Translations under genes and position numbers: made by a program | In this document: in pieces, positions 1-64,000 of the stretch | How positions within the stretch are numbered: the first letter of the stretch is position 1 | How the letters are laid out: every line of letters begins with the position of its first letter | Assembly: GCA_964613385.1 (NCBI GenBank) | Contig: CAZTGZ010000007.1 | Span: 30,941-94,940, forward strand | DNA from: an uncultured Chitinophagaceae bacterium | GTDB lineage: Bacteria > Bacteroidota > Bacteroidia > NS11-12g > UBA9320 | DNA: 64,000 bases | Reading direction: 5' to 3' | Notes under the pieces: generated by a model | Seen by the model: the letters and a program-made list of their open reading frames with translations, nothing else | What the model was told of the DNA's origin: nothing | Database searches by the model: none

Positions 1-714
1 ACAGAAAAATTGAGACCATTTAATTCATTTCAATTGAGTACAGGATTAAAAGCCAGAACAAAGAATTGGGAATTCCTGATAGATGTATATCAAAAATGGC
101 AAAATGAATTACTCGAGTTTAAGGATGGAGCCAATCTGATATTCTCTTCGGAAAATTGGGAAAATGAACTAGAAACAGGCCGTGGATTAATCCGCGGAGC
201 CGAAACGATGCTGAGTTATCAGGATCATAAAAACAGATGCTGGCTATCCTATTCAATCAGCAAATCCGACAGAATTTTTAAAAATATTAACGAAGGAGAA
301 TCCTTTCCTTACAAATATGACCGACGACATCAAATCACCTTCGCTTTTTCGAGAGTATTATCGAAAAACAGCAATGTCAGTTGCAATTGGGTTTATTTGA
401 GTGGCAACCCGGTAACCATACCAGAAATTCAATATGTCATTGATTTAGAGGGCAATTCATATCCCGTTGAAATACTCGGGAAACGCAACAATTACAGAAT
501 GCCCTCATACCATAGACTCGATATTGCCTATAACCGAACCTATGAAAAGAAATACGGATACTGGAAATTGGATTTAGGAATTTATAATGTTTACAATCAC
601 CTGAATCCTTATTTTTTATACTTTGGTTATAACAGTAATGCCGAGCGCGCCTTGCGACAACGAAGTCTGCTGCCTGTATTGCCTTCCTTTCACCTAAAGT
701 TTCAGTTTAAATGA
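1..714 (+). CDS. TonB-dependent receptor, C-terminal barrel fragment (5' end outside window)
   Basis: Frame 1 is open from base 1. Typical TBDR C-terminal motifs YHRLDIAYN and LDLGIYNVYNHLNPYF, an aromatic C-terminus (LKFQFK), and a DUF4249-like lipoprotein directly downstream. Confidence 0.8.
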   Translation, partial: TEKLRPFNSFQLSTGLKARTKNWEFLIDVYQKWQNELLEFKDGANLIFSSENWENELETGRGLIRGAETMLSYQDHKNRCWLSYSISKSDRIFKNINEGESFPYKYDRRHQITFAFSRVLSKNSNVSCNWVYLSGNPVTIPEIQYVIDLEGNSYPVEILGKRNNYRMPSYHRLDIAYNRTYEKKYGYWKLDLGIYNVYNHLNPYFLYFGYNSNAERALRQRSLLPVLPSFHLKFQFK

Positions 715-1736
715 AATACTGCTTCTGGATATTGATTTTGTTTTTGATATCATGTGATAGAGATATTCCTTTCGATGGGTTTGGCAAGAGTCCTGAACCT
801 GTGGTACAGGGTTATTTTACAGAAGATTCCATTTTTAGGGTTCGGCTCAGTAAAACAGGTGATATCATGGACAATCCGGGTATATACGGGATGGAAGATC
901 TGGCCCAGGTATTTGTAACTGATTCGGTTGGGAAAGTGTTCGTTATGAAGAATGTTGGAAATGGATGGTATAACAGCGACAGTTTGCCGCAGTCTGGAAT
1001 GAACTATTTATTAGAAGCACGACTACCGGATGGAAAAACTGTTTTTGCCTCCGATTTTATTCCCAAAGACGTTCTGAGAGCCAGTGTGGATACGTCAACC
1101 GGGCCACAGGGACGCTTAGACATAAAAATTGAAATCAGCGATCCCGTTCAAACTGAAAATCGATATATACTGCGCATTGCCGAAAAATCTTATCATTACA
1201 TCATCAACCCAACTACGTTGCGCACAGATACCGTTTTAGACTGGCATCCCTTACCGTATGCCGGAAGTCACAAATTTTTCTCAACTTCGAATCCAAGCGG
1301 AAGAAATCTAACCGGGTTTGAAATATTTGAAGATGAGTTTTTTGATGGTCAGGATTTCGAATTCGAAGTTTTCATAGAACGGGAATATCTCAATCAACAA
1401 CCGTTTAAAGGTCCATCAGATAGTTTAATGGTTGTGTTAAAATCCGTGAATGAACCGACCTATCAATACTATCTGGCGGTCATTAAAAATTCCAGAAATT
1501 ACGGAGGACCATTTTCAACCAATTTCAATCCTCCAGACAATATTCAAAACGGCCACGGGTTATTTTATGGCTATCGTCAATATATCAAGCGAATACAACT
1601 CAAATGGCCTGGGTACTTTCTTGAAATGAAATCCCATAAGACTCTAACTCAGCTAATACCGGGTTATATATTTCGGGAAATACCGGGAGTATTGTACCTC
1701 TCATTTTTATGTCTCCGTTTAGAATTAATCGGGTAG
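711..1736 (+). CDS. DUF4249-family lipoprotein (TBDR partner)
   Basis: Lipobox LISC (Cys15). ATGA overlap with the upstream TBDR. C-terminal NPPDNIQNGHGLFYG resembles the DUF4249 end. The last ~45 codons run antisense over the next gene. Confidence 0.72.
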   Translation: MKYCFWILILFLISCDRDIPFDGFGKSPEPVVQGYFTEDSIFRVRLSKTGDIMDNPGIYGMEDLAQVFVTDSVGKVFVMKNVGNGWYNSDSLPQSGMNYLLEARLPDGKTVFASDFIPKDVLRASVDTSTGPQGRLDIKIEISDPVQTENRYILRIAEKSYHYIINPTTLRTDTVLDWHPLPYAGSHKFFSTSNPSGRNLTGFEIFEDEFFDGQDFEFEVFIEREYLNQQPFKGPSDSLMVVLKSVNEPTYQYYLAVIKNSRNYGGPFSTNFNPPDNIQNGHGLFYGYRQYIKRIQLKWPGYFLEMKSHKTLTQLIPGYIFREIPGVLYLSFLCLRLELIG

Positions 1737-2934
1737 CTATGCCCAAGGGCAATCCAACAGTCTTTGACATGGCGGTGTATTTGTCATCTTCGCCTTTGCA
1801 AACCATGGCCAGCGTTTTCAAGAATTTTTGATTCCCTTTTTGGTAAACAATTTTGTGCCACATCACGATCATATCAATATCTCCGGTCTCAAGTTTCCAT
1901 TTGTCTTCAAGTATTTTTTGAAGAATCTGGGCAGGGGTGGCCTTCCTCAGACCAATTGGGGTTTTGTCAAATATCCCCAACCATTGCAGTTTGTCCCAAA
2001 GTTCAACATCGTCCTGGTCAATTTTGAGATATTGTCTCAATTTTAGCTCAACGGAATCGGTGGGATGGTAAGCCAAAAATGTATTGATAAAATCCCGATG
2101 TGTCATGTGTTCTGAATCCAATGTATAGCTATCATCGGTTGCTCCTAAATCAATGAAACAATTCCAGGCTCTGCAAAAACCGGGTCGGCGCAAAGTTCCC
2201 CGGTACATGGTTTTTATTTGATTGAGTCCGTAAGTCTCTCGGTATTTAAGAGAATCTCTGTTGGCATAACCTTCAAAACGTCCATAACCCTCTATGTCAA
2301 TAATTTCCGTTCTCCGGAATATTTTATGGTATGGGATGAATTTATATTGTCCTTCCTGAATAAACTTTACGGCACCTCCCTGACCGGCAGTTACCACATT
2401 TCTGGGATTCCAGGTGAATTTATAGTGCCAGGGATTATTGTCGAAACCGGGTGCAATCAGACCTCCTGTAAAACTCTCAAATTCTGTGATTTCTCCGTCT
2501 TCAGACCTTATGGCATCCAGAGCCTGCATAGCAGAAAGATGGTCGATGCCGGGATCAACACCCATTTCATTCAAAAAAATTAAGCCTTTTCGCTCAGCTT
2601 CATGGTGAAGCGATTTCATTTCATCGCTCAGATAAGAGGCCGTAACCAAATGTTTGTGATGCTTCAGACAAAATCGAGCTACCGGCAAATGCATATGGGC
2701 GGGTAACATGCTGATTACCAAGTCAGAATCCTGTACATGTTCCTCAAGCGCACCTACATCACTGATATCCAGGAATCCGGCCAGCATGCGTTCACTAAAA
2801 ACGTGACTTTCGGCCAATTGCGCGTTCACATCAGTGAGTCGTATTTCCCAATCCTGTGCTTCAGCTTGCTTCCCCAAATACTGGATAAGATGAGAAGTAG
2901 ATCGGCCAGTACCAATTAAAAGAATTCGTTTCAT
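1600..2934 (-). CDS. Saccharopine dehydrogenase family protein
   Basis: Rossmann start LIGTGRS; LNEMGVDPGIDHLSA, YKFTWNPRNVV, RGTLR and MSKTVGLPLG motifs. Confidence 0.9.
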   Translation of the reverse strand: MKRILLIGTGRSTSHLIQYLGKQAEAQDWEIRLTDVNAQLAESHVFSERMLAGFLDISDVGALEEHVQDSDLVISMLPAHMHLPVARFCLKHHKHLVTASYLSDEMKSLHHEAERKGLIFLNEMGVDPGIDHLSAMQALDAIRSEDGEITEFESFTGGLIAPGFDNNPWHYKFTWNPRNVVTAGQGGAVKFIQEGQYKFIPYHKIFRRTEIIDIEGYGRFEGYANRDSLKYRETYGLNQIKTMYRGTLRRPGFCRAWNCFIDLGATDDSYTLDSEHMTHRDFINTFLAYHPTDSVELKLRQYLKIDQDDVELWDKLQWLGIFDKTPIGLRKATPAQILQKILEDKWKLETGDIDMIVMWHKIVYQKGNQKFLKTLAMVCKGEDDKYTAMSKTVGLPLGIATRLILNGDIKMRGTILPVFPEIYNPVLAELESYGISFQESTQAI

Positions 2935-3012
2935 TCAGATATTGGGGCAATATTCGCATTTTGAATGCACATTTATGTGTTCAATGAGGTAGTTTAATCA
3001 TAACTGTATTTT

Positions 3013-3489
3013 ATGGTGATTTCAAAAAATGTTGAATTGATAGGAGTGGATGAATCTGAGTTAAGTGAAAAGGTACTATCCTTAAGAAAAGCGGCCCGAT
3101 TGGCAGCGCAAAATGCGTATGCTCCTTTTTCGAAATTTTATGTAGGGGCTGCATTGCTATTGGAGAATGGAGTTCTGTTGACCGGGAACAATCAGGAAAA
3201 TGCTGCATTTCCGAGTGGATTATGTGCAGAGCGTGTGGTGCTGTTTCATGCCGGGGCTCAATATCCGGGTGTGCCGGTCGAAATGATTTCTGTTTTTGCT
3301 CAATCCGAGCAGTATAAAGTTCCTGAAGTACTTTGTCCTTGCGGTGCCTGCTTACAAGTTATGGCCGAAACCAGAAAGCGTCAAAAGAATTCATTTCAGA
3401 TTTGGCTCGATTCCGGAGAAAAACTATATATGGCGGCAGGAATTGAATCTTTATTGCCGTTTTCATTTGAGTTGAAAACCGGAAAGTAA
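3013..3489 (+). CDS. cdd: Cytidine deaminase (homotetrameric type)
   Basis: AYAPFSKFYVGAA, NQENAAFPSGLCAER and PCGAC zinc motifs. Confidence 0.92.
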   Translation: MVISKNVELIGVDESELSEKVLSLRKAARLAAQNAYAPFSKFYVGAALLLENGVLLTGNNQENAAFPSGLCAERVVLFHAGAQYPGVPVEMISVFAQSEQYKVPEVLCPCGACLQVMAETRKRQKNSFQIWLDSGEKLYMAAGIESLLPFSFELKTGK

Positions 3490-3491
3490 GT

Positions 3492-5267
3492 CTACATTTT
3501 CTCCGGAACTTCAATTCCCAGCAATCCCATGGCGTCTTTGAGCACAGATGCCGTTGCCAATGAAAGTTGCAGCCTGAATGATTTTCTATTCACATCAGGT
3601 TCACCGAGTATGGAACATTCATGGTAAAATCTGTTGTAAAGTTTGGCGAGATCATAGGCATAGGCTGCTATAACGGAAGGCGCATACTGACGGGCTGCCT
3701 CCCTGCAGCGGGAAGTGTACAGATTCAGGAAGCGGACTACCTCCTTTTCTTCGGCAAGCAGTTCAAATTCCCGGAATTCGGAAGTACGGATTTCGATGTT
3801 AGCTCCACGCAGCACTGATTTGATCCTGGCATGCGTATATTGAATGAACGAAGCGGTATTCCCTTGAAAATCAATGGATTCATTTGGGTCAAACAACATG
3901 CGTTTTACCGGGTCAACTTTTAATAAAAAGTACTTTAATGCACCCATTCCAATCATTTCGAAAAGATGCTGCTTCTCTGCATCATTCATCCCTTCCGTTT
4001 TACCCAACTCTTCAGTACGTTGCCGGGCGGTTTCGTACATTTCATCCATCAATTGGTCCGCATCCACAACAGTACCTTCCCTTGTTTTCATCCTTCCTGA
4101 AGGCAAATCAACCATTCCGTAGCTCAGATGATAGATGGTGTCGGCATAATCCTTTTGTAATTTCTTCAGGATTAAAGTGAGTACCTTGAAATGATAATCT
4201 TGTTCATTTCCAACTACATAAATGGAATGATCAGGCGCGTAATCCCGGTTCTTTAATTCCGCCGTTCCCAGATCCTGCGTGATATATACAGATGTACCAT
4301 CGGCTCTGAGTAGCAATTTCTCATCTAAACCTTCGCGGGTCAAATCGACCCATACGCTGCCATTAAATTTCTTGAAGAATACCTCTTTCTCCAAACCTTC
4401 CTGTACAATTTCTTTTCCAAGCAGGTACGTGTCGCTTTCATAATAAAATCGGTCAAAAGAGACACCCATACGCGCATAGGTCTGATGAAATCCATCGTAT
4501 ACCCAGGAATTCATCATTTTCCAGATGGAGTTCACATGCGCATCGCCATCCTCCCACTTTTTGAGCATCTCCTGCGCCTCTACCAAAAATGGTGCTTGCT
4601 TTTTGGCTAATTCTTCCGCAATTCCCTGCTCCATCAGGTCTGATACTTCTTCTCGATAGATTTTATCGGATAGAACATAGTATTTACCTACCAGATGATC
4701 ACCTTTTATTCCGGATGATTCCGGAGTTTCACCATTTCCGAATTTCTCCCAGGCAAGCATGCTTTTACAAATATGAATGCCGCGGTCATTGATTAAATTA
4801 GCCTTAACTACCTGATAACCACCTTTTTCGAGAATTTTACTCAGAGAGTATCCCAAAAGATTGTTGCGAACATGCCCAAGATGTTGCGGTTTATTGGTAT
4901 TGGGGGATGAGTATTCTATGAGTACCTTTTTAGTTGCACCATCATCGTGTTTGCCCGGATTTTCAAGTTCGAAATTTTGAATAATATCGAGCCAGAATTT
5001 GTCTTTTAGTGCAATGTTGAGGAATCCCTTGAGCACCTCAAATGACTCAATGATTTCTAATTTATGAATTAAGTAATTCCCGATTTCATTGCCCAGCTTT
5101 TCAGGGTTTTGCTGGAGTTTTTTGACATAAGGGAAAACGACGAAGGTGAAATCACCTTTCTGGTTTTTTGCCGTGGGTTCTATGGATACTTCTTTTGCAG
5201 AAGTCTTATAATGGTAGAGGTCATCGAGGGCCTGGCTGATGACTTCACTTAATAATTGAAGTAACAT
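3492..5267 (-). CDS. argS: Arginine--tRNA ligase
   Basis: EYSSPNTNKPQHLGHVRN (HIGH-type), MKTREG (KMSKS-type), FQGNTASFIQYTHARI, C-terminal LGIEVPEKM. Confidence 0.97.
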   Translation of the reverse strand: MLLQLLSEVISQALDDLYHYKTSAKEVSIEPTAKNQKGDFTFVVFPYVKKLQQNPEKLGNEIGNYLIHKLEIIESFEVLKGFLNIALKDKFWLDIIQNFELENPGKHDDGATKKVLIEYSSPNTNKPQHLGHVRNNLLGYSLSKILEKGGYQVVKANLINDRGIHICKSMLAWEKFGNGETPESSGIKGDHLVGKYYVLSDKIYREEVSDLMEQGIAEELAKKQAPFLVEAQEMLKKWEDGDAHVNSIWKMMNSWVYDGFHQTYARMGVSFDRFYYESDTYLLGKEIVQEGLEKEVFFKKFNGSVWVDLTREGLDEKLLLRADGTSVYITQDLGTAELKNRDYAPDHSIYVVGNEQDYHFKVLTLILKKLQKDYADTIYHLSYGMVDLPSGRMKTREGTVVDADQLMDEMYETARQRTEELGKTEGMNDAEKQHLFEMIGMGALKYFLLKVDPVKRMLFDPNESIDFQGNTASFIQYTHARIKSVLRGANIEIRTSEFREFELLAEEKEVVRFLNLYTSRCREAARQYAPSVIAAYAYDLAKLYNRFYHECSILGEPDVNRKSFRLQLSLATASVLKDAMGLLGIEVPEKM

Positions 5268-5284
5268 GTGATAAATTCTAAAAA

Positions 5285-5830
5285 TTACATAGATGGTTCA
5301 TTCCCCGGCTTCCATTTAATGGAACATCCAACTGCCTGAGTCTCAGGGAAGTCTACTTCTATCCCGTCCAGAGTGCATTCAATGGCATCTTCAAGATAGA
5401 CACGGGTTACCATATGTTCATTTTCCCAGGAGTCGTCGATACCTCCTTTGTAGACCAGTTCTCTGCGGCTGTTGAACAGAAATGCTTCAGGTGTTCTGGA
5501 CGCATTCAGTTTTTTCACCACCTCCTGGCTTTCATCATATAAATATAAGAAAGGCAGTTCCAGGTCATCCACCATTTTCTTCATACTGTCGAAACTATCA
5601 TCCGGAAATTGATTGGAATCGTTTGGGTTGATGCACATGACCCCCAGATTGTCCTCTTCGTACCGGGCGTACAACTTTTTAATTCGATTCCAATATGCTC
5701 TGGAATATTTGCAATGATTGCAGGTTACAATGATCAGCAGCGCATATCTATCGGCATAATAATAACTGTTGTACAATTTGTCATCTGTTCCTTTGAGTTC
5801 AAATCTGAAAAGTTTATCTCCGAGTTGCAT
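5285..5830 (-). CDS. Thioredoxin-fold / AhpC-TSA family protein
   Basis: TCNHCKY CxxC motif, INPND, ASRTPEAFLF, YKGGIDD, C-terminal GCSIKWK. Confidence 0.88.
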   Translation of the reverse strand: MQLGDKLFRFELKGTDDKLYNSYYYADRYALLIIVTCNHCKYSRAYWNRIKKLYARYEEDNLGVMCINPNDSNQFPDDSFDSMKKMVDDLELPFLYLYDESQEVVKKLNASRTPEAFLFNSRRELVYKGGIDDSWENEHMVTRVYLEDAIECTLDGIEVDFPETQAVGCSIKWKPGNEPSM

Positions 5831-6089
5831 GGCTTGAATTTTTTACAAATATCTCATTCTGGAAGTACTTTGGAGGGAAAAATCAGGAAATTGAGATAGA
5901 TTTTGACCAATTTGATGGTGACTTGCACGGTCAAATTAAGGCTCAAATATCATAATCCCGAATTCTGACGAGCCCAATTAATCCTTAACAGGTGATTCTC
6001 ATTTACCTAATAGATGGTCTATCAATCAGATTCGCTTTTCTTCGAAATATGGCAAACAGAATGATTTACGAAAGGAAATAACTCAGGGG

Positions 6090-8609
6090 TTACTCCTGAT
6101 CTTTTTCCTTGGCGGCTTTCTTTGGCTTCGAATTCTTGAACTTCAGCTCATTCGTTTTTTTGTCCAAATCCACGGACATGGTATCTCCCTCATTGAGCTG
6201 AGATTTGAGAATTTCTTCGGCCAGCGGGTCTTCCAAATATTTCTGAATGGCTCTGTTTAACGGCCGCGCGCCAAAATCACTGTCGAATCCTTTTTCAGCC
6301 AGATAGGCCTTCGCAGCTTCACTGATTTGAATATGATATCCAACAGATTCTATGCGATTAATCAACTTCTGAACCGAAAGATTCAAAATCTTGGCGATGT
6401 CTTCTTTGCTCAACGAATTGAAAACGATCACGTCATCTATCCTGTTTAAAAACTCCGGAGAAAAGAATTTCTTCAAGGCGTTTTCAATCACATTTTTTGA
6501 AACAGCATCTGTGGTATTCAGCTTGGTGGTTGTATTGAATCCCATACCGGTTCCAAAATCCTTGAGCTGGCGGCTTCCGATATTGCTGGTCATGATGATA
6601 ATGGTATTCCGGAAATCAACCCGACGTCCCAAACTGTCTGTAATAAATCCCTCGTCAAGAATCTGAAGCATGATATTGAACACATCCGGATGCGCTTTTT
6701 CAATCTCGTCGAACAATATAACCGCATAAGGCTTTCTCCTTACTTTTTCCGTCAACAAACCGCCTTCTTCATACCCTACATATCCCGGAGGTGCGCCTAC
6801 CAAACGACTCACGCTGAATTTCTCCATATATTCACTCATATCGATTCGAATGAGCGTGTCTCTGGAATCAAACAAATATTCAGCGAGGCTCTTGGCCATT
6901 TCGGTTTTTCCCACACCGGTCGGGCCCAGAAAAATAAAAGAACCAATCGGTCTGTTGGGGTCTTTTAATCCCGCCCTGGTGCGTTGTATGGCCCGGGTGA
7001 GTTTCTCCACTGCTGCATCTTGTCCGATTACATGTCCTTTGAGTTCATCCGACATACTGAGGAGTTTTTGTCCTTCACTTTGAGCGATTCTCTTTACTGG
7101 AACACCGGTAATCATCGCCACAACTTCAGCAACATCTTCTTCGGTAACCTTGTATCTTTCGTTTCTTGTTTCTTCTTCCCAGCGTTGCTTCGCAATATCT
7201 AACTGTTCGAGCAGCGTTTTTTCCTTGTCTCTTAGTTTTGCCGCTTCTTCATATTTCTGGCTACGAACCACACGGTTCTTTTCTTCTTTAATTTCCTCAA
7301 TTTTCTCTTCGAGTTCGAGGATTTCACGGGGAACATGAATATTCGATAAGTGCACCCGCGCTCCGGCCTCATCCATTACATCGATGGCTTTATCAGGTAA
7401 ATGGCGGTCTGTGATATACCTCACGCTCATTTTTACGGCTGCGTCTAAAGCCTGATCAGTATAAGTTACACCATGGTGGTCTTCATATTTATCTTTGATG
7501 TTGCGCAATATCTGGCTGGTTTCATCCGGACTGGCGGGTTCAACCATAACAGGTTGAAATCTCCTTTCTAACGCGCCATCTTTCTCAATATATTGACGGT
7601 ATTCATCTAAGGTGGTTGCGCCTATGCACTGTATTTCTCCTCTGGAAAGTGCGGGTTTGAACATATTGGATGCATCCAGAGAACCGGAAGCTCCCCCGGC
7701 TCCAACAATGGTATGGATCTCGTCTATGAACAAAATCACATCTCTTGATTTTTCGAGTTCGTTCATCACCGCTTTCATCCGCTCCTCAAACTGTCCCCTG
7801 TATTTGGTTCCGGCAACAAGGGAAGCTAAATCAAGGGTAACAACTCTTTTATCATATAAAACCCTGCTCACTTTTCTTTGAACAATGCGCAATGCCAATC
7901 CTTCAGCAATGGCAGTCTTGCCAACACCCGGTTCTCCAATTAATACCGGATTGTTCTTTTTACGGCGACTCAAAATTTGAGAAACACGCTCTATTTCTTT
8001 TTCTCTCCCAATAATGGGATCGAGTTTGTCATCTTCTGCCAATTTTGTCAGGTCTCTGCCAAAATTATCGAGCACAGGAGTTTTCGACTTGCCTCCTTTG
8101 CGCTGGTCGCCGGATTTTTTCTCTTCCTTGTAGAAGTCTTCGGGAGAGTCAGTGGACATTTCAGACTTAATTTCCTGTGGACCATTTTCCATGCTGGCTT
8201 TAAAAACTTCGTAGTCTATGCCATATTGTCGGAGTATTTGAGAGGCAATATTGTCTTCTTCGCGCAAAATGCTCAACAATAAATGCTCGGTGCCTATCAC
8301 TTCACTTTTGAAAAGTTTGGCCTCTAAGTACGTGATTTTCAGCGCTTTTTCTGCTTGTTTGGTCAATGGAATATTGCCCAGATTCGTGCTTCTGCTGGCT
8401 GTATCCCGAATAGAATCTTCGATTGATTTTTTCAAGCGCAGCATATCCAATCCCATTTGTTTGAGGTTCAGCAGTGCTTTGCCTTCTCCTTCGCGGATAA
8501 TTCCCAATAATAAATGCTCTGTTCCGATATATCCATGTCCCAGTCGTATGGCCTCTTCACGGCTATACTGAATAACTTCTTTTACCCTGGGTGAAAATTT
8601 TGCTTCCAT
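6090..8609 (-). CDS. clpC: ATP-dependent Clp protease ATP-binding subunit ClpC
   Basis: Two Clp-N repeats (IGTEHLLL), Walker A GEPGVGKT and [11 protein letters not shown] domain ([11 protein letters not shown]), FGARPLNR. Confidence 0.95.
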
Positions 8610-8638
8610 AACTCTGCTGTTTATCTCTGACGTACTGA

Positions 8639-8668
8639 CAAATATAGTTCCAAATAGAAAGCTAACAA
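8639..8668 (-). promoter_or_regulatory. Bacteroidota primary-sigma promoter for clpC (TTG-N19-TATATTTG)
   Basis: Plus strand CAAATATA at 8639-8646 and CAA at 8666-8668 match the -7 TAnnTTTG / -33 TTG consensus with a 19-nt spacer. Confidence 0.55.
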
Positions 8669-8821
8669 TGCAGACTGCGTCTGTGTTTTGTCAGCATGGC
8701 CAAAAAAATGGATTTCTTGTTCCTATTACGTTAAAAACGAATGAATATTCAAATTCAGATTTCCGAATTTATCGGTTGAAAAGAATAAAAGCGTAAGAAT
8801 CAAGGGATTCAGATGAACTCA

Positions 8822-8974
8822 TTTTACACGGTTTAAGCGATATTAATATAATGTAGTAGATGTTATGTGGACAGTATTGTGTTTAAAATCAGATGATTGT
8901 GGTTCTAAATTGTCGTAATCCACAGAGAATCCACAAAGAATAAAGCAATGTGAATAAGTCAAATGTGCGGAAAA
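8822..8974. other. DnaA-box cluster with AT-rich flank; candidate oriC or DnaA-controlled dnaB promoter
   Basis: Matches to TTWTNCACA: TGTGAATAA 8949-8957 (9/9); TAATCCACA 8916, TGTGTTTAA 8878, TGCGGAAAA 8966, TTTTACACG 8822 (8/9); GAATCCACA 8927, TGTGGACAG 8866 (7/9). AT-rich TATTAATATAATGTAGTAG at 8841-8859. Confidence 0.55.
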
Positions 8975-9021
8975 TTTGAAACGTTATCTTACCAGAAGCT
9001 TTTAATTTCGAATCTGAAAAT

Positions 9022-10509
9022 ATGGCAGAAAGATTAAAAAACAAACAGGGTGATTTAAGGGAAGCTATGCGCAGGAAGTCTGTCGATTTTGTATTAGACG
9101 GAAAACTGCCACCACAGGCACCTGATCTCGAAGAGGCGGTGCTTGGGGCCATGATGCTGGAAAAACAGGCTCCGGAAAAAGTACTGGATATCCTGAAAGA
9201 ACATACTTTTTATTCAGATGTTCACCGTGAAATTTTTGTAGCCATTAAGCATCTGTATGAATCCGGGAATCCGGTTGACATTTTGACCGTAACAGATCAG
9301 TTGCGCAAGGAAGGAAAGCTCGAATTGGCCGGCGGGGCTTATTATATCACGAAGTTGACCAATAAGGTGTCATCTGCCGCGAACATTGAGTATCATGCCA
9401 GAATATTAATTCAGAAACAAATTCAACGGGAATTGATTCGGATTTCCGGTGAAATTGGCAGAAGGGCCTTTGACGAACAAATAGATGCATTCGAATTGTT
9501 GGACGAAGCAGAGAAAAACCTTTTTTCCATCAAGGATGAGTCCATTAAGCGAAACTATTCGAAAATCGACGATCTCATCAGCAAGGCAATTAAACAAATA
9601 GAATCCATTACTTCAAATGAAGGATTGACCGGAGTGCCTTCAGGTTTTACGCAATTAGACCATCTGACTTCTGGATGGCAAAACTCAGATTTGGTGATTA
9701 TTGCAGGTCGTCCGGGTATGGGTAAGACCGCTTTCGTACTTACCATTGCCAGAAATGCCGCCGTAGACCATAAGTTACCCGTGGCCATTTTCTCCTTGGA
9801 GATGTCATCCATTCAGTTGGTAACCAGGCTTATAGCCGGCGAAGCTGAAATCACTTCCGATAAACTTAAAAAGGGGAATCTGCAACCGTTTGAATGGGAA
9901 CAACTCAATGCAAACGTGGCCAGATTAAGTGAGGCTCCACTGTATATCGACGATACTCCGGCACTCTCCATTTTTGACCTCAAAGCCAAGGCCAGGAGGT
10001 TGAAAAAGCATCAGAACATAGCCCTGATTATCATTGATTATCTTCAATTGATGAAAGGAGATGATAAAAATATCGGAAATCGCGAGCAGGAAATCAGTTA
10101 TATCTCCCGATCACTGAAAGAACTTGCCAAGGAACTCGATGTGCCCGTTATTACGCTGGCTCAGTTGAGTCGTGAGGTTGAAAAACGAAGTGATAAATTG
10201 CCAATTTTGTCTGATTTGAGGGAATCCGGGTCTATTGAACAGGATGCCGACATCGTAGGTTTTATATACAGGCCGGAATACTATAAAATTTACCAGGATG
10301 CCGAAGGAAACGATTTACATGGCATCGGTCAGATTATCATTGAAAAACACAGAAACGGACCAACAGGTAAAGCCAATCTGAAGTTCAGAGGTGAATTTGC
10401 CAAATTCTCGGATTTAGATCCTGTTTTGCCGGATTATGACCCAAGCATTTCCGAGCCTCCCAGATTGACCTTTGGCTCAAAGATGAACGAAGACGACGCC
10501 CCTTTCTGA
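9022..10509 (+). CDS. dnaB: Replicative DNA helicase DnaB
   Basis: PPQAPDLEEAVLG N-terminus, Walker A GRPGMGKT, IIDYLQLM, SDLRESGSIEQDAD, EKHRNGPTG. No intein seen. Confidence 0.97.
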   Translation: MAERLKNKQGDLREAMRRKSVDFVLDGKLPPQAPDLEEAVLGAMMLEKQAPEKVLDILKEHTFYSDVHREIFVAIKHLYESGNPVDILTVTDQLRKEGKLELAGGAYYITKLTNKVSSAANIEYHARILIQKQIQRELIRISGEIGRRAFDEQIDAFELLDEAEKNLFSIKDESIKRNYSKIDDLISKAIKQIESITSNEGLTGVPSGFTQLDHLTSGWQNSDLVIIAGRPGMGKTAFVLTIARNAAVDHKLPVAIFSLEMSSIQLVTRLIAGEAEITSDKLKKGNLQPFEWEQLNANVARLSEAPLYIDDTPALSIFDLKAKARRLKKHQNIALIIIDYLQLMKGDDKNIGNREQEISYISRSLKELAKELDVPVITLAQLSREVEKRSDKLPILSDLRESGSIEQDADIVGFIYRPEYYKIYQDAEGNDLHGIGQIIIEKHRNGPTGKANLKFRGEFAKFSDLDPVLPDYDPSISEPPRLTFGSKMNEDDAPF

Positions 10510-12684
10510 TTATCTGAAGTGGAAAATAACGCTTAAGCCATAATAAGCATATCCGTCATAATCTGCTGAGGATGAGCGCTGACCTTTTAAATTCGTTGGG
10601 TTTGCCACTTTCGCGGCAGATTCACCCAAATCGGGGTTAGCAGCAATTAAAGCCTCTGAATCCGGGTAAAATCCGGTACTCAAATCATCCAAATAATCTG
10701 TGAACAGTTTGGTATAGGTATAAGAAAAGGCTATGGAAGTGGTTTTGCTCAGCTCTTTTCTGAGTTTTATTCCCAAAGGAATTCCAACAGAAAATTTTGA
10801 GTATCTGTTATCCGCACCATTCAAGGTCTGACCTTCCGTTCCAATGGAGCGCAAATCGTAATAAGTGCCATCATATCGGCCCATCGGTTTAAAATAATAT
10901 CCTTGAAAACCGATGAACCCTGAAGGAATCAGGTACTTTGGACCGGCAATCTTAAACAGATCGTATTCCATCAGCAAGCCAAAATCAACAACAGTGGTGC
11001 GCGTATTTAATTTTCGTTTGAAACCTGTTCCCCTCGATTTACCGATGGTGCTGGCCACGTCGTCATCTCCAACCAGAATCAGATAATTAGAACGCAATTC
11101 CAATTTCCATCTGTCTTTAAAATGATATCCACCCCGAACACCCATGGCAGGTCTGGCATTGGCCGGATATACTCTCAGACCATCTGCTGCCAAATCACCG
11201 AAGTAAATGGATGAACCGCTGAACAACTCGAACTCATAATAGGGTTTGAACTTGAAATAATTCGTATCTACCGGCAGGTTGGTGTTCTGTAAGTTTTTGA
11301 AAACATTGGTGTCATTGGTTTCAAAATCCTTGGCCGTGAATTTTGTTGGAATCTCATCCAAATCTCTGAATTTGAAGAAGATTTCGCGATTTTCATTCAG
11401 GAATATTCTCTTCCCGATGGTTACCGAAGGTATTTCAAAAAGTTTGGGGTCATATAATCCGTCAACAACAAAATAGCCATTCGGTAGTTTTTTCTGAACT
11501 TTGTCCAATAAGCTTATGGTCAGTGTCTTATCGCCATTGCTTAGGGTGCTTTCATGTTCCAGATGCTTAATGTACATCGTGTCATTGATGAGAAAATGAT
11601 AAGCCACCTTAAAATCTTTACCCGCACTTAGAGGTTGGTTGGAGTGGAAGGTAAAATCTCTGATTCCTTCACCCCATTGTTTGAATGGTTCATCTTCACC
11701 GATAGGATCTCCATTCACATAAATCTTGTAAATATGACCGTTTAATTCTCCATTTGGCAACTCCATTAATTCGTTAAAATATACGAATGGCGCCCTTTGA
11801 TTGGCAGAAATCTGATCAAACATTTTGGATAATTCCTCCGGTGACTTTTCGCCGAAATAGTTGGTAGACAGATTTAAGGATTCCGCGCTTCCAATAGTGG
11901 TGATGTTCACCGGATAAAACTCCACGGTGTCTCTGAAAATCATGCTGCTAAAATTATAGCAGATACTGTTTCCCTGGATGTTCGGAGCATTGGCAGCCGG
12001 AGCATCGTGGTAATTGATAAAAAGAGGAGAGGAGAACAAGCCGTTGGTTTCACGCCCGGTGTATTCGTTCCGGGTTACTACATTGTTCACGATATTGAAC
12101 TTTATGTAGTCACTGGCGATGTTGGCAAATAATATACCTCCGGAATTATTGGAGAATGTATTTCCAATCAGGGAGACTTCAATTTTTTTCGTTGCCTGGA
12201 TTTGGTCAATGTCCTGAAATTCAATTGAAATTTCGTTCTTTTTCAAATCTTTGAACAAACAGTTCTGTATAGAAATATTATCGCGATACCAGTTTTTCTG
12301 AAAATGTACAGGCTTTTTCAATTGTTTGAATTTAACGTAATTCAACTGTGTAGTTCCCTCATTGAATTCTCTGAAAACCAAACCGTTGCCCGGATTTTTG
12401 TCGTCAAGACTGGTGATAAAAATGAAATTCTTAGGCGCTCCATTCATCACAATATTACCACCGGCAATAATGCTTACATCTGGTCCTAACAGGAAGTTTG
12501 TGCCTGGATTTACGATCAGCTTCGCATCTTTTTTAATGTATACATTCTTCTTAACCACATAGTTGCCCGGTTCCAACACTAAGTCTTCTTCAATAACCGA
12601 AGGAAGTTCAAGGGTTGTTTGTGCCTGCAGGTAATGCGAAAAGGCAAAAAGAATGAGCCATATAGCAAGTATTTTACGCATCAT
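10510..12684 (-). CDS. Exported protein: N-terminal right-handed beta-helix, central Ig-like region, C-terminal DUF6089-like outer-membrane beta-barrel
   Basis: Signal peptide. beta-helix repeats IQNCLFKD / IGNTFSNN / VNNVVTRN / IQGNSICYN. Barrel motifs FSGSSIYFGDL and YTYTKLFTDYLDDLS. C-terminus GLSVIFHFR. Confidence 0.65.
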   Translation of the reverse strand: MMRKILAIWLILFAFSHYLQAQTTLELPSVIEEDLVLEPGNYVVKKNVYIKKDAKLIVNPGTNFLLGPDVSIIAGGNIVMNGAPKNFIFITSLDDKNPGNGLVFREFNEGTTQLNYVKFKQLKKPVHFQKNWYRDNISIQNCLFKDLKKNEISIEFQDIDQIQATKKIEVSLIGNTFSNNSGGILFANIASDYIKFNIVNNVVTRNEYTGRETNGLFSSPLFINYHDAPAANAPNIQGNSICYNFSSMIFRDTVEFYPVNITTIGSAESLNLSTNYFGEKSPEELSKMFDQISANQRAPFVYFNELMELPNGELNGHIYKIYVNGDPIGEDEPFKQWGEGIRDFTFHSNQPLSAGKDFKVAYHFLINDTMYIKHLEHESTLSNGDKTLTISLLDKVQKKLPNGYFVVDGLYDPKLFEIPSVTIGKRIFLNENREIFFKFRDLDEIPTKFTAKDFETNDTNVFKNLQNTNLPVDTNYFKFKPYYEFELFSGSSIYFGDLAADGLRVYPANARPAMGVRGGYHFKDRWKLELRSNYLILVGDDDVASTIGKSRGTGFKRKLNTRTTVVDFGLLMEYDLFKIAGPKYLIPSGFIGFQGYYFKPMGRYDGTYYDLRSIGTEGQTLNGADNRYSKFSVGIPLGIKLRKELSKTTSIAFSYTYTKLFTDYLDDLSTGFYPDSEALIAANPDLGESAAKVANPTNLKGQRSSSADYDGYAYYGLSVIFHFR

Positions 12685-14330
12685 TTGAACTCGAGATTAT
12701 AAGGGTTAAGAATGATACGATTACCCAAATTCGATTTGGCCACAATGTCGGTAATCATCAACTTGTCGCCAGCATTTGCTTTCGTTAAAAGATCCAGTAA
12801 ATATGGATTAAACGCACTGCCCGAGTTAACAAAAGGTTTGGTAATGGCTGTGTGCTTATTATAAATCATGGTTACGGTGAACTCTTGAATAAAATAGGTT
12901 TCGTCAACCAGATATTCATCCGTTTTAACCACCATTGACTTCATATTTCTGGCAGCCTGAATATTTACTTTACTGCCGTTTTCAAACCCGTTTACCTGTG
13001 CAATTGGCTGTGTTAAAGCGCGTACTGCAAACATTTGTTCCGCCACTTTTACGATTCCGTACGGCATGCGTGCAAAAATGGAAACCAGTACGATGCCAGT
13101 TTCGTTTACGCGTGCATAAAACTTGTCGCCTTTTCTGAATATTTCACCTTTAGAAATGCTGGCCACCAATTTGTCTTCCGTTCCGAATTCACTTGTTTTT
13201 ATGTTCAAAGGATTGTCAATTCCCGCATAAATAGTTGACAATTTGGTGTTCTGTATGACCGGTTCTACGTCAATTACCCGAATAGATTTGCTCACCTTTT
13301 TTACACCATCACTGAAACTAACGGTGTATCTTCCTTTTGATACAGGCAGATAAATAAATGGACCCGGTTTTGACATCGAAAAGTTGCGATTATCCTGAGG
13401 GCCATTCACCAAAATGGTCACTCTTTTGGTGATGGAAGTATCAAAATACACCTCAAATTTGAATGGGTGGCCTTCCGGATATATCGTGTCTGAAGCAGAT
13501 TGTACATAAAGCAGGGAAGTGGACTTCTTTGGTTCATCCTTGCCATTGATATATTCTTTGTTCTGAATGTTCTCAAAGAATTCACGAATGGTATTTGCAT
13601 TTCCGATTTGTTCAACCTGATTCTCTTTAAAGTTTTGCATGACCTTTAACGGAGTAGGTTGGTTGCGCTCTTCAACTAGATTTCTGATGATTTGCTCGTA
13701 AGCATAAATCCTCAATCTCTCCATGCCGGCCTTGAAGTGATTCAGGTTCATGACAGAAATATTCAAAGGGGCACCTGCAAAATAGAATGCGCGGGCATTT
13801 ACTCTGGAGCCATCGGATTTTTGAATAATTTTATGTACCGGAAACATCTCGTTTAATGGTTCAAGATGCTCAAAACCAATGATTTCTGTAATAAATTCTT
13901 TGTAATTGCGAACTAAATGCATCACACTGTCGGCCATGCCATTGCTGATGAGCAACTCCTGAGTTGTTTCGGTTTTCTTTCCTTGATTAAAATATCCAAA
14001 ACTGTCCACACCATCTTTGGAAATTAAATCCAATTTCAGTCGCTCCACAAATTGATTCATCTCCTGAGAGAAATCCTCTATATCTAAGAATTTCTGTTTT
14101 GTTTTTTCGTAGAGTTCAGGATCGTCTTTGAGTAGATTGAGAAAATACAAGGCGGTTTCGGTATTTTCTTTTCCTGCATCTTTAGACAGCATATCCAAAC
14201 TGCGACTGCTGTGCTGTACCGAATCCAGGAAGTCGGACGGTATATAAGAGAAAAGAAATGCCATCAGAATCAGGTAGATCAGGTTGATCGCCTTTTGTCT
14301 GAGTTTCTTTCCCGGATTATCGTATGCCAT
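12681..14330 (-). CDS. gldM: GldM/PorM-like motor subunit (paralogue)
   Basis: N-terminal TM helix LRQKAINLIYLILMAFL matches GldM RQKMINLMY. Helical periplasmic domain, and a GldM C-terminal-type domain ending NAGDKLMITDIVAK. Confidence 0.8.
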   Translation of the reverse strand: MAYDNPGKKLRQKAINLIYLILMAFLFSYIPSDFLDSVQHSSRSLDMLSKDAGKENTETALYFLNLLKDDPELYEKTKQKFLDIEDFSQEMNQFVERLKLDLISKDGVDSFGYFNQGKKTETTQELLISNGMADSVMHLVRNYKEFITEIIGFEHLEPLNEMFPVHKIIQKSDGSRVNARAFYFAGAPLNISVMNLNHFKAGMERLRIYAYEQIIRNLVEERNQPTPLKVMQNFKENQVEQIGNANTIREFFENIQNKEYINGKDEPKKSTSLLYVQSASDTIYPEGHPFKFEVYFDTSITKRVTILVNGPQDNRNFSMSKPGPFIYLPVSKGRYTVSFSDGVKKVSKSIRVIDVEPVIQNTKLSTIYAGIDNPLNIKTSEFGTEDKLVASISKGEIFRKGDKFYARVNETGIVLVSIFARMPYGIVKVAEQMFAVRALTQPIAQVNGFENGSKVNIQAARNMKSMVVKTDEYLVDETYFIQEFTVTMIYNKHTAITKPFVNSGSAFNPYLLDLLTKANAGDKLMITDIVAKSNLGNRIILNPYNLEFK

Positions 14331-14362
14331 GACTTTGCGTATTTTTCTTTGATGTTAGTAGT

Positions 14363-14887
14363 TTAGAATTTGTAGTTTTCAAATTCTTTAAGTCTGTCGT
14401 TGGCACTGGCTATCTTGATTTTCAGACTGTTGATCTGCTGCTGATATTCGAGCGTGCTTTGCGACATTATCTCATAATTTTTCTCCAATACTTCTACCGT
14501 CTTATTCAATTTGCTGGTGGCTTCGTTTAAATGCTGTAAATTGTTGTCTAATGACACGATGGAGTTGAGGATTTTTTCCAATTGCTGCTCTCGTGTAACT
14601 GTTGCAACCGATTCAACACTCTCTATGGATTCGAGTTCTTCAGTTTCTTCAGAAGCCGCCTGGTCTTTTAGCTGAGGGAAAATTCTATCCCACTTGTACT
14701 CCTGACGGTAAGACTTCCACTCGAAAGCAGATATCAAAAAGATAAATGCTTCCCCGATCAAACCGATCATAAACAGATAGTCGGCAAACTTCCAGCCCAT
14801 GAATTTAAAAAGGGCAGCAATCAGGATAATGGCCGCGCCAACACCGTAGAAGAAATTTATCAAGTCGAACTTTTTCTGGGTTTCCAT
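14363..14887 (-). CDS. gldL: GldL/PorL-like motor subunit (paralogue)
   Basis: INFFYGVGAAIILIAALFKF and GLIGEAFIFLISAFE TM helices plus a coiled-coil tail. Start is probably ATG 14887 (alternative 14905) rather than GTG 14935. Confidence 0.85.
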   Translation of the reverse strand: METQKKFDLINFFYGVGAAIILIAALFKFMGWKFADYLFMIGLIGEAFIFLISAFEWKSYRQEYKWDRIFPQLKDQAASEETEELESIESVESVATVTREQQLEKILNSIVSLDNNLQHLNEATSKLNKTVEVLEKNYEIMSQSTLEYQQQINSLKIKIASANDRLKEFENYKF

Positions 14888-15011
14888 ATTGAAATCGTTT
14901 TTCATCAACTGCCAATATACGTGCCATGCGAGCACTTAAGCGCATATTTGAAAAATCGCTTATTCCACAGAAAGTCGTAAAATGCAGAAAATCAGATAGA
15001 TACAATGTTAA

Positions 15012-15043
15012 CAAAGGTGGTATGATGAGGATACCACCCTTTG
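15012..15043 (-). terminator. Hairpin downstream of pruA, probable intrinsic terminator
   Basis: CAAAGGTGGTAT (15012-15023) / ATACCACCCTTTG (15031-15043) inverted repeat with one bulge and a 7-nt loop, about 50 nt after the pruA stop. Confidence 0.55.
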
Positions 15044-15095
15044 CTAAAAATGAAAATATTTCCCAAAAGTGGAAAAAATTGCTAAAAAAGAAAGT

Positions 15096-16724
15096 CTAAC
15101 TTTCCAGGAATGGGTATTTGTAATCTCCGGGTGGGTTGAAATTTTCTTTAATTGTGCGCTGACTTACCCAACGCATTAAATTAGCTTTAGCCCCGGCCTT
15201 GTCGTTGGTGCCAGATGCCCTCGCACCGCCAAATGGCTGTTGACCAACCACCGCACCCGTAGGTTTGTCATTGATATAAAAATTACCCGCACTGTTTTTT
15301 AGTTTTTCAACTGCAGTGGCTATGGCATATCTGTCTGTGGCCATCACACTGCCGGTAAGTGCGTATGGAGAAGTTTGATCTACCAGTTCTAAGGTTGCTT
15401 CCCATGCATCTTGCGGATACACATAAATGGTTAATACAGGTCCGAAAATTTCTTCGCACATGGTAGTATAACGGGGACTTTTTGCCAGAATAACCGTCGG
15501 TTCGATAAAATATCCGGTTGATTTATCAAAGTTTCCACCGGCAATGATCTCAGCATCCTGGTCTTGGCGAGCTGAGGCGATATAAGAACTAATCTTGTCA
15601 AATGCCTTTTCATCGATAACGGCATTGATGAAATTTCCGAAATCTTCCGGACTGCCCATTTTTATTTCTGATAATTGGCTGAGCATAATTTCACGGGTTT
15701 CTTCCCAAAGATTGTCGGGAATATAGGCCCGGGAAGCAGCAGAACATTTTTGACCCTGGAATTCGAAGGCTCCTCGTGTAAGTGCAGTGGCCAAAGTCTT
15801 TGGATCTGCAGTTTTGTGAGCGATCACGAAATCTTTTCCTCCGGTTTCTCCAACAATACGCGGATAACTTTTATACAGGTGAATGTTGTTTCCGATGGTT
15901 TTCCATAACTGCTGAAATACACCTGTGGATCCGGTGAAATGCAATCCGGCAAAATCAGGATGATTAAAAATAACTTCTCCGGCAGTTTTGCCCTCAACAT
16001 ATACCAAATTGATCACGCCATCTGGTAATCCAGCGGCTTGAAAAAGTTCCATAATAACCGCAGCACTGTAAATCTGGCTTTCGGCAGGTTTCCAAACGAC
16101 CGTATTGCCCATCAGTGCAGCCGAAGCCGGCAAATTGGCCGCGATGCTTGTAAAATTGAATGGGGTCAGGGCAAAAACAAATCCCTCTAAGGGTCTGTAT
16201 TCCATACGGTTCCAGGTTCCTGCTGAATTTTCAGGCGGTTGCTCCCGATATATCTCCGTCATATAAGACACATTGAACCTGAAAAAATCTATTAATTCGC
16301 AAGCAGCATCTATTTCTGCCTGATAGGCATTCTTGGATTGTGCCAACATGGTGGCTGCATTTAATTTCGCCCGGAAAGGACCTGCAAGTAAATCAGCAGC
16401 TTTTAAGAAAATAGCCGCTCTCTCTTCCCAGGGTAATGCTACCCATTTATCCTTCGCATTCAGGGCTGCCGAAATAGCTTGTTGAACGTGTGCGGCATTA
16501 CCATAATTATAGATTCCGAGATTAAAAGCGCGATCATGAGGCGGATGCATGGTTCTTTTATCGTCAGTATAAACTTTGTCCGAACCAATGAACATCGGGA
16601 TTTCAATTTTTTCTGATTTGTATTTCTGTATCTGTTCAACTAAACTTTTGCGCTCCTCACTGTGCTTGGAATAGGAGAGAACAGGTTCGTTCTTAGGTAC
16701 GGGAACATTAAAAAATCCTTTCAT
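15096..16724 (-). CDS. pruA: L-glutamate gamma-semialdehyde (P5C) dehydrogenase
   Basis: NEPVLSY, EIDAACELIDFFRFN, ETGGKD, GQKCSA catalytic Cys, EEIFGP, GASGTNDK-type motif. Confidence 0.95.
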   Translation of the reverse strand: MKGFFNVPVPKNEPVLSYSKHSEERKSLVEQIQKYKSEKIEIPMFIGSDKVYTDDKRTMHPPHDRAFNLGIYNYGNAAHVQQAISAALNAKDKWVALPWEERAAIFLKAADLLAGPFRAKLNAATMLAQSKNAYQAEIDAACELIDFFRFNVSYMTEIYREQPPENSAGTWNRMEYRPLEGFVFALTPFNFTSIAANLPASAALMGNTVVWKPAESQIYSAAVIMELFQAAGLPDGVINLVYVEGKTAGEVIFNHPDFAGLHFTGSTGVFQQLWKTIGNNIHLYKSYPRIVGETGGKDFVIAHKTADPKTLATALTRGAFEFQGQKCSAASRAYIPDNLWEETREIMLSQLSEIKMGSPEDFGNFINAVIDEKAFDKISSYIASARQDQDAEIIAGGNFDKSTGYFIEPTVILAKSPRYTTMCEEIFGPVLTIYVYPQDAWEATLELVDQTSPYALTGSVMATDRYAIATAVEKLKNSAGNFYINDKPTGAVVGQQPFGGARASGTNDKAGAKANLMRWVSQRTIKENFNPPGDYKYPFLES

Positions 16725-17437
16725 ATTTTCTTAGTTTTTAAAGTGTTTTGAATCATTTCAGTGAAAAATTTCCAGTTTCCTTTCTCTTCAGGAAGGCAGT
16801 TTATCTCAATGGCTGCTTTGGTTACCGGGTGTATAAAACTCAATTGACCTGCATGTAAATAAATCATCTGTCCATAATTCTTCGATGATCCATATTTCAA
16901 ATCTCCTGCAATCGGACAACCTATAGCTGACAACTGAACCCTTATTTGATGAGGCCTTCCTGTAGTTGGAATGACTTTTATCAAATAGACATGGTTAGCT
17001 GTTCCTATATAATAATAGTCGAGAACTGCTTTTTTACTTTCTTTAACTTCCCGTTGATGCGCCCTTGCCAGATTTTTGGTGTTGTCCTTGGTTAACCAAT
17101 GCACCAACTGACTGTTCAACATTTTGGGTTTATGATCTACCAATGCGAAATATGTTTTTTCTACCTCTCGGGCCTGAAACATTTTGTTCATTCTCACCAG
17201 TGCTTTACTGCTTTTGGCAAATATTACCAATCCACTAACAGGTCTGTCTAACCTGTGTATATTGCCTAAAAACACATTTCCGGTCTTTTTGGTTTGGTGT
17301 CGGATGTACTCACTAACAAGGTCGATCAGCGGAATATCACCGGTGTTGTCTTCCTGAACAAGCATGCCTGACGGTTTCCTTACTGCAATCAAATGATTGT
17401 CTTCAAACAATATTTCCAGATCACGCCAACTGTTCAT
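16721..17437 (-). CDS. RluA-family pseudouridine synthase
   Basis: HRLDRPVSG catalytic motif, TGRPHQIRVQL, GDLKYG, LHAGQLSFIHP. Confidence 0.92.
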   Translation of the reverse strand: MNSWRDLEILFEDNHLIAVRKPSGMLVQEDNTGDIPLIDLVSEYIRHQTKKTGNVFLGNIHRLDRPVSGLVIFAKSSKALVRMNKMFQAREVEKTYFALVDHKPKMLNSQLVHWLTKDNTKNLARAHQREVKESKKAVLDYYYIGTANHVYLIKVIPTTGRPHQIRVQLSAIGCPIAGDLKYGSSKNYGQMIYLHAGQLSFIHPVTKAAIEINCLPEEKGNWKFFTEMIQNTLKTKKI

Positions 17438-18432
17438 AATATATTTACTTCGGTTTGGATATTGATGCCGAATTTATTCAGAACATCATGCATGATTTGC
17501 TGTGCCAGTTGATAAATTTCTTCACCGCTTGCATTTCCGTAGTTAACCAAAACCAATGCCTGTTTGGTGTGACTTCCGGTTTCATTAATCCTCTTTCCTT
17601 TCCATCCGCATTTTTCGATCAGCCATCCTGCCGGCACTTTTACCGTGTTTCCTGTCTGGTCGGGATAGCCCGGAATGTCGGGATGATTGGTTTTTAAAGC
17701 TTCGAATTGCGCATTCGAAATGACCGGGTTTTTAAAGAAACTACCGGCATTTCCCAAAACTTCCGGATCCGGGAGCTTGCTCCTTCTGATTTGGCATACA
17801 GCCTCACTGATATCTTTGTGGGTGGGAATTTCAATCAGTTTGTCCTGCAGAATTTGTTTGATATCCCCATATTCCGCTCTGATGGGACTTTTTCTGCTTA
17901 ATTTGAGGCAAACTTCGGTGATAAAATACTTGCCTTTTCCTTCGTTTTTGAAATAACTGTCCCGATAGCCAAAGGCACATTCCTCCCGGTTGAATGCTAC
18001 AAATTCCCCGCTTTCGATTTTAAATGCTGTTAAATGATCGAAAACATCGGTCAGTTCAACGCCGTAAGCACCAATATTCTGAATAGGTGCTGCTCCGACC
18101 GTTCCGGGAATTAATGAAAGATTTTCTAAACCACCGAGTCCCCATTCCAGGGTTTGAAGTACCAGTTGATGCCACACTTCACCGGATTTAGCACAGACCA
18201 ATGCTTCATTTTCATTGATCCAATCTATCCTTATCCCTTTAAATCTATTGAGCAAAACGGTTCCTGTCCAGTCTTTGGTAAACAAAACATTGCTTCCTCC
18301 GCCCAAAATGATGAAAGGAGATGGAAGAGAACGGTCACTAAAATACGTTAAATCTGAGTTGCTACTCAAGGATAAAATTTGAGCAGCCTGAACATCTATT
18401 CCGAAGGTATTGTGTGCTTTGAGGGACGGCAT
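17434..18432 (-). CDS. murB: UDP-N-acetylmuramate dehydrogenase
   Basis: HNTFGID, LGGGSNVLF, IPGTVGAAPIQNIGAYG, GNAGSFFKNP, QALVLVN, EVNIL. Confidence 0.96.
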   Translation of the reverse strand: MPSLKAHNTFGIDVQAAQILSLSSNSDLTYFSDRSLPSPFIILGGGSNVLFTKDWTGTVLLNRFKGIRIDWINENEALVCAKSGEVWHQLVLQTLEWGLGGLENLSLIPGTVGAAPIQNIGAYGVELTDVFDHLTAFKIESGEFVAFNREECAFGYRDSYFKNEGKGKYFITEVCLKLSRKSPIRAEYGDIKQILQDKLIEIPTHKDISEAVCQIRRSKLPDPEVLGNAGSFFKNPVISNAQFEALKTNHPDIPGYPDQTGNTVKVPAGWLIEKCGWKGKRINETGSHTKQALVLVNYGNASGEEIYQLAQQIMHDVLNKFGINIQTEVNIL

Positions 18433-18477
18433 TTAAAATGATGCGGCAAATATCGGGGAAAAATTATGGATCACCGG

Positions 18478-19209
18478 TCAATTCTGTTCTTGGGCATATT
18501 TATATTTCAAATATCTGCTTAACGCGCTGAAATGACTGATATACAGGCCGTTAATACCCTCCAGTATTCCGAGTTGCCAAAAGTACCTCTTCAAAAACAT
18601 GGTGATATATGAAAGTTGTGGACGCCCCCACCAGTTGCCAACCACCTTACCGGCGGATAGTCTCGCGTATTTTTCGATGGTTTCGCGATGTTGTTTCAAG
18701 GTATCCAGTGTATAGTGGAGAATATCACCTTTTAATGGAATAATTTGCGTGTCTGGCGGTAGAATGAGCGATTCATGGACTTCTCCTTTCCAGTAGGCAT
18801 TTGAGGGAAACAATCTGATTTTCTTATCGGGGTACCAGTTGCAAAACCGAACAGGTTTGCCTCTATAGAAATTCAGTCGATTAAACTGATATGCGCCACT
18901 TAAATGATCAATATTTTTGATAGAGGATAGTGCTTCCGGTGATAGTCTCTCATCTGCATCCAGTGATAATACGTAGTCATAAGCGGCAAACGCATGAGCT
19001 TCATTTTTTGTATCCGCATAACCTTTCCACTCTATTTGATGTACGATAGCACCTGCGGACAGGGCAATTTCAACAGTATCATCCATACTGCCGGAGTCAA
19101 ATACGAGAATTTCATCGCAAATATCCCGCATACTTTTCAGGCATGCCGAAATCTTCAGGGCTTCATTTTTAGCTATAACTATACCGCTGATGCCCTTCTT
19201 TTTAATCAT
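18478..19209 (-). CDS. Glycosyltransferase family 2 (WaaE/KdtX-like)
   Basis: [37 protein letters not shown]. Overlaps the hutU stop by 8 nt. Confidence 0.85.
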
Positions 19210-20893
19210 TAGCGCCGATCAGCCTTTCTTTTAAGTCCAACTTATGTTTGCGCGCAGTATCCAGAGCAATATCGTAACCTGCATCTGCATGCCGGATTAC
19301 CCCCATAGCCGGATCGTTGTGCAGCACTCTTTTCAATCTTTGTTCAGCCTCGGGTGTTCCATCTGCCACGATTACCATACCGGCATGTATGCTGTAACCA
19401 ATGCCAACTCCACCTCCGTGATGCAGCGATACCCAACTGGCTCCTCCGGCGGTATTGATCAGGGCATTGAGGATAGGCCAGTCTGCGATAGCATCTGATC
19501 CATCTTTCATCGCTTCAGTTTCCCGATTTGGCGATGCGACGGAACCTGTATCCAAATGGTCACGTCCAATGACGATGGGAGCTTTTACCTTGCCATCACG
19601 TACCAACTGATTAAACAGCAGTCCGGCTTTTTCTCTTTCTCCTTGTCCCAGCCAGCATATACGGGCAGGCAATCCCTGAAATGAGATTCGCTCTTTGGCC
19701 ATAGTCAACCAGCGTTTTAATCCTTCATCTTCAGGAAATAATCCCAGGAGGGCCTCATCGGTGGTGTAAATATCCTCCGGATCTCCGCTCAGCGCTACCC
19801 ATCTGAAAGGTCCACGACCCAAACAAAACTGAGGTCGAATAAATGCAGGAACGAATCCCGGATAATCAAATGCGTTTTTAACCCCATGTTCCAGCGCGCG
19901 ACCTCTCAGGTTATTGCCATAGTCAAAGGTTATGGAGCCTTTAGATTGAAATTCAATCATCAGCTTCACATGTTTGGCCATGGTTTCGTAACTTCTTTTC
20001 ACATATTCTTCGGGGTCTGTAGCCCGCATGCGGTCAGCGGCTTCAACATCCAATCCTTCAGGAAAATAACCAACCAAAGGATCATGTGCAGAAGTCTGAT
20101 CAGTAAGCAAATTAGGCACTATACCTCTTTCTTTCAGTCTCTCGAGCAAATCCACGGCATTCCCTGGCCAACCGATAGACAGAGCTATACCTGCCTCACA
20201 GGCTTTTAATGACTTGTCGATGGCTTCATCCAGATTTCTGACCATTAGGTCGAGGTATCGGGTTTCCAGTCTTTTTCTGATTCTCCATTCTTCCATCTCT
20301 GCGGCCAGACATACGCCTTCGTTCATGGTAACCGCCAAAGGCTGAGCTCCGCCCATTCCGCCCAAACCAGCGGTAACGCTTAGTGTCCCCTTTAAAGTAC
20401 CGCCAAATTTCTGACGTGCTGCTTCGGCAAACGTTTCATAAGTACCTTGTACGATGCCCTGTGAACCAATATAAATCCAGGATCCGGCGGTCATTTGACC
20501 GTACATGATCAATCCTTTGGCCTCAAGTTCCCTAAAGTAATCCAAATTGGCCCAATGTGGCACCAAATGCGAGTTTGCTATAAGAACCCGGGGTGCATCC
20601 TTGTGGCTCGGCAATATCCCCACAGGTTTCCCTGATTGTACCAATAGAGTTTCATCCTCGTTTAATTCTTTTAAAGCCTTGATAATCAAATGGTAACTTT
20701 CCCAGTTACGGGCAGCTTTACCGGTACCTCCATAAACAACCAGATTTTCCGGCTTCTCTGCCACCTCCGGATCTAAATTGTTCATGAGCATTCTCATCGC
20801 GGCTTCCTGTACCCAACCTTTGCAACTCAGAGCATTTCCCCTTGGAGCGCGTACGATTTCCGGATTCGAATGATGAAATATGTCACTTGTCAT
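19202..20893 (-). CDS. hutU: Urocanate hydratase (short, ~560 aa type)
   Basis: [49 protein letters not shown]. Start set at ATG 20893. Confidence 0.96.
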
Positions 20894-20898
20894 ATCCG

Positions 20899-20906
20899 CA
20901 AAATTA
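20899..20906 (-). promoter_or_regulatory. -7 promoter box TAATTTTG for hutU
   Basis: Exact TAnnTTTG match, 5 nt upstream of the hutU ATG. Confidence 0.5.
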
Positions 20907-20947
20907 ATATTTGCCCGTGCAGGATGCGCTATCATTTTAGATTTTAG

Positions 20948-20955
20948 TATCTTTG
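20948..20955 (+). promoter_or_regulatory. -7 promoter box TATCTTTG for the leader ORF / TBDR operon
   Basis: Exact TAnnTTTG match, 5 nt upstream of the in-frame TTG at 20961. Confidence 0.5.
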
Positions 20956-20960
20956 TAAAG

Positions 20961-21266
20961 TTGAGAAAATTTACAGCAAGAGTTGTTTTGTTTTCATTGT
21001 TATGGGCTTTGTTGCCCTGGCAGGTTCTCTGTGTTCATCACGATCACGGACAAAAAACAATTGCTTTAAGTATTGAGGAGAGTCATGATGATTATCAGAT
21101 TCATGGTTTGAATCTTTGGTTTTCAACCTTTTCAAATCTAAATCCCGGCATTAACCAACAGGTTTCGGTTCAGGGAATTTTGGTGTCAACATTCTTCCAT
21201 GCAACCCACTCATTTATTCCGGTTGAAATGCCGGATGGCAGGGCACCACCCTCGTCCTTATCTTGA
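20961..21266 (+). CDS. His-rich exported leader peptide with C-terminal RAPP motif (CruR/DUF2946-like upstream ORF)
   Basis: Signal-like N-terminus [22 protein letters not shown] and HDDYQIH His motifs, ends [10 protein letters not shown], 33 nt before the TBDR ATG. The TTG 20961 start is inferred. Confidence 0.62.
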
Positions 21267-21299
21267 GTATTCTAAACGGGTTGTAACTTAAATTATTTA

Positions 21300-23558
21300 A
21301 TGAAAAAGTTTGTTTGGCTAGTCTTGGGCTGGCTGTTTCCATTTGTTGGTGTTTCTCAAAATATAACCATTTCGGGTGCCATTATTGACAGTGCATCCGG
21401 TTATCCATTAGAGCAGGCATCTATTATGATTTATCCTGACAAGTTGTTTGCGCTTAGTCAGGGGAATGGTACGTGGTCTATTCCCAACATCAAGCCGGGA
21501 CCGAAGGAATTAAAAGTTACACATATAGGGTGTTTGTCTGTTTATGTCAGATTTTATGCGACTTCCGATACCAATTTAATCATTAGACTTAAACACCATG
21601 TTCACGTATTTGAGCCACATATTGTGCGCGGCAACCGACATGAAAACGAACAACATACCGATCATGAAAAGACCTTACAAGGCATTTCATTGTATTCCGT
21701 TCAACATTTGAGTTTAGCAGAGCAACTCACCAGTATAAATGGGGTTTATGCTTTAAAATCAGGACAAGGGATTTCTAAACCCGTGATCCGGGGTTTGCAA
21801 GGGAATCGAGTGGTGACCATTGATCACGGACAGCGCCTTGAAAGTCAACAGTGGGGCAGCGAACATGCGCCTGAAATAGATGGCAGGTCAGCAAATTCTA
21901 TCACGGTTCTGAAAGGGGCATCCACCCTGAGATACGGGAGCGATGCCTTAGGTGGAATTGTAATTCTGGACCCGGGCCGAATTTCAGATTCATTTCATTT
22001 GAATCTGATGAGCAGCGGTCATAGCAATGGCTGGGGAGGTAAAATTCATGGAATCATTGAATTTCCGCTTTTGAAGAGAGGAAAGGTAAGAATTTACTCC
22101 GGTTTGCAGGGTTCCGGAGATCAACATACACCCGGATATTCACTTACAAACACGGCATTTAAAGCAGGCAGCGCCGGAATTATACACCAATATAATCATA
22201 AGGATAGAGCAGTTCAAAGAAATGTGCGGTTTTATTTCAGCAAACCGGGAATTCTGAAGGCATCTCATATAGGAAATATCACAGATTTGCAAAAAGCCAT
22301 TCAAGGGAATGAACCTTTGATTCAGGAAGATTTCAGCTATGACATTTCTAACCCTTTTCAAAAAATTACCCATTTGTCTGCGGTAGAAAGACAGGAATAC
22401 CGGAAAGGGCTGTGGAAATTGATCGGCCAGTATGGGTTTCAATGGAATAAACGATTGGAATTTGACAGTCGCCGGGGAGCATCGGCCGATATACCCCAAT
22501 TGAACTTTAGTTTATTCACACATCAACTGGATGTAAACGTTCATTGGAATAAGGGAATCCACGGAATAGAAACCGGTGTTCAGGGTTATTGGCAGGGAAA
22601 TATTCAAAAAGGATTCCTGCTCATCCCAAATTATAGGAAAAGGGGCCTGGGGGTTTATAATTTGTATCGACTTACGGCCGAAAAACATTTGGTAGAATGC
22701 GGAATTCGTGGTGATTGGATTGATCAAACGGCGTATTTCTATGCTTCTTCCGATGTTATATTAAGGCATCGGAATTTTTCAGGAATCGCAGCTAATCTGA
22801 GTTGGCGATATCAATTGGGTCACGACTGGTTATGGATGGTTCAGGCCTCCAGATTATGGAGAGCGCCTTCCGTGAATGAATTGTACAGCAATGGACTTCA
22901 CCATGGGGCTGCGGCTTTGGAGTATGGGGATCCGACGTTAGACAAGGAAATTGCTCATAGCCTTGCCATGATTCTGGTCTATAATCACAACAAATTCAAT
23001 TTTGAAATAGAACCGTTTATAAGAAGAATTGAGAACTTCATGAGTTTGCAACCATCACTACCCACGGCATTGACCATCCGGGGTGCATTTCCGGTTTTCA
23101 ATTTCGAAGCGAGGAATGTTTTATTCAGAGGAATCGATGCTCAATGGGAGTGGGCCATGTTTGATCATGTATTTGTAAAGGGGCAATACAGTTTTATGTG
23201 GGTGCGCGATACAGCAGGATTATTTCTCAACGGAATGCCGGCCCCTTCGTTCGGTCATGAATTGAGGTATAAGTTAGAAAAATGGAAAGGATTTTACGGA
23301 ATACAGGCCATGCTCGAATATCGCTATGTATTGAAGCAACCCTTCGCGGATGGTTCCAATGACTATGCCGGTCCACCTCCTTCATATGGTGTCATGAGAA
23401 GCAGCCTCGCATTTCGCAACACAGCGGTCAAGGGATTATGGATGATAACGTTTGAAAATGTCCTTAATACCCGATATCGGGATTATTTGAGCCGCCTGAG
23501 ATATTATGTAGATGAACCTGCGTTTAATTTTATTTTTTCTTATATATATACTAATTAA
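21300..23558 (+). CDS. TonB-dependent receptor, probably divalent-metal (Zn/Ni-type)
   Basis: Signal peptide, carboxypeptidase-regulatory-like N-domain, plug KPVIRGL...SQQWGSEHAPEID...VLKG, barrel motif ELYSNGLHHGAA, His-rich linker, aromatic C-terminus. Confidence 0.88.
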   Translation: MKKFVWLVLGWLFPFVGVSQNITISGAIIDSASGYPLEQASIMIYPDKLFALSQGNGTWSIPNIKPGPKELKVTHIGCLSVYVRFYATSDTNLIIRLKHHVHVFEPHIVRGNRHENEQHTDHEKTLQGISLYSVQHLSLAEQLTSINGVYALKSGQGISKPVIRGLQGNRVVTIDHGQRLESQQWGSEHAPEIDGRSANSITVLKGASTLRYGSDALGGIVILDPGRISDSFHLNLMSSGHSNGWGGKIHGIIEFPLLKRGKVRIYSGLQGSGDQHTPGYSLTNTAFKAGSAGIIHQYNHKDRAVQRNVRFYFSKPGILKASHIGNITDLQKAIQGNEPLIQEDFSYDISNPFQKITHLSAVERQEYRKGLWKLIGQYGFQWNKRLEFDSRRGASADIPQLNFSLFTHQLDVNVHWNKGIHGIETGVQGYWQGNIQKGFLLIPNYRKRGLGVYNLYRLTAEKHLVECGIRGDWIDQTAYFYASSDVILRHRNFSGIAANLSWRYQLGHDWLWMVQASRLWRAPSVNELYSNGLHHGAAALEYGDPTLDKEIAHSLAMILVYNHNKFNFEIEPFIRRIENFMSLQPSLPTALTIRGAFPVFNFEARNVLFRGIDAQWEWAMFDHVFVKGQYSFMWVRDTAGLFLNGMPAPSFGHELRYKLEKWKGFYGIQAMLEYRYVLKQPFADGSNDYAGPPPSYGVMRSSLAFRNTAVKGLWMITFENVLNTRYRDYLSRLRYYVDEPAFNFIFSYIYTN

Positions 23559-23570
23559 TCATTTATTTTT

Positions 23571-24119
23571 ATGAAAAAGTTACTTTTATTATTATTAATT
23601 TCACTGAGTGTCTATTTACATTCATGTAAGCCTGACGAACCGGAAAAGCCTACAAAAGAAGAAGAATTGATTACAACCATTGAGCTTAAATTTTACAATG
23701 CTGATTCCTCCCTGTATCAAACGTATTATTTCAGGGATTTAGATGGAGAAGGAGGAAATGGGCCTTCACAATGGGATACCATTTATCTCATTCAAGGTCA
23801 AAGCTATTGGGTGGATTTAAGGTTTTTGAATGAATCCGGAGGGATAGCCAACGCCGAAGACATTACGGAAGAGATTCGTGAGGAGATGTCCGAGCATTTG
23901 GTATGTTTTAATCCCGTTCCCAGCGGATTGACCGTAACTTACGAAGATACGGATGGTAATTTTCCTATTGGTTTGAGGTCGAAATGGACGGTTTCAGGTG
24001 TGTTGAATGGCGAGATACCTGTTGTTCTGAAACATCAGCCCGATGGACAAAAAAATGGATCATGTGAACCCGGAGACACGGATGTGGAAGTGAAATTTCA
24101 GGTTCGAAACGTCATGTAA
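23571..24119 (+). CDS. Lipoprotein partner of the TBDR
   Basis: Lipobox LHSC (Cys19) followed by acidic KPDEPE; motifs EEELITT, FRDLDGEGG, GDTDVEV. Confidence 0.75.
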   Translation: MKKLLLLLLISLSVYLHSCKPDEPEKPTKEEELITTIELKFYNADSSLYQTYYFRDLDGEGGNGPSQWDTIYLIQGQSYWVDLRFLNESGGIANAEDITEEIREEMSEHLVCFNPVPSGLTVTYEDTDGNFPIGLRSKWTVSGVLNGEIPVVLKHQPDGQKNGSCEPGDTDVEVKFQVRNVM

Positions 24120-24160
24120 GAGATTGTTGTTTCAGCAATATTTTACTAGGTTTGTTCTCT

Positions 24161-24787
24161 ATGAACAGAAGAAACATTCTTACAGACCCGGAATTGTGGA
24201 TGATACTTTTGTTCAATTTTTTATTTATTTTTTTATATCTGTTTAAGCAACTGGAAACCGGTGAAATAGTTTGGATATATTTTATTCAAAGCTGTTTCAT
24301 CGGTTTGCAGAATTTTATCAGAATGTTCAGTCTGGCTTGGAGAGGAAGCGGCCCGGGCAGATATGGAGTTCCTTTCTTTTTTGCGCTACATTTTGGCCTT
24401 TTCCATTTGGTTTATTTGGTCTTTCTGACCATTATCACATCAACCAATGACCATTTTAATGTGGATACCCGTAATCTTTTAACGGCGTTCTTTTTACTTT
24501 TTATGAACATGATTTTTTCAACGGCAAGTGATATTAAATCAGATAAAGAACAAGGATTGGTGCCGGGCTCACTGATGTTTATGCCTTATCTGAGAATCAT
24601 TCCGATGCATTTGTTCATCATTATGGGATTCAATGATAATTTGTCTAAATCTGTTCCCTGGTTTTTTCGGCAGGATGCATTTTTAATTTTTATCCTGCTC
24701 AAAACGGTTACGGATGTGATACTGCATATTTTAGTAAACAAAACTTGGAAGGAACGCAGGCCACGGATGTTTGGTGATATAGCCTGA
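24161..24787 (+). CDS. DUF6498-like membrane protein
   Basis: Multiple TM helices; FFALHFGLFHLVY and PYLRIIPMHL motifs. ATG 24161 preferred because it lies 6 nt after a TAGGTTTG box at 24147-24154. Confidence 0.68.
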   Translation: MNRRNILTDPELWMILLFNFLFIFLYLFKQLETGEIVWIYFIQSCFIGLQNFIRMFSLAWRGSGPGRYGVPFFFALHFGLFHLVYLVFLTIITSTNDHFNVDTRNLLTAFFLLFMNMIFSTASDIKSDKEQGLVPGSLMFMPYLRIIPMHLFIIMGFNDNLSKSVPWFFRQDAFLIFILLKTVTDVILHILVNKTWKERRPRMFGDIA

Positions 24788-24791
24788 ATTA

Positions 24792-26267
24792 TCAGTTCAG
24801 AGTTTCATGCGTCACGAAGTATTCGGCGTCTATCATTCTCTCGTGCATAAAAGCATCGTCGGATGTTACCGGAACCTTCTTCCGGAAGCGCGACAACAAT
24901 TCTTCCAGAATAGGGGAGGTTTTTGAAGGTTCCCGAAAAGAAAGTGCCTGGGATGCTATCATCAATTCAATGGCGAGTATTTTTCTCGTATTCCGGGTGA
25001 TTTCCAGACATTTATTTACCGACGTAGCTCCCATACTGACATGATCTTCCTGACCGTTGCTACTCACAATGCTGTCAATACTTGCAGGTGTGCACAAAAC
25101 TTTATTTCTGTTCACGATAGAGGCAGCGGTATATTGTGGAATCATATATCCGGAATGCAAACCTGGTTTTGGAGTCAGAAATGCCGGCAGATCTCTTTGA
25201 CCACTGATCAATTGATAAATTCTACGTTCAGAAATATGCCCTAGCTCATGAATGGCCAGAGATAGAAAATCTGCATTTAATGCCAACGTCTGTCCATGGA
25301 AATTGCCTCCGGAAAGTATCAGGTCTTCATCCGGGAATATATTTGGATTGTCTGTGACACCATTTATTTCTGTGAGCAGCACCTCTTCAACATGCGATAT
25401 TACATCTCTGCTTGATCCGTGAACCTGAGGCACACAACGGAATGAATATGGATCCTGCACATGTTTCTTGGGTCGGTCTATTAACTCGCTTCCTTCTAAT
25501 AATCTGCGAATGTTCTGTGCAACGGTTTGTTGTCCTTTATGGGGTCTGATTTGATGGATGGAAGGGTGAAAAGGCGAGATTTTACCGTCGAATGCATCCA
25601 GACTCAGGGCTGCAAGTGCATCAGCCCAATCTGCAAGCCTCTGACACTCAAGGATGGTAAATGCCAATACCGACGCCATGTATTGGGTTCCATTGATTAA
25701 AGCAAGACCTTCTTTGGCTTGAAGCTCTAATGGAGATAAAGGAATTACCGTGGATGGCAATGTTTTACCGTGGTGATGGATTTCTCCGAGTCCGATTAAT
25801 GGAAGGCTCAAATGAGCCAGTGGACTCAGGTCTCCTGAAGCGCCTAAAGACCCCAGTTCATAAACTACGGGCAAATACTCATGATTATATAGATATATGA
25901 GCCTGTCGATCAGTTGTGGGCTTACGCCGCTATTACCTTTTGAAAGACCGTGCACCTTTAAGGCAAGCATTAATCTTATAACCGCAGGTTCTACCGGATT
26001 TCCCATTCCACAGGCATGTGAAACAAGAAGATTATACTGTAAATCACTTAAATCAGCCTTATCGATCACCGTATTGTAAAGTGAACCGAATCCGGTATTT
26101 ATTCCATAAACAGGTTCATGGTTAACGGATAGATGATTTTGTAGATACGCATAGCTCTTGCGCACAAGGTCTTGGTTGTCAGCATGTAACGAAATCTCAT
26201 TGCCTTTTTGAGCCAATACGAGCAAATCATGCAAATTGAGTTCTTTTCCTAATGAAATTTGAGTCAT
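24792..26267 (-). CDS. hutH: Histidine ammonia-lyase
   Basis: VYGINTGFG, GSLGASGDL (MIO-forming ASG), KEGLALINGT, QDPYSFRCVPQVHG, GQEDHVSMG. Confidence 0.96.
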   Translation of the reverse strand: MTQISLGKELNLHDLLVLAQKGNEISLHADNQDLVRKSYAYLQNHLSVNHEPVYGINTGFGSLYNTVIDKADLSDLQYNLLVSHACGMGNPVEPAVIRLMLALKVHGLSKGNSGVSPQLIDRLIYLYNHEYLPVVYELGSLGASGDLSPLAHLSLPLIGLGEIHHHGKTLPSTVIPLSPLELQAKEGLALINGTQYMASVLAFTILECQRLADWADALAALSLDAFDGKISPFHPSIHQIRPHKGQQTVAQNIRRLLEGSELIDRPKKHVQDPYSFRCVPQVHGSSRDVISHVEEVLLTEINGVTDNPNIFPDEDLILSGGNFHGQTLALNADFLSLAIHELGHISERRIYQLISGQRDLPAFLTPKPGLHSGYMIPQYTAASIVNRNKVLCTPASIDSIVSSNGQEDHVSMGATSVNKCLEITRNTRKILAIELMIASQALSFREPSKTSPILEELLSRFRKKVPVTSDDAFMHERMIDAEYFVTHETLN

Positions 26268-27034
26268 TTCGTGTTTAATAAACTGAGTCTTATTTCTGTG
26301 AGCACGCGTTTGGTGTTTTCCGGGAAATCACCTGCCATCATCCAATCGTAATAGGATGGTTCTTGTTTCAGAATATCCCGAATGCGTTTGCCTCTGTGTT
26401 TACCAAAATTGAAAATAGGTTGATCCTGATCATCCAGTTGAAATCTGCCGGCTAAATCTACCATGCGATCTTGCCCGGACATTTTATGTAAACCATCCAT
26501 ATTTGGTTCTAATTCAGGATATTTATCCAGTTGTTTTTGGATAATTTCCCAGGTAGCCAAGGCATCAGCTTTCGCACTGTGCGCATTTTCCAGAGACTTG
26601 TCGCAATAGAATTTGTAAGCAGCAGCCAGATTTCGGGGTTCCATGGTATGGAATATTCTCTGGGCATCGAGGAATTTGCGATTTTGAATTTTGAAATCAA
26701 CACCGGCTCGGTAGAATTCTTCAACCAGAAGCGGGAAGTCGAACCGATTGGCGTTGAATCCTCCAAAATCCGCATCTGAAATAAATTCTTTTATCAACAA
26801 TGCTTTCTCTTTAAAAGTTGGCGATTCCTTTACCATGTCATCTGTAATACCATGAATGGCCGTACTTTGCTGAGGTATGGGTATGCCGGGATTTAGCATC
26901 AGATGAAGATGTGTTTCATTTCCATCGGGCATTATTTTGACCATAAACAAGTCAATGATGCGATCATGACTGACGTTAATTCCTGTGGTTTCCAGGTCAA
27001 AAACGATGAGGGGTTTATTCAGTTTCAGTTTCAT
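26264..27034 (-). CDS. DEDDh 3'-5' exonuclease (DnaQ/PolC-like)
   Basis: VFDLETTG, FNANRFD, HSAKADALAT, FNFGKHRG. True start is MKLKLNKP at 27034, a 20-nt overlap with trmD. Confidence 0.9.
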   Translation of the reverse strand: MKLKLNKPLIVFDLETTGINVSHDRIIDLFMVKIMPDGNETHLHLMLNPGIPIPQQSTAIHGITDDMVKESPTFKEKALLIKEFISDADFGGFNANRFDFPLLVEEFYRAGVDFKIQNRKFLDAQRIFHTMEPRNLAAAYKFYCDKSLENAHSAKADALATWEIIQKQLDKYPELEPNMDGLHKMSGQDRMVDLAGRFQLDDQDQPIFNFGKHRGKRIRDILKQEPSYYDWMMAGDFPENTKRVLTEIRLSLLNTK

Positions 27035-27710
27035 AGGAATCCAATAAATCCGGTCGGCGTAGTTTGGTGCGTTCCCAAGCCTGATCAAGACGCCATTTTT
27101 CAATGGCAGCAAAATTGCCGGAAAGTAATACTTCAGGCACTTTCAGGCCTTGGAAATCAGAAGGTCTCGTATAAACAGGAGGTGCGAGCAGTTCGTCCTG
27201 AAAACTATCGGAAAGTGCTGATTCTTCATCATTGATCACTCCGGGTATGAGTCTGCAAATGGCATCGCTCAATACCAATGCCGGCAATTCTCCACCGGTG
27301 AGCACATAATCACCAATGGAAATTTCCATGGAAATATATTTATCGCGAATGCGTTGGTCAATTCCTTTGTAATGTCCACATAGCATCAGGATTTTTGAAG
27401 CAAGACTCAGTTGATTCACACGTTTTTGTCCGAGTTTTTCTCCATCCGGAGTCAGGAAAATAATATGATCATACTTGTTTTTAGACGTTAAGTCTTCGAT
27501 ACAGCGGGCGATGGGCTCGGCCATCATCACCATTCCGGCGCCTCCACCGTAAGCATAATCATCCAGTTGCTTATTTCTACCGACACCATAGGGACGCAAA
27601 TCAATGAGATTGATCGAAACCAGGTTCCTGTCTTTGGCTCTTTTGAGTATGCTATGCTCCAAAGGACTTCTGAGCAATTCAGGCAGAACGGTAATAATGT
27701 CGATTTGCAT
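27015..27710 (-). CDS. trmD: tRNA (guanine37-N1)-methyltransferase
   Basis: MQIDIITVLP start, DDYAYGGGAGMVM, CGHYKGIDQR, SIGDYVLTGGE, PVYTRP. Confidence 0.97.
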   Translation of the reverse strand: MQIDIITVLPELLRSPLEHSILKRAKDRNLVSINLIDLRPYGVGRNKQLDDYAYGGGAGMVMMAEPIARCIEDLTSKNKYDHIIFLTPDGEKLGQKRVNQLSLASKILMLCGHYKGIDQRIRDKYISMEISIGDYVLTGGELPALVLSDAICRLIPGVINDEESALSDSFQDELLAPPVYTRPSDFQGLKVPEVLLSGNFAAIEKWRLDQAWERTKLRRPDLLDSYETETE

Positions 27711-27723
27711 CAGCGCAAAGGTA

Positions 27724-28242
27724 TCAATTGTCCAGTACAGACAACAATCCATCCGGAAGATTGGTATGAACCACTTTCTTCTGATCATCAATCTGCAAAA
27801 TAATATCGGGATGAACAGGGATCAGGTGCACCTGATTCAAATATTGCATTTCGATGAGTGGCTGTTCCTGTCTGGGAATGAAATCAGTAATTACTCCGAG
27901 GTTTCCAAGATTTCGATCCGCGATTTGAAAACCAATGATACCGGAAATATCATGAGGAATATCAGGTGCATCAATTTCATCTTTAGGTACCAATACGGTA
28001 CAATTCAGATATTTACGCGCAGTCTGATCATCGTTGATGTCTTCGAATTTTACCGTCCAATCGTCTGACATGCCGGAAATATGTGCCACTTTAAAAGGCA
28101 CAGGTTTCCCTTCAATTTTAAGCATCAGAAATTCGGGTTCTAATTCTTCCGCTTCCGGATAGATAGAAATTTTTACTTCCCCTTTAAATCCGTGGGTTTT
28201 ACGAATGACACCAATGGGAGCAAGTTCGCTCAGCAGGAGCAT
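27724..28242 (-). CDS. rimM: Ribosome maturation factor RimM
   Basis: IGVIRKTHGFKGEV, HLIPVH, LPDGLL; position between rpsP and trmD. Confidence 0.95.
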   Translation of the reverse strand: MLLLSELAPIGVIRKTHGFKGEVKISIYPEAEELEPEFLMLKIEGKPVPFKVAHISGMSDDWTVKFEDINDDQTARKYLNCTVLVPKDEIDAPDIPHDISGIIGFQIADRNLGNLGVITDFIPRQEQPLIEMQYLNQVHLIPVHPDIILQIDDQKKVVHTNLPDGLLSVLDN

Positions 28243-28248
28243 AACTGC

Positions 28249-28899
28249 TTATTCAGCAGGAGCTTCCTCTTCGGAAACAGCTTCAGTAGTTTCTGCAGAA
28301 GGTTCGTTGGCAGCAGTTTCAGCTACCTCTTCATTTGAAACTTCTTCAACCTGAGCGGTTACTTCGGTGGATTCAGAATCGACAACTTCTTCAACCTGAG
28401 CGGTTTCTTCAGCTGAATCTGATTCAACAGCTTCCGCAAGCGGAGAATTCTTCAACATGATTTCTTTTTCTCTCGCCTCACGAACTCTTACTTCACGTTC
28501 AAGAACTTCTTTTTCTTTAGCTGCTTTGGCGTCTGCCAATCTTTGTTTCTTAGAATCAATTTGACCGGTTTTGCTGTCCATCCATTCTGTAAACTTCGCT
28601 TCGGCTTGTTCTTCAGTCAGCACACCTTTGCGCACTCCGTTTACCAAATGATTTTTGTACAGCGCACCTTTGTAACTCAGAATTGCGCGAACTGTGTCGG
28701 TTGGTTGAGCTCCGTTTTGAAGCCAGTTTACTGCTCTTTCAACATTCAGTTCAATGAGTGCCGGATTGGTTGTAGGATTATACGACCCAATTCTCTCAAT
28801 AAACCTACCGTCTCTCGGAGCTCTTTCATCTGCCACCACCACATGGTAGAATGGCCTTTTTTTGCGGCCAAATCTTTGTAATCTTAATTTTACTGCCAT
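28249..28899 (-). CDS. rpsP: 30S ribosomal protein S16 with long acidic C-terminal extension
   Basis: [41 protein letters not shown], followed by an E/A/S/T/V-rich tail. Confidence 0.97.
28339..28405. repeat. 22-bp exact direct repeat within the rpsP tail
   Basis: AACTTCTTCAACCTGAGCGGTT at 28339-28360 and 28384-28405 (45-nt period), encoding TAQVEEV twice. Confidence 0.9.
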
Positions 28900-28917
28900 A
28901 ATTTTTTTTTATGTATA

Positions 28918-28943
28918 CCCCAGGTTCTCCTTTTCCTGAGGGG
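28918..28943 (-). promoter_or_regulatory. GC-rich hairpin in the rpsP 5' UTR; candidate ribosomal-protein leader
   Basis: mRNA CCCCUCAGG-AAAAGGAGAA-CCUGGGG gives a ~7-bp stem, directly after a GACCTTTG near-consensus -7 box (28947-28954). Confidence 0.4.
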
Positions 28944-29004
28944 CTGCAAAGGTCGAATTATTTTTTGTTTTATGCAAATTACTTGTATTCATTAGTTTTG
29001 AATC

Positions 29005-29589
29005 ATGAAATTGTCCATCGATCTTAAAGTGCCTTCATCCAAAGCCTGGCTAACAGCGGTTATGAATGACTTTCCTTCATTTCTGAAAGACCATGCGAAT
29101 TGCGAACGGAAGGCCAGCAGTATGGCCATGAGTCTGGTAGCGAAATATCCCAACCGCATTGAGATCATTCCTGACCTGATTGATACTGCTTTGGAAGAAC
29201 TTGAACATTTCAGGGATGTTTATGACTTAATGAGAAGCATGAACCTGGAGCTACCGCACGAAATTGCTAAAGACGAATATGCTGTGGCGCTGGTGGATTC
29301 TTGCAGATCCGGCATTGAACATCGATTTATGGACAGGTTGTTGCTCGGGTCAGTCATGGAATGCCGAGGTGCGGAGCGATTCAGATTGGTTGCAGAATCG
29401 ATGGAAGATGAAGCCATCCGAAATTTCTATAAACGGCTCTGGACTTCTGAAGCCCGTCATGGCCATATTTTTGTGGGCTTTGCACTAAAGTACTTTCCAA
29501 CGGAACAAGTGTATTCCCGTTTGGAGGAACTCATGGAAATAGAAGCAAAAATAATTCAGGAGCTACCGGTAAAAGCAGCATTGCACTGA
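29005..29589 (+). CDS. miaE: tRNA 2-methylthio-N6-isopentenyladenosine hydroxylase (ferritin-like)
   Basis: DHANCERKAS, EELEHF, ECRGAERF, SEARH di-iron motifs. Confidence 0.9.
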   Translation: MKLSIDLKVPSSKAWLTAVMNDFPSFLKDHANCERKASSMAMSLVAKYPNRIEIIPDLIDTALEELEHFRDVYDLMRSMNLELPHEIAKDEYAVALVDSCRSGIEHRFMDRLLLGSVMECRGAERFRLVAESMEDEAIRNFYKRLWTSEARHGHIFVGFALKYFPTEQVYSRLEELMEIEAKIIQELPVKAALH

Positions 29590-29592
29590 GCT

Positions 29593-30642
29593 CTACAGAA
29601 CCAAAAGGGCGTCTCCGTAACAAAGGAAACGATACTTTTCTTCTAAAGCTGTTTTGTAAACTTTCACCGCAAAATCATAATCATCGATAAAGGCAGTGGT
29701 CAGCATCATCAGCGTGCTTTCGGGCTCATGAAAATTGGTGATAAAGCTATTGGCAATTTTAAAATCGTGGGGAGGGAAAATGAATTTGTCGGTCCAGCCC
29801 AAGGTTGGATTTAAATTGCCATAGGCAGATACAGAAGATTCCAATGCTCTCATTACACTGGAGCCAATGGCACAAACTCTTTTTCTCTGATCTTTGGCTT
29901 TGTTTACAATTTCAGATGCAGCAGGAGGAATGTCAAAGTTTTCAGAATCCATCTTGTGTTTCGTCAAATCTTCGACTTCTACTGTGCGTGCGGCACCCAA
30001 ACCGGTATTCAAATTTATTTTGGCAAATGAAACTCCCTTTATTTCGAGTCTCATCATCAATTCACGGGTAAAGTGCAAACCGGCCGTGGGCGGAGCGATG
30101 GCGCGTCCTTTTTCGGCAAAAATGGTTTGATAACGATCTTTGTCGTCTTCGTTCACTTCTCTGGTTATGTAGCGGGGCAAGGGTGTCTCACCTAATTTTT
30201 CGACGATCTTATTAAATTCGTCATCATTGCCGTCGAACAAGAAACGGATGGTGCGTCCCCTGCTGGTTGTATTATCAATTACTTCGGCTACCAATTCATC
30301 GTCGCCAAAGAATAATTTGTTGCCAACACGAATTTTTCTCGCCGGATCTACCAAAACATCCCACAAACGCAGGTCGTTGTTGAGTTCCCTTAAAAGAATT
30401 ACCTCAATTTTGGCTCCGGTTTTTTCTTTGTTTCCGTATAAACGCGCCGGAAAAACTTTGGCATCATTCAAAACCATCACATCCCCATCGTCGAAAATAT
30501 CCAGGATATCCTTGAATATCTTGTGTTCAATGGTTTTGTCTTTTCGGTTTACGACCATTAACCTGGCTTCATCACGATTGTAAGCTGGTTCCTGGGCAAT
30601 CAGTTGTTCCGGTAATTCGAATTTAAATTGAGATAATTTCAT
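29593..30642 (-). CDS. queA: S-adenosylmethionine:tRNA ribosyltransferase-isomerase homologue with divergent motifs
   Basis: [45 protein letters not shown]. Several normally invariant residues differ (see findings). Confidence 0.85.
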
Positions 30643-30672
30643 GCTTCAGTTCGCATTTTTCAAAAGAGGGTG

Positions 30673-30680
30673 CAAAAATA
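30673..30680 (-). promoter_or_regulatory. -7 promoter box TATTTTTG for queA
   Basis: Exact TAnnTTTG match 30 nt upstream of the queA ATG. Confidence 0.45.
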
Positions 30681-30713
30681 GGTAAAATAGACGTAAGAAT
30701 CTATATTAAGAAT

Positions 30714-32513
30714 TTATCCAATCATGATATGGGTATCCGGATAGCGGTAACTCAGGTTTTCATCTTCTTTGCTCAGGGTGAGCGCCAATGACAATAAACC
30801 TACTCTGCCGGCAAACATGGTGATAACCAGAATAATTTTACCTGCATCGCTCAAATTTGGCGTAATGCCCATCGATAATCCGACGGTAGCGAAGGCGCTG
30901 ATGGTTTCAAAAATTAATGTGATCAACGGTTTGTCTCCATCGGTGAAAAGCAAAGCGAAAATGACAATAAAAATAAAAGTAGCGGAAAATATAAAAATGG
31001 AAAAAGCCTTGAGCATGATGTCTTTGGGAATATTCCTTTTTCCAAGTGAATAATGTCTTTTACCTTTAACAGTTCCCCATAAAGCAACAAAAAGAATAAC
31101 AAATGTACTTGTTTTAATACCACCTCCGGTTGAGCCTGAGGATGCTCCAATGAACATAAGAAACAACATCAGAAAAATGGAGGTAAGATGCATATCTCCA
31201 ATATTTACAGTATTGAATCCGGCTGTTCTGGTGGTAATACTTTGAAATATGGATGTAATGGCAGCTTCCACCGGCTTCATGCCTTTTAGAGTGTTATTTT
31301 GCTCAAGCAAATAGAAAAAAACAGCACCTAAAACGACCAGAAGAACAGAAGTAAAAAAGGCGATACGCGTGCTGAGTTTCCATCTTCTCCAGGGTTGAGC
31401 CATTCTTTGCCTGATATGTTCTCTTCCAAACATATCTTTAAAAGCCGGAAAGCCCAGACTACCAAAGAAAATGGTAATGGCAAACATCAAATGCAGGATA
31501 TACAACCCACGAAGTCCAACGGTATGCAGGCCATCAGAATACAATGAAAATCCCGCATTGTTAAATGCTGAAACCGCGTGAAAAACGGAATGAAATATTC
31601 GCTGTTCCTCGCTGTGGAAAGGTGTATTTCCCCATAAGGAGTAGATGCCAATAGCTGCCAGGGTTTCAAATGCCAACGTAAAAAATATGATGGGTCTCAA
31701 CAATCCATGTGCACCGGATAAATTCTCGCTATCCGTAAAGCTTTTCAAGGCGTTTTCGTGTTTCAGGCTGATTCCTTTTTTAAGAAAAGTGGCAAAAAAC
31801 GATGCAAATGTCAGAATACCGATACCTCCCAGTTGTATGAGTATCATTAAGACAAAATGTCCTTTAGAATTGAAAAAAGTGGAAATATCTATTGGGCTTA
31901 GCCCGGTTACACAACTGGCACTAGCCGAAAGAAACAGCGCATCGGTTATATTCAAAAACCTTCCGGTAGTGTTCATGGCCGGCAGAGAAAGCAAAAAAGC
32001 ACCCCCTAAAATCAAAACCACAAATGACGACGTAAACAGAGTAGCCGGTTTTATCTTAATGCTGTTAAAATCTTTGTAGTTGCGGATGAATTCAATGAAT
32101 ACCAGCAATAGCAGATAAAATTGAATCGACAGGGTATAAATGGTGTTGAGATGCTTTAAATTGATGGCAGTGAAGACCTTATAAAGCAAAGGAATTCCGA
32201 ACAAATAATGACTAATAATATCATAGGCAACAATGAGGAGCAGTATGGTTTCAACCATATGATCCTTAATGAATTGGACCCTGTCCAGAGTAAAGAATAT
32301 CTTCAGAACAAAATTGAGCAGGAAGAATCCATAAAATAGTTTGATGACATTGAAAATAACATGTTTATTGGCATCTGTGTGGTTGAATCCGTGGTAATAT
32401 ATCAACGCGGCAACAGCCATTAAGGAAGCCAGGAGAATGCCAATTCTCAAGACGATTCTGATCCACTTTTGATGGGTGAAGATAAAATGGTTCAGATTGT
32501 CAAAAATTTTCAT
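30714..32513 (-). CDS. TrkH/KtrB-family potassium uptake membrane protein with extra N-terminal TM region
   Basis: Four pore-loop motifs SASCVTGL, SAFNNAGF, TTRTAGF, SAFATVGL; GASSGSTGGGIKTST. Confidence 0.9.
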   Translation of the reverse strand: MKIFDNLNHFIFTHQKWIRIVLRIGILLASLMAVAALIYYHGFNHTDANKHVIFNVIKLFYGFFLLNFVLKIFFTLDRVQFIKDHMVETILLLIVAYDIISHYLFGIPLLYKVFTAINLKHLNTIYTLSIQFYLLLLVFIEFIRNYKDFNSIKIKPATLFTSSFVVLILGGAFLLSLPAMNTTGRFLNITDALFLSASASCVTGLSPIDISTFFNSKGHFVLMILIQLGGIGILTFASFFATFLKKGISLKHENALKSFTDSENLSGAHGLLRPIIFFTLAFETLAAIGIYSLWGNTPFHSEEQRIFHSVFHAVSAFNNAGFSLYSDGLHTVGLRGLYILHLMFAITIFFGSLGFPAFKDMFGREHIRQRMAQPWRRWKLSTRIAFFTSVLLVVLGAVFFYLLEQNNTLKGMKPVEAAITSIFQSITTRTAGFNTVNIGDMHLTSIFLMLFLMFIGASSGSTGGGIKTSTFVILFVALWGTVKGKRHYSLGKRNIPKDIMLKAFSIFIFSATFIFIVIFALLFTDGDKPLITLIFETISAFATVGLSMGITPNLSDAGKIILVITMFAGRVGLLSLALTLSKEDENLSYRYPDTHIMIG

Positions 32514-33496
32514 GCTATAGATTCGGCATATTCACGGAACAACTGAATTTTATCTATGGGCACAACGCCTGGGAATTCACAAACCAGACCACCTGCCAAA
32601 TTCGACAGTTTAGCCATTTCCGTGATATTCATTCCGGAAGCCAGACACAATGCAGCTACCCCAATAACCGTGTCACCGGCTCCGCTAACGTCGGCTATGG
32701 TTCGTTCATGTGCCGGGAAATGAAAAAAGGAGGATTTGTTGCCGATCACTACCCCTTGTTCACTTAAGGTAATCATCACCCATGCGCAGTTCAACTTTTC
32801 GACAATCGCATGTAAGGCGTTTTCTATTTGAGGTAAGCTTTTCAGGTTGTCGTGCAGTTTTAATCCTTCAATCACTTCTTTTCGATTGGGTTTAAAAAGT
32901 GTAACACCCTGGTAATCGAAGAAGTGATTGAGCTTTGGGTCCACCACAACCGGTATGTCCTGACTTTTAGAAATGGAAATTACCGATTGAATCAGATGAC
33001 TTGACAACAAGCCTTTATTGTAATCTTCGAAAATTATAACATCATATTTTCCTAGTTCTGAAGCAATTTTTTCAATCAGAATGGATTCTTGATCCTGATT
33101 CAATTCAAAAGTGTCTTCATAATCGATTCTCAAAACCTGATGTCGATTGCCTATGATTCTTGTTTTTTCGGTTGTGCGTCTGTTTGGGTCTGCTAAAACC
33201 AAATGCGTCTGAATTTGCTCATCATTCAACAATTTGAGCATCGTTTCGCCGGGTTTGTCATTTCCAATTAAACCACAAAGGGTTACCTGAGCACCGAGCG
33301 CTCTAATATTCAAAGCGACATTGGCGGCACCACCCAACCGAAACTCAGTTTTTTCGGCGTGTACTACGGGAACAGGAGCTTCCGGCGAAATTCTGTCCAC
33401 TTTTCCGTGGATATAAGTGTCGAGCATGATATCGCCGATAACCAACGCCCTGCACTGACTGAACTTGTTTAGTATGTCTTCCACCGCCTTGTTCAC
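32510..33496 (-). CDS. rfaE1: D-glycero-beta-D-manno-heptose-7-phosphate kinase (RfaE/HldE domain I, PfkB family)
   Basis: GDIMLDTY, RISPEAPVPVV, GGAANVA, DVSGAGDT. No adenylyltransferase domain. Confidence 0.85.
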   Translation of the reverse strand: MNKAVEDILNKFSQCRALVIGDIMLDTYIHGKVDRISPEAPVPVVHAEKTEFRLGGAANVALNIRALGAQVTLCGLIGNDKPGETMLKLLNDEQIQTHLVLADPNRRTTEKTRIIGNRHQVLRIDYEDTFELNQDQESILIEKIASELGKYDVIIFEDYNKGLLSSHLIQSVISISKSQDIPVVVDPKLNHFFDYQGVTLFKPNRKEVIEGLKLHDNLKSLPQIENALHAIVEKLNCAWVMITLSEQGVVIGNKSSFFHFPAHERTIADVSGAGDTVIGVAALCLASGMNITEMAKLSNLAGGLVCEFPGVVPIDKIQLFREYAESIA

Positions 33497-34689
33497 TTCA
33501 ACTTACTTAAGGCAGCTTTCATACGATCGGCAGCCAGATTGATCTGCTCGAGGCTGGTGGCATATGAAATTCTCACGCAGTTGTCATTTCCGAATGCCGA
33601 ACCCGAAACCATAGAAATATGAGCTTCTTCGAGCATATACATACAGAAGTCATATGAGTCTTTAATGATGATCTGATTGTATTGGGAATTAAAATATTGA
33701 CTTACATCCGGAAAAACATAAAAAGCACCTTCCGGATGATTGCATATGATTCCGGGCATTTCCTCCAGCCTGTGAATGATGACATTTCTCCGTTCTTCGA
33801 AGGCGTTTCTCATCGCTTTAGTCGGACTCAAATCACTTTGTAAAGCTGACAAAGCTGCATATTGAGCAATTGAGTTTGCACCACTTGTGAATTGACTTTG
33901 AAGCTTTTCACAGGCCTGTGCAATTTCTTTGGGCGCACCGATATATCCTATACGCCAACCTGTCATGGCAAAGGCTTTTGAAACGCCATTCACGGTTACA
34001 ACCCGATTTTTAAGTGATTCGAAACTGCCAATACTTACATGTTTGTGGGTTCCAAACATAATATGTTCATATATCTCATCTGCCACAACCAGCACATCCG
34101 GATATTCTGCTAAAATTTCGGATAGGACGCTCAGGTCTTCGTACCGATAAATATTCCCGGTTGGATTGTTCGGAGATGAGAAAAGAAACATCTTCGTTTT
34201 ATGACTCAGCAAATTTTTAACGACCTCCCAATCCGGTTTAAATTCATGTTGAATGCTAGAAGGGATATAAACCGGCACACCTCCCGCGAATTTGATCATT
34301 TCGCTGTAACTCACCCAATAAGGAGTTGGCAACATCACTTCATCTCCGGGATTGATGGTGCACATAATAACATTCATAAGGGCGTGTTTGGCGCCGCTGC
34401 TCACGACAATTTGATCCGGGGCATATGAAAGTTGGTTTTCACGCTGAAATTTTTCTGAAATTGCCTCCCTCAATTCGGCTAAACCTGCTACCGGAGTATA
34501 CTTGGTTTTTCCTTGTCTGATGGCCTCGATGGCTGCATTTTTTATATGTTCAGGTGTATCAAAATCCGGTTCTCCAAAGTGAAGCGGGATCACTGAAATA
34601 CCTTTTGCCTGTAATTCGCGCGTTTTCTTGGCCATTCCAATGGTTTGGGATTCCTCGATGGTCGAAAGGCGATCGGCTATCTTAATCAT
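33493..34689 (-). CDS. PLP-dependent aspartate aminotransferase (class I)
   Basis: GEPDFDTP, SPNNPTG, DEIYE, NGVSKAFAMTGWRIGY, GAFY, VRISYA. Start set at ATG 34689; promoter TTG-N19-TATATTCG at 34707-34736 on the minus strand. Confidence 0.92.
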   Translation of the reverse strand: MIKIADRLSTIEESQTIGMAKKTRELQAKGISVIPLHFGEPDFDTPEHIKNAAIEAIRQGKTKYTPVAGLAELREAISEKFQRENQLSYAPDQIVVSSGAKHALMNVIMCTINPGDEVMLPTPYWVSYSEMIKFAGGVPVYIPSSIQHEFKPDWEVVKNLLSHKTKMFLFSSPNNPTGNIYRYEDLSVLSEILAEYPDVLVVADEIYEHIMFGTHKHVSIGSFESLKNRVVTVNGVSKAFAMTGWRIGYIGAPKEIAQACEKLQSQFTSGANSIAQYAALSALQSDLSPTKAMRNAFEERRNVIIHRLEEMPGIICNHPEGAFYVFPDVSQYFNSQYNQIIIKDSYDFCMYMLEEAHISMVSGSAFGNDNCVRISYATSLEQINLAADRMKAALSKLK

Positions 34690-34738
34690 ACTGGTGGTTT
34701 GAGGTGCGAATATACATTTTATCCAATGGTGAACAATT

Positions 34739-34851
34739 TGACAAATTGGCAATAGTTAACAACCGTCTGATGTCAATTTGTCTTGAAAACGTCTTGAAAA
34801 TCAGATTTCTAATGTCAAAATAGCCGTGTTATATTTTGGAATTCCGTTTGA
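34739..34851. promoter_or_regulatory. Repeated TGACAAA/TGTCA motifs and a GG-N10-GA element upstream of clpB
   Basis: TGACAAATTGGCA 34739, TGTCAATTTGTCT 34771, TGTCAAAAT 34813; direct repeat GTCTTGAAAA at 34780 and 34791; TGGAATTCCGTTTGA 34837-34851. Confidence 0.4.
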
Positions 34852-34868
34852 GTGGAAGGGGTAGCATT

Positions 34869-37469
34869 ATGAACTTAAATCAATTTACCATAAAATCTCA
34901 GGAGGCTATTCAAAAAGCCCAGGAATTAGCTGTTTCCGCCTCAAATGCATCCATAGAAACCGGACATTTATTGAAAGGCTTGCTTCTGACAGACGAAAAC
35001 GTGCTGACGTATGCCCTTAAAAAATGCAATGTGCAACCCGAGCGGCTGAATCAAGCCCTGGATGCAGTTTTGCAAAGTTACCCCAGACAAAGCGGAGGAT
35101 CGGTGTATTTGTCGTCACAAGCTAATCAGGTATTGGTCAAATCCCAGAGTTATCTGAAGTCATTTGGGGATGAGTTTGTGACCGTGGAGCACATCATGTT
35201 GGCCTTGCTTGAACAGGGAGATCAGATTTCTCAATTGTTGAAAGATTCCGGCGCAATCTTCAAGGATTTGAAGGAATCTTTTTTGTCTTTGAGAAGTGGG
35301 GGAAAGGCAAACTCGCAAAGCGCAGAGGCTCAATACAATGCCTTGAATAAGTATGCGAGAAATCTGAATGACCTGGCGAGACAGGGAAAGCTGGATCCGG
35401 TGATTGGAAGGGATGAGGAAATCAGGCGTGTACTTCAGATATTATCGAGAAGGACCAAAAATAATCCAATCCTCATAGGCGAACCCGGAGTCGGTAAAAC
35501 AGCCATTGCTGAGGGATTGGCACATAGAATTGTGAGTGGAGATGTTCCCGAAAATCTGAAAACCAAGCAGGTGTTTTCATTGGATATGGGGAGTCTGGTA
35601 GCCGGTGCGAAATACAAGGGTGAATTTGAAGAGCGATTAAAAGCAGTTGTCAAAGAGGTGATTGATGCTTCGGGCGAATTGGTTCTTTTTATTGATGAAA
35701 TACATACGTTGGTTGGTGCCGGTGGTAGTGGAGAAGGAGCTATGGATGCTGCCAACATTCTTAAACCGGCTTTGGCAAGGGGAGAGCTTAGAGCCATCGG
35801 GGCCACAACATTAGCCGAGTATCAGAAATATATAGAAAAGGATAAAGCCCTGGAGCGAAGGTTTCAGACTGTTTACGTGGAAGAACCTGATACCCAGGAT
35901 GCCATCTCTATTTTAAGGGGACTAAAAGAGCGATATGAGGTTCATCATAAAGTGAGAATTAAAGATGAAGCCATCATAGCGGCTGTAGAATTATCACAGC
36001 GTTATATTTCGGATCGGTTTTTACCGGACAAAGCCATAGATCTGGTGGATGAAGCCGCCGCGAAGTTGAGATTGGAAATTGATTCCGTGCCCGAAGAACT
36101 CGACGAATTACAACGCAAAATTATGCAATTGGAGATCGAACGTGAGGCGATAAAGCGGGAAAAAGACGACAAAAAACTCCAAAGTCTCAATGAACAGATA
36201 TCAAATTTGGGGGATGAAAGAAATGCCCTGAAATCAAGGTGGCAGGAAGAAAAGCAGATCGTGGATGCCATTCAGACCGCCAAAAAGGATATAGAAAATC
36301 TAAGATTCGAAGCCGATCAGGCTGAAAGGGCCGGTGATTATGGGAAGGTTGCTGAAATCAGGTATGGCAAAATGAAGGATGCTGAGGCGAATTTGCAACA
36401 GTTTCAAAATGAGTTGTTAAGCAGGCAAAATGGTCATTCACTGGTAAAAGAAGAGGTTGATGCCGAGGATATTGCTGAAATAGTGAGCCGATGGACCGGT
36501 GTTCCGGTGCAGAGTATGTTGCAGAGTGAACGGGAAAAATTGTTGCATTTAGAGGATGAATTGCACAAAAGAGTGATAGGTCAACAGGAAGCCATTGAAG
36601 CCATTTCAGATGCCATCAGAAGGAGCAGGGCTGGATTATCTGACCCTAAAAAGCCGATAGGGTCATTTATATTTTTGGGAACAACAGGTGTGGGTAAAAC
36701 GGAGTTGGCCAAGGCATTGGCAGAGTATCTGTTCGATCAGGAAAATGCCATGGTTAGGATAGATATGAGCGAATATCAGGAGAAACATACGGTTTCCAGA
36801 TTGATTGGAGCTCCTCCGGGATATGTTGGATATGATGAAGGCGGACAATTAACGGAAGCGGTACGACGCCGGCCGTATAGTGTGATCTTGTTGGATGAAA
36901 TTGAAAAGGCTCATCCGGATGTGTTTAACATATTGCTGCAGGTGTTGGATGATGGCAGGTTGACCGATAACAAGGGAAGAACCGCTAATTTCAAGAATAC
37001 CATTGTTATAATGACCAGCAATATTGGATCTCACTTAATTCAGGATCGATTGGAAGATTTGAGTGAAGATAGCAGATCAGAGGTAATTGCAAAAACCAAA
37101 GTGGAGGTTTTCGACTTACTAAAGAAGAGCATACGTCCCGAGTTTTTGAATCGGATTGACGAAGTAATTATGTTCACCCCATTGACTCGTGAGGAGATCA
37201 GAGATATAGTTTTGTTACAATTCGGTGGAATTCAGAAAATGTTAAAAGAGATGCAGGTAGACCTGAGCGCTACAGAAGAAGCCCTGGATTGGCTGGGAGA
37301 ATTGGGATATGATCCTCAATTTGGCGCGAGACCCTTGAAGCGGGTAATTCAAAAGGAGATTTTGAACAAATTGAGCAAGGATTTATTGGCTGGAGTGGTT
37401 GTAAAGGAAAAGCCCATATTGTTGAAACTTGACGGGGCGAGAAATTTTGTTTTTGAGCCTAAAGACTAA
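34869..37469 (+). CDS. clpB: Chaperone ClpB
   Basis: [13 protein letters not shown] start, two AAA modules, long coiled-coil middle domain with [19 protein letters not shown]. Confidence 0.97.
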
Positions 37470-38683
37470 GGTTTAAGCAGGCTGCGGTAAATTTCGGCGA
37501 GACGAGAAGTGTGCTTTTTATAATCAAAATGCGCATTGCAGGTTTCTCTTCCTTTTTCTCCCAAAGTGTGATAGTCGAAATTTCCCTGATATCGATGTAG
37601 AATGGCCTGACGAAGATCCGTGATATTGTCCGGATCTATGAGTATGCTGTTTTCTAAATTGGTGAGATAAGATTCAACATCTCCAACCCTTGATGAAATG
37701 GTTGGAATTCCTGTAGCGAGATATTCTCCAAGTTTGGTAGGGAATCCAAAATGTGAATATGGCTCGTTGGTGCGATTGACCACCAACAAGTCGCAATCTG
37801 AAAGTAGATGAGGTATTTCATCGTACTTCACTTGCCCCGTATGTTCAACTTCTCCATTTAAACCGGATTCTTTCAAAACACGATCGAAGTGTTTCTTTCT
37901 CGGGTTATAGCCAATGAGGCGCAACTTTAATCCCTGATTTTCGCGGTTAGCTTCCGCAAAGGCTTTGATAATACCTTCCACACCGTCTTTTCTGCCAAAT
38001 GAACCCAGATATCCAATACGACGGTGGTTGTGGCCATTCATATGTATATGTCCGAACCTATGCAAGTCAACTACGATAGGGATCAGGGTTACTTTGTTTT
38101 TCCCAACGCGTTTTTCATAATATTCAAGGAGTTTGTTTGAAATCACAATGAGATGTGTAGCAAAATAAGGAACCACAAAATCATGAAATTTAGAAAAAAA
38201 CTGCACCACAGATTCTTTCCAATTCGAGGGAACCCGACTATGTTCCAACTCTGTAATTTCAACCACAAGGGGGATACGCGCTATTTTAGCATACAGGTAA
38301 ATTGGAAAGTATGCAATTTTTGAAGGGTGGTAAATATGGATGGCATCGAATTTCTTTCCTTTAATCATCAATACCCAACAGGCGTGGAGAGAGGCGAATA
38401 TTTTTCGAAAGTTTCTGATGATCAATTGATTGGGGCGCTGCAGACTGTTTCCAAGATATCTGAACCAAATGCCATTGCTATACCCTGAAATCTTGGTGTT
38501 TATATGATTGGAATTAAAATCAGATGAGCCAAGAATGAACAGGTAAAAAAGAACGTTCTCTTTCTTTAGTCCGCTGGCATAGGCCCGCAATCTGGAGTTG
38601 CCTCCATTGCCTTCATTAAAATCAATCCATGAAAAACAAGCTATGCGCACAAAAGAAATTTTACAAATAACGTGTTTACCCAA
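37466..38683 (-). CDS. Glycosyltransferase family 4
   Basis: [25 protein letters not shown]; TTG start. Confidence 0.85.
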
Positions 38684-38722
38684 GTCATTCTCAACTTAAT
38701 TAGCATAAATAGGACTTTCTAA

Positions 38723-39835
38723 TCAGGCGGTGGGTCTATGGTCGGCGGCCAGATAAATTCTTTCAATTATGTCTACTACTTTCATGCCTTCCAGGGCATT
38801 TGCCGTAATGGACGCCTTGCCATTGAGCGTATTGACAACATTTTCAATCACATAGTGATGGTTTGCGGCAGACCCTTTAAATGGACCATAATCGTTCGGT
38901 GGATTGGTGGGAGGAAGTTCAGGTTTGGCATAATTCTCAATATGGCAATATTCTATTTCGTTCATATACTGCCCGCCTATTTTCAAGCTTCCTTTAGTTC
39001 CGGTAACCGTGATGGAACTTTCCATATTGGTATCCCAAACCGATGTAGAGAAATTCAAGCTTCCGATTCCTCCATCTACAAACTCAAAAATACTGTGCCC
39101 ACTATCTTCAAACTCTGTATTTTGATGATGGTTGAAATTGCGCAAGTTGGTTCGAATATTGGTGATGTCACCAAAAACCCAGTACATGATGTCAATAAAA
39201 TGGCTGAACTGCGTGAAAAGAACACCTCCATCCAAAAGCGATGAACCCTTCCATGGATGAAGGCCATTTTGTTTCCTGTTGGATATGATTTCTTCGAAAG
39301 ATTGAATTTGAACTTTGGCAGTTAAATCTCCGGTATTCAGCGCTTTCCCATAGTACCTTTCATCCCGATTCCAATAGCAGTTTACCTGAACCATGAGCAC
39401 ATCTCCAATGATTTTGTTCTCTACTACTTCTTTCAACCATCTGCTTGGCGGGCTGTATCGATTTTGCTTAACAACAAAAACTTGTTTATTAACATTCAGT
39501 GCCTTGAAAATCACTTTTTCGCATTCCGTTTTGTTTAGACCCATCGGCTTTTCAATCACAACATGATGTCCGGATTCCAAAGCTTTCATGGCTATGGGAA
39601 TATGGAATCCATTAGGAGTCGCAATGTTAATGACATCTGCCTGAATACCGGATTCAAGGAATTGATCGAATGTTTGAAAGAATTGCGCATTTGGTGGAAT
39701 CAATTCATGGCTTGAAAGTTCGGCATCCGGGTCAATAATGGCGACTACCTCAGCTCCCGGAAAATTAGAAGCTATGGTTGCGTGTCGCTTTCCGATATGC
39801 CCGAATCCGCAAATTGCGAAACGAATATTTGTCAT
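38723..39835 (-). CDS. Gfo/Idh/MocA oxidoreductase (WbpB/WlbA-like nucleotide-sugar 3-dehydrogenase)
   Basis: CGFGHIG, IATPNGFH, VVIEKPM, VKQNRY, QFSHFID, KGSAANH. Confidence 0.82.
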   Translation of the reverse strand: MTNIRFAICGFGHIGKRHATIASNFPGAEVVAIIDPDAELSSHELIPPNAQFFQTFDQFLESGIQADVINIATPNGFHIPIAMKALESGHHVVIEKPMGLNKTECEKVIFKALNVNKQVFVVKQNRYSPPSRWLKEVVENKIIGDVLMVQVNCYWNRDERYYGKALNTGDLTAKVQIQSFEEIISNRKQNGLHPWKGSSLLDGGVLFTQFSHFIDIMYWVFGDITNIRTNLRNFNHHQNTEFEDSGHSIFEFVDGGIGSLNFSTSVWDTNMESSITVTGTKGSLKIGGQYMNEIEYCHIENYAKPELPPTNPPNDYGPFKGSAANHHYVIENVVNTLNGKASITANALEGMKVVDIIERIYLAADHRPTA

Positions 39836-40449
39836 AGGATAGATGTAGGATTTACAGATTTACGAAATTGAACAATCTTCCATAAGGTTCGAAGTATTAT
39901 TCCAAGGTCTTTTATAAATGACCGATTTTCTATGTATTCCAGATTGATGCGCAGTTTGTCGGGCATTATCTTTTGAATATAAGTTTCCTCGGGGTTGGTT
40001 GCATTTGACAGCAGGTCATTTTCATTTCGATATTTAATAGAGGCTTCATCCGTTATGCCTGGTTTTACGGACAGAACTTTTCGTTGTTCATTTGAATACA
40101 GATCAACGTACTTCTTTACTTCCGGTCTCGGCCCTACAAGGCTCATATCATTTATAAGCACATTGATCAGTTGAGGCAGTTCGTCCAGTTTATATTTCCG
40201 AATAAAAGATCCACTCCGGGTGATTCTGGGGTCTTTGCCTATCGTAAGTAATCCCTGATTGTCGCTGTTTTTTCGCATGCTTCGGAACTTGAACAACTTA
40301 AAAGGAATACCGTCCTTACCTATCCTTTGTTGTAGATAAAATGGGCCTCCCGCGGATTCTAAGGAAATCCAAATGGAAATTAAGAGAAAAATGGGACTGA
40401 GCAGGATGATTCCGATGGCAGCGGTGATGATGTCGAAAAGACGTTTCAT
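39832..40449 (-). CDS. Initiating phosphoglycosyl transferase (bacterial sugar transferase, WcfS-like)
   Basis: MKRLFDI, FKFRSM, DPRITRSG, KLDELPQLINV, DMSLVGPRP, VKPGIT. Confidence 0.92.
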   Translation of the reverse strand: MKRLFDIITAAIGIILLSPIFLLISIWISLESAGGPFYLQQRIGKDGIPFKLFKFRSMRKNSDNQGLLTIGKDPRITRSGSFIRKYKLDELPQLINVLINDMSLVGPRPEVKKYVDLYSNEQRKVLSVKPGITDEASIKYRNENDLLSNATNPEETYIQKIMPDKLRINLEYIENRSFIKDLGIILRTLWKIVQFRKSVNPTSIL

Positions 40450-40467
40450 GGGGGGAGGGATTTGGGC

Positions 40468-41673
40468 TTACGGGTTTTGGTTTTTTTCGACGTGGGTTGC
40501 GACAGTTTGGCAAACTACAGCAATTTGATCTGTTGTAAGTTGGGGGTAGATGGGCAGAGAAATTTCGCAGCTATATTGTTTATATGTGTTCGGATAGTCT
40601 TCGATTTTATAGCCGAGGTTCCTGAAAAGGGTTAAAAGGGGCATTGGAATGAAATGCACGTTGACAGATACTCCTTCTGAACTTATCCCTGCGATTATAT
40701 CATCACGCTGTTGTTCGCTAATGTTATGAATTCTCAGCATATATAAATGGGCAGAAGTTTCTTTATCCCTGTCTAAATCCGGAGGAAGAATCGCCCATTT
40801 CTTTTCAGAGAAAAAATCCTTATAGGCTCTGAAAATTCGCATTCTTTCGTTCAATAGTACATCATATTCTCTGATTTGTGCTAGTCCAATGGCAGCACAG
40901 ATGTCGGGCATATTATATTTAAATCCCAATTCTATAATATCATATTTCCAGCTGCCGGCTTGCGACTTGGCCAATGCGTCTTTATTTTGGCCATTGAGGG
41001 CATATCGTTTTAATTCAGGTTTCAGCTCTTTATTATTGAATGGATCCGGCAAGTTCAGACAAATTGCTCCGCCTTCGGCAGTTGTCAAATTTTTAACGGC
41101 ATGAAAGCTAAACATTACAATATCGGCCGGAGCATTGAAGTGCCGACCCTGGTATTTGGAGCCAAAACTATGTGCTGCATCACTTAAAATCAGTATCCTG
41201 CCTAAATTTGATTGTCTTTCTCCCAAGGGTACAAAAAGGTGTTGCTTTTCGATTACGGCTTGTTTCAATGATTGATAATCGGCGGGCCAACCGCCTATGT
41301 CAACTGGCATAACCACCTTGGTTCTCGGGGTGATGGCATTTTTCATTAAGTCGATATTCATGGTAAAATCGTCTTTAATGTCCACCATAACAGGAGTCGC
41401 ACCGCAATGCAATACGGCCAATGCCGTTGCGGAATACGTGTATGCCGGCACAATGACTTCATCGCCGGGCCCAACACCAAACCATTTGAGCATTAAAATA
41501 GCACCGGAAGTCCAGCTATTTACACAAATACATGCCGGGGCTTCGGTATAAGCCTCAACTGCTTCTTCCAATGCTTTTACTTTTGGCCCACTCGTGATCC
41601 ATCCGGAACGCAAGCAGTCCATGACCTCTGCTTCTACGGCCTGGTCAATATAAGGAGGTGAAAATGGTATCAT
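40468..41673 (-). CDS. DegT/DnrJ/EryC1/StrS sugar aminotransferase (WcfR-like)
   Basis: IPFSPP, SGWITSGPKV, VNSWTSG, DAAHSFG, FSFHAVKNLTTAEGG, VHFIP. Confidence 0.92.
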   Translation of the reverse strand: MIPFSPPYIDQAVEAEVMDCLRSGWITSGPKVKALEEAVEAYTEAPACICVNSWTSGAILMLKWFGVGPGDEVIVPAYTYSATALAVLHCGATPVMVDIKDDFTMNIDLMKNAITPRTKVVMPVDIGGWPADYQSLKQAVIEKQHLFVPLGERQSNLGRILILSDAAHSFGSKYQGRHFNAPADIVMFSFHAVKNLTTAEGGAICLNLPDPFNNKELKPELKRYALNGQNKDALAKSQAGSWKYDIIELGFKYNMPDICAAIGLAQIREYDVLLNERMRIFRAYKDFFSEKKWAILPPDLDRDKETSAHLYMLRIHNISEQQRDDIIAGISSEGVSVNVHFIPMPLLTLFRNLGYKIEDYPNTYKQYSCEISLPIYPQLTTDQIAVVCQTVATHVEKNQNP

Positions 41674-41768
41674 CGTGAAGTTTTATCAGGTTAAAAGAAT
41701 TTGAAATGGTACGAACTAAATTACAGATGTGCTTCTACGAGCAATTTGTGGAAAGTGGCAGGGGCTTA

Positions 41769-42731
41769 CTATGAATTTTTATTTTGGCGATACAGCCTGA
41801 AAATCCCCAATATAAAACCGAGCCCATATCCCAGATGAATCGCCGGGTAAACTGTCGGAATACATATTTTGGAAATCAGACTTCCTTTGGATTTTAGCGT
41901 ATAAAAAAGCATCAGGCTCATATACAAGAACATTGGTATTGAGATTCTCCAATCCACCCATACCAAAGTTAAAAAGATGAGCATATATAAGACAAAAGCA
42001 GAGGGAATAATATGACGGAGACTCCTGCCGGATTTAATCTTTTTTAACACCAGAGGCTTATACAGGCCATATTCAAAATATTGGCGAAATAAACTCCGCC
42101 AGGTACTTCGAGGGAAATACCACAGTTTAATGTCTGAATTTTGGTAGATATTAAACCCGAAACTTCGAGCACGATAATGAAACTCATCGTCCTGATTTCG
42201 TTTGAGTCTGGTATCAAACAGGCCCGTGGTTTCAAAAATTTTCTTTTTCCAAGCCCCGAAAGTGACGGAATCCGTATATCCGGAATAGTTCACATCATGA
42301 ACGGAACTATCTCCCATGCCCAAAGGTGTGTTGAATACATAGGCTACGGCTTCTTGAAAAGGTGATTGGAATGCGGTTCGGGTGGGGCCACCAACTATAT
42401 CGGCATCGGTATTTTCAAAAGTCTGAATGATTTTTTCAAAATAATCACCTGAATATTTGCTGTGTGCATCCAGACGAACAATCACATCTCCGCTGCACAT
42501 TTCGATGGCTTTATTCAATCCAAAGGCAACCTTTCTTTCGGGATTTTCGCAGATTTTCAATATGGGAATTTCTTGAAGGAAAGGGGCAGCCAACTTCAAG
42601 GTCAGATCGTCAGACATCCCATCCATGATGATAATCTCATGGAGTTGATGCTGACTTTGTTTTAGAAAATTCAACAAGGAAACGATATACTTTTCCTCAT
42701 TATAGCAAGGAATGATGACGGATAATTTCAT
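41769..42731 (-). CDS. Glycosyltransferase family 2 (ExoA-like)
   Basis: IIPCYNEE, DGMSDD, RLDAH, RNQDDEFHYR, C-terminal TM helices. Confidence 0.88.
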   Translation of the reverse strand: MKLSVIIPCYNEEKYIVSLLNFLKQSQHQLHEIIIMDGMSDDLTLKLAAPFLQEIPILKICENPERKVAFGLNKAIEMCSGDVIVRLDAHSKYSGDYFEKIIQTFENTDADIVGGPTRTAFQSPFQEAVAYVFNTPLGMGDSSVHDVNYSGYTDSVTFGAWKKKIFETTGLFDTRLKRNQDDEFHYRARSFGFNIYQNSDIKLWYFPRSTWRSLFRQYFEYGLYKPLVLKKIKSGRSLRHIIPSAFVLYMLIFLTLVWVDWRISIPMFLYMSLMLFYTLKSKGSLISKICIPTVYPAIHLGYGLGFILGIFRLYRQNKNS

Positions 42732-43387
42732 GTTAGTAGGAGGGACATTCCAATGCTGCCGTCATGCGCTCCATCCTGATAGAAGCCACAGGATTTATAA
42801 GCGGCAATTGCCTGAGCGTTTTCGGCTCTTACAGTCAACCTTATTTTGTGGATGTTTTTTTGTTCGCTCAAGGAAATTAAATGTTTCAATAATGCCTTGC
42901 CATAACCTTTATTTTGATGACCGGAATGCACGCCAATGGCTACGAGGCTCATATAAGGAACAAAATCTGAATCAGACTCAGACATTACAGCTTCCTGCTT
43001 CTTATGAAATACTTTATTCTTAACATTGAATAGTAAGTTCCTAATAATCAAAGAAGCGTGTTGCATTATTTTCCTGTCAAACAACCTCAAGGGGTTTCTT
43101 AAAACAGCTTTGATGGCCTCATTCGCCGTGAATCTAATGATAGAACTGGTGGAACCTGCCAAACCGGGGCGATCATAAATCATGATCCCATAAAATCCTG
43201 CAATCTCACCGTTGGTTTGCAGGTGAAAAAGTGAGTCCGGTCTCGTCAAAAACCAATTGAGCATTTGCTTACAATAGCGTTTTCCAAATCTGACATAAAG
43301 TGAATCCGGAAAAGCATCCTGATAAATTCGCGCAAGCTCTTCAAGATGTTGAGCATTGGATGGAATAATCTGATAGTCAGCTTTCAT
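42728..43387 (-). CDS. GNAT-family N-acetyltransferase
   Basis: LVAIGVHSGHQNKGYG acetyl-CoA motif and NAQAIAAYKSCGF. Confidence 0.82.
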   Translation of the reverse strand: MKADYQIIPSNAQHLEELARIYQDAFPDSLYVRFGKRYCKQMLNWFLTRPDSLFHLQTNGEIAGFYGIMIYDRPGLAGSTSSIIRFTANEAIKAVLRNPLRLFDRKIMQHASLIIRNLLFNVKNKVFHKKQEAVMSESDSDFVPYMSLVAIGVHSGHQNKGYGKALLKHLISLSEQKNIHKIRLTVRAENAQAIAAYKSCGFYQDGAHDGSIGMSLLLT

Positions 43388-44358
43388 TTTCCCACTCGTT
43401 GATAAATTTCCGCAATTTTCAGTGATATTTTATGTTCATCCAGATGCTCAACTAGCGATTTTGACTCATAATTTTCCCGGATTTGATCCAAAGTTGTTAT
43501 AATGGCATCGGCAATGGTATTAGGGTTTGTGTCCTTCAACAGCGTTGATCCTTTCAGGTTGGTCAGAAAATCGGGAACATCCCCGACCCTGGTGCTGATT
43601 ATTCGGGTATTTAATGCAAGGGCTTCCTTAATTACATTGGGAGATCCTTCGTGGCTGGATGTAAACAAAACAATATCTGCGGCTTTAATCCAAAGCAGCA
43701 TGGTTTTATGGTCAAAATTAAGTGCGTGATGAAATTGTAATTCGGGTACACTTTTTTTGGCCTGAAGCACACCTTCCAGCGCAATTCCGTACCTTTTTAC
43801 AGCTCTGGAAGGATGAGCAGGAAAGAAGATCATTTTTTGATTAACATCCATGTTTAATTGTCTTCTTGCTTCTTCTTTTGAAATTTTGGGTAATGTATCA
43901 AAGTTAAGTCCGGATGGAATGATATGAACCGGTTTCCTTGTGCGCAGAAGACTTTTGAGTTTTTCAGAAACTACAATGATTTCCGCTGCTTTTAACGACA
44001 TCAGTTTTGACATCAAAACAAGTATCTTACCTTTCAAACTATACGTAAAATTGGCGTTGGGAATACCTTGTAAATCACTACCTCTATAGGTAATAATTAA
44101 TGGCTTTCCCGACAAAATAGAGGGTATTGCTCCCTGTCCCCATTGGGCATGAATGATATCAATCTTTTGTGTTTTCAGGTATGATTTTAATTTAAAAGCT
44201 GTTATGAGATAATTGATTGGATTTGAACTTCCCCTGAAATGAAACACCTTCATGTCAAACCCTAAATTGCGCATGGATTCAACTTGTTTAACCAAAAACG
44301 GCACCGCATTGGGATGTTGCTGGTCAGGCCATTCCGGAGTCAGGATTAATATGATCAT
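43384..44358 (-). CDS. Glycosyltransferase family 4
   Basis: DIIHAQW, VKRY, SSHEGSPNVIKEALA, STRVGDV. Confidence 0.85.
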   Translation of the reverse strand: MIILILTPEWPDQQHPNAVPFLVKQVESMRNLGFDMKVFHFRGSSNPINYLITAFKLKSYLKTQKIDIIHAQWGQGAIPSILSGKPLIITYRGSDLQGIPNANFTYSLKGKILVLMSKLMSLKAAEIIVVSEKLKSLLRTRKPVHIIPSGLNFDTLPKISKEEARRQLNMDVNQKMIFFPAHPSRAVKRYGIALEGVLQAKKSVPELQFHHALNFDHKTMLLWIKAADIVLFTSSHEGSPNVIKEALALNTRIISTRVGDVPDFLTNLKGSTLLKDTNPNTIADAIITTLDQIRENYESKSLVEHLDEHKISLKIAEIYQRVGK

Positions 44359-45719
44359 ACGGCCGGATCAGGCTTGGTATTCAAAGGTTTATTCTGCATT
44401 TCAAGGGCAACTAAAATGAGCAAAATGGGTGTAACAAACGTCCTCATGGCGGCATGCAATGTAGATAATAAGGCAATCAGGAGCAGAGAAGCTTTCAGCG
44501 CTTTGACCATCCCAAATGCATGGCGATATCGCTCTATGCAAAATATAGCAATGAGCAGCATGATTAAAATACCGAATAAACCTTGTTCGGCTAATAATCT
44601 TGTAATTTCTGTATGCGAACTCAGACCCTTATATTGAATTCGTTTGAATTTAGCATTACCGATTCCAAGGCCTAAAATTGGGTTATCTAAAAATAGATCG
44701 AATTCTTCTTCAATCAGACCAAAGCGGTTTGAGGTGAGCGTGTTCACATCCTTTTCTCGGAACCCCTCTACGGTCGCATACGTTTCGCCCTGGTATCTCA
44801 GCAACAGATTACCACCTGTAATTTCGTTGGCAGCCAGTGCAGCCAGCACCATAAATCCCAAAATTAATAATGCCGGGAGCCATCTGGCTTTGCTCTTCTG
44901 AACTGCCATCATAAAAAACGTAGATATAACAATAGCCATAATACCGGCAATGATGCCACCTCTTGAAAACGTGATTAAACCCTGAAACAACATTAAAATG
45001 AGAATGGCTATGTCCAACAATCTGTAACCACTCAACATTTCTCCGGAAATAAGAAAGAAGAAGATGATAAATGCTCCCAATCCCATGACAGTGCTCACCT
45101 GATTTGAGCCAAAACCTCCTGAAGTTTCAAAGTTTGCGCCCAGTTGAAAATCAATTTCGGAGTAACTGGGTGTTTGAATGAAAATGTTCACCAAAACCAT
45201 GAATATCGGTAAAAAAAGTAACCTCAACAGGTGAAAAATCTGATCGTATGAAATTCTGTATTTATAAAATGATGCAATTCCCAGCGCCAAAGAAGTTGGT
45301 CCCAATGCGTTGAATACTAACGACTTGTAGTCAAGTCCTTCTATCCACCACAAAACAATACCGGGGACAATGGCCAACAATATCAGGAATCCTAATGTAC
45401 GCATTTTGCCTGTGGAAATGACCAGCAAGAGCAAAATGAAGTTCAAAAAGTACTTACTGTTCTCATAGGGGATGAAAGGAGAAGTACCGGACATTCTACA
45501 TATGATTTCCATTGCACCAAAATACACACATAGCTCTAAAACAAAATTTCGAAAATTCTTTTGAGATGAACCTGTATAGCGCAACCAACTGTACAAGAAG
45601 AATCCAATATACCAGCTGATGAGTAGATAAGGTGTGAATATAGAAATCATACTAAGAAGACCATGAAACAACATGATTCTCTTGAAATTGAATGCTGATT
45701 TTGGAAATAAGTACAACAA
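44355..45719 (-). CDS. O-antigen polymerase/ligase (Wzy_C) family membrane protein
   Basis: About 12 TM helices, GGFGSNQVS, TFSRGG, periplasmic loop with PILGLGIG and SHTEITRLLAEQG. Confidence 0.82.
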   Translation of the reverse strand: MLYLFPKSAFNFKRIMLFHGLLSMISIFTPYLLISWYIGFFLYSWLRYTGSSQKNFRNFVLELCVYFGAMEIICRMSGTSPFIPYENSKYFLNFILLLLVISTGKMRTLGFLILLAIVPGIVLWWIEGLDYKSLVFNALGPTSLALGIASFYKYRISYDQIFHLLRLLFLPIFMVLVNIFIQTPSYSEIDFQLGANFETSGGFGSNQVSTVMGLGAFIIFFFLISGEMLSGYRLLDIAILILMLFQGLITFSRGGIIAGIMAIVISTFFMMAVQKSKARWLPALLILGFMVLAALAANEITGGNLLLRYQGETYATVEGFREKDVNTLTSNRFGLIEEEFDLFLDNPILGLGIGNAKFKRIQYKGLSSHTEITRLLAEQGLFGILIMLLIAIFCIERYRHAFGMVKALKASLLLIALLSTLHAAMRTFVTPILLILVALEMQNKPLNTKPDPAV

Positions 45720-45720
45720 C

Positions 45721-46839
45721 TCAGCTAAAAATCTTGGTCTTTAACGAATGGAAATAATGTGAAAAAGTGAATAAGGGTGCCAGTTTTAAAATTTGCCGGG
45801 ATTTGGTCAGTAAAGTTTCCTCATTTTCATGTAAAGCCTTGTTGAGTATTTCGGCATAGGATTCACGAGATTTCCATAAAAACCCGTTTGAATCGTTTAT
45901 ATAATGCGGAATACTTGAAACTGAAGAAACGATTGGGATGGCGCCATAACAGGCTCCTTCGGCTACTACTTTTGGAAAACCCTCTGATTCAGAAGGCAAG
46001 AGTAAAAAATGACTTATAGCGAGGAGGGGGTGGATTTTTTGTCTGGGCAAATAGCCATGAAAAATACATGGAATTTTGCTGTCCTTGCTCATTTCTTCAT
46101 ATTTCTTTCTGTCCGGGCTATCACCAATAAAATGGATGCTCTCGATAAAACTTCGATCAAGATCCGGAATAGCTTCGAGTATGGTATCGACCCCTTTGGA
46201 ACGATCCAATCTACCGACAAAAATCAACGTATAAGGGGCAGAAAATTGTTTATTCGATCCGACAGTTTCGCCCTCACTTATTTCTTCATCAGTTAAACAA
46301 GGATTTTCGAATGAATAGCAATGTTTGGGTTGATCGGGCCACATTCCATTTAAGGTAACCCTGCATTTTGTAAGATTGCGGGAAAGCCACCATTGTTGAA
46401 AAGCATATCCCAATGGCGGATTCGGTTCTTTCCAGTTTCCGGCATATTTTACCCAAAAGGTATAAGGTCTTTTTTTAATACTGAACCAGGGTAACAGAAT
46501 ATTTGCCATACCTGTTGGAACTCTCAATTGAACATGTGTGGCTGTTTTGGTTTCCTTTTTAATGGGTTCCAGGATTTTCGGAATTTTTAAGAATACAGCC
46601 AGCTTTGACCATATGTCTGCTCCTCCAAATGGCGGAATCGGTACGAATCTTACGTTAGGGGCGGTATATGGTAAGCCACCACCAACACTAATTTCACTTT
46701 TATAGAAGCAGGCGATGTGCACCACTTCTTTCCAATTTTTTGAAATCTGATTAATTTCTTCGACGGTTGGTCCCCAGCCGGTAATTTGGTCACCTACCTG
46801 ATAGTGAGGTGTATGAGAGATAATTACGAGTTTATCCAT
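45721..46839 (-). CDS. Glycosyltransferase family 4
   Basis: FVGRLDRSKG and SESEGFPKVVAEG. Confidence 0.85.
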   Translation of the reverse strand: MDKLVIISHTPHYQVGDQITGWGPTVEEINQISKNWKEVVHIACFYKSEISVGGGLPYTAPNVRFVPIPPFGGADIWSKLAVFLKIPKILEPIKKETKTATHVQLRVPTGMANILLPWFSIKKRPYTFWVKYAGNWKEPNPPLGYAFQQWWLSRNLTKCRVTLNGMWPDQPKHCYSFENPCLTDEEISEGETVGSNKQFSAPYTLIFVGRLDRSKGVDTILEAIPDLDRSFIESIHFIGDSPDRKKYEEMSKDSKIPCIFHGYLPRQKIHPLLAISHFLLLPSESEGFPKVVAEGACYGAIPIVSSVSSIPHYINDSNGFLWKSRESYAEILNKALHENEETLLTKSRQILKLAPLFTFSHYFHSLKTKIFS

Positions 46840-46841
46840 AG

Positions 46842-47897
46842 TTAACCTTTGGTTCCGATTCTGAATTTAAGGTGATTGTTCCAAACCAGATTGAGATGTT
46901 TCCTGTATTCTTGCTGCAAGGCTCTTTGATATTGGTGTGTACTTAATATTCCTCTTTTCCAGGCCGAATAATTTTCTGTGGTGGAATTCTCAGGATTGGG
47001 ATGATATAAAGGGCTCACCTCCAGAATTATAGGTGCAGAATTTGTGTCATCATGCTCCCAGCAAACATCATAAGCTGCGGAAGTGAGACCCAGATTTTGA
47101 GTATACTTAACCATGGTCTCCTTCCATTGATCAGGGAATGTATTAAATGTAACTCCGGAGCCATAAACTGTTGAAGTAGGCCGCCATTCCGGCGCGAGAT
47201 TCCTGCGTGTATAGCTTGATACTACTTCGTTGCCAACCACAATCACCCGGATATCCATTTTCATAGGAACGATGCTTTGAACAATGATCTCCGGATTTTT
47301 TTCCAGGGCCCGACGGATTTTTTTGGAACTTGAAAATTCCATTTGGGCGTGAATGAGATGCAGCCCTCTGGATCCATAAGAATGAGGTTCTTTTAAGATG
47401 CAGGGATATTCCAGATCTTTTGAGACTTGGTCAATTTTGTTGCTTTCAATGATGGTTGTTTTTGGAAAAGGGATATCAAGAGCTGAAAATTGCCGGTACA
47501 TGTAAATTTTATTCTCCCAATATTTCAACTCTTTTGACTCGGGAAACACAAAATTGCCCTGATTTTCCAGCCGTTTAGCAAGATTGAAGATATGAACAGC
47601 GTAATTGTCAAACCGATATGGATCCAGTTTGAAATGAGGCATGAGCAGAACCGTTTTATGACGGATTTTACCAACACTCTTTCTTTTCCATACAATAGAA
47701 TAGGGGATATTGGAGGCTTGCATTTGTTCCACCAACGGAATAATTCTCAGGAATAAGTCCCCGAGATAATTATTCAGGAAAAGAGTCCTTTCCCAGTAAA
47801 TGATGACGTTAGCATTTCTTTTTGAATGCAAGAGACATTTCAATAAGTCCGGAAGCCTGAGACAAAAAATAATTGCGTATTTAAGTAAGGATTTCAT
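46842..47897 (-). CDS. RimK-type ATP-grasp ligase
   Basis: FPKTTII, ILKEPHSYGSRG, IVQSIV...DIRVIVVG, AAYDV, ILEVS. Confidence 0.82.
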   Translation of the reverse strand: MKSLLKYAIIFCLRLPDLLKCLLHSKRNANVIIYWERTLFLNNYLGDLFLRIIPLVEQMQASNIPYSIVWKRKSVGKIRHKTVLLMPHFKLDPYRFDNYAVHIFNLAKRLENQGNFVFPESKELKYWENKIYMYRQFSALDIPFPKTTIIESNKIDQVSKDLEYPCILKEPHSYGSRGLHLIHAQMEFSSSKKIRRALEKNPEIIVQSIVPMKMDIRVIVVGNEVVSSYTRRNLAPEWRPTSTVYGSGVTFNTFPDQWKETMVKYTQNLGLTSAAYDVCWEHDDTNSAPIILEVSPLYHPNPENSTTENYSAWKRGILSTHQYQRALQQEYRKHLNLVWNNHLKFRIGTKG

Positions 47898-48408
47898 TAT
47901 GTAAGGATTCTAGAAATTTCCAGTCAAAGACTTGTACATTAGGTAGTTGAGTTACTTTATTTCTGAAATCGACATTGATTTTTACATCTTCCAGCGTTCC
48001 ATATGAAAAATCTTCATATATGATGATTTTATTATAGCGATTAGATATCTGATATATATAGAACCATTTGTCCTCCATTCTTCGCACCAGAAAAAATTGT
48101 ATCAACATACCACGGAAATTTTCGCGCAACCATTTAATGGTAGTTCTCCACAATAGGAAAGATCTGGCACTTATAAAAAATACATCCGACTGATTATCGG
48201 CTTCCAGAACTATATTTCTCATCGTAGCATTGATGGGGAATTTTCCATGTTTGATGCCGTTTTTCTGATATAATCTGGAGTGAGTCAGGGTATTGTCAAT
48301 ATCAAATATGGTTGCGACATCTCCCTTATTCTTAAGTGTTAGCAGGAAAAGAGTCTGATGGTAGGTTTTTACCAACAACCAGATAACATTTAAAATGAAA
48401 TATTTCAA
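47881..48408 (-). CDS. HAD-superfamily phosphatase
   Basis: Motif I FDIDNTL, motif II FFISAR, acidic motif IV YEDF. Confidence 0.72.
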   Translation of the reverse strand: MKYFILNVIWLLVKTYHQTLFLLTLKNKGDVATIFDIDNTLTHSRLYQKNGIKHGKFPINATMRNIVLEADNQSDVFFISARSFLLWRTTIKWLRENFRGMLIQFFLVRRMEDKWFYIYQISNRYNKIIIYEDFSYGTLEDVKINVDFRNKVTQLPNVQVFDWKFLESLHNEILT

Positions 48409-49550
48409 TGAGACAAGACTTTTTGCAAAGCCCGAATGATGAGCTCGTTTTCAACTTCGCTTCTACAGGCAATTCTCAGAAATTCGCCGGATAGCCCAAT
48501 TTTGTCGTAGCAGGTTCGAACATATACTCCGTGGTGAAACAACAACTCGAAAAATATGTCGTCTGCTGTTTTTCCATTCAATATTTCAACCAGAAAAAAG
48601 TTAGCATTACCTGGATATACTTTAATTCCTTCCAATTGACTTAATTCTGTACTGAATTTCTGCAATTCGTTGTTGTATCGAAGTCTCTCCTTGCGGTACA
48701 ATTTCTGAAATTCCGGATTCAGGTATAAATCGAAAAAGTACTCTCCAAAGCCATTAATATTCCAAAGGAAATTTTTGGGATTTATGAGTTCAATATTTTT
48801 TTCAGAAGAAATCAGATATCCTGCTCTGATACCGGCAATCCCGAAATCCTTGGACATGCTTTTCACGATGACCAAATTGGGAAAGTCATGTATCAGTTTA
48901 TAATAGATATTTTGATCAAGTTCGTCATCTTTTAACGCGAAATGAGAGAAACTTTCATCCAGAATTATGGTGTCGAGATGGGTTAATTGTGAAATCAAAC
49001 TGATAAGATCCGTATATGGAAGGAAGGTACCATTGGGATTGTTCGGACTGATGAGACAGAGATGATTCGCATGACTATTTTGAACTGCTTCTAATATCGA
49101 ATTCGTATTGAAAAGGTAATTTTCTTCCTTATTCAGGTTTAAATGGGACACTTTTATTTCTGAAGAAGCAAATTCGTAATAAGGGCTAAAAGTCGGGATT
49201 GGCAGTAGGAGCGTTCCTTTGGTGATCAGGTTGTCAAAAATTGCTTTTATGCCTTCAGTAGCTCCGTTGCATACAAAAACATTGTTTTCCGTTACACCGG
49301 CAAATTTGGCAATTTGTATGGCCAGCGTCTGATTTTGACTGGGGTAAAATTCGAGAATGTCGCGTATTTTCTTCTTGTTGAGGGTTAAGTCCCTATCCAA
49401 TTCACTTAAAAAAAGTTCCGTGGCATATGGATTTGACAAAAAGCAGGCGTCAACTTCGATTTGCAAATCCGGGAAGTTGCGCTTCAGTTCAAATAGACTC
49501 GGAGAATGGGAGCCCGTTTTTTGCTTTAATTCTCTATATAATTCTATCAT
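48405..49550 (-). CDS. PLP-dependent class I/II enzyme (HisC/CobD-like aminotransferase or phospho-amino-acid decarboxylase)
   Basis: CNGATE, PTFSPY, SPNNPNG, LDESF, KSMSKDFGIAGIRAGY, ANFFLV, LRIACR. Confidence 0.88.
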   Translation of the reverse strand: MIELYRELKQKTGSHSPSLFELKRNFPDLQIEVDACFLSNPYATELFLSELDRDLTLNKKKIRDILEFYPSQNQTLAIQIAKFAGVTENNVFVCNGATEGIKAIFDNLITKGTLLLPIPTFSPYYEFASSEIKVSHLNLNKEENYLFNTNSILEAVQNSHANHLCLISPNNPNGTFLPYTDLISLISQLTHLDTIILDESFSHFALKDDELDQNIYYKLIHDFPNLVIVKSMSKDFGIAGIRAGYLISSEKNIELINPKNFLWNINGFGEYFFDLYLNPEFQKLYRKERLRYNNELQKFSTELSQLEGIKVYPGNANFFLVEILNGKTADDIFFELLFHHGVYVRTCYDKIGLSGEFLRIACRSEVENELIIRALQKVLSH

Positions 49551-50637
49551 AATCTAAAATAATATTAGACCAATGGTGTTTCTTAGCCCAGGTAATGGCG
49601 TTTTCCGGTTTAAAATATTCTGTATTGAGGGCCTTTTTCAGTGCATCTCTAATCTCGTTTGCGTTATTGCCATCGACCAGAAAGCCGCTCTTTCCGTCGT
49701 CCACTGCATCTTCGATACCGCAACCCCGTGCTCCAATCACAGGGAGTCCCAGAAAATTGGCTTCCAAAGCCACAATTCCGAATCCCTCAACGTCCCCATC
49801 GCTTTGGTTTTCACTAAGTAAGATGAAAACATCGGCATTTCGGTATTCAAATTTCAAATCTTCATGTTTTTCAACTAAACCTGTGAATTTGATATGTTTT
49901 TCAACGTTTAGCTTCTTCGCCAGAACTTTTAATTCACGCTGTAAAGTGGGCAAGCCTACAATGTTGTACTTAAGATTTGGGAATTTCAGAATGAGATGCG
50001 GTAATGCCTTAATTACGCGATGTTGTCCTTTTCTGCGGGTCATGTTCCCAACCGTTAGCAAAACGGGGAATTCCTCTGTAGTTCTTTTCGTTTTTGTCTC
50101 CGGATTCCAGTTGTCCGTGAAGTTTATCCCATTTGGGATTATTTGGCAATGTACAGATACCAGCTTTAGTACATTTTCTTTTGCGAATCGAGAAACGCAG
50201 ACCACATTATGTACTTTCTTAAGGCGTCGTTTTATCCATTGCTTAAAGATAACTCTACCTCTTAAAGGTTCATAACCATGGATAATGGTTGTTGTTTTAA
50301 ATGACTTAAGATTTAAAACAAAGCCTCCTAAGATTATCTCATTTCTACCGGATAATACCAAAGAATCGAAATGCAGTGTATTTAAATAAAATAGTATTTC
50401 AAAGAATCGAATAAATGGGATCCGGAATCGGATTCTGACAATTCGGAATTTACAATCTTGATTAAACTTTTGGATAGTACCATGATCTGCATAATCCTGT
50501 CGGCATAACACGGTAACATCATACCCGATTTTTTGAAGATTATCGGCAAGACTCCAGGCATGCATACCAATTCCTCCTGGTCCCGGTGGGAACTCAGGCG
50601 TGAAAATCAGAACTTTTTTTGACCGGGTACTGTTCAC
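49534..50637 (-). CDS. Glycosyltransferase family 4
   Basis: EFPPGPGGI, VGNMTRRKG, EGFGIVALEAN. Confidence 0.88.
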   Translation of the reverse strand: MNSTRSKKVLIFTPEFPPGPGGIGMHAWSLADNLQKIGYDVTVLCRQDYADHGTIQKFNQDCKFRIVRIRFRIPFIRFFEILFYLNTLHFDSLVLSGRNEIILGGFVLNLKSFKTTTIIHGYEPLRGRVIFKQWIKRRLKKVHNVVCVSRFAKENVLKLVSVHCQIIPNGINFTDNWNPETKTKRTTEEFPVLLTVGNMTRRKGQHRVIKALPHLILKFPNLKYNIVGLPTLQRELKVLAKKLNVEKHIKFTGLVEKHEDLKFEYRNADVFILLSENQSDGDVEGFGIVALEANFLGLPVIGARGCGIEDAVDDGKSGFLVDGNNANEIRDALKKALNTEYFKPENAITWAKKHHWSNIILDYDRII

Positions 50638-51956
50638 TTGAAAAGTTCAATTATTTCACCTTCGGATAACTTTTGGCCGGACTGTTTCCAACTTCTGTAT
50701 ACTGAAATAGAAATAAGGGGCAAGAACAAAATTCCGGGAATAAAGCTCAGAAACAATAATACCGGATATCTTTTAAATTTATATGGTATAATGGAAGGAA
50801 TGACCGAGTTCAATATGAGAAGTCGCGCGGCTCTTGACCCAAAATACTTTCTGACCAGATACAATACACTTGGCACCGGTCTTGGTGCTAAAATAGAAGA
50901 AGGTCTGAATGCATCCCAACTTCCCATTTGACGCAAACCACCTTCCGGAACTTTTAAATGGATACGCTTGGCCTTTGGATTACTCACATTTTTAAACCCG
51001 GACAAATACGCCCTCAAACCAAATTCGGCATCACCCATTCTCTGTTTTTCAAACTGCCGATCAAATAGTCCCGTGGTTTGAAAAACTTTTTTATCAATCA
51101 TCACATTGCCCGTATCAATCTGATCAGACCATCGATAGTGATTATAGTGAGGTGGAATTTTTGCACCTACCGCAGACAAAGAAACACCCGAAGAAATATC
51201 TGCATTAAAATGTCGAATGCACGCTAAATGGGCGCTAATCCAATTTGGATCTACTCTGGAGTCATCATCAAACAACAAAACATAGTCGGCATCGCTCCAT
51301 TTTACAGCTGTATTTCTGGCATTCCATAAGGCCTTTTCTTCCTGATATTTCAATTTTATATCCAATTTAAAGTTGGTGTAAAATTCTTTCTGAAAAGGCT
51401 CACTCTGGTCGATGATGATGACATCAAAGTTGGAATATTCCTGTTTCTCCAGATCGTGAAGAACATCTTTTAAATAGATGTATCGATTGAGTGTAGGAAT
51501 GATGACGCTGACCTTTGGTTGGTCAGAATCCGATGAAGAGGTATTATGCTGAATAACCTCTGAAAATAAGGATATGCGTTTTACCGATAAACTTTTTAAT
51601 AGTCCATAAATTTCTTTAATGGGATTACAAAGGGAGAAAATCCGGATGAAGAAAATATAAAAACGCCAGACAGGATTGTAATACTTTGCTACAAATCGAT
51701 ATTCATCCTGTATGGGGATTTCAACATTTAGGTTTAAAGAAGATTTCGTGTCAGAGATATATCCTTTCTGCATTGCCTGCCATGAAAGGTCTACCAAATT
51801 GGCGTTATTATCTGAGTAACCGTCATCAGATTTGAGCAAACTTCGAATTTCTTGCGGAATAGATTCCGGATTTTGAAAAATACCTAAATCTTTCCCAGGT
51901 TTCAACAAGAAATACCAATGAGGCTGAATATATTTTACAAATCTAAAAGGGAACAT
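50634..51956 (-). CDS. Glycosyltransferase family 2
   Basis: VSVIIPTLNR, IIDQS, LFDDDS, FEKQRMGDAEFGLR. Confidence 0.88.
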   Translation of the reverse strand: MFPFRFVKYIQPHWYFLLKPGKDLGIFQNPESIPQEIRSLLKSDDGYSDNNANLVDLSWQAMQKGYISDTKSSLNLNVEIPIQDEYRFVAKYYNPVWRFYIFFIRIFSLCNPIKEIYGLLKSLSVKRISLFSEVIQHNTSSSDSDQPKVSVIIPTLNRYIYLKDVLHDLEKQEYSNFDVIIIDQSEPFQKEFYTNFKLDIKLKYQEEKALWNARNTAVKWSDADYVLLFDDDSRVDPNWISAHLACIRHFNADISSGVSLSAVGAKIPPHYNHYRWSDQIDTGNVMIDKKVFQTTGLFDRQFEKQRMGDAEFGLRAYLSGFKNVSNPKAKRIHLKVPEGGLRQMGSWDAFRPSSILAPRPVPSVLYLVRKYFGSRAARLLILNSVIPSIIPYKFKRYPVLLFLSFIPGILFLPLISISVYRSWKQSGQKLSEGEIIELFK

Positions 51957-52998
51957 TGGGCAACATGTTAATCATCCCCTTCAAACTCAGATTTTGTTTC
52001 CAAAGCGCACGGTTGTTTTCCTGAAATCTGATAAATTCTTCGGCACTGATTTTTTCATGAAAGTTGCGGATCATTTCGGGCATTTTGGCTCGTTGTTTCC
52101 ACGGAATTATGATGCAGTGCCGGGTCCAGTCAATACTGTTTTCAAAAGGCCACAGCACATCGGTGTCTAAAATCACCGGTATGCGTCCCATCATAAGGGT
52201 TTCTGTGAACCGCACCGAAAAATTCCCTCCACCTCTAACACAAAAAACATAAGGAGAGTTATATAAGTTGTCATAGTACTCCTTGGTTGTTTGCTCTCTC
52301 TCCTCCTCTGAAATTGCGCCGGCTCTATATTTGTCTCTGCGTATGATGTTGGTACTGAGATTTGGGCTCTTTTCCAATAATTTCAGACATTTATTTCGTT
52401 GGAATGCGGATGGAAATAAAGGCTCATAATCCATTCGCAAGGGATTTGAAATAAGTCTTTTCAGGTTGATCCAAAGCAGTTTGGCAATTTCTTTTCCGGC
52501 CTTACTTAATTTATCGCTTGCATGACCGCAAAAACCGACCATCGGTAAAGCAGATTTAGGCAAAGGCTTAAATCCATCGGGGCCATAAAATCGTATCAAT
52601 TGATCTGAAAGCGCGAATGGAAACCCTGAATTATTGTTACCCAATTGACGTCTGAATCCACCCATTCTGAAAAAATGAATGTGAGAATATGCCTCGAACT
52701 TTTCGCCGTAATCCCCTTCAATCATAGCAAAACCTTTGATATTCAAAGATTTAAGTTGATCGTTTATTTCACCTAAGCGATGTTTCCCAATTTGATTTAT
52801 GTAGAATTGAATGGAATAGGGAAGTAGGGCTAAATCTGCGCTTTCCGGTTCAGACAATTCTATTTCGGTATCATTGAGACCCCAATCAAGGATGTGGTTA
52901 TTCGACCAATGATCCCCATCTAAAAAGGGCCTTACCAACAAGAAATACTGTTTGGCCGCTAATTGACCATGTGGAGCATCTGTGATGTAGATTTTCAA
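51943..52998 (-). CDS. Exostosin (GT47)-like glycosyltransferase
   Basis: FCVRGGGNFSVRFTETLMMGRIPV and WPFENSIDW match the exostosin domain core. Confidence 0.78.
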   Translation of the reverse strand: MKIYITDAPHGQLAAKQYFLLVRPFLDGDHWSNNHILDWGLNDTEIELSEPESADLALLPYSIQFYINQIGKHRLGEINDQLKSLNIKGFAMIEGDYGEKFEAYSHIHFFRMGGFRRQLGNNNSGFPFALSDQLIRFYGPDGFKPLPKSALPMVGFCGHASDKLSKAGKEIAKLLWINLKRLISNPLRMDYEPLFPSAFQRNKCLKLLEKSPNLSTNIIRRDKYRAGAISEEEREQTTKEYYDNLYNSPYVFCVRGGGNFSVRFTETLMMGRIPVILDTDVLWPFENSIDWTRHCIIIPWKQRAKMPEMIRNFHEKISAEEFIRFQENNRALWKQNLSLKGMINMLPNVPF

Positions 52999-54101
52999 TC
53001 TGTCAGAATTTCAAAGGCCTGGTTCACGGCATTCAAAACCGCTACTTTTGATTGCAGTCTCTCTTCATAAAAAGCGGAGGCATTCTGTTTCATGGCACTC
53101 CTTCTTTCGGGGTTGGCCATTAATTCTTTGCATTGTTGAATTGCCTCTTCTACCTGAACAAAAGTTATAAAAGCTTCATTGTCGGAAGAATAAGGCAAAT
53201 AATGGACGCTTTTTTCACTGACGGTGCAGCATCCCCATTGCAAGTATTCCATGAATTTCCATGGAACGGATTGACCAAAACCATTGGTACTGATGACGAT
53301 GTCGGCAGATTTTACGAATTTTTTGTAATTCTCCGGGTTGGGGTCAACATTGGTCAGGCAATCACGGTAGCGTTCGTCTATGGAACCACTAAAAAACATA
53401 CCACCTACAAATGACGCTCCAAACTCACCTCTCATTTTTCGGATAAGATTGGCCCGCATCTCATTCAATCCGGCAGAGAGTCTGTTGTTTTCCCAGGTAT
53501 GACACTGAACCTGGAAGAAAATGAATGGATGTGTCGGAATTTCCGTTGTAAATAGCGGTTGAGCAGAGGAGCCTGATGATTTTTTAGGAGATGTTTTTGT
53601 AAGTTTCTGCATTGAAGTCAAGGGTTCCGAAATTACCCTGCTCAGGTATTTCAAATACTCCGCCTTTTTCCAGGTACTCATCACCCGATTATCAGAAATG
53701 CGGGCAGATTGGTTGGGTCCAAAAGGCAAGATAATTTTGTCAAGAACCTTCAATTCAGACTGATTTGCAGGGAAGGCACGTTTGAAAATGATATCACATT
53801 TTTTTAATGAATGGACAGCGTACATTTCTTCCCAATCCTGTAAATCTATACCGATACGCAGATTTTTCCGGTCTTTCAGTCGGGTAACCTCCAATTCAAT
53901 GCACCAGGGATATCCCTTTGAGCTTCGATGAGGTTTATCCGGATGTTGAATCCAGCGGTTTTTTAACAATAAACCCTGTGTGCTGAAGTCTATTTCAATC
54001 AGCGATTCCTTTTCGAGTTCAAGAAGTCCTGAAATTACAAAAGGACTATGTCTTTGATCCTCGGAGAGATGCGCTGTGATGCGGTATAAACCTTGATTCA
54101 C
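52995..54101 (-). CDS. Putative GT-B fold glycosyltransferase
   Basis: C-terminal [27 protein letters not shown] and growing-chain GT-B-like tail; context within the glycan locus. Confidence 0.55.
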
Positions 54102-55171
54102 GACTGTGCAAAGCTTCTACCGGCCATATGGTCATGCATTTCAACAAGCGTTTGCTCGAGATCATATTTCCAAGTCCACGTTGGGTAGTGAAGTTTGAAT
54201 TTACTGAGATCTGAAATCCACCAGATATGGTCACCGATGCGGTTATTTTCGGCATAACTGTAGTTCATTTTGCGACCTGTGATGGATTCAATAATTTGAA
54301 TGGCCTCCTGCATTGAACAGTTAGCATGTGTGCCACCTCCGGCATTATAAACCTCACCGGGTTTTGGATTTTGATAGAAATGCCAGAACATGTTTACGAG
54401 GTCGTAGCTGTGAATATTATCCCTGACCTGCTTCCCTTTATACCCGAAAATCGTGTAGTGATTTCCGGTGATTCCGCATTTCATCAGATAAGACAAAAAT
54501 CCATGTAACTGAGCTCCGCTGTGATTTGGACCGGTTAAGCAGCCTCCTCTGAAAGTACCTGTTTTTAATCCAAAGTATTTACCATATTCCTGAACCATGA
54601 TATCCGCTGCCACTTTACTGGCGCCAAATACGCTGTGTTTGCTTTGATCTATGGTCATATTTTCATCGATTCCTTTTCCAAAATACGGGTGATCCTGGCT
54701 AATCTCCCATCTGTGCTCCAATTCCACCAAGGGGAGATAATTGGGTGTATCTCCATAAACTTTATTGGTTGAAGTGAAAATGAAAACTGCTTCTGGACAA
54801 TACTTTCGGGTTAGTTCCAACATATTCAGGGTTCCATTGGCATTTACGGTAAAATCTGTTATTGGCTCGTTCGCGGCCCAATCATGGCTGGGTTGCGCTG
54901 CGGTATGAATAACCATATCAATATCGCTGTTGTGTTCAGCAAAGACTTTTTCAAGGGTCGAATAATCTCTGATGTCAATGTCCAGAGATTGGAAATTCTC
55001 AAATTGAGCATCCAATCTGTTTTTATTCCAGGATGTGTCTCCATTCTCTCCAAAAAAATACTTTCTTAAATTGTTGTCGATTCCGATTACTTTCTCGGCT
55101 TTCGATGCAAAAAAGCTGACGGATTCACCTCCGATAAGACCACTGGATCCGGTAATAATAACGGTTTTCAT
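54098..55171 (-). CDS. NAD-dependent epimerase/dehydratase (CDP-paratose 2-epimerase-like)
   Basis: [44 protein letters not shown]. Confidence 0.88.
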
Positions 55172-55947
55172 GTTTTTGGCAAGTTGTGTAATTTGTTATA
55201 TAATTGGTTGTTTAAAAAGAGTATGTCGAATTTAAGTGCCTGTAGTTTTGAGTTTTCGTAGACTCCGTAAATATTGTATGGGGTGAAGCCCAGGTTCTGA
55301 AGATAAGAAATGATATCACCAACCAGGGGTTGATGTTCATATCCCGCCACAAAATTGACTTCCGTTAAAATGGCATTGACCTTTTGATTCCTGAGGTAAT
55401 CTTCAAGTCCACTCAGCGCCTTCAGTTCAAAACCTTCCACATCTAATTTGAGGATGTCAATACAGTCGATGTCTGATTGCTTGCAGAATTCACCTAAAGA
55501 TACAATCGGCACATCTATGCGTTTGTAATTGGATGCACCGGAATTCTTTCCTAAATCATTGGGTTCTAAAAAGGATGAATTTCCGGTATTGGCGTTCTGG
55601 AAAAATGGAATTGTTCCTTCAATTTCTCCTACTCCAACATTGTGGCAGCTCACGTTGCGATCAGAAAGATAAGATGCGGAAAGTTTGCTGAATACGGCAG
55701 GATTGGGTTCAAAAGCGTGGATAGTTGCATCCGGAAAATTCTTCCTGAATTGAAAAGTCATAAAGCCGACGTTGGCGCCGGCGTCGAAGATGTTTTTCAC
55801 AGGATAATTCAGAAAATTAAAAATGGACTTCAAATCCACAATGGGGTCTTTGTTGATTTTGCGCAGCTCGCGTTTCAGAACCATTCGAGCCCTGCTAACC
55901 AGCCGTTTACGGAAAACAAATCGGGTGAGGAAATTTTTATAGTACAT
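55168..55947 (-). CDS. FkbM-family SAM methyltransferase
   Basis: [25 protein letters not shown]. Confidence 0.9.
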
Positions 55948-55952
55948 GTTAG

Positions 55953-57014
55953 TTATTCGAAAATATGGCGCAATTCATTCTTATGCTCCTGCATCCATTG
56001 GTAAGTGGATTCCATGAGGTTGTGGTTATTTTTTACCGGTTTCCAACCGAATTGCCGGCTTACTTTGGTATTGTCTGTGATATAAATTCTAAGGTCTGCA
56101 GGACGGTTTTCCTTAATACTGTTGATTTGTATGGTATTTCCGGAAATCTGATTTGCCATCTCTGTCATTTCCAGGAGTGAGAGGCTATTGCTCAAGCCTC
56201 CTCCAACATTGAATATTTGTCCATCGCCAACCTCCCAATTATTGAGTTGAAGTTCTATCAGTGCACATAAATCTTCAATATGTAAAATATCGCGCACTTG
56301 TTTTCCCAAACCACCATATCCAATATACGAGAGATTTTTATGGAGCATGTGGGCTGATAACCACAGTGCCACCACACCCTGATCGATCTTACCCATTTGC
56401 CAGGGGCCGCTAATTACTCCACATCGATTGATGATTGCCGGGAGTTTGTTGAATTCGACATATTCACGTATGAATAGTTCGGAGGCCAATTTGGTGGCTC
56501 CATACAGCGACCGACTGCCTTCCAATGGAAATTCTTCCGTAATTCCTTGACTGCTTATTCCCTTTATCGGCTGATTATCAGACCAATTGAATCGTGTTGG
56601 AGTTTCTTCAAACAGGGCGGCTTCCAGGGTTGCAATCGGATAAACTCTTGATGTTGACAGGAAAAGAAACTTACTTCCTCTTTCAATACAAAAATCGATC
56701 GCGTTGAGCGTTGAAGTAAGATTGTGTTCAATAACCGGACGGGATGCTGAATTTATTCCTGCCAGAACCGAGGGTTCAGCAGAAGCATCAACCAGCAAAT
56801 CACATTCGGCCATGGCATTCAAGTCATCTTTGATGCGCATATCACCATGGACATAGGTGATACCCAGTTTTTTCAGACGGTTGATATTGAGCTCTGAGCC
56901 TCTTCTTTTCAAATTGTCCAGGGCTGTAATTTGGTAATCCGGGTGATTTTTTTTGAGGAAAAATGCCAGATTAGAACCCACAAAACCACATCCACCGGTA
57001 ATTAAGATTTTCAT
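55953..57014 (-). CDS. NAD-dependent epimerase/dehydratase (CDP-paratose 2-epimerase-like), second copy
   Basis: TGGCGFVGS, ASAEPSV, STSRVY, YGATK, NRCGVISGPWQMG, QVRDILH. Confidence 0.88.
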   Translation of the reverse strand: MKILITGGCGFVGSNLAFFLKKNHPDYQITALDNLKRRGSELNINRLKKLGITYVHGDMRIKDDLNAMAECDLLVDASAEPSVLAGINSASRPVIEHNLTSTLNAIDFCIERGSKFLFLSTSRVYPIATLEAALFEETPTRFNWSDNQPIKGISSQGITEEFPLEGSRSLYGATKLASELFIREYVEFNKLPAIINRCGVISGPWQMGKIDQGVVALWLSAHMLHKNLSYIGYGGLGKQVRDILHIEDLCALIELQLNNWEVGDGQIFNVGGGLSNSLSLLEMTEMANQISGNTIQINSIKENRPADLRIYITDNTKVSRQFGWKPVKNNHNLMESTYQWMQEHKNELRHIFE

Positions 57015-58180
57015 ATTGACTCAGTATAAAATTTATGAAACAAGACGCGTTGTTGTTCCAGGTTAAATTTTTCTTTCACCCGACGTTTAGCTTGTTCTGA
57101 AATGTGCGAAAGCTCCTTCGGAGATTTTTCCATTACAAATTTAATGGCAGCACAAAGGCCCAATGGATCTCTTTTGGGAATGACAAAACCCGTTTTTTGG
57201 TCTTCAATATTTTCCGATAGTCCTTCGGCATTACTTACAAGGCTTACCAGACCCATAGCCTGAGCTTCAAGAACTGCATTGCAAAAGCCTTCCTGAACAC
57301 TGTATTGCAGATAAATATGTGCATCTGCCAATTTCTTTCGCACCTGCTCAGGAGATAACTTGCCATGCAGAATTACATGGCCATGAAGTCCTAGATCATG
57401 AATGGTAAAAAGTATTTGTTCCAATTCAGGACCGTCTCCAATCACATGCCATACAAAATTTGGAACACTGTGTTTTAAAATCTGCAAAGCCTCCAGGGTG
57501 TGAATCAGCCCTTTTTTCCAGTGCAATCTTGCCACAGTAATCAGTTGCCATGACTGTATGTTTTCAAAGGTTTTAACCGGTGAATCGAATAGAGCGGTAT
57601 CAATGGCAGGTGTAATTTTTATGGTGGGAATATTGTTCGGCAGACCGGCTTCTTTAGCTTTTTGGGTGAGGTCGTCTGAGATAGTATGTAATTTGCTCAA
57701 ATGAGTCCAGATGAGGTCGTAGCAACCCGGATTTTTGAGTGGATAAATCGAGATGTCAAATCCTCTGATACTTGCCGAAAGCTTTGTAGTCATGACTTTC
57801 CCGAGTAATTCGCGACCCAAAGAGCTCGTGAGAAATCCAAAGTGCAGCCAATCTAATTTCTGATGTAAAATGTGAGCTGAAAGTAGAAGATTCCTGAACT
57901 TTTGAGAAGTGGATAAATCCGACTGAAGTTTCCAGAAACGAGTAACCCGCCGGGGAACCAACGTCAAACGCAGCATAAGAAACAAGGCATTGAAAACTCG
58001 AAGCTGACCCTTCAGATTCAGCGCATAAACCTTGCAAATGGCTGTAGATCTTTGAGCTTTGGAAAACTCATCCAAAAAAAGGATTACTTCATGTCCATCC
58101 GCTTGTAGCCCGATGATTTTATTCCTGAAAAAAGTTTCAGAATAACCCGGATACGAAGACAAGACCAAACCGATTCTCAT
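57011..58180 (-). CDS. Glycosyltransferase family 4 (WcaL-like)
   Basis: HFGF, VARLHWKKG, QEGFCNAVLEAQAMG. Start set at ATG 58180 (ATGA overlap). Confidence 0.88.
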   Translation of the reverse strand: MRIGLVLSSYPGYSETFFRNKIIGLQADGHEVILFLDEFSKAQRSTAICKVYALNLKGQLRVFNALFLMLRLTLVPRRVTRFWKLQSDLSTSQKFRNLLLSAHILHQKLDWLHFGFLTSSLGRELLGKVMTTKLSASIRGFDISIYPLKNPGCYDLIWTHLSKLHTISDDLTQKAKEAGLPNNIPTIKITPAIDTALFDSPVKTFENIQSWQLITVARLHWKKGLIHTLEALQILKHSVPNFVWHVIGDGPELEQILFTIHDLGLHGHVILHGKLSPEQVRKKLADAHIYLQYSVQEGFCNAVLEAQAMGLVSLVSNAEGLSENIEDQKTGFVIPKRDPLGLCAAIKFVMEKSPKELSHISEQAKRRVKEKFNLEQQRVLFHKFYTESI

Positions 58181-58986
58181 GCTTTTTGGCCGATGAAGAG
58201 CCATTCATAATCCGGAATACCCAAGGTCTTTTCCGAATCGTATTTTTTTAAGTCAACAACTTGAGTTTGAGCGAAAACTTTCTTCATACTTGATTCGAAA
58301 TCACTCCCATAGTCCCGGTAGTGGCCATTGTAATTTAAATTGTTGAAAAAAATGGTTTTCTTTCGCTTGAAATCTCCGGGGATGGTAATGAGAACCTGAC
58401 CTCCGGGTTTTAGGACCTTCTGCATTTCTTGCAAAGCTTTCAAATCATCCGGCACATGTTCTAAAACATGGTTGCACAATATGAGGTCAAAAGAGTTTTC
58501 AGGTAAAGTCAGGTTTTGTATATCCTGATTGGGGAAATCTACATCTTCAAGAAAGAAATCTGTGGTTTTATAGGTCAGATTGTTTTGACGGAACAAATCG
58601 TAGAAAACAGGTTCAGGGGCGAAATGAAGAACTGAAAAACCGGGTTTTACATGGGCAATGGCTTCTTTATAATAATAATACAAAGCGCGATGTCTGGGCC
58701 GGGAGGAACAATGCGGACAAGCATAGTTCAAATTAAAACGCATTCGATTTGATAAATGAACAAATCTACTGTTGTGTTGACCACACAAAGGACAATAGTT
58801 TTTACCTGCCTTGTTTAAAATGGCACTTGCCTGAATCCGATTCATCAATTCGGTCATCAAAAATCTGATCGCCATTTTTAATTCTCCCTGCTTTATTTTA
58901 CCAAATGCCGAGGAGAAAATTGCTTTTACGGATCTGAATTTATAAGGTTGGAAAGCGGCAGGATTACTAAACGTTGTATTTGCCAT
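58177..58986 (-). CDS. Class I SAM-dependent methyltransferase with N-terminal CxxC...CxxC
   Basis: CPLCG...CPHCSSRPRHR, VLHFAPE, NHVLEHV, LKPGG, HYRDYG. Confidence 0.85.
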   Translation of the reverse strand: MANTTFSNPAAFQPYKFRSVKAIFSSAFGKIKQGELKMAIRFLMTELMNRIQASAILNKAGKNYCPLCGQHNSRFVHLSNRMRFNLNYACPHCSSRPRHRALYYYYKEAIAHVKPGFSVLHFAPEPVFYDLFRQNNLTYKTTDFFLEDVDFPNQDIQNLTLPENSFDLILCNHVLEHVPDDLKALQEMQKVLKPGGQVLITIPGDFKRKKTIFFNNLNYNGHYRDYGSDFESSMKKVFAQTQVVDLKKYDSEKTLGIPDYEWLFIGQKA

Positions 58987-60322
58987 CGGCGCGATATAAA
59001 TTTAAGGTTAGCAGCATAGACACTGAATGTGAAAAGAAAACAGGGTCAGATTCTCTAAATTTTTGATAAAATTTCATGTTGATCTCTTTTGGTATTTTAA
59101 GGTCACCAATAGGATTGAACAAATGCTCTTTTAGAAGCATATCATTATCGTCTCCATTAAACTGGAGCTCCCAATTCCGTTGAGTGGGTGTTTTTTTTAA
59201 CTTACTCCATAATCGGTACGGAAGATTGTATGGAAAGCGGTTTAAATGGTAGTTGTTTACATTGAATGGCCGTTGGCTTTGCCAGGTAATGGAGGCCAGA
59301 TCGGGCGCATATTTTTTAAGGTATTCGATTTGAATCTGACGTGCGCTTAACCATTTTTCAGGAATCCGGCATATCAAATTACATAGTTGATTGTGATAAT
59401 ATGGCACGCTTATTGGCAAGGCGGCTGCATAAAACCTCAGGTTGGTACTGGTCCAACGTGGGGCCCAATGTGTACTTTTAAATGCTCTTATGCGGGCATT
59501 GGCAGAATTCTCTATGGGAATTTCCGCCAATAAATCGCGCAATCTTTCCTCGAGATAATCACAGAATTCTCCCGGTAATTCCCAGAATTTCCATAAGGAA
59601 TCAGCGATCTCTAAACCACCTTTTTTTACTACTTTTTTCATCAGCACCTTAACCTGGTCTTCAAAACCAAGACTATCCGGTACACCCATATCATCGAATA
59701 AAACATCGCCCCAGTGCCCAAGTAGAAACCGATTCCCAAAGTTCTGGTATTGCGTTAAAAAAGCGGCTTGCCTGGGATGGGTAAATTCAGAATAGCAATC
59801 ATTGATTTCTGCGAATTTGTTCAGCGACTTCCATAGATACCCGGATGGCACTTCCAGAGACTGGTACTTAAATCCACAATATTTTGCAATTTTTTCACCG
59901 TAATGGGTTTCATCATGTCCCAGGTAAAATTTATAGCTGAAAGTAAAAGGTTTTTTTCCTGTGTGTCGGGCAGCTGCGGCTAAAGTTCTGCTGTCTAAAC
60001 CACCTGAAAGTGGCAGTATCATTCCATGTTCAGGTTCTGCTGAAATTATTTCATGAAATTGTTCAGCGAACAATTCAATGGATTGGGAAAGGCTGATGTC
60101 TTCAGGTTGATATCGCCACGGATTGTCCGTTGATTGAACGGTTGATACCGAGCCGTTTTCAATATTAAATTCGGCATTCGGTTTAACTACTTTAAGACCT
60201 TGATGGTAAGTCTCATCATCCAAAAAAAAGCCCAAAGCAGCATAAACACAAATCGCTTTGTAGTCAAACCCATCTTTTCGACCATAGAATAGCGGATTTG
60301 AAGGAATAATGGGGTTTTTCAT
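58967..60322 (-). CDS. Asparagine-synthase-like protein (adenylation domain, no Ntn Cys1)
   Basis: LPLSGGLDSR PP-loop and GHWGDVL; the N-terminus lacks the MCG glutaminase start. Confidence 0.8.
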   Translation of the reverse strand: MKNPIIPSNPLFYGRKDGFDYKAICVYAALGFFLDDETYHQGLKVVKPNAEFNIENGSVSTVQSTDNPWRYQPEDISLSQSIELFAEQFHEIISAEPEHGMILPLSGGLDSRTLAAAARHTGKKPFTFSYKFYLGHDETHYGEKIAKYCGFKYQSLEVPSGYLWKSLNKFAEINDCYSEFTHPRQAAFLTQYQNFGNRFLLGHWGDVLFDDMGVPDSLGFEDQVKVLMKKVVKKGGLEIADSLWKFWELPGEFCDYLEERLRDLLAEIPIENSANARIRAFKSTHWAPRWTSTNLRFYAAALPISVPYYHNQLCNLICRIPEKWLSARQIQIEYLKKYAPDLASITWQSQRPFNVNNYHLNRFPYNLPYRLWSKLKKTPTQRNWELQFNGDDNDMLLKEHLFNPIGDLKIPKEINMKFYQKFRESDPVFFSHSVSMLLTLNLYRADGKYNV

Positions 60323-61434
60323 CCTTTTAACGTGCGGATATAAAATTGCTCGTGTTTTTCAACCTCTTTTTCTATTGAAAAATGTGTTTTGGCAAATTCG
60401 CTCAATGCATTCCCCAGTTGTTCATTTTCAAGAATGGGCCGATTCATATAAAAATTCAGTTTTTCGGCCAATTGATCGGCATTTCCTGCTTCAAAAAGCA
60501 GTTCAGGATAATTGTTTAATTGGTCGGTAATTCCGCTAATGGCACTTCCAATCGTAACTTTCCCTGAAGCCATGGCTTCCAATAGAGCCACCGGTGATCC
60601 TTCTCCTCTGTATTTGTTACCTTCCAATGAAGGAAGAACAAATATTTCAGCTTGCTTCAGATAATCCTGCACATTAAGTTGTTTGCCCAAAAAACGAATT
60701 TTGGTGCTTAAATGATTCGACTCAGTCCATTGAATCAACTGCTTTCCGTAATCATTGTCGCAATCTCCCAAAATCCATAATTTCCAGGAAGGGTTGGAGG
60801 CTTCGTATTTTTTAAACGCATGTAAGAGTATTTCTACACCTTTAACCGGCACCAGATTGGCAACACAAATAATGATGCGTTCTTCTTTATGCTCGAACGG
60901 CCAATTTTTAAATTGTTCAATCACCACCCCTCTTCCAATGCATTCAACATTGGGGTGATTTTTGTAAAAAGTTTCCAGCATTTTGGAATTTTGGACGATG
61001 ATTCCTTTCGCCAGCCGTCCTCTGAGTTTCCATCCATTTTTAGAACTACCGCCCCAGTTCATATTTTTCTTGGTAAAGATCCAGGGTATTCCTGCCAATT
61101 TCGCTGCAAGTGGTTCAGAGTAATCGGCACCATAGTGAAAGGAGTGAATAATATCGGGAGAAATTTTTTTTAAAAACCTCGCACATTTCAAGCTTTTAAT
61201 AATTCCTGAAACATAGGGTTTCATGGGATGAAAATAAGGATAGAGATGCACGGGAATTCCGCTGTTCACAACTGTTTTAAAGAATTCTCCCTTATTGTGA
61301 ACGCAGAGAATTTCGGCTTCAAACTTTTGAGGATCCAATCTTTGAGCTAAGTTGAGTAATGCTTTACCCGACCCGGCTGTGTCGAAGTTGGGAATGGTAT
61401 AAAGTACCTTTATCTTTTGGTGTTTTCCAGCCAT
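60319..61434 (-). CDS. Glycosyltransferase family 4
   Basis: TIPNFDTAGSG, DIIHSF, VANLVPVKG, EGSPVALLEAMASG. Start set at ATG 61434. Confidence 0.88.
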   Translation of the reverse strand: MAGKHQKIKVLYTIPNFDTAGSGKALLNLAQRLDPQKFEAEILCVHNKGEFFKTVVNSGIPVHLYPYFHPMKPYVSGIIKSLKCARFLKKISPDIIHSFHYGADYSEPLAAKLAGIPWIFTKKNMNWGGSSKNGWKLRGRLAKGIIVQNSKMLETFYKNHPNVECIGRGVVIEQFKNWPFEHKEERIIICVANLVPVKGVEILLHAFKKYEASNPSWKLWILGDCDNDYGKQLIQWTESNHLSTKIRFLGKQLNVQDYLKQAEIFVLPSLEGNKYRGEGSPVALLEAMASGKVTIGSAISGITDQLNNYPELLFEAGNADQLAEKLNFYMNRPILENEQLGNALSEFAKTHFSIEKEVEKHEQFYIRTLKG

Positions 61435-63245
61435 GATACTAAGGCAAACAAAGAGAAAATTGCCCATTTTCGGTCTTTTCCCATTCGGTGTTCAGAAAAC
61501 AATCGATGTATTTCGCGAGCCTGAATGTTTAGTTTTTGTAAAAAGTGCTGCTGAGTAAGAAGTTCTTCCATGGTATGACCTGCTGCAGAACGAATCCACT
61601 CGGCCAGGGGAATGCTAAATCCCCGTTTTCTTTCATCGGGGTGAAAATCATTGAATTTTCGGGAAAGTAGTTTTTTGAGTAGACCTTTTCTCTGACCATT
61701 TTCATAGCTCAGGGATCCGGGAAGCTGACAACTGAATTCAATAAATTCCTTTTTTAGAAACGGTACCCGCACCTCTAAGGAAGCTTCCATACTGGCGAGA
61801 TCAACTTTTCGCAATGTTTTTTGCATCATCCCTTCAAATTCCGCCTTGCGCATGTTTTGCATCAATACATCGGTGTCATTTGTATTGGGATATGCATACG
61901 TGGTATAATTCTCCGGCAATTTAATTTCCTTCAGGTACGGAAATACTTTGTGAATATCGTTTTTCTTAAATCTGGAATGAAGACTTTGGTGGGCCTTGGC
62001 TTGTTCCTTAAATAATACCAAACTGTTCATTTTGGGTATCCCGGTGTATTTGTTGAATCCGTAAAGGCCTTTTTTTACCAGGGGAGGATAGTTCTGCCAT
62101 TGGATATTCCTGAGCAGGCTATGGAAACGGTTATAGCCGTAAAACAATTCATCTCCGCCATCTCCGGATAGTGCTACCTTAACTTTTTCGGCTGCCAATG
62201 CCGATACCAAATGGGTTGGAACTATGCTGAAATCTCCGATCGGTTCGTGAAACATTTTTTGCCATTGGAACAACAGATTTAAGGAACTTTCCGAGTCCAT
62301 TTTCCGGAGGGAGTGGTCGGTTTGCAGAAATTTTGCAAAAAAAGCGGCATCGTCGGATTCGTCATGAATCTCAGAATCGGATCCAATGGTAAATGTTTTT
62401 AAGTTCCGGATGTTGCGGGAAGCGATTTCTGCAATAATCGGAGAATCGACACCTCCGGATAGGAAGGCTCCGATTTCAACATCACTGAGTAACTCATCTT
62501 TTACGGCTTTTTCCAGGGCCTGATCCAATCGCTCCATCGCTTCGTTTTTTGAAATCACTGAATTTTGATGGGAGGGGAATTCCCAATATTTAGTCTCCAG
62601 TATTTTCCCATCTATCGATACGGTCAGATAACATCCGGGACTTACTTGTGCTGTATGCTCAATTAACGCAAAAGGTGGTGGCAGGAAATGTTGTTCTAAG
62701 TACAAGAGCAGAACATCAGGTTGTATCGGTTCATGTATGAATGTGGGGTGACAAACCACCTGATCATATTGACTGGCAGCGACCAGGGTCCCTTTGTGAT
62801 ATCCATAAAAAAGCGGCTTTATTCCGGCAAAATCCCTGGCCAGCGTGGTGTTCTGATTTTTGTAATCGTAGATGCATAATGCAAACATTCCGTCCAGGGC
62901 TTTAATGGTTCGGTCAATGCCCCAGGACTCCAGGCATGCACAAATGGTTTCTGAGTCGCTGTGTCCGCGAAATCTTTGATCTGGAAGCTGTTTTCGCAAT
63001 TCCAGATGATTGTATATTTCGCCATTAAACAACAACAGAAAATTCCCATTTCTGCTGCGCATGGGTTGGCTTCCGGCCTCTGAGAGGTCTAAAATGGATA
63101 ACCGGTTAAAACCAGCCTGAATATGCTCTTCCCGAACAATTTTCTGATCATCGGGTCCGCGCTTTGCAGACTTATCCAGCAATTCCTTAAATTTCAATGG
63201 ATTGCAGGGTTCAGAAAGGCTAAATTCGAAAAGAAATCCGCACAT
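61410..63245 (-). CDS. asnB: Asparagine synthase (glutamine-hydrolysing)-type amidotransferase
   Basis: N-terminal MCG, RGPD, RLSILDL, FNGEIYN, LSGGVDS, ALSGDGGDELF, EVRVPFL. Confidence 0.92.
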   Translation of the reverse strand: MCGFLFEFSLSEPCNPLKFKELLDKSAKRGPDDQKIVREEHIQAGFNRLSILDLSEAGSQPMRSRNGNFLLLFNGEIYNHLELRKQLPDQRFRGHSDSETICACLESWGIDRTIKALDGMFALCIYDYKNQNTTLARDFAGIKPLFYGYHKGTLVAASQYDQVVCHPTFIHEPIQPDVLLLYLEQHFLPPPFALIEHTAQVSPGCYLTVSIDGKILETKYWEFPSHQNSVISKNEAMERLDQALEKAVKDELLSDVEIGAFLSGGVDSPIIAEIASRNIRNLKTFTIGSDSEIHDESDDAAFFAKFLQTDHSLRKMDSESSLNLLFQWQKMFHEPIGDFSIVPTHLVSALAAEKVKVALSGDGGDELFYGYNRFHSLLRNIQWQNYPPLVKKGLYGFNKYTGIPKMNSLVLFKEQAKAHQSLHSRFKKNDIHKVFPYLKEIKLPENYTTYAYPNTNDTDVLMQNMRKAEFEGMMQKTLRKVDLASMEASLEVRVPFLKKEFIEFSCQLPGSLSYENGQRKGLLKKLLSRKFNDFHPDERKRGFSIPLAEWIRSAAGHTMEELLTQQHFLQKLNIQAREIHRLFSEHRMGKDRKWAIFSLFALVSWLENTKR

Positions 63246-64000
63246 TATTGGTATGCTTTGATTACTTCAAGTAAGCGAAGTATGTTTCGTTGGATAAAGT
63301 ATTGGTTATACCAATTAAAACTCTCTTCACCAATTTTCATCAATTCGACCGGGTGTTCATAAGCCCATTTGAGTTTATTGGAAATTTCCTGTGGTTCTCT
63401 TGCGTTTAACAAAGGATAAATTCCATTGGGCATTTCTGCTTCATGATAATTCTGAAGGTTGAGGTAATGCAAAATGGGTTTCCGCATCGAATGGGCTTCC
63501 ATAATGGTACCGAAAGTGAGAAAACTATGCTCAAATTCACCGGTACAAAGGTCAGCTTGTTTCACCAAATACATCAGATCTTTTCGATACAGGGTAGGAA
63601 ACCACTTTACATGTTGTTCAATGCCTAATTCGGAAATCAGATTTTTCGAATCCACCACATTGTTGCCATAATCCAGCATAATAAGCAACGCATCGGAGAT
63701 ATTTTGTTCTTTAATAAACGCTGCGAATCCGCGTATCAAACGATCTACGCCCTTATTGGAGAAGGGATTGGGTGGGTTTTTCCATTCCTGTCGTCCATGA
63801 AAAAGCACCATAAACTTATTTTGCTTTCTCAGGGTATTGATTTCATCAGCAAAATGAACGGGTGGGGAAGGGTTTGCATTAAAAGCAGTTTCATATTCGG
63901 GATGAAACAAAAAAGGCATACCGATATGTTCAAATTTTCCTTTCAACCCGAGTGACAATAATTTTGACTCATATTCGGGATTGGTTTTGTCAAGGAATAC
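63245..64000 (-). CDS. Glycosyltransferase (GT-B), C-terminal part; gene starts beyond the window
   Basis: Frame is open to base 64000. KGVDRLIRGF, ADLCTGEF, GTIMEA motifs. Confidence 0.75.
   Translation of the reverse strand, partial: VFLDKTNPEYESKLLSLGLKGKFEHIGMPFLFHPEYETAFNANPSPPVHFADEINTLRKQNKFMVLFHGRQEWKNPPNPFSNKGVDRLIRGFAAFIKEQNISDALLIMLDYGNNVVDSKNLISELGIEQHVKWFPTLYRKDLMYLVKQADLCTGEFEHSFLTFGTIMEAHSMRKPILHYLNLQNYHEAEMPNGIYPLLNAREPQEISNKLKWAYEHPVELMKIGEESFNWYNQYFIQRNILRLLEVIKAYQ

Follow-up and report, generated by a model that had tools for sequence, protein, structure and literature searches.

A GldL/GldM-like motor pair encoded with a PorG-family outer-membrane barrel protein in place of gldK and gldN

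How the GldLM (PorLM) motor transfers force to outer-membrane proteins, and what role PorG plays, are open questions in research on the T9SS and gliding. GldL-GldM (PorL-PorM) reportedly is the motor of the canonical energy chain (Hennell James et al.), and in the structures of 2025 PorG is said not to be resolved on the PorKN ring. GldLM of the canonical system drives a track of GldK/GldN(/GldJ), to which PorG is bound by a disulfide of its C-terminal Cys tail; this bond, between PorG Cys232 and PorK Cys356, is essential (PMC12365241, PMC12635249). In the window, by which we mean the whole 64-kb stretch of DNA analyzed here, a sequence-only reading had noticed a GldL-GldM pair without gldK or gldN, followed by a gene for an exported 724-aa protein (here called X), and had suggested that the pair may power a different outer-membrane partner. 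Is this pair a second motor and, if so, what does it drive? The locus contains the following features:

10510-12684, minus strand: X gene, 724 aa, exported protein
10513-11241, minus strand: X aa 482-724, 8-stranded outer-membrane beta-barrel, PorG/DUF6089 family
11413-11733, minus strand: X aa ~318-424, predicted Ig-like beta-sandwich (AF2 strands, pLDDT 75-89)
11890-12615, minus strand: X aa ~24-265, predicted right-handed parallel beta-helix (AF2 secondary structure)
12681-14330, minus strand: GldM-like gene, 549 aa, GldM/PorM-like periplasm-spanning motor subunit
14363-14887, minus strand: GldL-like gene, 174 aa, GldL/PorL-like inner-membrane motor subunit
about 15008-15047, minus strand: stable hairpin in the gap that separates the gldL-like start from the pruA stop
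15096-16724: PruA-type aldehyde dehydrogenase, upstream of the trio

All three reading frames were found intact on the minus strand, codirectional as had been read from the sequence, and the start of X overlaps the gldM-like stop by the expected 4 nt (ATGA). HMMs of canonical GldK and GldN gave no match in the whole 64-kb window, which bears out the claim that both genes are missing beside the pair. Downstream lies a convergent dnaB, whose stop (10509) abuts that of X (10510). Upstream, a terminator hairpin had been claimed next to pruA. The gene is there and the hairpin is indeed stable, with a dG of -17.3 kcal/mol (z = -4.8) and 0 of 200 shuffles equally stable in RNA folding, but it has no good U-tract and was not flagged by a terminator scan; it probably insulates the trio from pruA transcription and may act as a terminator.

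For the GldL-like protein, the ATG at 14887 was taken as the start, since an upstream GTG at 14935 agrees less well with the length of its homologs (166 to 174 aa). The protein has two transmembrane helices followed by a short coiled cytoplasmic tail, matches PF22827 (GldL_N) at 1e-20 and, in phmmer searches, the solved GldL chains 7sau_C (1e-15) and 6ys8_G (2e-13). Alignment to these two chains equates Y14, K28 and E46 with Y13, K27 and E49 of GldL of F. johnsoniae, so that the protonatable glutamate of the second helix (codon GAA at 14752-14750) as well as the tyrosine and lysine are in place. The GldL-like protein scored 84.9 bits on TIGR03513, above the equivalog cutoff of 68.3, whereas other module homologs fall below it (62 bits in Sediminibacterium goheungense, 28 bits at locus L124). 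Of the gldK-gldL-gldM-gldN cluster, only a gldM-like gene adjoins.

The GldM-like protein matches the Pfam families GldM_1st, GldM_3rd and GldM_4th barely over their gathering scores and reached only 99.4 bits on TIGR03517, below the equivalog cutoff of 180; the homolog of S. goheungense reached 14.9 bits. Nevertheless, it begins with a transmembrane helix that holds R11 and Y19, followed by a helical D1, a disordered linker (aa 225 to 270) and three beta domains (aa 275 to 353, 365 to 437 and 443 to 548), and its family profile matched PorM (7cmg) in the PDB at 1e-23. The AF2 model (pLDDT 75) has the full, four-domain GldM fold: Foldseek aligned it with PorM 7cmg (1.5e-20) and GldM 6ey4 (2e-18) over ~545 columns each and with the GldLM complexes 7sau, 7sax and 7saz at target TM-scores of 0.72 to 0.76. 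R11 and Y19 correspond to R9 and Y17 of GldM in the solved GldLM structures and are invariant both in the clade of the window and in the Chitinophagaceae clade. The motor residues that the sequence-only reading had picked out, the Tyr and the TM2 Glu of GldL and the Arg and the Tyr of GldM, are thus all retained.

X begins with a signal peptide, as judged from its sequence, and the remainder is predicted to consist of a right-handed beta-helix, an Ig-like sandwich, a disordered linker and an 8-stranded outer-membrane barrel. The AF2 model is of moderate quality only (pLDDT 65 overall, 80 to 91 over aa 30 to 140; pTM 0.55). The beta-helix carries a family-wide motif, P125-x2-F128-x3-W132-x-R134 (alignment of 44 sequences), and this module is repeated 11 to 15 times in giant proteins that are labeled Beta_helix/NosD by Pfam. 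The eight long strands of the modeled barrel gave their best Foldseek matches with OmpA, Ail, NspA, OmpX and OmpW. The beta-helix/barrel architecture proposed for the partner was consistent with this model; what had been missed is that the barrel is itself a T9SS part. An exhaustive profile search with the barrel of X retrieved stand-alone, bona fide PorG proteins at 1e-27 to 1e-33, of which four of six are clearly above the NF052316 (PorG) cutoff and two at it, and all of which match PF19573 (DUF6089) over its gathering score. With them X shares the loop motifs L-R/Q-x-x-G-T-E/G-G-Q and F-T-D-Y-L-D-D-V. The barrel of X is thus a homolog of PorG and belongs to the PorG family, but X is not an equivalog: it scored 49.1 bits (5.9e-13) on NF052316 and other X-like proteins 42 to 106 bits, against a cutoff of 130. 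It is also about three times longer than PorG and ends with the last barrel strand. The C-terminal extension with the cysteine that bonds PorG to PorK/GldK is therefore absent, and no conserved Cys was present in alignments of 10 close sequences and of 59 family representatives. Moreover, its gene lies beside motor genes and not in the bamA/uppS/skp neighborhood reported for porG (PMC12365241). The ~460-aa extension of beta-helix and Ig-like sandwich is presumably periplasmic.

If X is a true partner of the pair, one would expect the three genes to stay together. Indeed, the order gldL-like, gldM-like, X on one strand was kept in six of six X subfamilies sampled, at ~85 loci: 18 GTDB species plus metagenome loci in the clade of the window, ~60 loci in Chitinophagaceae, including S. 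goheungense DSM 28323, and four more subfamilies at 22 to 30% identity. Among the hosts are many Chitinophagaceae, MAGs of uncultured Flavobacteriales-like bacteria and the cultured S. goheungense; examples of records are NZ_SNWP01 (S. goheungense), OX044357.1, CBDDIX010000004.1 (a 2.98-Mb contig) and L195 (a 3.79-Mb contig). The stop and start codons of the gldM-like gene and X usually overlap or nearly do so, 38 of 68 junctions overlapping by 1 or 4 nt. No GldK or GldN HMM match was found within the 8 to 10 kb read around any of the ~85 loci. With an identical order of the three genes at ~85 independent loci, the trio is not a chance arrangement. No description of it was found in the literature searched, in agreement with the suggestion that the machine might be undescribed. 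The subunits vary in size: the GldL-like protein has ~170 aa or, in some Chitinophagaceae, ~500 aa, shorter or much longer than canonical GldL, and the GldM-like protein of Chitinophagaceae has one beta domain fewer than its canonical counterpart.

The trio might be a decaying duplicate of T9SS genes that is functionless today. Degraded versions do exist: an IS3 element in place of the gldM-like gene (L001-L003), a truncated GldM-like protein without X (L035), fusions of X with an AsmA-like protein (L010, L011) and frameshifts in a long-read chromosome (L021). At one further locus (L025), the motor pair is intact but X is not beside it. Judged from the degraded versions in several lineages, the module is dispensable. 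Decay of the module as a whole is nevertheless very improbable, given the intact frames and complete motor residues in the window, the invariant Arg and Tyr of the GldM-like protein and a gene order held across six deeply diverged subfamilies. In addition, dN/dS was 0.01 to 0.08 in the one close Chitinophagaceae group in which dS was estimable, and the GldM-like protein is 96% identical between species whose synonymous sites are saturated (dN/dS ~0.01). In this group, the module genes are under strong purifying selection.

A different objection is that this is the only GldL-GldM pair of the genome, i.e., a fast-evolving but ordinary T9SS motor encoded away from gldK/gldN, with X as a lineage-specific long PorG. 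The GldL-like score above the equivalog cutoff, the T9SS cargo encoded in module-bearing genomes and the PorG-family barrel would all fit, and a coexisting canonical gldKLMN set is deduced rather than seen directly: a genome scan for canonical gldM matched five unrelated Flavobacteriaceae only. However, the canonical proteins of distant lineages (Flavobacteriaceae and an unrelated lineage) cluster to the exclusion of the module proteins, with bootstrap values of 98 for GldL and 100 for GldM, so the separation of the pair from canonical GldL/GldM stood up in the phylogeny. To our knowledge, gldKLMN operons are the rule in both orders in which the module occurs; a porK-N operon has been described (PMC5790014). 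Some genomes carry two or three copies of the module, at two loci or in tandem, and GenBank labels the S. goheungense proteins "GldL-related protein" and "GldM family protein" rather than GldL and GldM. Together with the GldM-like scores below cutoff and the missing cysteine of X, these findings make a sole, ordinary motor quite improbable. We infer that the pair is a second motor beside a canonical gldKLMN because the canonical proteins are monophyletic, scores fall below equivalog cutoffs, several module-bearing genomes encode T9SS cargo, copies are multiple in some genomes and separate lineages have degraded module genes.

What this presumed second motor serves is suggested by its neighbors. 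In Chitinophagaceae, the trio operons contain T9SS cargo with type-A and type-B CTDs, among it CHU_C/TIGR04131 type-B proteins, as well as a small Por_Secre_tail protein, giant repeat proteins of the surface and PorP/SprF. In S. goheungense and its relatives, the genes directly upstream of the trio encode PorP/SprF and a giant protein with PKD repeats and a type-B CTD. The clade of the window has no consistently linked cargo gene, and a home-made HMM found no CTD protein in the window; T9SS cargo is nevertheless present on module contigs of this clade, which implies that these genomes have a T9SS. Since the barrel is of the PorG family and the Chitinophagaceae operons contain cargo and PorP/SprF, the partner is probably a track-free offshoot of the T9SS. 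Of the idea that the pair powers a different outer-membrane partner, each part covered here was supported, including the conserved partner, which is probably not a machine unrelated to the T9SS.

The motor could instead serve envelope biogenesis or maintenance unrelated to T9SS cargo, for example with an AsmA-like bridge protein, in analogy to Tol-Pal or TamAB-type systems. In the clade of the window, a gene for an AsmA-like protein (~890 aa) frequently follows X directly as a fourth gene (at least 15 loci), which hints at envelope biogenesis more than at secretion in that clade, and other genes nearby have housekeeping or envelope roles (murB, lptF/G, glycosyltransferases). In L195, the gene after X encodes an OmpA peptidoglycan-binding domain fused to a DUF6089-like barrel. 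But the AsmA-like gene is missing from the window, its closest GTDB relative and several other loci, and the whole Chitinophagaceae clade lacks it; the genes linked there are those for cargo, PorP/SprF and giant surface proteins. We regard a purely envelope-directed motor as unlikely.

Starting from the demonstrated homology, architecture, retained motor residues and strict synteny of the trio, we propose, with a probability of roughly 60%, that the motor is an accessory one whose direct target is a PorG-type barrel, the GldK/GldN track being bypassed. The three genes form a conserved module derived from T9SS/gliding parts. The GldL-like and GldM-like proteins would form a proton-driven rotary motor of the 5:2 type in the inner membrane, with the GldM-like protein spanning the periplasm, while the barrel of X would sit in the outer membrane with its beta-helix and Ig-like extension hanging into the periplasm. 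The locus has no track genes and X has no Cys tail; we propose that the distal domains of the GldM-like protein engage this extension directly, so that torque would go straight to the barrel ("direct drive"). In line with this, X and the middle domains of the GldM-like protein were lost together in one relative. The job is probably accessory to the T9SS or gliding, such as the pushing or transport of certain carrier-cargo complexes or of giant surface proteins; the Chitinophagaceae operons suggest this with their giant repeat proteins, type-A/type-B CTD cargo and PorP/SprF.

The module shares with the canonical chain its restriction to Bacteroidota, the subunit types, an outer-membrane barrel of the PorG family and, in Chitinophagaceae, the vicinity of cargo and PorP/SprF, but not, at its locus, the track genes. 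Functionally, albeit with no sequence relationship, it would resemble ExbB-ExbD-TonB with its TonB-dependent receptors (and TolQRA-Pal), in which the periplasm-spanning subunit of a 5:2 proton motor in the inner membrane works directly, with no ring in between, on one domain of a barrel protein in the outer membrane. What TonB pulls is a plug within a 22-stranded barrel; X, in contrast, has an 8-stranded barrel and is presumably contacted at its large periplasmic beta-helix. The adhesin-plus-carrier logic of SprB-SprF and other pairs of type-B CTD cargo and PorP-like proteins (PMC9143113; PMC12635249) is mirrored in S. goheungense and its relatives and absent from the clade of the window. Whereas SprF of F. 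johnsoniae depends on the shared GldK track for its movement (PMC9143113; PMC12635249), these species encode a private motor and a PorG-like protein alongside. A bolder reading, that the trio is a self-contained, track-free trans-envelope machine, in which a GldLM-type rotary motor directly drives a PorG-fusion protein through the outer membrane and so moves or exports a single giant surface protein dedicated to it, in parallel to the T9SS chain, is tentative and, in our view, possible rather than probable; if true, the trio would be a private miniature gliding or secretion engine beside the shared energy chain.

Ion-driven motors such as MotAB, ExbBD, TolQR and ZorAB have diversified into several output devices, and the direct-drive module, if real, would show that the third class of ion-driven rotary motor has done so as well. 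A natural three-gene version, with a PorG-type barrel apparently coupled to the motor and no 3-MDa ring, would be much simpler as a system and suited to structure prediction, cryo-EM, cross-linking and live-cell tracking. A cultured carrier is available in S. goheungense DSM 28323 (GenBank proteins TDO27031 to TDO27033), and the module is abundant in freshwater Chitinophagaceae.

The ORF list placed four genes in a row on the minus strand:

15096-16724, minus strand: PruA-type aldehyde dehydrogenase, first of the four
14363-14887, minus strand: GldL-like protein of 174 amino acids (aa), ATG at 14887
12681-14330, minus strand: GldM-like protein of 549 aa
10510-12684, minus strand: X, an exported protein of 724 aa whose ATG overlaps the gldM-like stop by 4 nucleotides (nt)

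The sequence-only reading had described the last three genes as running in one direction with a 4-nt overlap of gldM-like and X, and this layout was borne out. Downstream, dnaB converges on X, and its stop at 10509 abuts the X stop at 10510 with zero spacer (window 10505-10515). Upstream, the same reading had placed pruA and a terminator hairpin. pruA is there, and RNA folding indeed gave a stable hairpin between pruA and gldL-like (15008-15047, -17.3 kcal/mol, z -4.8); since it has no U-tract and a terminator scan gave no flag, it can be called a terminator only tentatively.

The GldL-like protein matched Pfam PF22827 (GldL_N) at 1e-20 and passed the NCBIfam equivalog TIGR03513 (84.9 bits, cutoff 68.3). 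It aligned to the solved GldL chains 7sau_C (1e-15) and 6ys8_G (2e-13), and in these alignments Y13, K27 and E49 of F. johnsoniae GldL correspond to Y14, K28 and E46 of the window protein. These three residues of GldL were reported to be functionally important, and a pairing of E49 with R9 of GldM was proposed (bioRxiv 10.1101/2022.01.28.478170). The GldM-like protein was slightly over threshold for Pfam GldM_1st, 3rd and 4th and scored 99 bits against TIGR03517, below the cutoff of 180; its family profile matched PorM 7cmg at 1e-23. An AlphaFold model (pLDDT 75) comprised a transmembrane helix, the helical first domain D1 and three beta domains, and Foldseek retrieved PorM 7cmg (1.5e-20) and GldM 6ey4 (2e-18) with this model over ~545 columns, its N-terminal part resembling the GldLM cryo-EM complexes with target TM-scores of 0.72-0.76. 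R11 and Y19, which correspond to R9 and Y17 of GldM, were invariant across all alignments made, and the motor residues are thus retained in both proteins, as had been read from the sequence. In many Chitinophagaceae, the GldL-like protein has 460-550 aa, versus ~170-220 aa, with a long cytoplasmic C-terminal extension that had no Pfam match (e.g., L124 5015-6607, L127 2218-3876 and L157 1528-2916, the L numbers denoting homologous loci in other genomes or metagenomes).

The AlphaFold model of X was of moderate quality (pLDDT 65, pTM 0.55) and placed, after the signal peptide, a beta-helix predicted with good confidence (aa ~24-265), an Ig-like sandwich (318-424) and, beyond a disordered linker, eight long strands (482-723). 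P125, F128, W132 and R134, within the beta-helix, are conserved residues of X. With Foldseek, the C terminus resembled the 8-stranded barrels OmpA, Ail, NspA, OmpX and OmpW; full-length X gave barrel matches only, and its N-terminal domain had no match. Against the T9SS protein PorG (NCBIfam NF052316), X stayed below threshold (5.9e-13, 49 of 130 bits). A single-sequence search against GTDB genomes gave no match and a search with a word index of proteins retrieved no more than 12 relatives, which badly underestimated the family size: an exhaustive profile search retrieved 4805 representatives with E<=1e-3, of which 107 reached E<=1e-30. In these searches, the barrel region matched stand-alone proteins of ~275 aa at 1e-27 to 1e-33. 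All six tested matched Pfam DUF6089; four clearly exceeded the PorG cutoff of 130 bits, and two were level with it (128.8 and 130.6 bits). Because the X profile retrieves these proteins of PorG level, and because they have the loop motifs GTEGQ and FTDYLDDV in common with X, the X barrel is a PorG homolog. The N-terminal module of X was found in 11 to 15 copies within giant proteins annotated by Pfam as Beta_helix/NosD and is therefore a right-handed beta-helix. The beta-helix plus outer membrane barrel first proposed for this gene was thus borne out. Across all X subfamilies, the alignment of the N-terminal domains was too divergent to serve as a search query. Giant proteins of 2,000-7,600 aa (P0052, P0063, P0080, P0113 and others) carry 5-15 tandem copies of the module.

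In 8-stranded barrels of the OmpA class, both termini are periplasmic, and the 460-aa extension of X would therefore lie in the periplasm. A beta-helix passenger followed by a C-terminal barrel could also be read as an autotransporter; this was ruled out because the barrel is 8-stranded, of the PorG family and without a pore-filling helix, and the probable periplasmic location of the extension speaks against it as well. PorG has a C-terminal extension with a Cys whose disulfide with PorK/GldK is essential (PMC12365241; PMC12635249), whereas X ends at the last barrel strand, and alignments of 10 close homologs and of 59 family representatives contained no conserved Cys.

The order GldL-like, GldM-like, X was found in all six X subfamilies sampled, which answers the question of synteny raised by the first reading. 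In clade A, the clade of the window, the GldM-like family was present in 18 GTDB species, all of them uncultured MAGs named 'Bacteroidia', 'Bacteroidetes' or 'Flavobacteriales bacterium', and on several metagenome contigs; nearly all loci of sufficient length had the trio in this order, usually downstream of GT2-murB-rluD-pruA. Clade B (Chitinophagaceae), reached from one distant X subfamily (25% identity), comprised ~60 loci from Sediminibacterium and others, including the cultured Sediminibacterium goheungense DSM 28323, and both motor genes preceded X wherever the upstream DNA was long enough. Four further X subfamilies (22-30% identity to the window protein), one of them on a 3.79-Mb contig, had the same arrangement. 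GldM-like and X overlapped by 1 or 4 nt at 38 of 68 junctions and were at most 22 nt apart at the others except one; the gaps between gldL-like and gldM-like were 2-39 nt. The parts of the trio and their genetic linkage are, in short, direct observations. In one close Chitinophagaceae group, the GldM-like proteins were 96% identical between species with saturated synonymous sites, and dN/dS was 0.01-0.08 for all three genes, a rough value since dS exceeded 1. That the trio is a decaying duplicate is very improbable. The exceptions to the common order in clade A were L010, L011, L021 and these variants:

8133-9927 in L001 and L002, and 182-532 in L003 (three ENA samples): IS3-type insertion sites
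11865-13387 of JACJZU010000003.1 (L035; MAG Flavobacteriales bacterium HK-STAS-BACT-72): truncated GldM-like, X missing
11657-15346 of DJML01000059.1 (L025; UBA6491): pair with another gene in the X position

In L001-L003, an IS3-type element (HTH_Tnp_1 plus rve) occupied the place of gldM-like and gldL-like was cut to 145 aa, with X intact. L010 and L011 had a deletion-derived fusion of X with an AsmA gene, and L021, on a long-read chromosome, had frameshifts. In L025, the pair was intact and was accompanied by an opposite-strand gene for a 1,229-aa protein of the TraB/PrgY/GumN family. The existence of these degraded and variant forms means that the module is dispensable in some lineages. 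L035 was found with PruA as synteny anchor and has the synteny of the window (GT2-murB-rluD-pruA ... rplS-valS); its GldM-like protein was cut to 337 aa (D1 and a short C-terminal piece). The joint loss in this locus favors functional coupling of GldM-like and X, albeit as one anecdote.

How does the trio relate to the canonical gldKLMN? HMMs of canonical GldK (from six sequences) and GldN (from three) had no match in the window, in line with the reported lack of gldK and gldN beside the pair, or within 8-10 kb around the match in any module locus. For GldK, this absence is robust, since even single-sequence searches reach across orders at 1e-64 to 1e-80. In phmmer and HMM scans of the same regions, no canonical gldKLMN was found in any module locus retrieved. 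A DNA-level search for QKMINLMYLV, the motif of canonical GldM, used AT-rich codons only and was too narrow; its 5 matches all lay outside the target genomes, and papers on Sediminibacterium mention gliding and some T9SS genes without explicitly naming gldKLMN. In neighbor-joining trees, the canonical proteins (GldL and GldM of Flavobacteriaceae and of the unrelated high-GC lineage L030) were monophyletic against the module proteins with bootstraps of 98 and 100, and each module clade was monophyletic as well; the comparison of the pair with its canonical counterparts, suggested earlier, thus separated the two. Two module loci were present in each of two MAGs, CANFXV01 (L130 and L152) and CANGDH01 (L165 and L169), and a tandem module in one Sediminibacterium MAG. 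GenBank names the trio of S. goheungense 'GldL-related protein', 'GldM family protein' and 'DUF6089 family protein', so the annotation pipeline does not class it as GldL, GldM or PorG. Clade A genomes with the module (L012, L014 and L019) encode T9SS cargo with Por_Secre_tail domains, and therefore a T9SS should be present in them. The missing GldK and GldN, the monophyly of the canonical proteins, the multiple copies, the naming and the T9SS cargo together make it most likely that the trio is a paralogous, accessory module. Against this background, it is quite improbable that the pair is the sole T9SS motor of the genome, with GldK and GldN encoded elsewhere.

The neighbors differ between the clades. 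Ahead of the trio, S. goheungense and relatives have PorP/SprF and, before it, a giant protein with PKD repeats and a type-B T9SS C-terminal domain (CTD; CHU_C/TIGR04131), of 1,639 aa in S. goheungense; adhesin and carrier are thus arranged as in sprB/sprF:

31-10211 of L161 (S. goheungense DSM 28323, NZ_SNWP01000011.1; also L135 and L148): giant type-B protein, PorP/SprF and trio

Other Chitinophagaceae have a PKD protein of 2,400-2,600 aa after X. The largest group (L124, L142, L153 and ~40 other loci) has an extended operon of an AraC-type regulator, the trio, a ~150-aa lipoprotein, sometimes followed by a second AraC gene, a 165-aa type-A CTD protein and a ~2,300-aa protein with DUF5907 repeats. 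This logic resembles that of SprB, SprF and PorG in gliding, where the GldK track drags both PorG and the carriers of adhesins; for PorG, a role in pushing complexes of carrier and cargo out of the translocon has also been proposed (PMC12635249). No such linkage to cargo or PorP/SprF was found in the loci of the window's clade. A tandem order was seen at L112 (3-10340; CBDDIX010000004.1, 2.98-Mb contig): a first GldM-like gene, type-B cargo, GldL-like, a second GldM-like, X and a giant protein.

At least 15 clade A loci have an AsmA-family gene (~890 aa) directly after X, and the nearest relatives from metagenomes (62% identity) have it between X and dnaB (L004 7564-10239; L009 12254-14926). 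This frequent neighbor keeps open a role of the trio in envelope biogenesis with AsmA-like or OmpA-like partners, which we consider unlikely. The gene was absent at the trio in the window and in L012, with no homolog elsewhere within the 64 kb of the window, and was either lost there or never present. In the samples of L001-L003, it was fragmented to varying degrees. Directly after X, L195 (12421-13938; 3.79-Mb contig ctg7550_141x_c) encodes a 505-aa protein in which an OmpA peptidoglycan-binding domain accompanies a DUF6089-like barrel; the protein could be an anchor for the machine.

We propose that the GldL-like and GldM-like proteins form a proton-driven rotary motor, probably a 5:2 assembly, whose periplasmic arm would engage the beta-helix and Ig-like extension of X. 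Force would then pass directly to an outer membrane barrel of the PorG type, without a GldK/N track and without a disulfide; the contact of GldM-like with X, this topology and a connection with cargo are what we infer. Full-text literature searches found no paper on a GldL-like/GldM-like plus PorG-like module, the structural and mechanistic papers of 2022-2025 that were consulted do not mention one, and the only gld paralogs found by literature search were GldN/GldO. The trio proteins are already recognized solely as family members, by automated annotation; what is new is the architecture, built of T9SS-derived parts. With S. goheungense DSM 28323, a cultured host makes the module open to testing. 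The observation made from the sequence alone was correct throughout.

The window outside the trio is ordinary:

6090-8609 and 34836-37469: Clp ATPases
19202-20935: hutU, histidine utilization
21300-23558: TonB-dependent receptor, between hutU and hutH with two small ORFs
24792-26267: hutH, histidine utilization
37466-63958, minus strand: polysaccharide biosynthesis cluster of ~26 kb

The translation-related genes trmD, rimM, rpsP and queA were identified by reading translations. The polysaccharide cluster encodes a sugar transferase, a DegT aminotransferase, a Wzy-like polymerase or ligase, several GT1/GT2/GT4 enzymes, epimerases and an asparagine synthase-like amidotransferase.

Follow-up and report, generated by a model that had tools for sequence, protein, structure and literature searches.

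A putative three-gene cassette for amino-alcohol amide decoration in a Bacteroidota polysaccharide locus

What could three overlapping genes, coding for a PLP enzyme, a HAD phosphohydrolase, and an ATP-grasp ligase, be doing in the middle of a polysaccharide locus? According to the original prediction, they would follow the capsule amidation logic of Campylobacter jejuni with an ATP-grasp ligase of another subfamily, thereby placing a serinol, ethanolamine, or aminopropanol amide on a uronate of a Bacteroidota glycan. The C. jejuni chemistry is documented (PMC11800397): in strain NCTC 11168, Cj1436 is an L-Ser-P decarboxylase, Cj1437 a DHAP transaminase, the C-terminal domain of Cj1438 (Cj1438C) an ATP-dependent amidoligase, and Cj1435 a HAD phosphatase. 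In the 64-kb stretch of DNA analyzed here as a whole, and referred to as the window, the trio and its neighbors are arranged as follows.

49534-50637, minus strand: upstream GT4 glycosyltransferase, context gene (Pfam Glycos_transf_1, 127 bits)
48405-49550, minus strand: PLP enzyme gene, 381-aa ORF of the SMUL_1544/Cj1436 clade, predicted L-serine-O-phosphate decarboxylase
47881-48408, minus strand: HAD phosphohydrolase gene, 175-aa ORF with a TTG start, small and capless, predicted phosphatase acting on a phosphorylated amide
46842-47897, minus strand: ATP-grasp ligase gene, 351-aa ORF, RimK/LysX/ArgX-like, predicted amidoligase joining an amine phosphate and a glycan carboxylate
45721-46839, minus strand: downstream GT4 glycosyltransferase, context gene (Pfam Glycos_transf_1, 81 bits)
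44355-45719, minus strand: Wzy-type polymerase, context gene (Pfam Wzy_C, 47 bits)

An overlapping trio within a Wzy-type operon

The three overlapping genes were found exactly as predicted, on the minus strand of a Wzy-type operon. The letters TTGA belong both to the PLP stop and to the start of the HAD gene, a 4-nt overlap, and the HAD and ATP-grasp genes have 17 nt in common. An overlap of 17 nt also joins the upstream GT4 gene to the PLP start, the two genes being translationally coupled, and the downstream GT4 gene begins 3 nt past the ATP-grasp stop. On the plus strand, the ORF listing contains no competing ORF of at least 80 aa within 46842-49550. The Wzy-type polymerase points to a Wzx/Wzy-type repeat-unit pathway, and the operon continues beyond base 64000 of the window. 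Besides, two AsnB-like amidotransferases are a hint that carboxylates are present. As regards a CDP-ethanolamine route, a domain search of the 58 window ORFs of at least 150 aa retrieved no nucleotidyltransferase domain, in agreement with the earlier remark that no cytidylyltransferase is visible, and this route was therefore rejected.

The clade of the PLP enzyme and the amine it would supply

The PLP enzyme has an Aminotran_1_2 domain (Pfam, 118 bits), and its best NCBIfam matches are CobD (TIGR01140, 162.1 bits) and HisC (TIGR01141, 152.5 bits), although both scores miss the curated cut-offs of 290.55 and 276.55 bits, respectively. The HisC/CobD-like label of the original prediction thus captures the best-scoring models but not the actual clade, which is that of SMUL_1544 and Cj1436. 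The enzyme aligns end to end (residues 4-379) with PDB 6oux_A at 310.8 bits (E 1.2e-91, about 45% identity), compared to only 85 bits with the true CobD structure 1lc5, and an NJ tree places it inside the SMUL_1544/Cj1436 clade, on a long branch and away from CobD. From its identical molecule name, we take PDB 6OUX to be SMUL_1544 of Sulfurospirillum multivorans, a protein reportedly shown by Keller et al. in 2016/2019 to be an L-Ser-P decarboxylase and which also takes Thr-P in vitro. SMUL_1544, the closest solved structure, has the N-terminal signature and the catalytic residues in common with the window enzyme, but it serves the norcobamide nucleotide loop whereas the window enzyme lies in a glycan locus. 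The molecule name of 6OUX is the product name of SMUL_1544 in PMC7755780. When the 6OUX sequence was compared to species-representative genomes, among which its source strain does not figure, the best match reached 52% identity.

The comparison with C. jejuni was made through a Campylobacter locus (L009, from a Campylobacter sp. MAG) whose homologues of Cj1438 and Cj1435 are at 61% and 60% identity; its positional orthologues stood in for Cj1436 and Cj1437, Cj1438C having no 100% C. jejuni match in the genome search. The window enzyme is 47% identical (335 bits) to the protein at the Cj1436 position and 21% identical (47 bits) to that at the Cj1437 position, both being positional orthologues and not the assayed proteins. 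These values speak against the idea that the window enzyme would be a Cj1437-like transaminase, converting dihydroxyacetone phosphate to serinol phosphate for a final serinol amide. The class I/II aminotransferase fold is indeed common to these enzymes, with HisC at 152.5 bits against 162 for CobD, and a Cj1437-type gene is paired with the window-type ATP-grasp family in one locus (L236), so that this ligase family may accept serinol phosphate. Nevertheless, given the much closer match to the Cj1436-position protein and the decarboxylase-clade signature at the N-terminus, a serinol product is scarcely credible. As judged from its sequence, the enzyme belongs to the Ser-P decarboxylase clade and is not of the CobD, HisC, or Cj1437 transaminase type. 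A role in histidine biosynthesis was rejected since the HisC score is under the cut-off and the gene lies within a glycan locus. CobD, an L-threonine-O-3-phosphate decarboxylase, is of the same PLP fold type and catalyzes a comparable reaction, also with a phosphorylated amino acid as substrate, but it forms a clade apart and the window locus has no cobamide genes nearby; with no cob genes in the window, a CobD/cobamide role was likewise rejected.

The PLP enzyme retains 90 of the 100 family columns conserved at 95% or more, including K234, D198, N170, R242, R345, R359, and R363, and it keeps the N-terminal clade signature H15-S-P-S and D34-ACFLSNPYAT. It deviates at the ten others, four of them 100%-invariant, the substitutions of its sub-lineage at residues otherwise invariant in the SMUL_1544 family being N to S168, Y to F176, E to K207, and G to N260. 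S168 and F176 occur in the window enzyme and its closest relatives, P0019 and P0020, whereas 49 other family members have N/Y, and CobD has T/L. These unusual substitutions make Thr-P or another substrate possible: the divergent enzyme could decarboxylate L-threonine-O-phosphate to (R)-1-aminopropan-2-ol phosphate, leading to an aminopropanol amide with an unchanged cassette logic. The top rank of CobD among the NCBIfam models and the in vitro use of Thr-P by SMUL_1544 go in the same direction. Yet the enzyme is much closer to Ser-P decarboxylases (311 versus 85 bits), and a dedicated kinase of the PduX/BluE type would be needed while none is found in the cassette or among the annotated ORFs of the window; nor does a Thr kinase travel with the cassette in related loci, which makes aminopropanol less likely. 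Overall, the use of Thr-P is considered unlikely. At the family level, the methyltransferases flanking the PLP gene in some loci and the SerK/SbnI-like gene adjoining it in another (L067) point to Ser-P and ethanolamine phosphate (EtN-P). In the light of its membership of the Ser-P decarboxylase clade and not of the Cj1437 type, ethanolamine phosphate is the likeliest predicted product and is favored over serinol phosphate. The initial choice between serinol, ethanolamine, and aminopropanol is thereby narrowed to a preference for ethanolamine, the two others being disfavored.

The ATP-grasp ligase and the HAD phosphohydrolase

The ATP-grasp protein matches Pfam RimK (38 bits) and NCBIfam rimK_fam (TIGR00768, 61.6 bits, under the 143.4 cut-off). 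Its AF2 model (pLDDT 84, pTM 0.85) retrieves ArgX 3vpb as best Foldseek match (E 7.9e-17), followed by RimK, LysX, and Ddl, with a probability of 1.00 for ArgX, RimK, and LysX. With these three ligases it has in common the fold (E 1e-14 to 8e-17) and the ATP- and Mg-binding motifs; profile alignment with RimK locates K169-E-x-HS-x-GS-x-G (ATP-binding), the Q207-E hinge, D215-x-R217, and D277, and K169, D277, and E293 are invariant across the family. RimK, LysX, and ArgX ligate carboxylates and amines via an acyl phosphate, and the same is proposed for the window protein. However, the latter is only 16-19% identical to them, carries an additional hydrophobic helix at its N-terminus, and adjoins PLP and HAD genes in glycan loci instead of ribosomal protein S6 or LysW carrier genes. 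Its family is small and separate from RimK proper, a search of 1.84 billion representatives giving 149 clusters at E<=1e-30. As the original prediction stated, the subfamily is also different from that of C. jejuni: Cj1438C is TupA-like (PF14305, 130 bits by Pfam) and fused to a glycosyltransferase whereas the window ligase is free-standing, and no homology between the two was detectable by BLASTP (E 0.11) or hhalign (probability 1.0%). From its fold and motifs, the protein is predicted to be an ATP-dependent amidoligase that would link an amine phosphate to a glycan carboxylate.

The HAD protein carries the DxDxT motif announced by the original prediction (D36-I-D-N-T40), although its matches in the domain libraries are all sub-threshold (LNS2, 16.5 bits). 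A word-indexed search for homologues gave only two relatives, and an alignment was built instead from the equivalent ORF of related loci (A1, 29 sequences). All four HAD motifs are conserved in A1, with D36, D38, N39, T40, R82, T90, K114, and D133 invariant; in the window protein, motifs I-IV correspond to D36/D38/T40, S/T before R82, K114, and E132-D133, motif IV being E-D here versus D-D in most A1 members. The A1 profile matches the class C acid phosphatase 2i33 (HAD IIIB, E 1.9e-7) and lipin/Ned1, and Pfam assigns LNS2_PITM to 12 and Acid_phosphat_B to 11 of the 29 members. The AF2 model, derived from three sequences, is of low confidence (pLDDT 55); a strand is predicted ahead of every motif, as would be expected, and the N-terminus is again a hydrophobic helix. 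The window protein is divergent, with 17-26% identity to 27 of the 28 other A1 sequences and 56% to its close relative P0139. While Cj1435 is of the PF12710 type, no homology to it was detected by BLASTP (E 0.92) or hhalign (probability 0.3%), only the superfamily motifs being common. By these sequence comparisons, the HAD protein is of a small IIIB/LNS2-like type non-orthologous to Cj1435, a point absent from the original prediction, and it is predicted to be a phosphatase acting on the phosphorylated amide. Compared to the C. jejuni set, only the PLP enzyme then appears homologous, the ligase and the phosphatase being non-orthologous replacements as far as their sequences tell.

A portable cassette, its probable acceptor, and its possible significance

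Co-occurrence of the trio elsewhere had been set beforehand as an observation on which the prediction could fail, and it was strongly borne out. All six loci of metagenomic ATP-grasp homologues contain PLP, HAD, and ATP-grasp genes in the same order, and, of the 46 loci collected with 6OUX as query, 28 have a window-type ATP-grasp gene downstream of the PLP gene. Pedobacter yulinensis YL28-9 and Flavobacterium dankookense DSM 25687 are among the strains that carry the cassette. From the ATP-grasp side, 66 species-level genomes, mostly Bacteroidota, could be evaluated: a PLP gene of the amine-phosphate-forming type is nearby in 61, directly upstream of the ATP-grasp gene, in the canonical order, in 53, and rearranged in 7 more, and the HAD gene is adjacent in 53 of the 66 loci. 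In six loci (L169, L172, L195, L199, L206, and L208), no HAD gene separates adjacent PLP and ATP-grasp genes, and in L218 the two are separated by a 0.6-kb gap without ORF; dephosphorylation may therefore not be obligatory. No other operon gene, including any glycosyltransferase or dehydrogenase, travels with the trio in related loci, neither flanking GT4 gene is conserved with it, and every cassette locus examined is a polysaccharide locus. Together with the Wzy-type operon of the window, this agrees with the predicted Bacteroidota glycan setting.

In addition, the partners are exchanged between the two systems. A Cj1435-type HAD accompanies a window-type ATP-grasp in L068, L069, and L074, L236 combines Cj1437-type PLP, Cj1435-type HAD, and window-type ATP-grasp genes, TupA-type cassettes have the same PLP clade in L009, L013, L052, and L066, and the partner types are interleaved across the PLP tree. 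Such mixed cassettes argue for functional equivalence of the window-type cassette with the C. jejuni pathway. They also bear on the view that there is no single pathway, the PLP enzyme supplying ethanolamine phosphate for phosphoethanolamine/phosphocholine substituents, lipids, or a cobamide, the ATP-grasp protein separately adding an amino acid such as glutamate in the manner of RimK, and the HAD protein having some unrelated function. This PLP clade is used otherwise elsewhere, in norcobamide synthesis in Sulfurospirillum and in methyltransferase-flanked loci, and uronic-acid amides with amino acids are common in O-antigens (PMC3210612). Nevertheless, the strict synteny and translational coupling of the trio across dozens of unrelated glycan loci, the swapping with C. 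jejuni-type HAD and PLP partners, and the window's lack of cob genes and of any gene for a cytidylyltransferase or phosphotransferase render this view highly improbable. Clade, motifs, co-occurrence, and module swapping thus support the predicted logic of PLP enzyme, ATP-grasp amidoligase, and HAD.

Taken together, the whole is best explained, with a probability of about 0.6, by a self-contained and portable glycan-decoration cassette whose products make ethanolamine phosphate, couple it to an acidic sugar through an amide bond, and strip the phosphate. The PLP enzyme would first produce ethanolamine phosphate by decarboxylating O-phospho-L-serine, which cells normally form on the way to serine. 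With ATP, the ATP-grasp ligase would then activate a carboxylate of the lipid-linked repeat unit by forming an acyl phosphate, which the amino group of ethanolamine phosphate would attack to give the amide, and the small HAD phosphatase would finally remove the phosphate to leave an N-(2-hydroxyethyl) amide, the order of ligation and dephosphorylation being assumed from C. jejuni. The hydrophobic helices of the HAD and ATP-grasp proteins would fit enzymes that work on the cytoplasmic side of the membrane, flipping and polymerization by Wzy coming afterwards.

By analogy, the acceptor is most probably the C6 carboxylate of a hexuronic acid. The reasoning has to proceed by analogy since tblastn (E<1e-8) retrieved no homologue of UDP-glucose/GlcNAc 6-dehydrogenase in the 64-kb window, beyond whose base 64000 the operon runs, and such UDP-sugar 6-dehydrogenases were found in the fetched flanks of only 4 of the 66 related loci and about 3 of the 31 in another set. 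The "uronamide" part of the original prediction is therefore not supported so far. These data, the very different glycan loci without a common glycosyltransferase in which the cassette occurs, and the amino-acid or protein carboxylates used by its nearest structural relatives ArgX, LysX, and RimK would suit another acceptor, for which the candidates are nonulosonic/ulosonic acids, pyruvyl ketals, lactyl ethers, and amino-acid or hydroxy-acid substituents of the repeat unit. However, when a dehydrogenase is near, it immediately adjoins the cassette (L001 and L003), the window operon has no pyruvyltransferase or nonulosonate synthase domain, and the dehydrogenase may be encoded outside the window, either past base 64000 or at another place in the genome. 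The sole characterized precedent uses glucuronate (PMC11800397), and, overall, a non-uronate acceptor is rather doubtful.

The proposed pathway resembles that of C. jejuni in its amine-phosphate synthesis by a PLP enzyme, amide ligation by an ATP-grasp enzyme, and predicted phosphate removal by a HAD, as well as in its surface-polysaccharide locus, its Cj1436-type PLP homology, and the natural hybrids mixing both systems. In contrast, the window system is Wzy-dependent while C. jejuni relies on an ABC-transporter/Kps pathway, and the window cassette has no second PLP paralogue and no UDP-Glc dehydrogenase in view in the window.

Capping acidic sugars with an amide takes away negative charge and alters their antigenicity, their properties as phage receptors, and how susceptible they are to polysaccharide lyases. 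To our knowledge, the enzymology of this amidation has been described in C. jejuni alone. All three cassette proteins of the window lie on long branches and, given these branches and the CobD-like S168/F176 of the PLP enzyme, one may tentatively envisage, at low odds, that a widespread and uncharacterized Bacteroidota route to glycan amino-alcohol amides includes a window sub-lineage installing an aminopropanol amide or a non-uronate amide unseen in any glycan. If the proposed pathway is true, the same chemistry would have been assembled at least twice, with unrelated ligases and phosphatases around a common Ser-P decarboxylase, and it would be frequent among environmental Bacteroidota, for instance in Pedobacter, Flavobacterium, Chitinophagales, Cyclobacteriaceae, and Saprospiraceae. 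The trio would then provide a three-gene marker for predicting glycan amino-alcohol amides from sequence, and its ligase, a new ATP-grasp amidoligase that stands free of other domains, could serve to modify glycans chemoenzymatically.

The coupled trio and its host operon

ORF listing of the window recovers the three overlapping genes of the original prediction, on the minus strand and at exactly the coordinates it had given:

48405-49550, minus strand: PLP enzyme gene, ORF of 381 aa
47881-48408, minus strand: HAD gene, ORF of 175 aa with a TTG start
46842-47897, minus strand: ATP-grasp gene, ORF of 351 aa

The nucleotides TTGA are common to the PLP stop and the HAD start, the HAD and ATP-grasp genes overlap by 17 nt, the upstream GT4 gene runs 17 nt into the start of the PLP gene, and the downstream GT4 gene begins 3 nt past the ATP-grasp stop. 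Taken together, these junctions show tight translational coupling. The host is a single long minus-strand polysaccharide operon, extending from ~37.4 kb to beyond 64 kb, that comprises many GT4/GT2 genes, a GT47-like gene, a Wzy polymerase, an initiating phosphoglycosyl transferase, a GFO/IDH/MocA oxidoreductase, a DegT aminotransferase, a GNAT, two SDR epimerase/dehydratases, two methyltransferases and two AsnB-like amidotransferases:

58967-60322 and 61410-63245, same operon: AsnB-like genes, one of full length that includes a glutamine amidotransferase domain and one with the synthetase domain only

AsnB-like enzymes turn sugar carboxylates into primary amides in other systems, and the glycan may therefore bear more than one kind of amide. 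No nucleotidyltransferase domain is present in any window ORF of at least 150 aa, in agreement with the original prediction, which saw no cytidylyltransferase.

The other half of the window carries housekeeping genes, including the gliding or type IX secretion genes GldM/GldL (12681-14935), two Clp-family AAA+ chaperones (6090-8609 and 34836-37469; a ClpC-like one with a UVR motif, and ClpB), and the histidine utilisation pair urocanase and histidine ammonia-lyase (19202-20935 and 24792-26267). Since ClpB shows at most ~75% identity to the Sphingobacteriales, Mucilaginibacter, Pedobacter and Chitinophaga genomes, the DNA belongs to a Bacteroidota member without a close species representative.

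The PLP enzyme and its likely product

The PLP enzyme had been called HisC/CobD-like, and CobD (162 bits) and HisC (152.5 bits) do rank top among the library models, but each far under its cut-off. Among solved structures it is 6oux_A, annotated 'Threonine phosphate decarboxylase-like enzyme', that stands out (310.8 bits, E 1.2e-91, residues 4-379 aligned), compared to 85 bits for the genuine CobD structure 1lc5 and at most 79 bits for HisC structures. In Sulfurospirillum, the product of SMUL_1544 bears a name identical to the molecule name of 6OUX (PMC7755780). In the PLP tree, enzymes with different partner types are interleaved in a single compact clade, distant from CobD. Keller et al. reportedly found, in 2016 and 2019, that SMUL_1544 decarboxylates L-serine-O-phosphate to ethanolamine phosphate for norcobamide synthesis.

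A second point of comparison is C. jejuni capsule amidation, in which Cj1437 converts DHAP to (S)-serinol-P by transamination, Cj1436 converts L-Ser-P to ethanolamine-P by decarboxylation, the C-terminal domain of Cj1438 (Cj1438C) joins one or the other amine phosphate to glucuronate as an amide once the sugar is in the chain, and Cj1435 removes the phosphate (PMC11800397). As this capsule type is missing from the C. jejuni species representative, the comparison used a Campylobacter sp. contig (L009) whose gene order matches that of C. jejuni: Ugd, Glf, a Cj1438 homologue (61% identity to Cj1438C), a HisC-like PLP gene, a 6OUX-like PLP gene and a Cj1435 homologue (60%). In this MAG, the gene in the Cj1437 position (L009:4631-5530) has at its end a run of G that disrupts the reading frame and resembles a phase-variable homopolymeric tract. 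The window PLP enzyme is 47% identical to the protein in the Cj1436 position (335 bits) and 21% identical to that in the Cj1437 position (47 bits), which makes serinol phosphate an unlikely product on sequence grounds.

Across 49 family members, the window enzyme retains 90 of the 100 columns with at least 95% conservation, including the PLP lysine K234, D198, N170, four arginines and the N-terminal signature H-S-P-S / DACFLSNPYAT. Four positions depart from the clade: S168, F176, K207 and N260, present in the window enzyme and in its closest relatives P0019 (99% identity) and P0020 (83%), replace N, Y, E and G that are invariant in 49 other clade members, CobD having T and L at the columns of S168 and F176.

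The genomic context of the clade was also considered. Its PLP gene is flanked by two class-I SAM methyltransferases in Nitrospinaceae and Desulfobacteraceae MAGs (L041:2343-5005 and L044:5081-7845, respectively), while one such methyltransferase was seen in a Parabeggiatoa MAG (L038:5938-7799); these loci resemble a bacterial pathway in which Ser-P would be turned, by way of ethanolamine-P, into phosphocholine. A third cassette type combines the PLP decarboxylase with a PaaK/F390-synthetase-like adenylate-forming ligase of ~430 aa and a PF12710 HAD (L045:4652-7769; also L033, L043, L049, L051 and L067:5944-9514), and in L067 a 142-aa homologue of the serine kinases SerK/SbnI lies between the PLP and ligase genes. 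The methyltransferase-flanked loci and this SerK/SbnI neighbour point to Ser-P and ethanolamine-P as the compounds handled by the clade. Together with the kinship to 6OUX and Cj1436 and the retained signature, they make ethanolamine phosphate the most likely product, with the caveat of the S168, F176, K207 and N260 substitutions. The predicted choice of serinol, ethanolamine or aminopropanol is thereby narrowed to a probable ethanolamine.

Putative ligase, phosphatase and acceptor

The ATP-grasp protein scores 38 bits against the Pfam model RimK and 61.6 bits against rimK_fam, whose cut-off is 143.4. Its AF2 model, built on 17 homologues, is confident (pLDDT 84, pTM 0.85) and best matches ArgX (3vpb, E 7.9e-17), RimK, LysX and D-Ala-D-Ala ligases, all carboxylate-amine ligases acting via an acyl phosphate. 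Alignment with RimK matches the ATP-binding lysine segment, the hinge and the Mg-ligand positions, none of which varies within the family. As anticipated, the subfamily differs from that of the C. jejuni ligase: Cj1438C is a TupA-like ATP-grasp (PF14305), to which no similarity could be detected (BLASTP E 0.11; hhalign probability 1%). An exhaustive profile search of 1.84 billion representatives delimits 149 clusters at E<=1e-30, followed by a steep fall to generic ATP-grasp matches, so that by its sequences the window-type ligase is a small, distinct family.

The window HAD alone gives sub-threshold matches throughout, and in nearly all related loci an equivalent small ORF separates the PLP gene from the ATP-grasp gene. 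The predicted DxDxT motif is borne out in a 29-member alignment, where D36-x-D38-N-T40, S/T-x-R82, K114 and D133 are invariant and correspond to the four HAD motifs. The family profile matches the class C acid phosphatase 2i33 (E 1.9e-7) and lipin/Ned1 phosphatidate phosphatases, individual members matching LNS2_PITM (12/29) or Acid_phosphat_B (11/29); neither sequence nor profile comparison relates the family to the PF12710 HAD Cj1435. A hydrophobic helix is predicted at the start of both the HAD, in a weak structure model, and the ATP-grasp protein, and both could thus be membrane-associated.

Regarding the acceptor, no UDP-sugar 6-dehydrogenase was found within the 64-kb window by tblastn with three queries, the operon running past the window end, and such a gene lies at most 6 kb away in only 4 of 66 related loci; it is immediately adjacent to the cassette in two loci, L001 and L003. 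Given this scarcity, a uronate acceptor, and hence a uronamide product, is proposed by analogy. The predicted C. jejuni-like logic is largely right, with ethanolamine as the probable amine and a uronate as the putative acceptor. Ligation is assumed to precede dephosphorylation, and the site of amidation, a lipid-linked unit or a nucleotide sugar, would likewise be a matter of assumption.

Co-occurrence and module swapping

The trio was expected to recur in other glycan loci, and it does. With sampling from the ATP-grasp side, the order PLP, small ORF, ATP-grasp is found in 6/6 independent metagenomic loci, all of them glycan loci. The ATP-grasp alignment was further sampled in 80 species genomes, 66 of which had enough upstream sequence to be evaluated: a 6OUX-type PLP gene lies directly upstream in 53, is rearranged within the locus in 7 more and is absent from the fetched flank in 5, the last locus (L236, Flavipsychrobacter) having a Cj1437-type PLP gene and a Cj1435-type HAD. 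An adjacent HAD is present in 53/66 (small type in 49, Cj1435 type in 4), whereas in 6/66 the PLP gene abuts the ATP-grasp gene with no HAD between them; in a seventh HAD-less locus (L218), a 0.6-kb ORF-free gap separates the two genes. Among the culturable strains that carry the cassette are Pedobacter yulinensis YL28-9, P. steynii DSM 19110, P. caeni DSM 16990 and Flavobacterium dankookense DSM 25687.

Beyond the trio, no gene of the window operon is shared among the 31 cassette loci compared, in which recurrent neighbours are generic (GT4 in 20, initiating transferase in 10, SDR in 8, AsnB-like in 8). Individual loci carry other genes. One (L007:381-3926) has phosphonate-type genes just upstream of the cassette, namely a PEP mutase with a fused cytidylyltransferase-like domain, a TPP enzyme resembling phosphonopyruvate decarboxylase, and an Fe-ADH; another (L001:1-2027) starts with an Fe-ADH and a LIC12162-family gene. 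In L006:9126-13185 and L008:9096-13154, an FkbH-like/ACP/MaoC dehydratase/SDR cassette directly follows the trio, which suggests a second, acyl-type decoration.

Sampling from the PLP side, the 6OUX sequence fetched 46 loci, in 28 of which the PLP gene is followed downstream by a window-type ATP-grasp; in the others, it is accompanied by Cj1438C/Cj1435-type partners, by a PaaK/F390-synthetase-like ligase and PF12710 HAD, or by methyltransferases. Hybrids also occur, three loci (L068, L069, L074) joining a Cj1435-type HAD to a window-type ATP-grasp. In the cultured Flavipsychrobacter stenotrophus (L236:4005-6891), a HisC-like PLP gene, 36% identical to the Cj1437-position protein, stands together with a Cj1435-type HAD and a window-type ATP-grasp, a set that is probably a serinol version of the cassette. 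In an Ohtaekwangia MAG (L195:3927-6894), one PLP gene is flanked by TupA-like and RimK-like ATP-grasps.

Interleaved partner types and hybrids are the pattern expected if one amine-phosphate step pairs with interchangeable ligase and phosphatase modules, and this swapping most strongly supports the argument that the cassette would do the same job as Cj1436, Cj1438C and Cj1435. The cassette, of which no description was found in the open literature searched, has a PLP step homologous to that of C. jejuni, whereas its ligase and phosphatase are non-orthologous. Judged from these sequence relationships, it is a new variant relative to the C. jejuni system, and one that is widespread in Bacteroidota.
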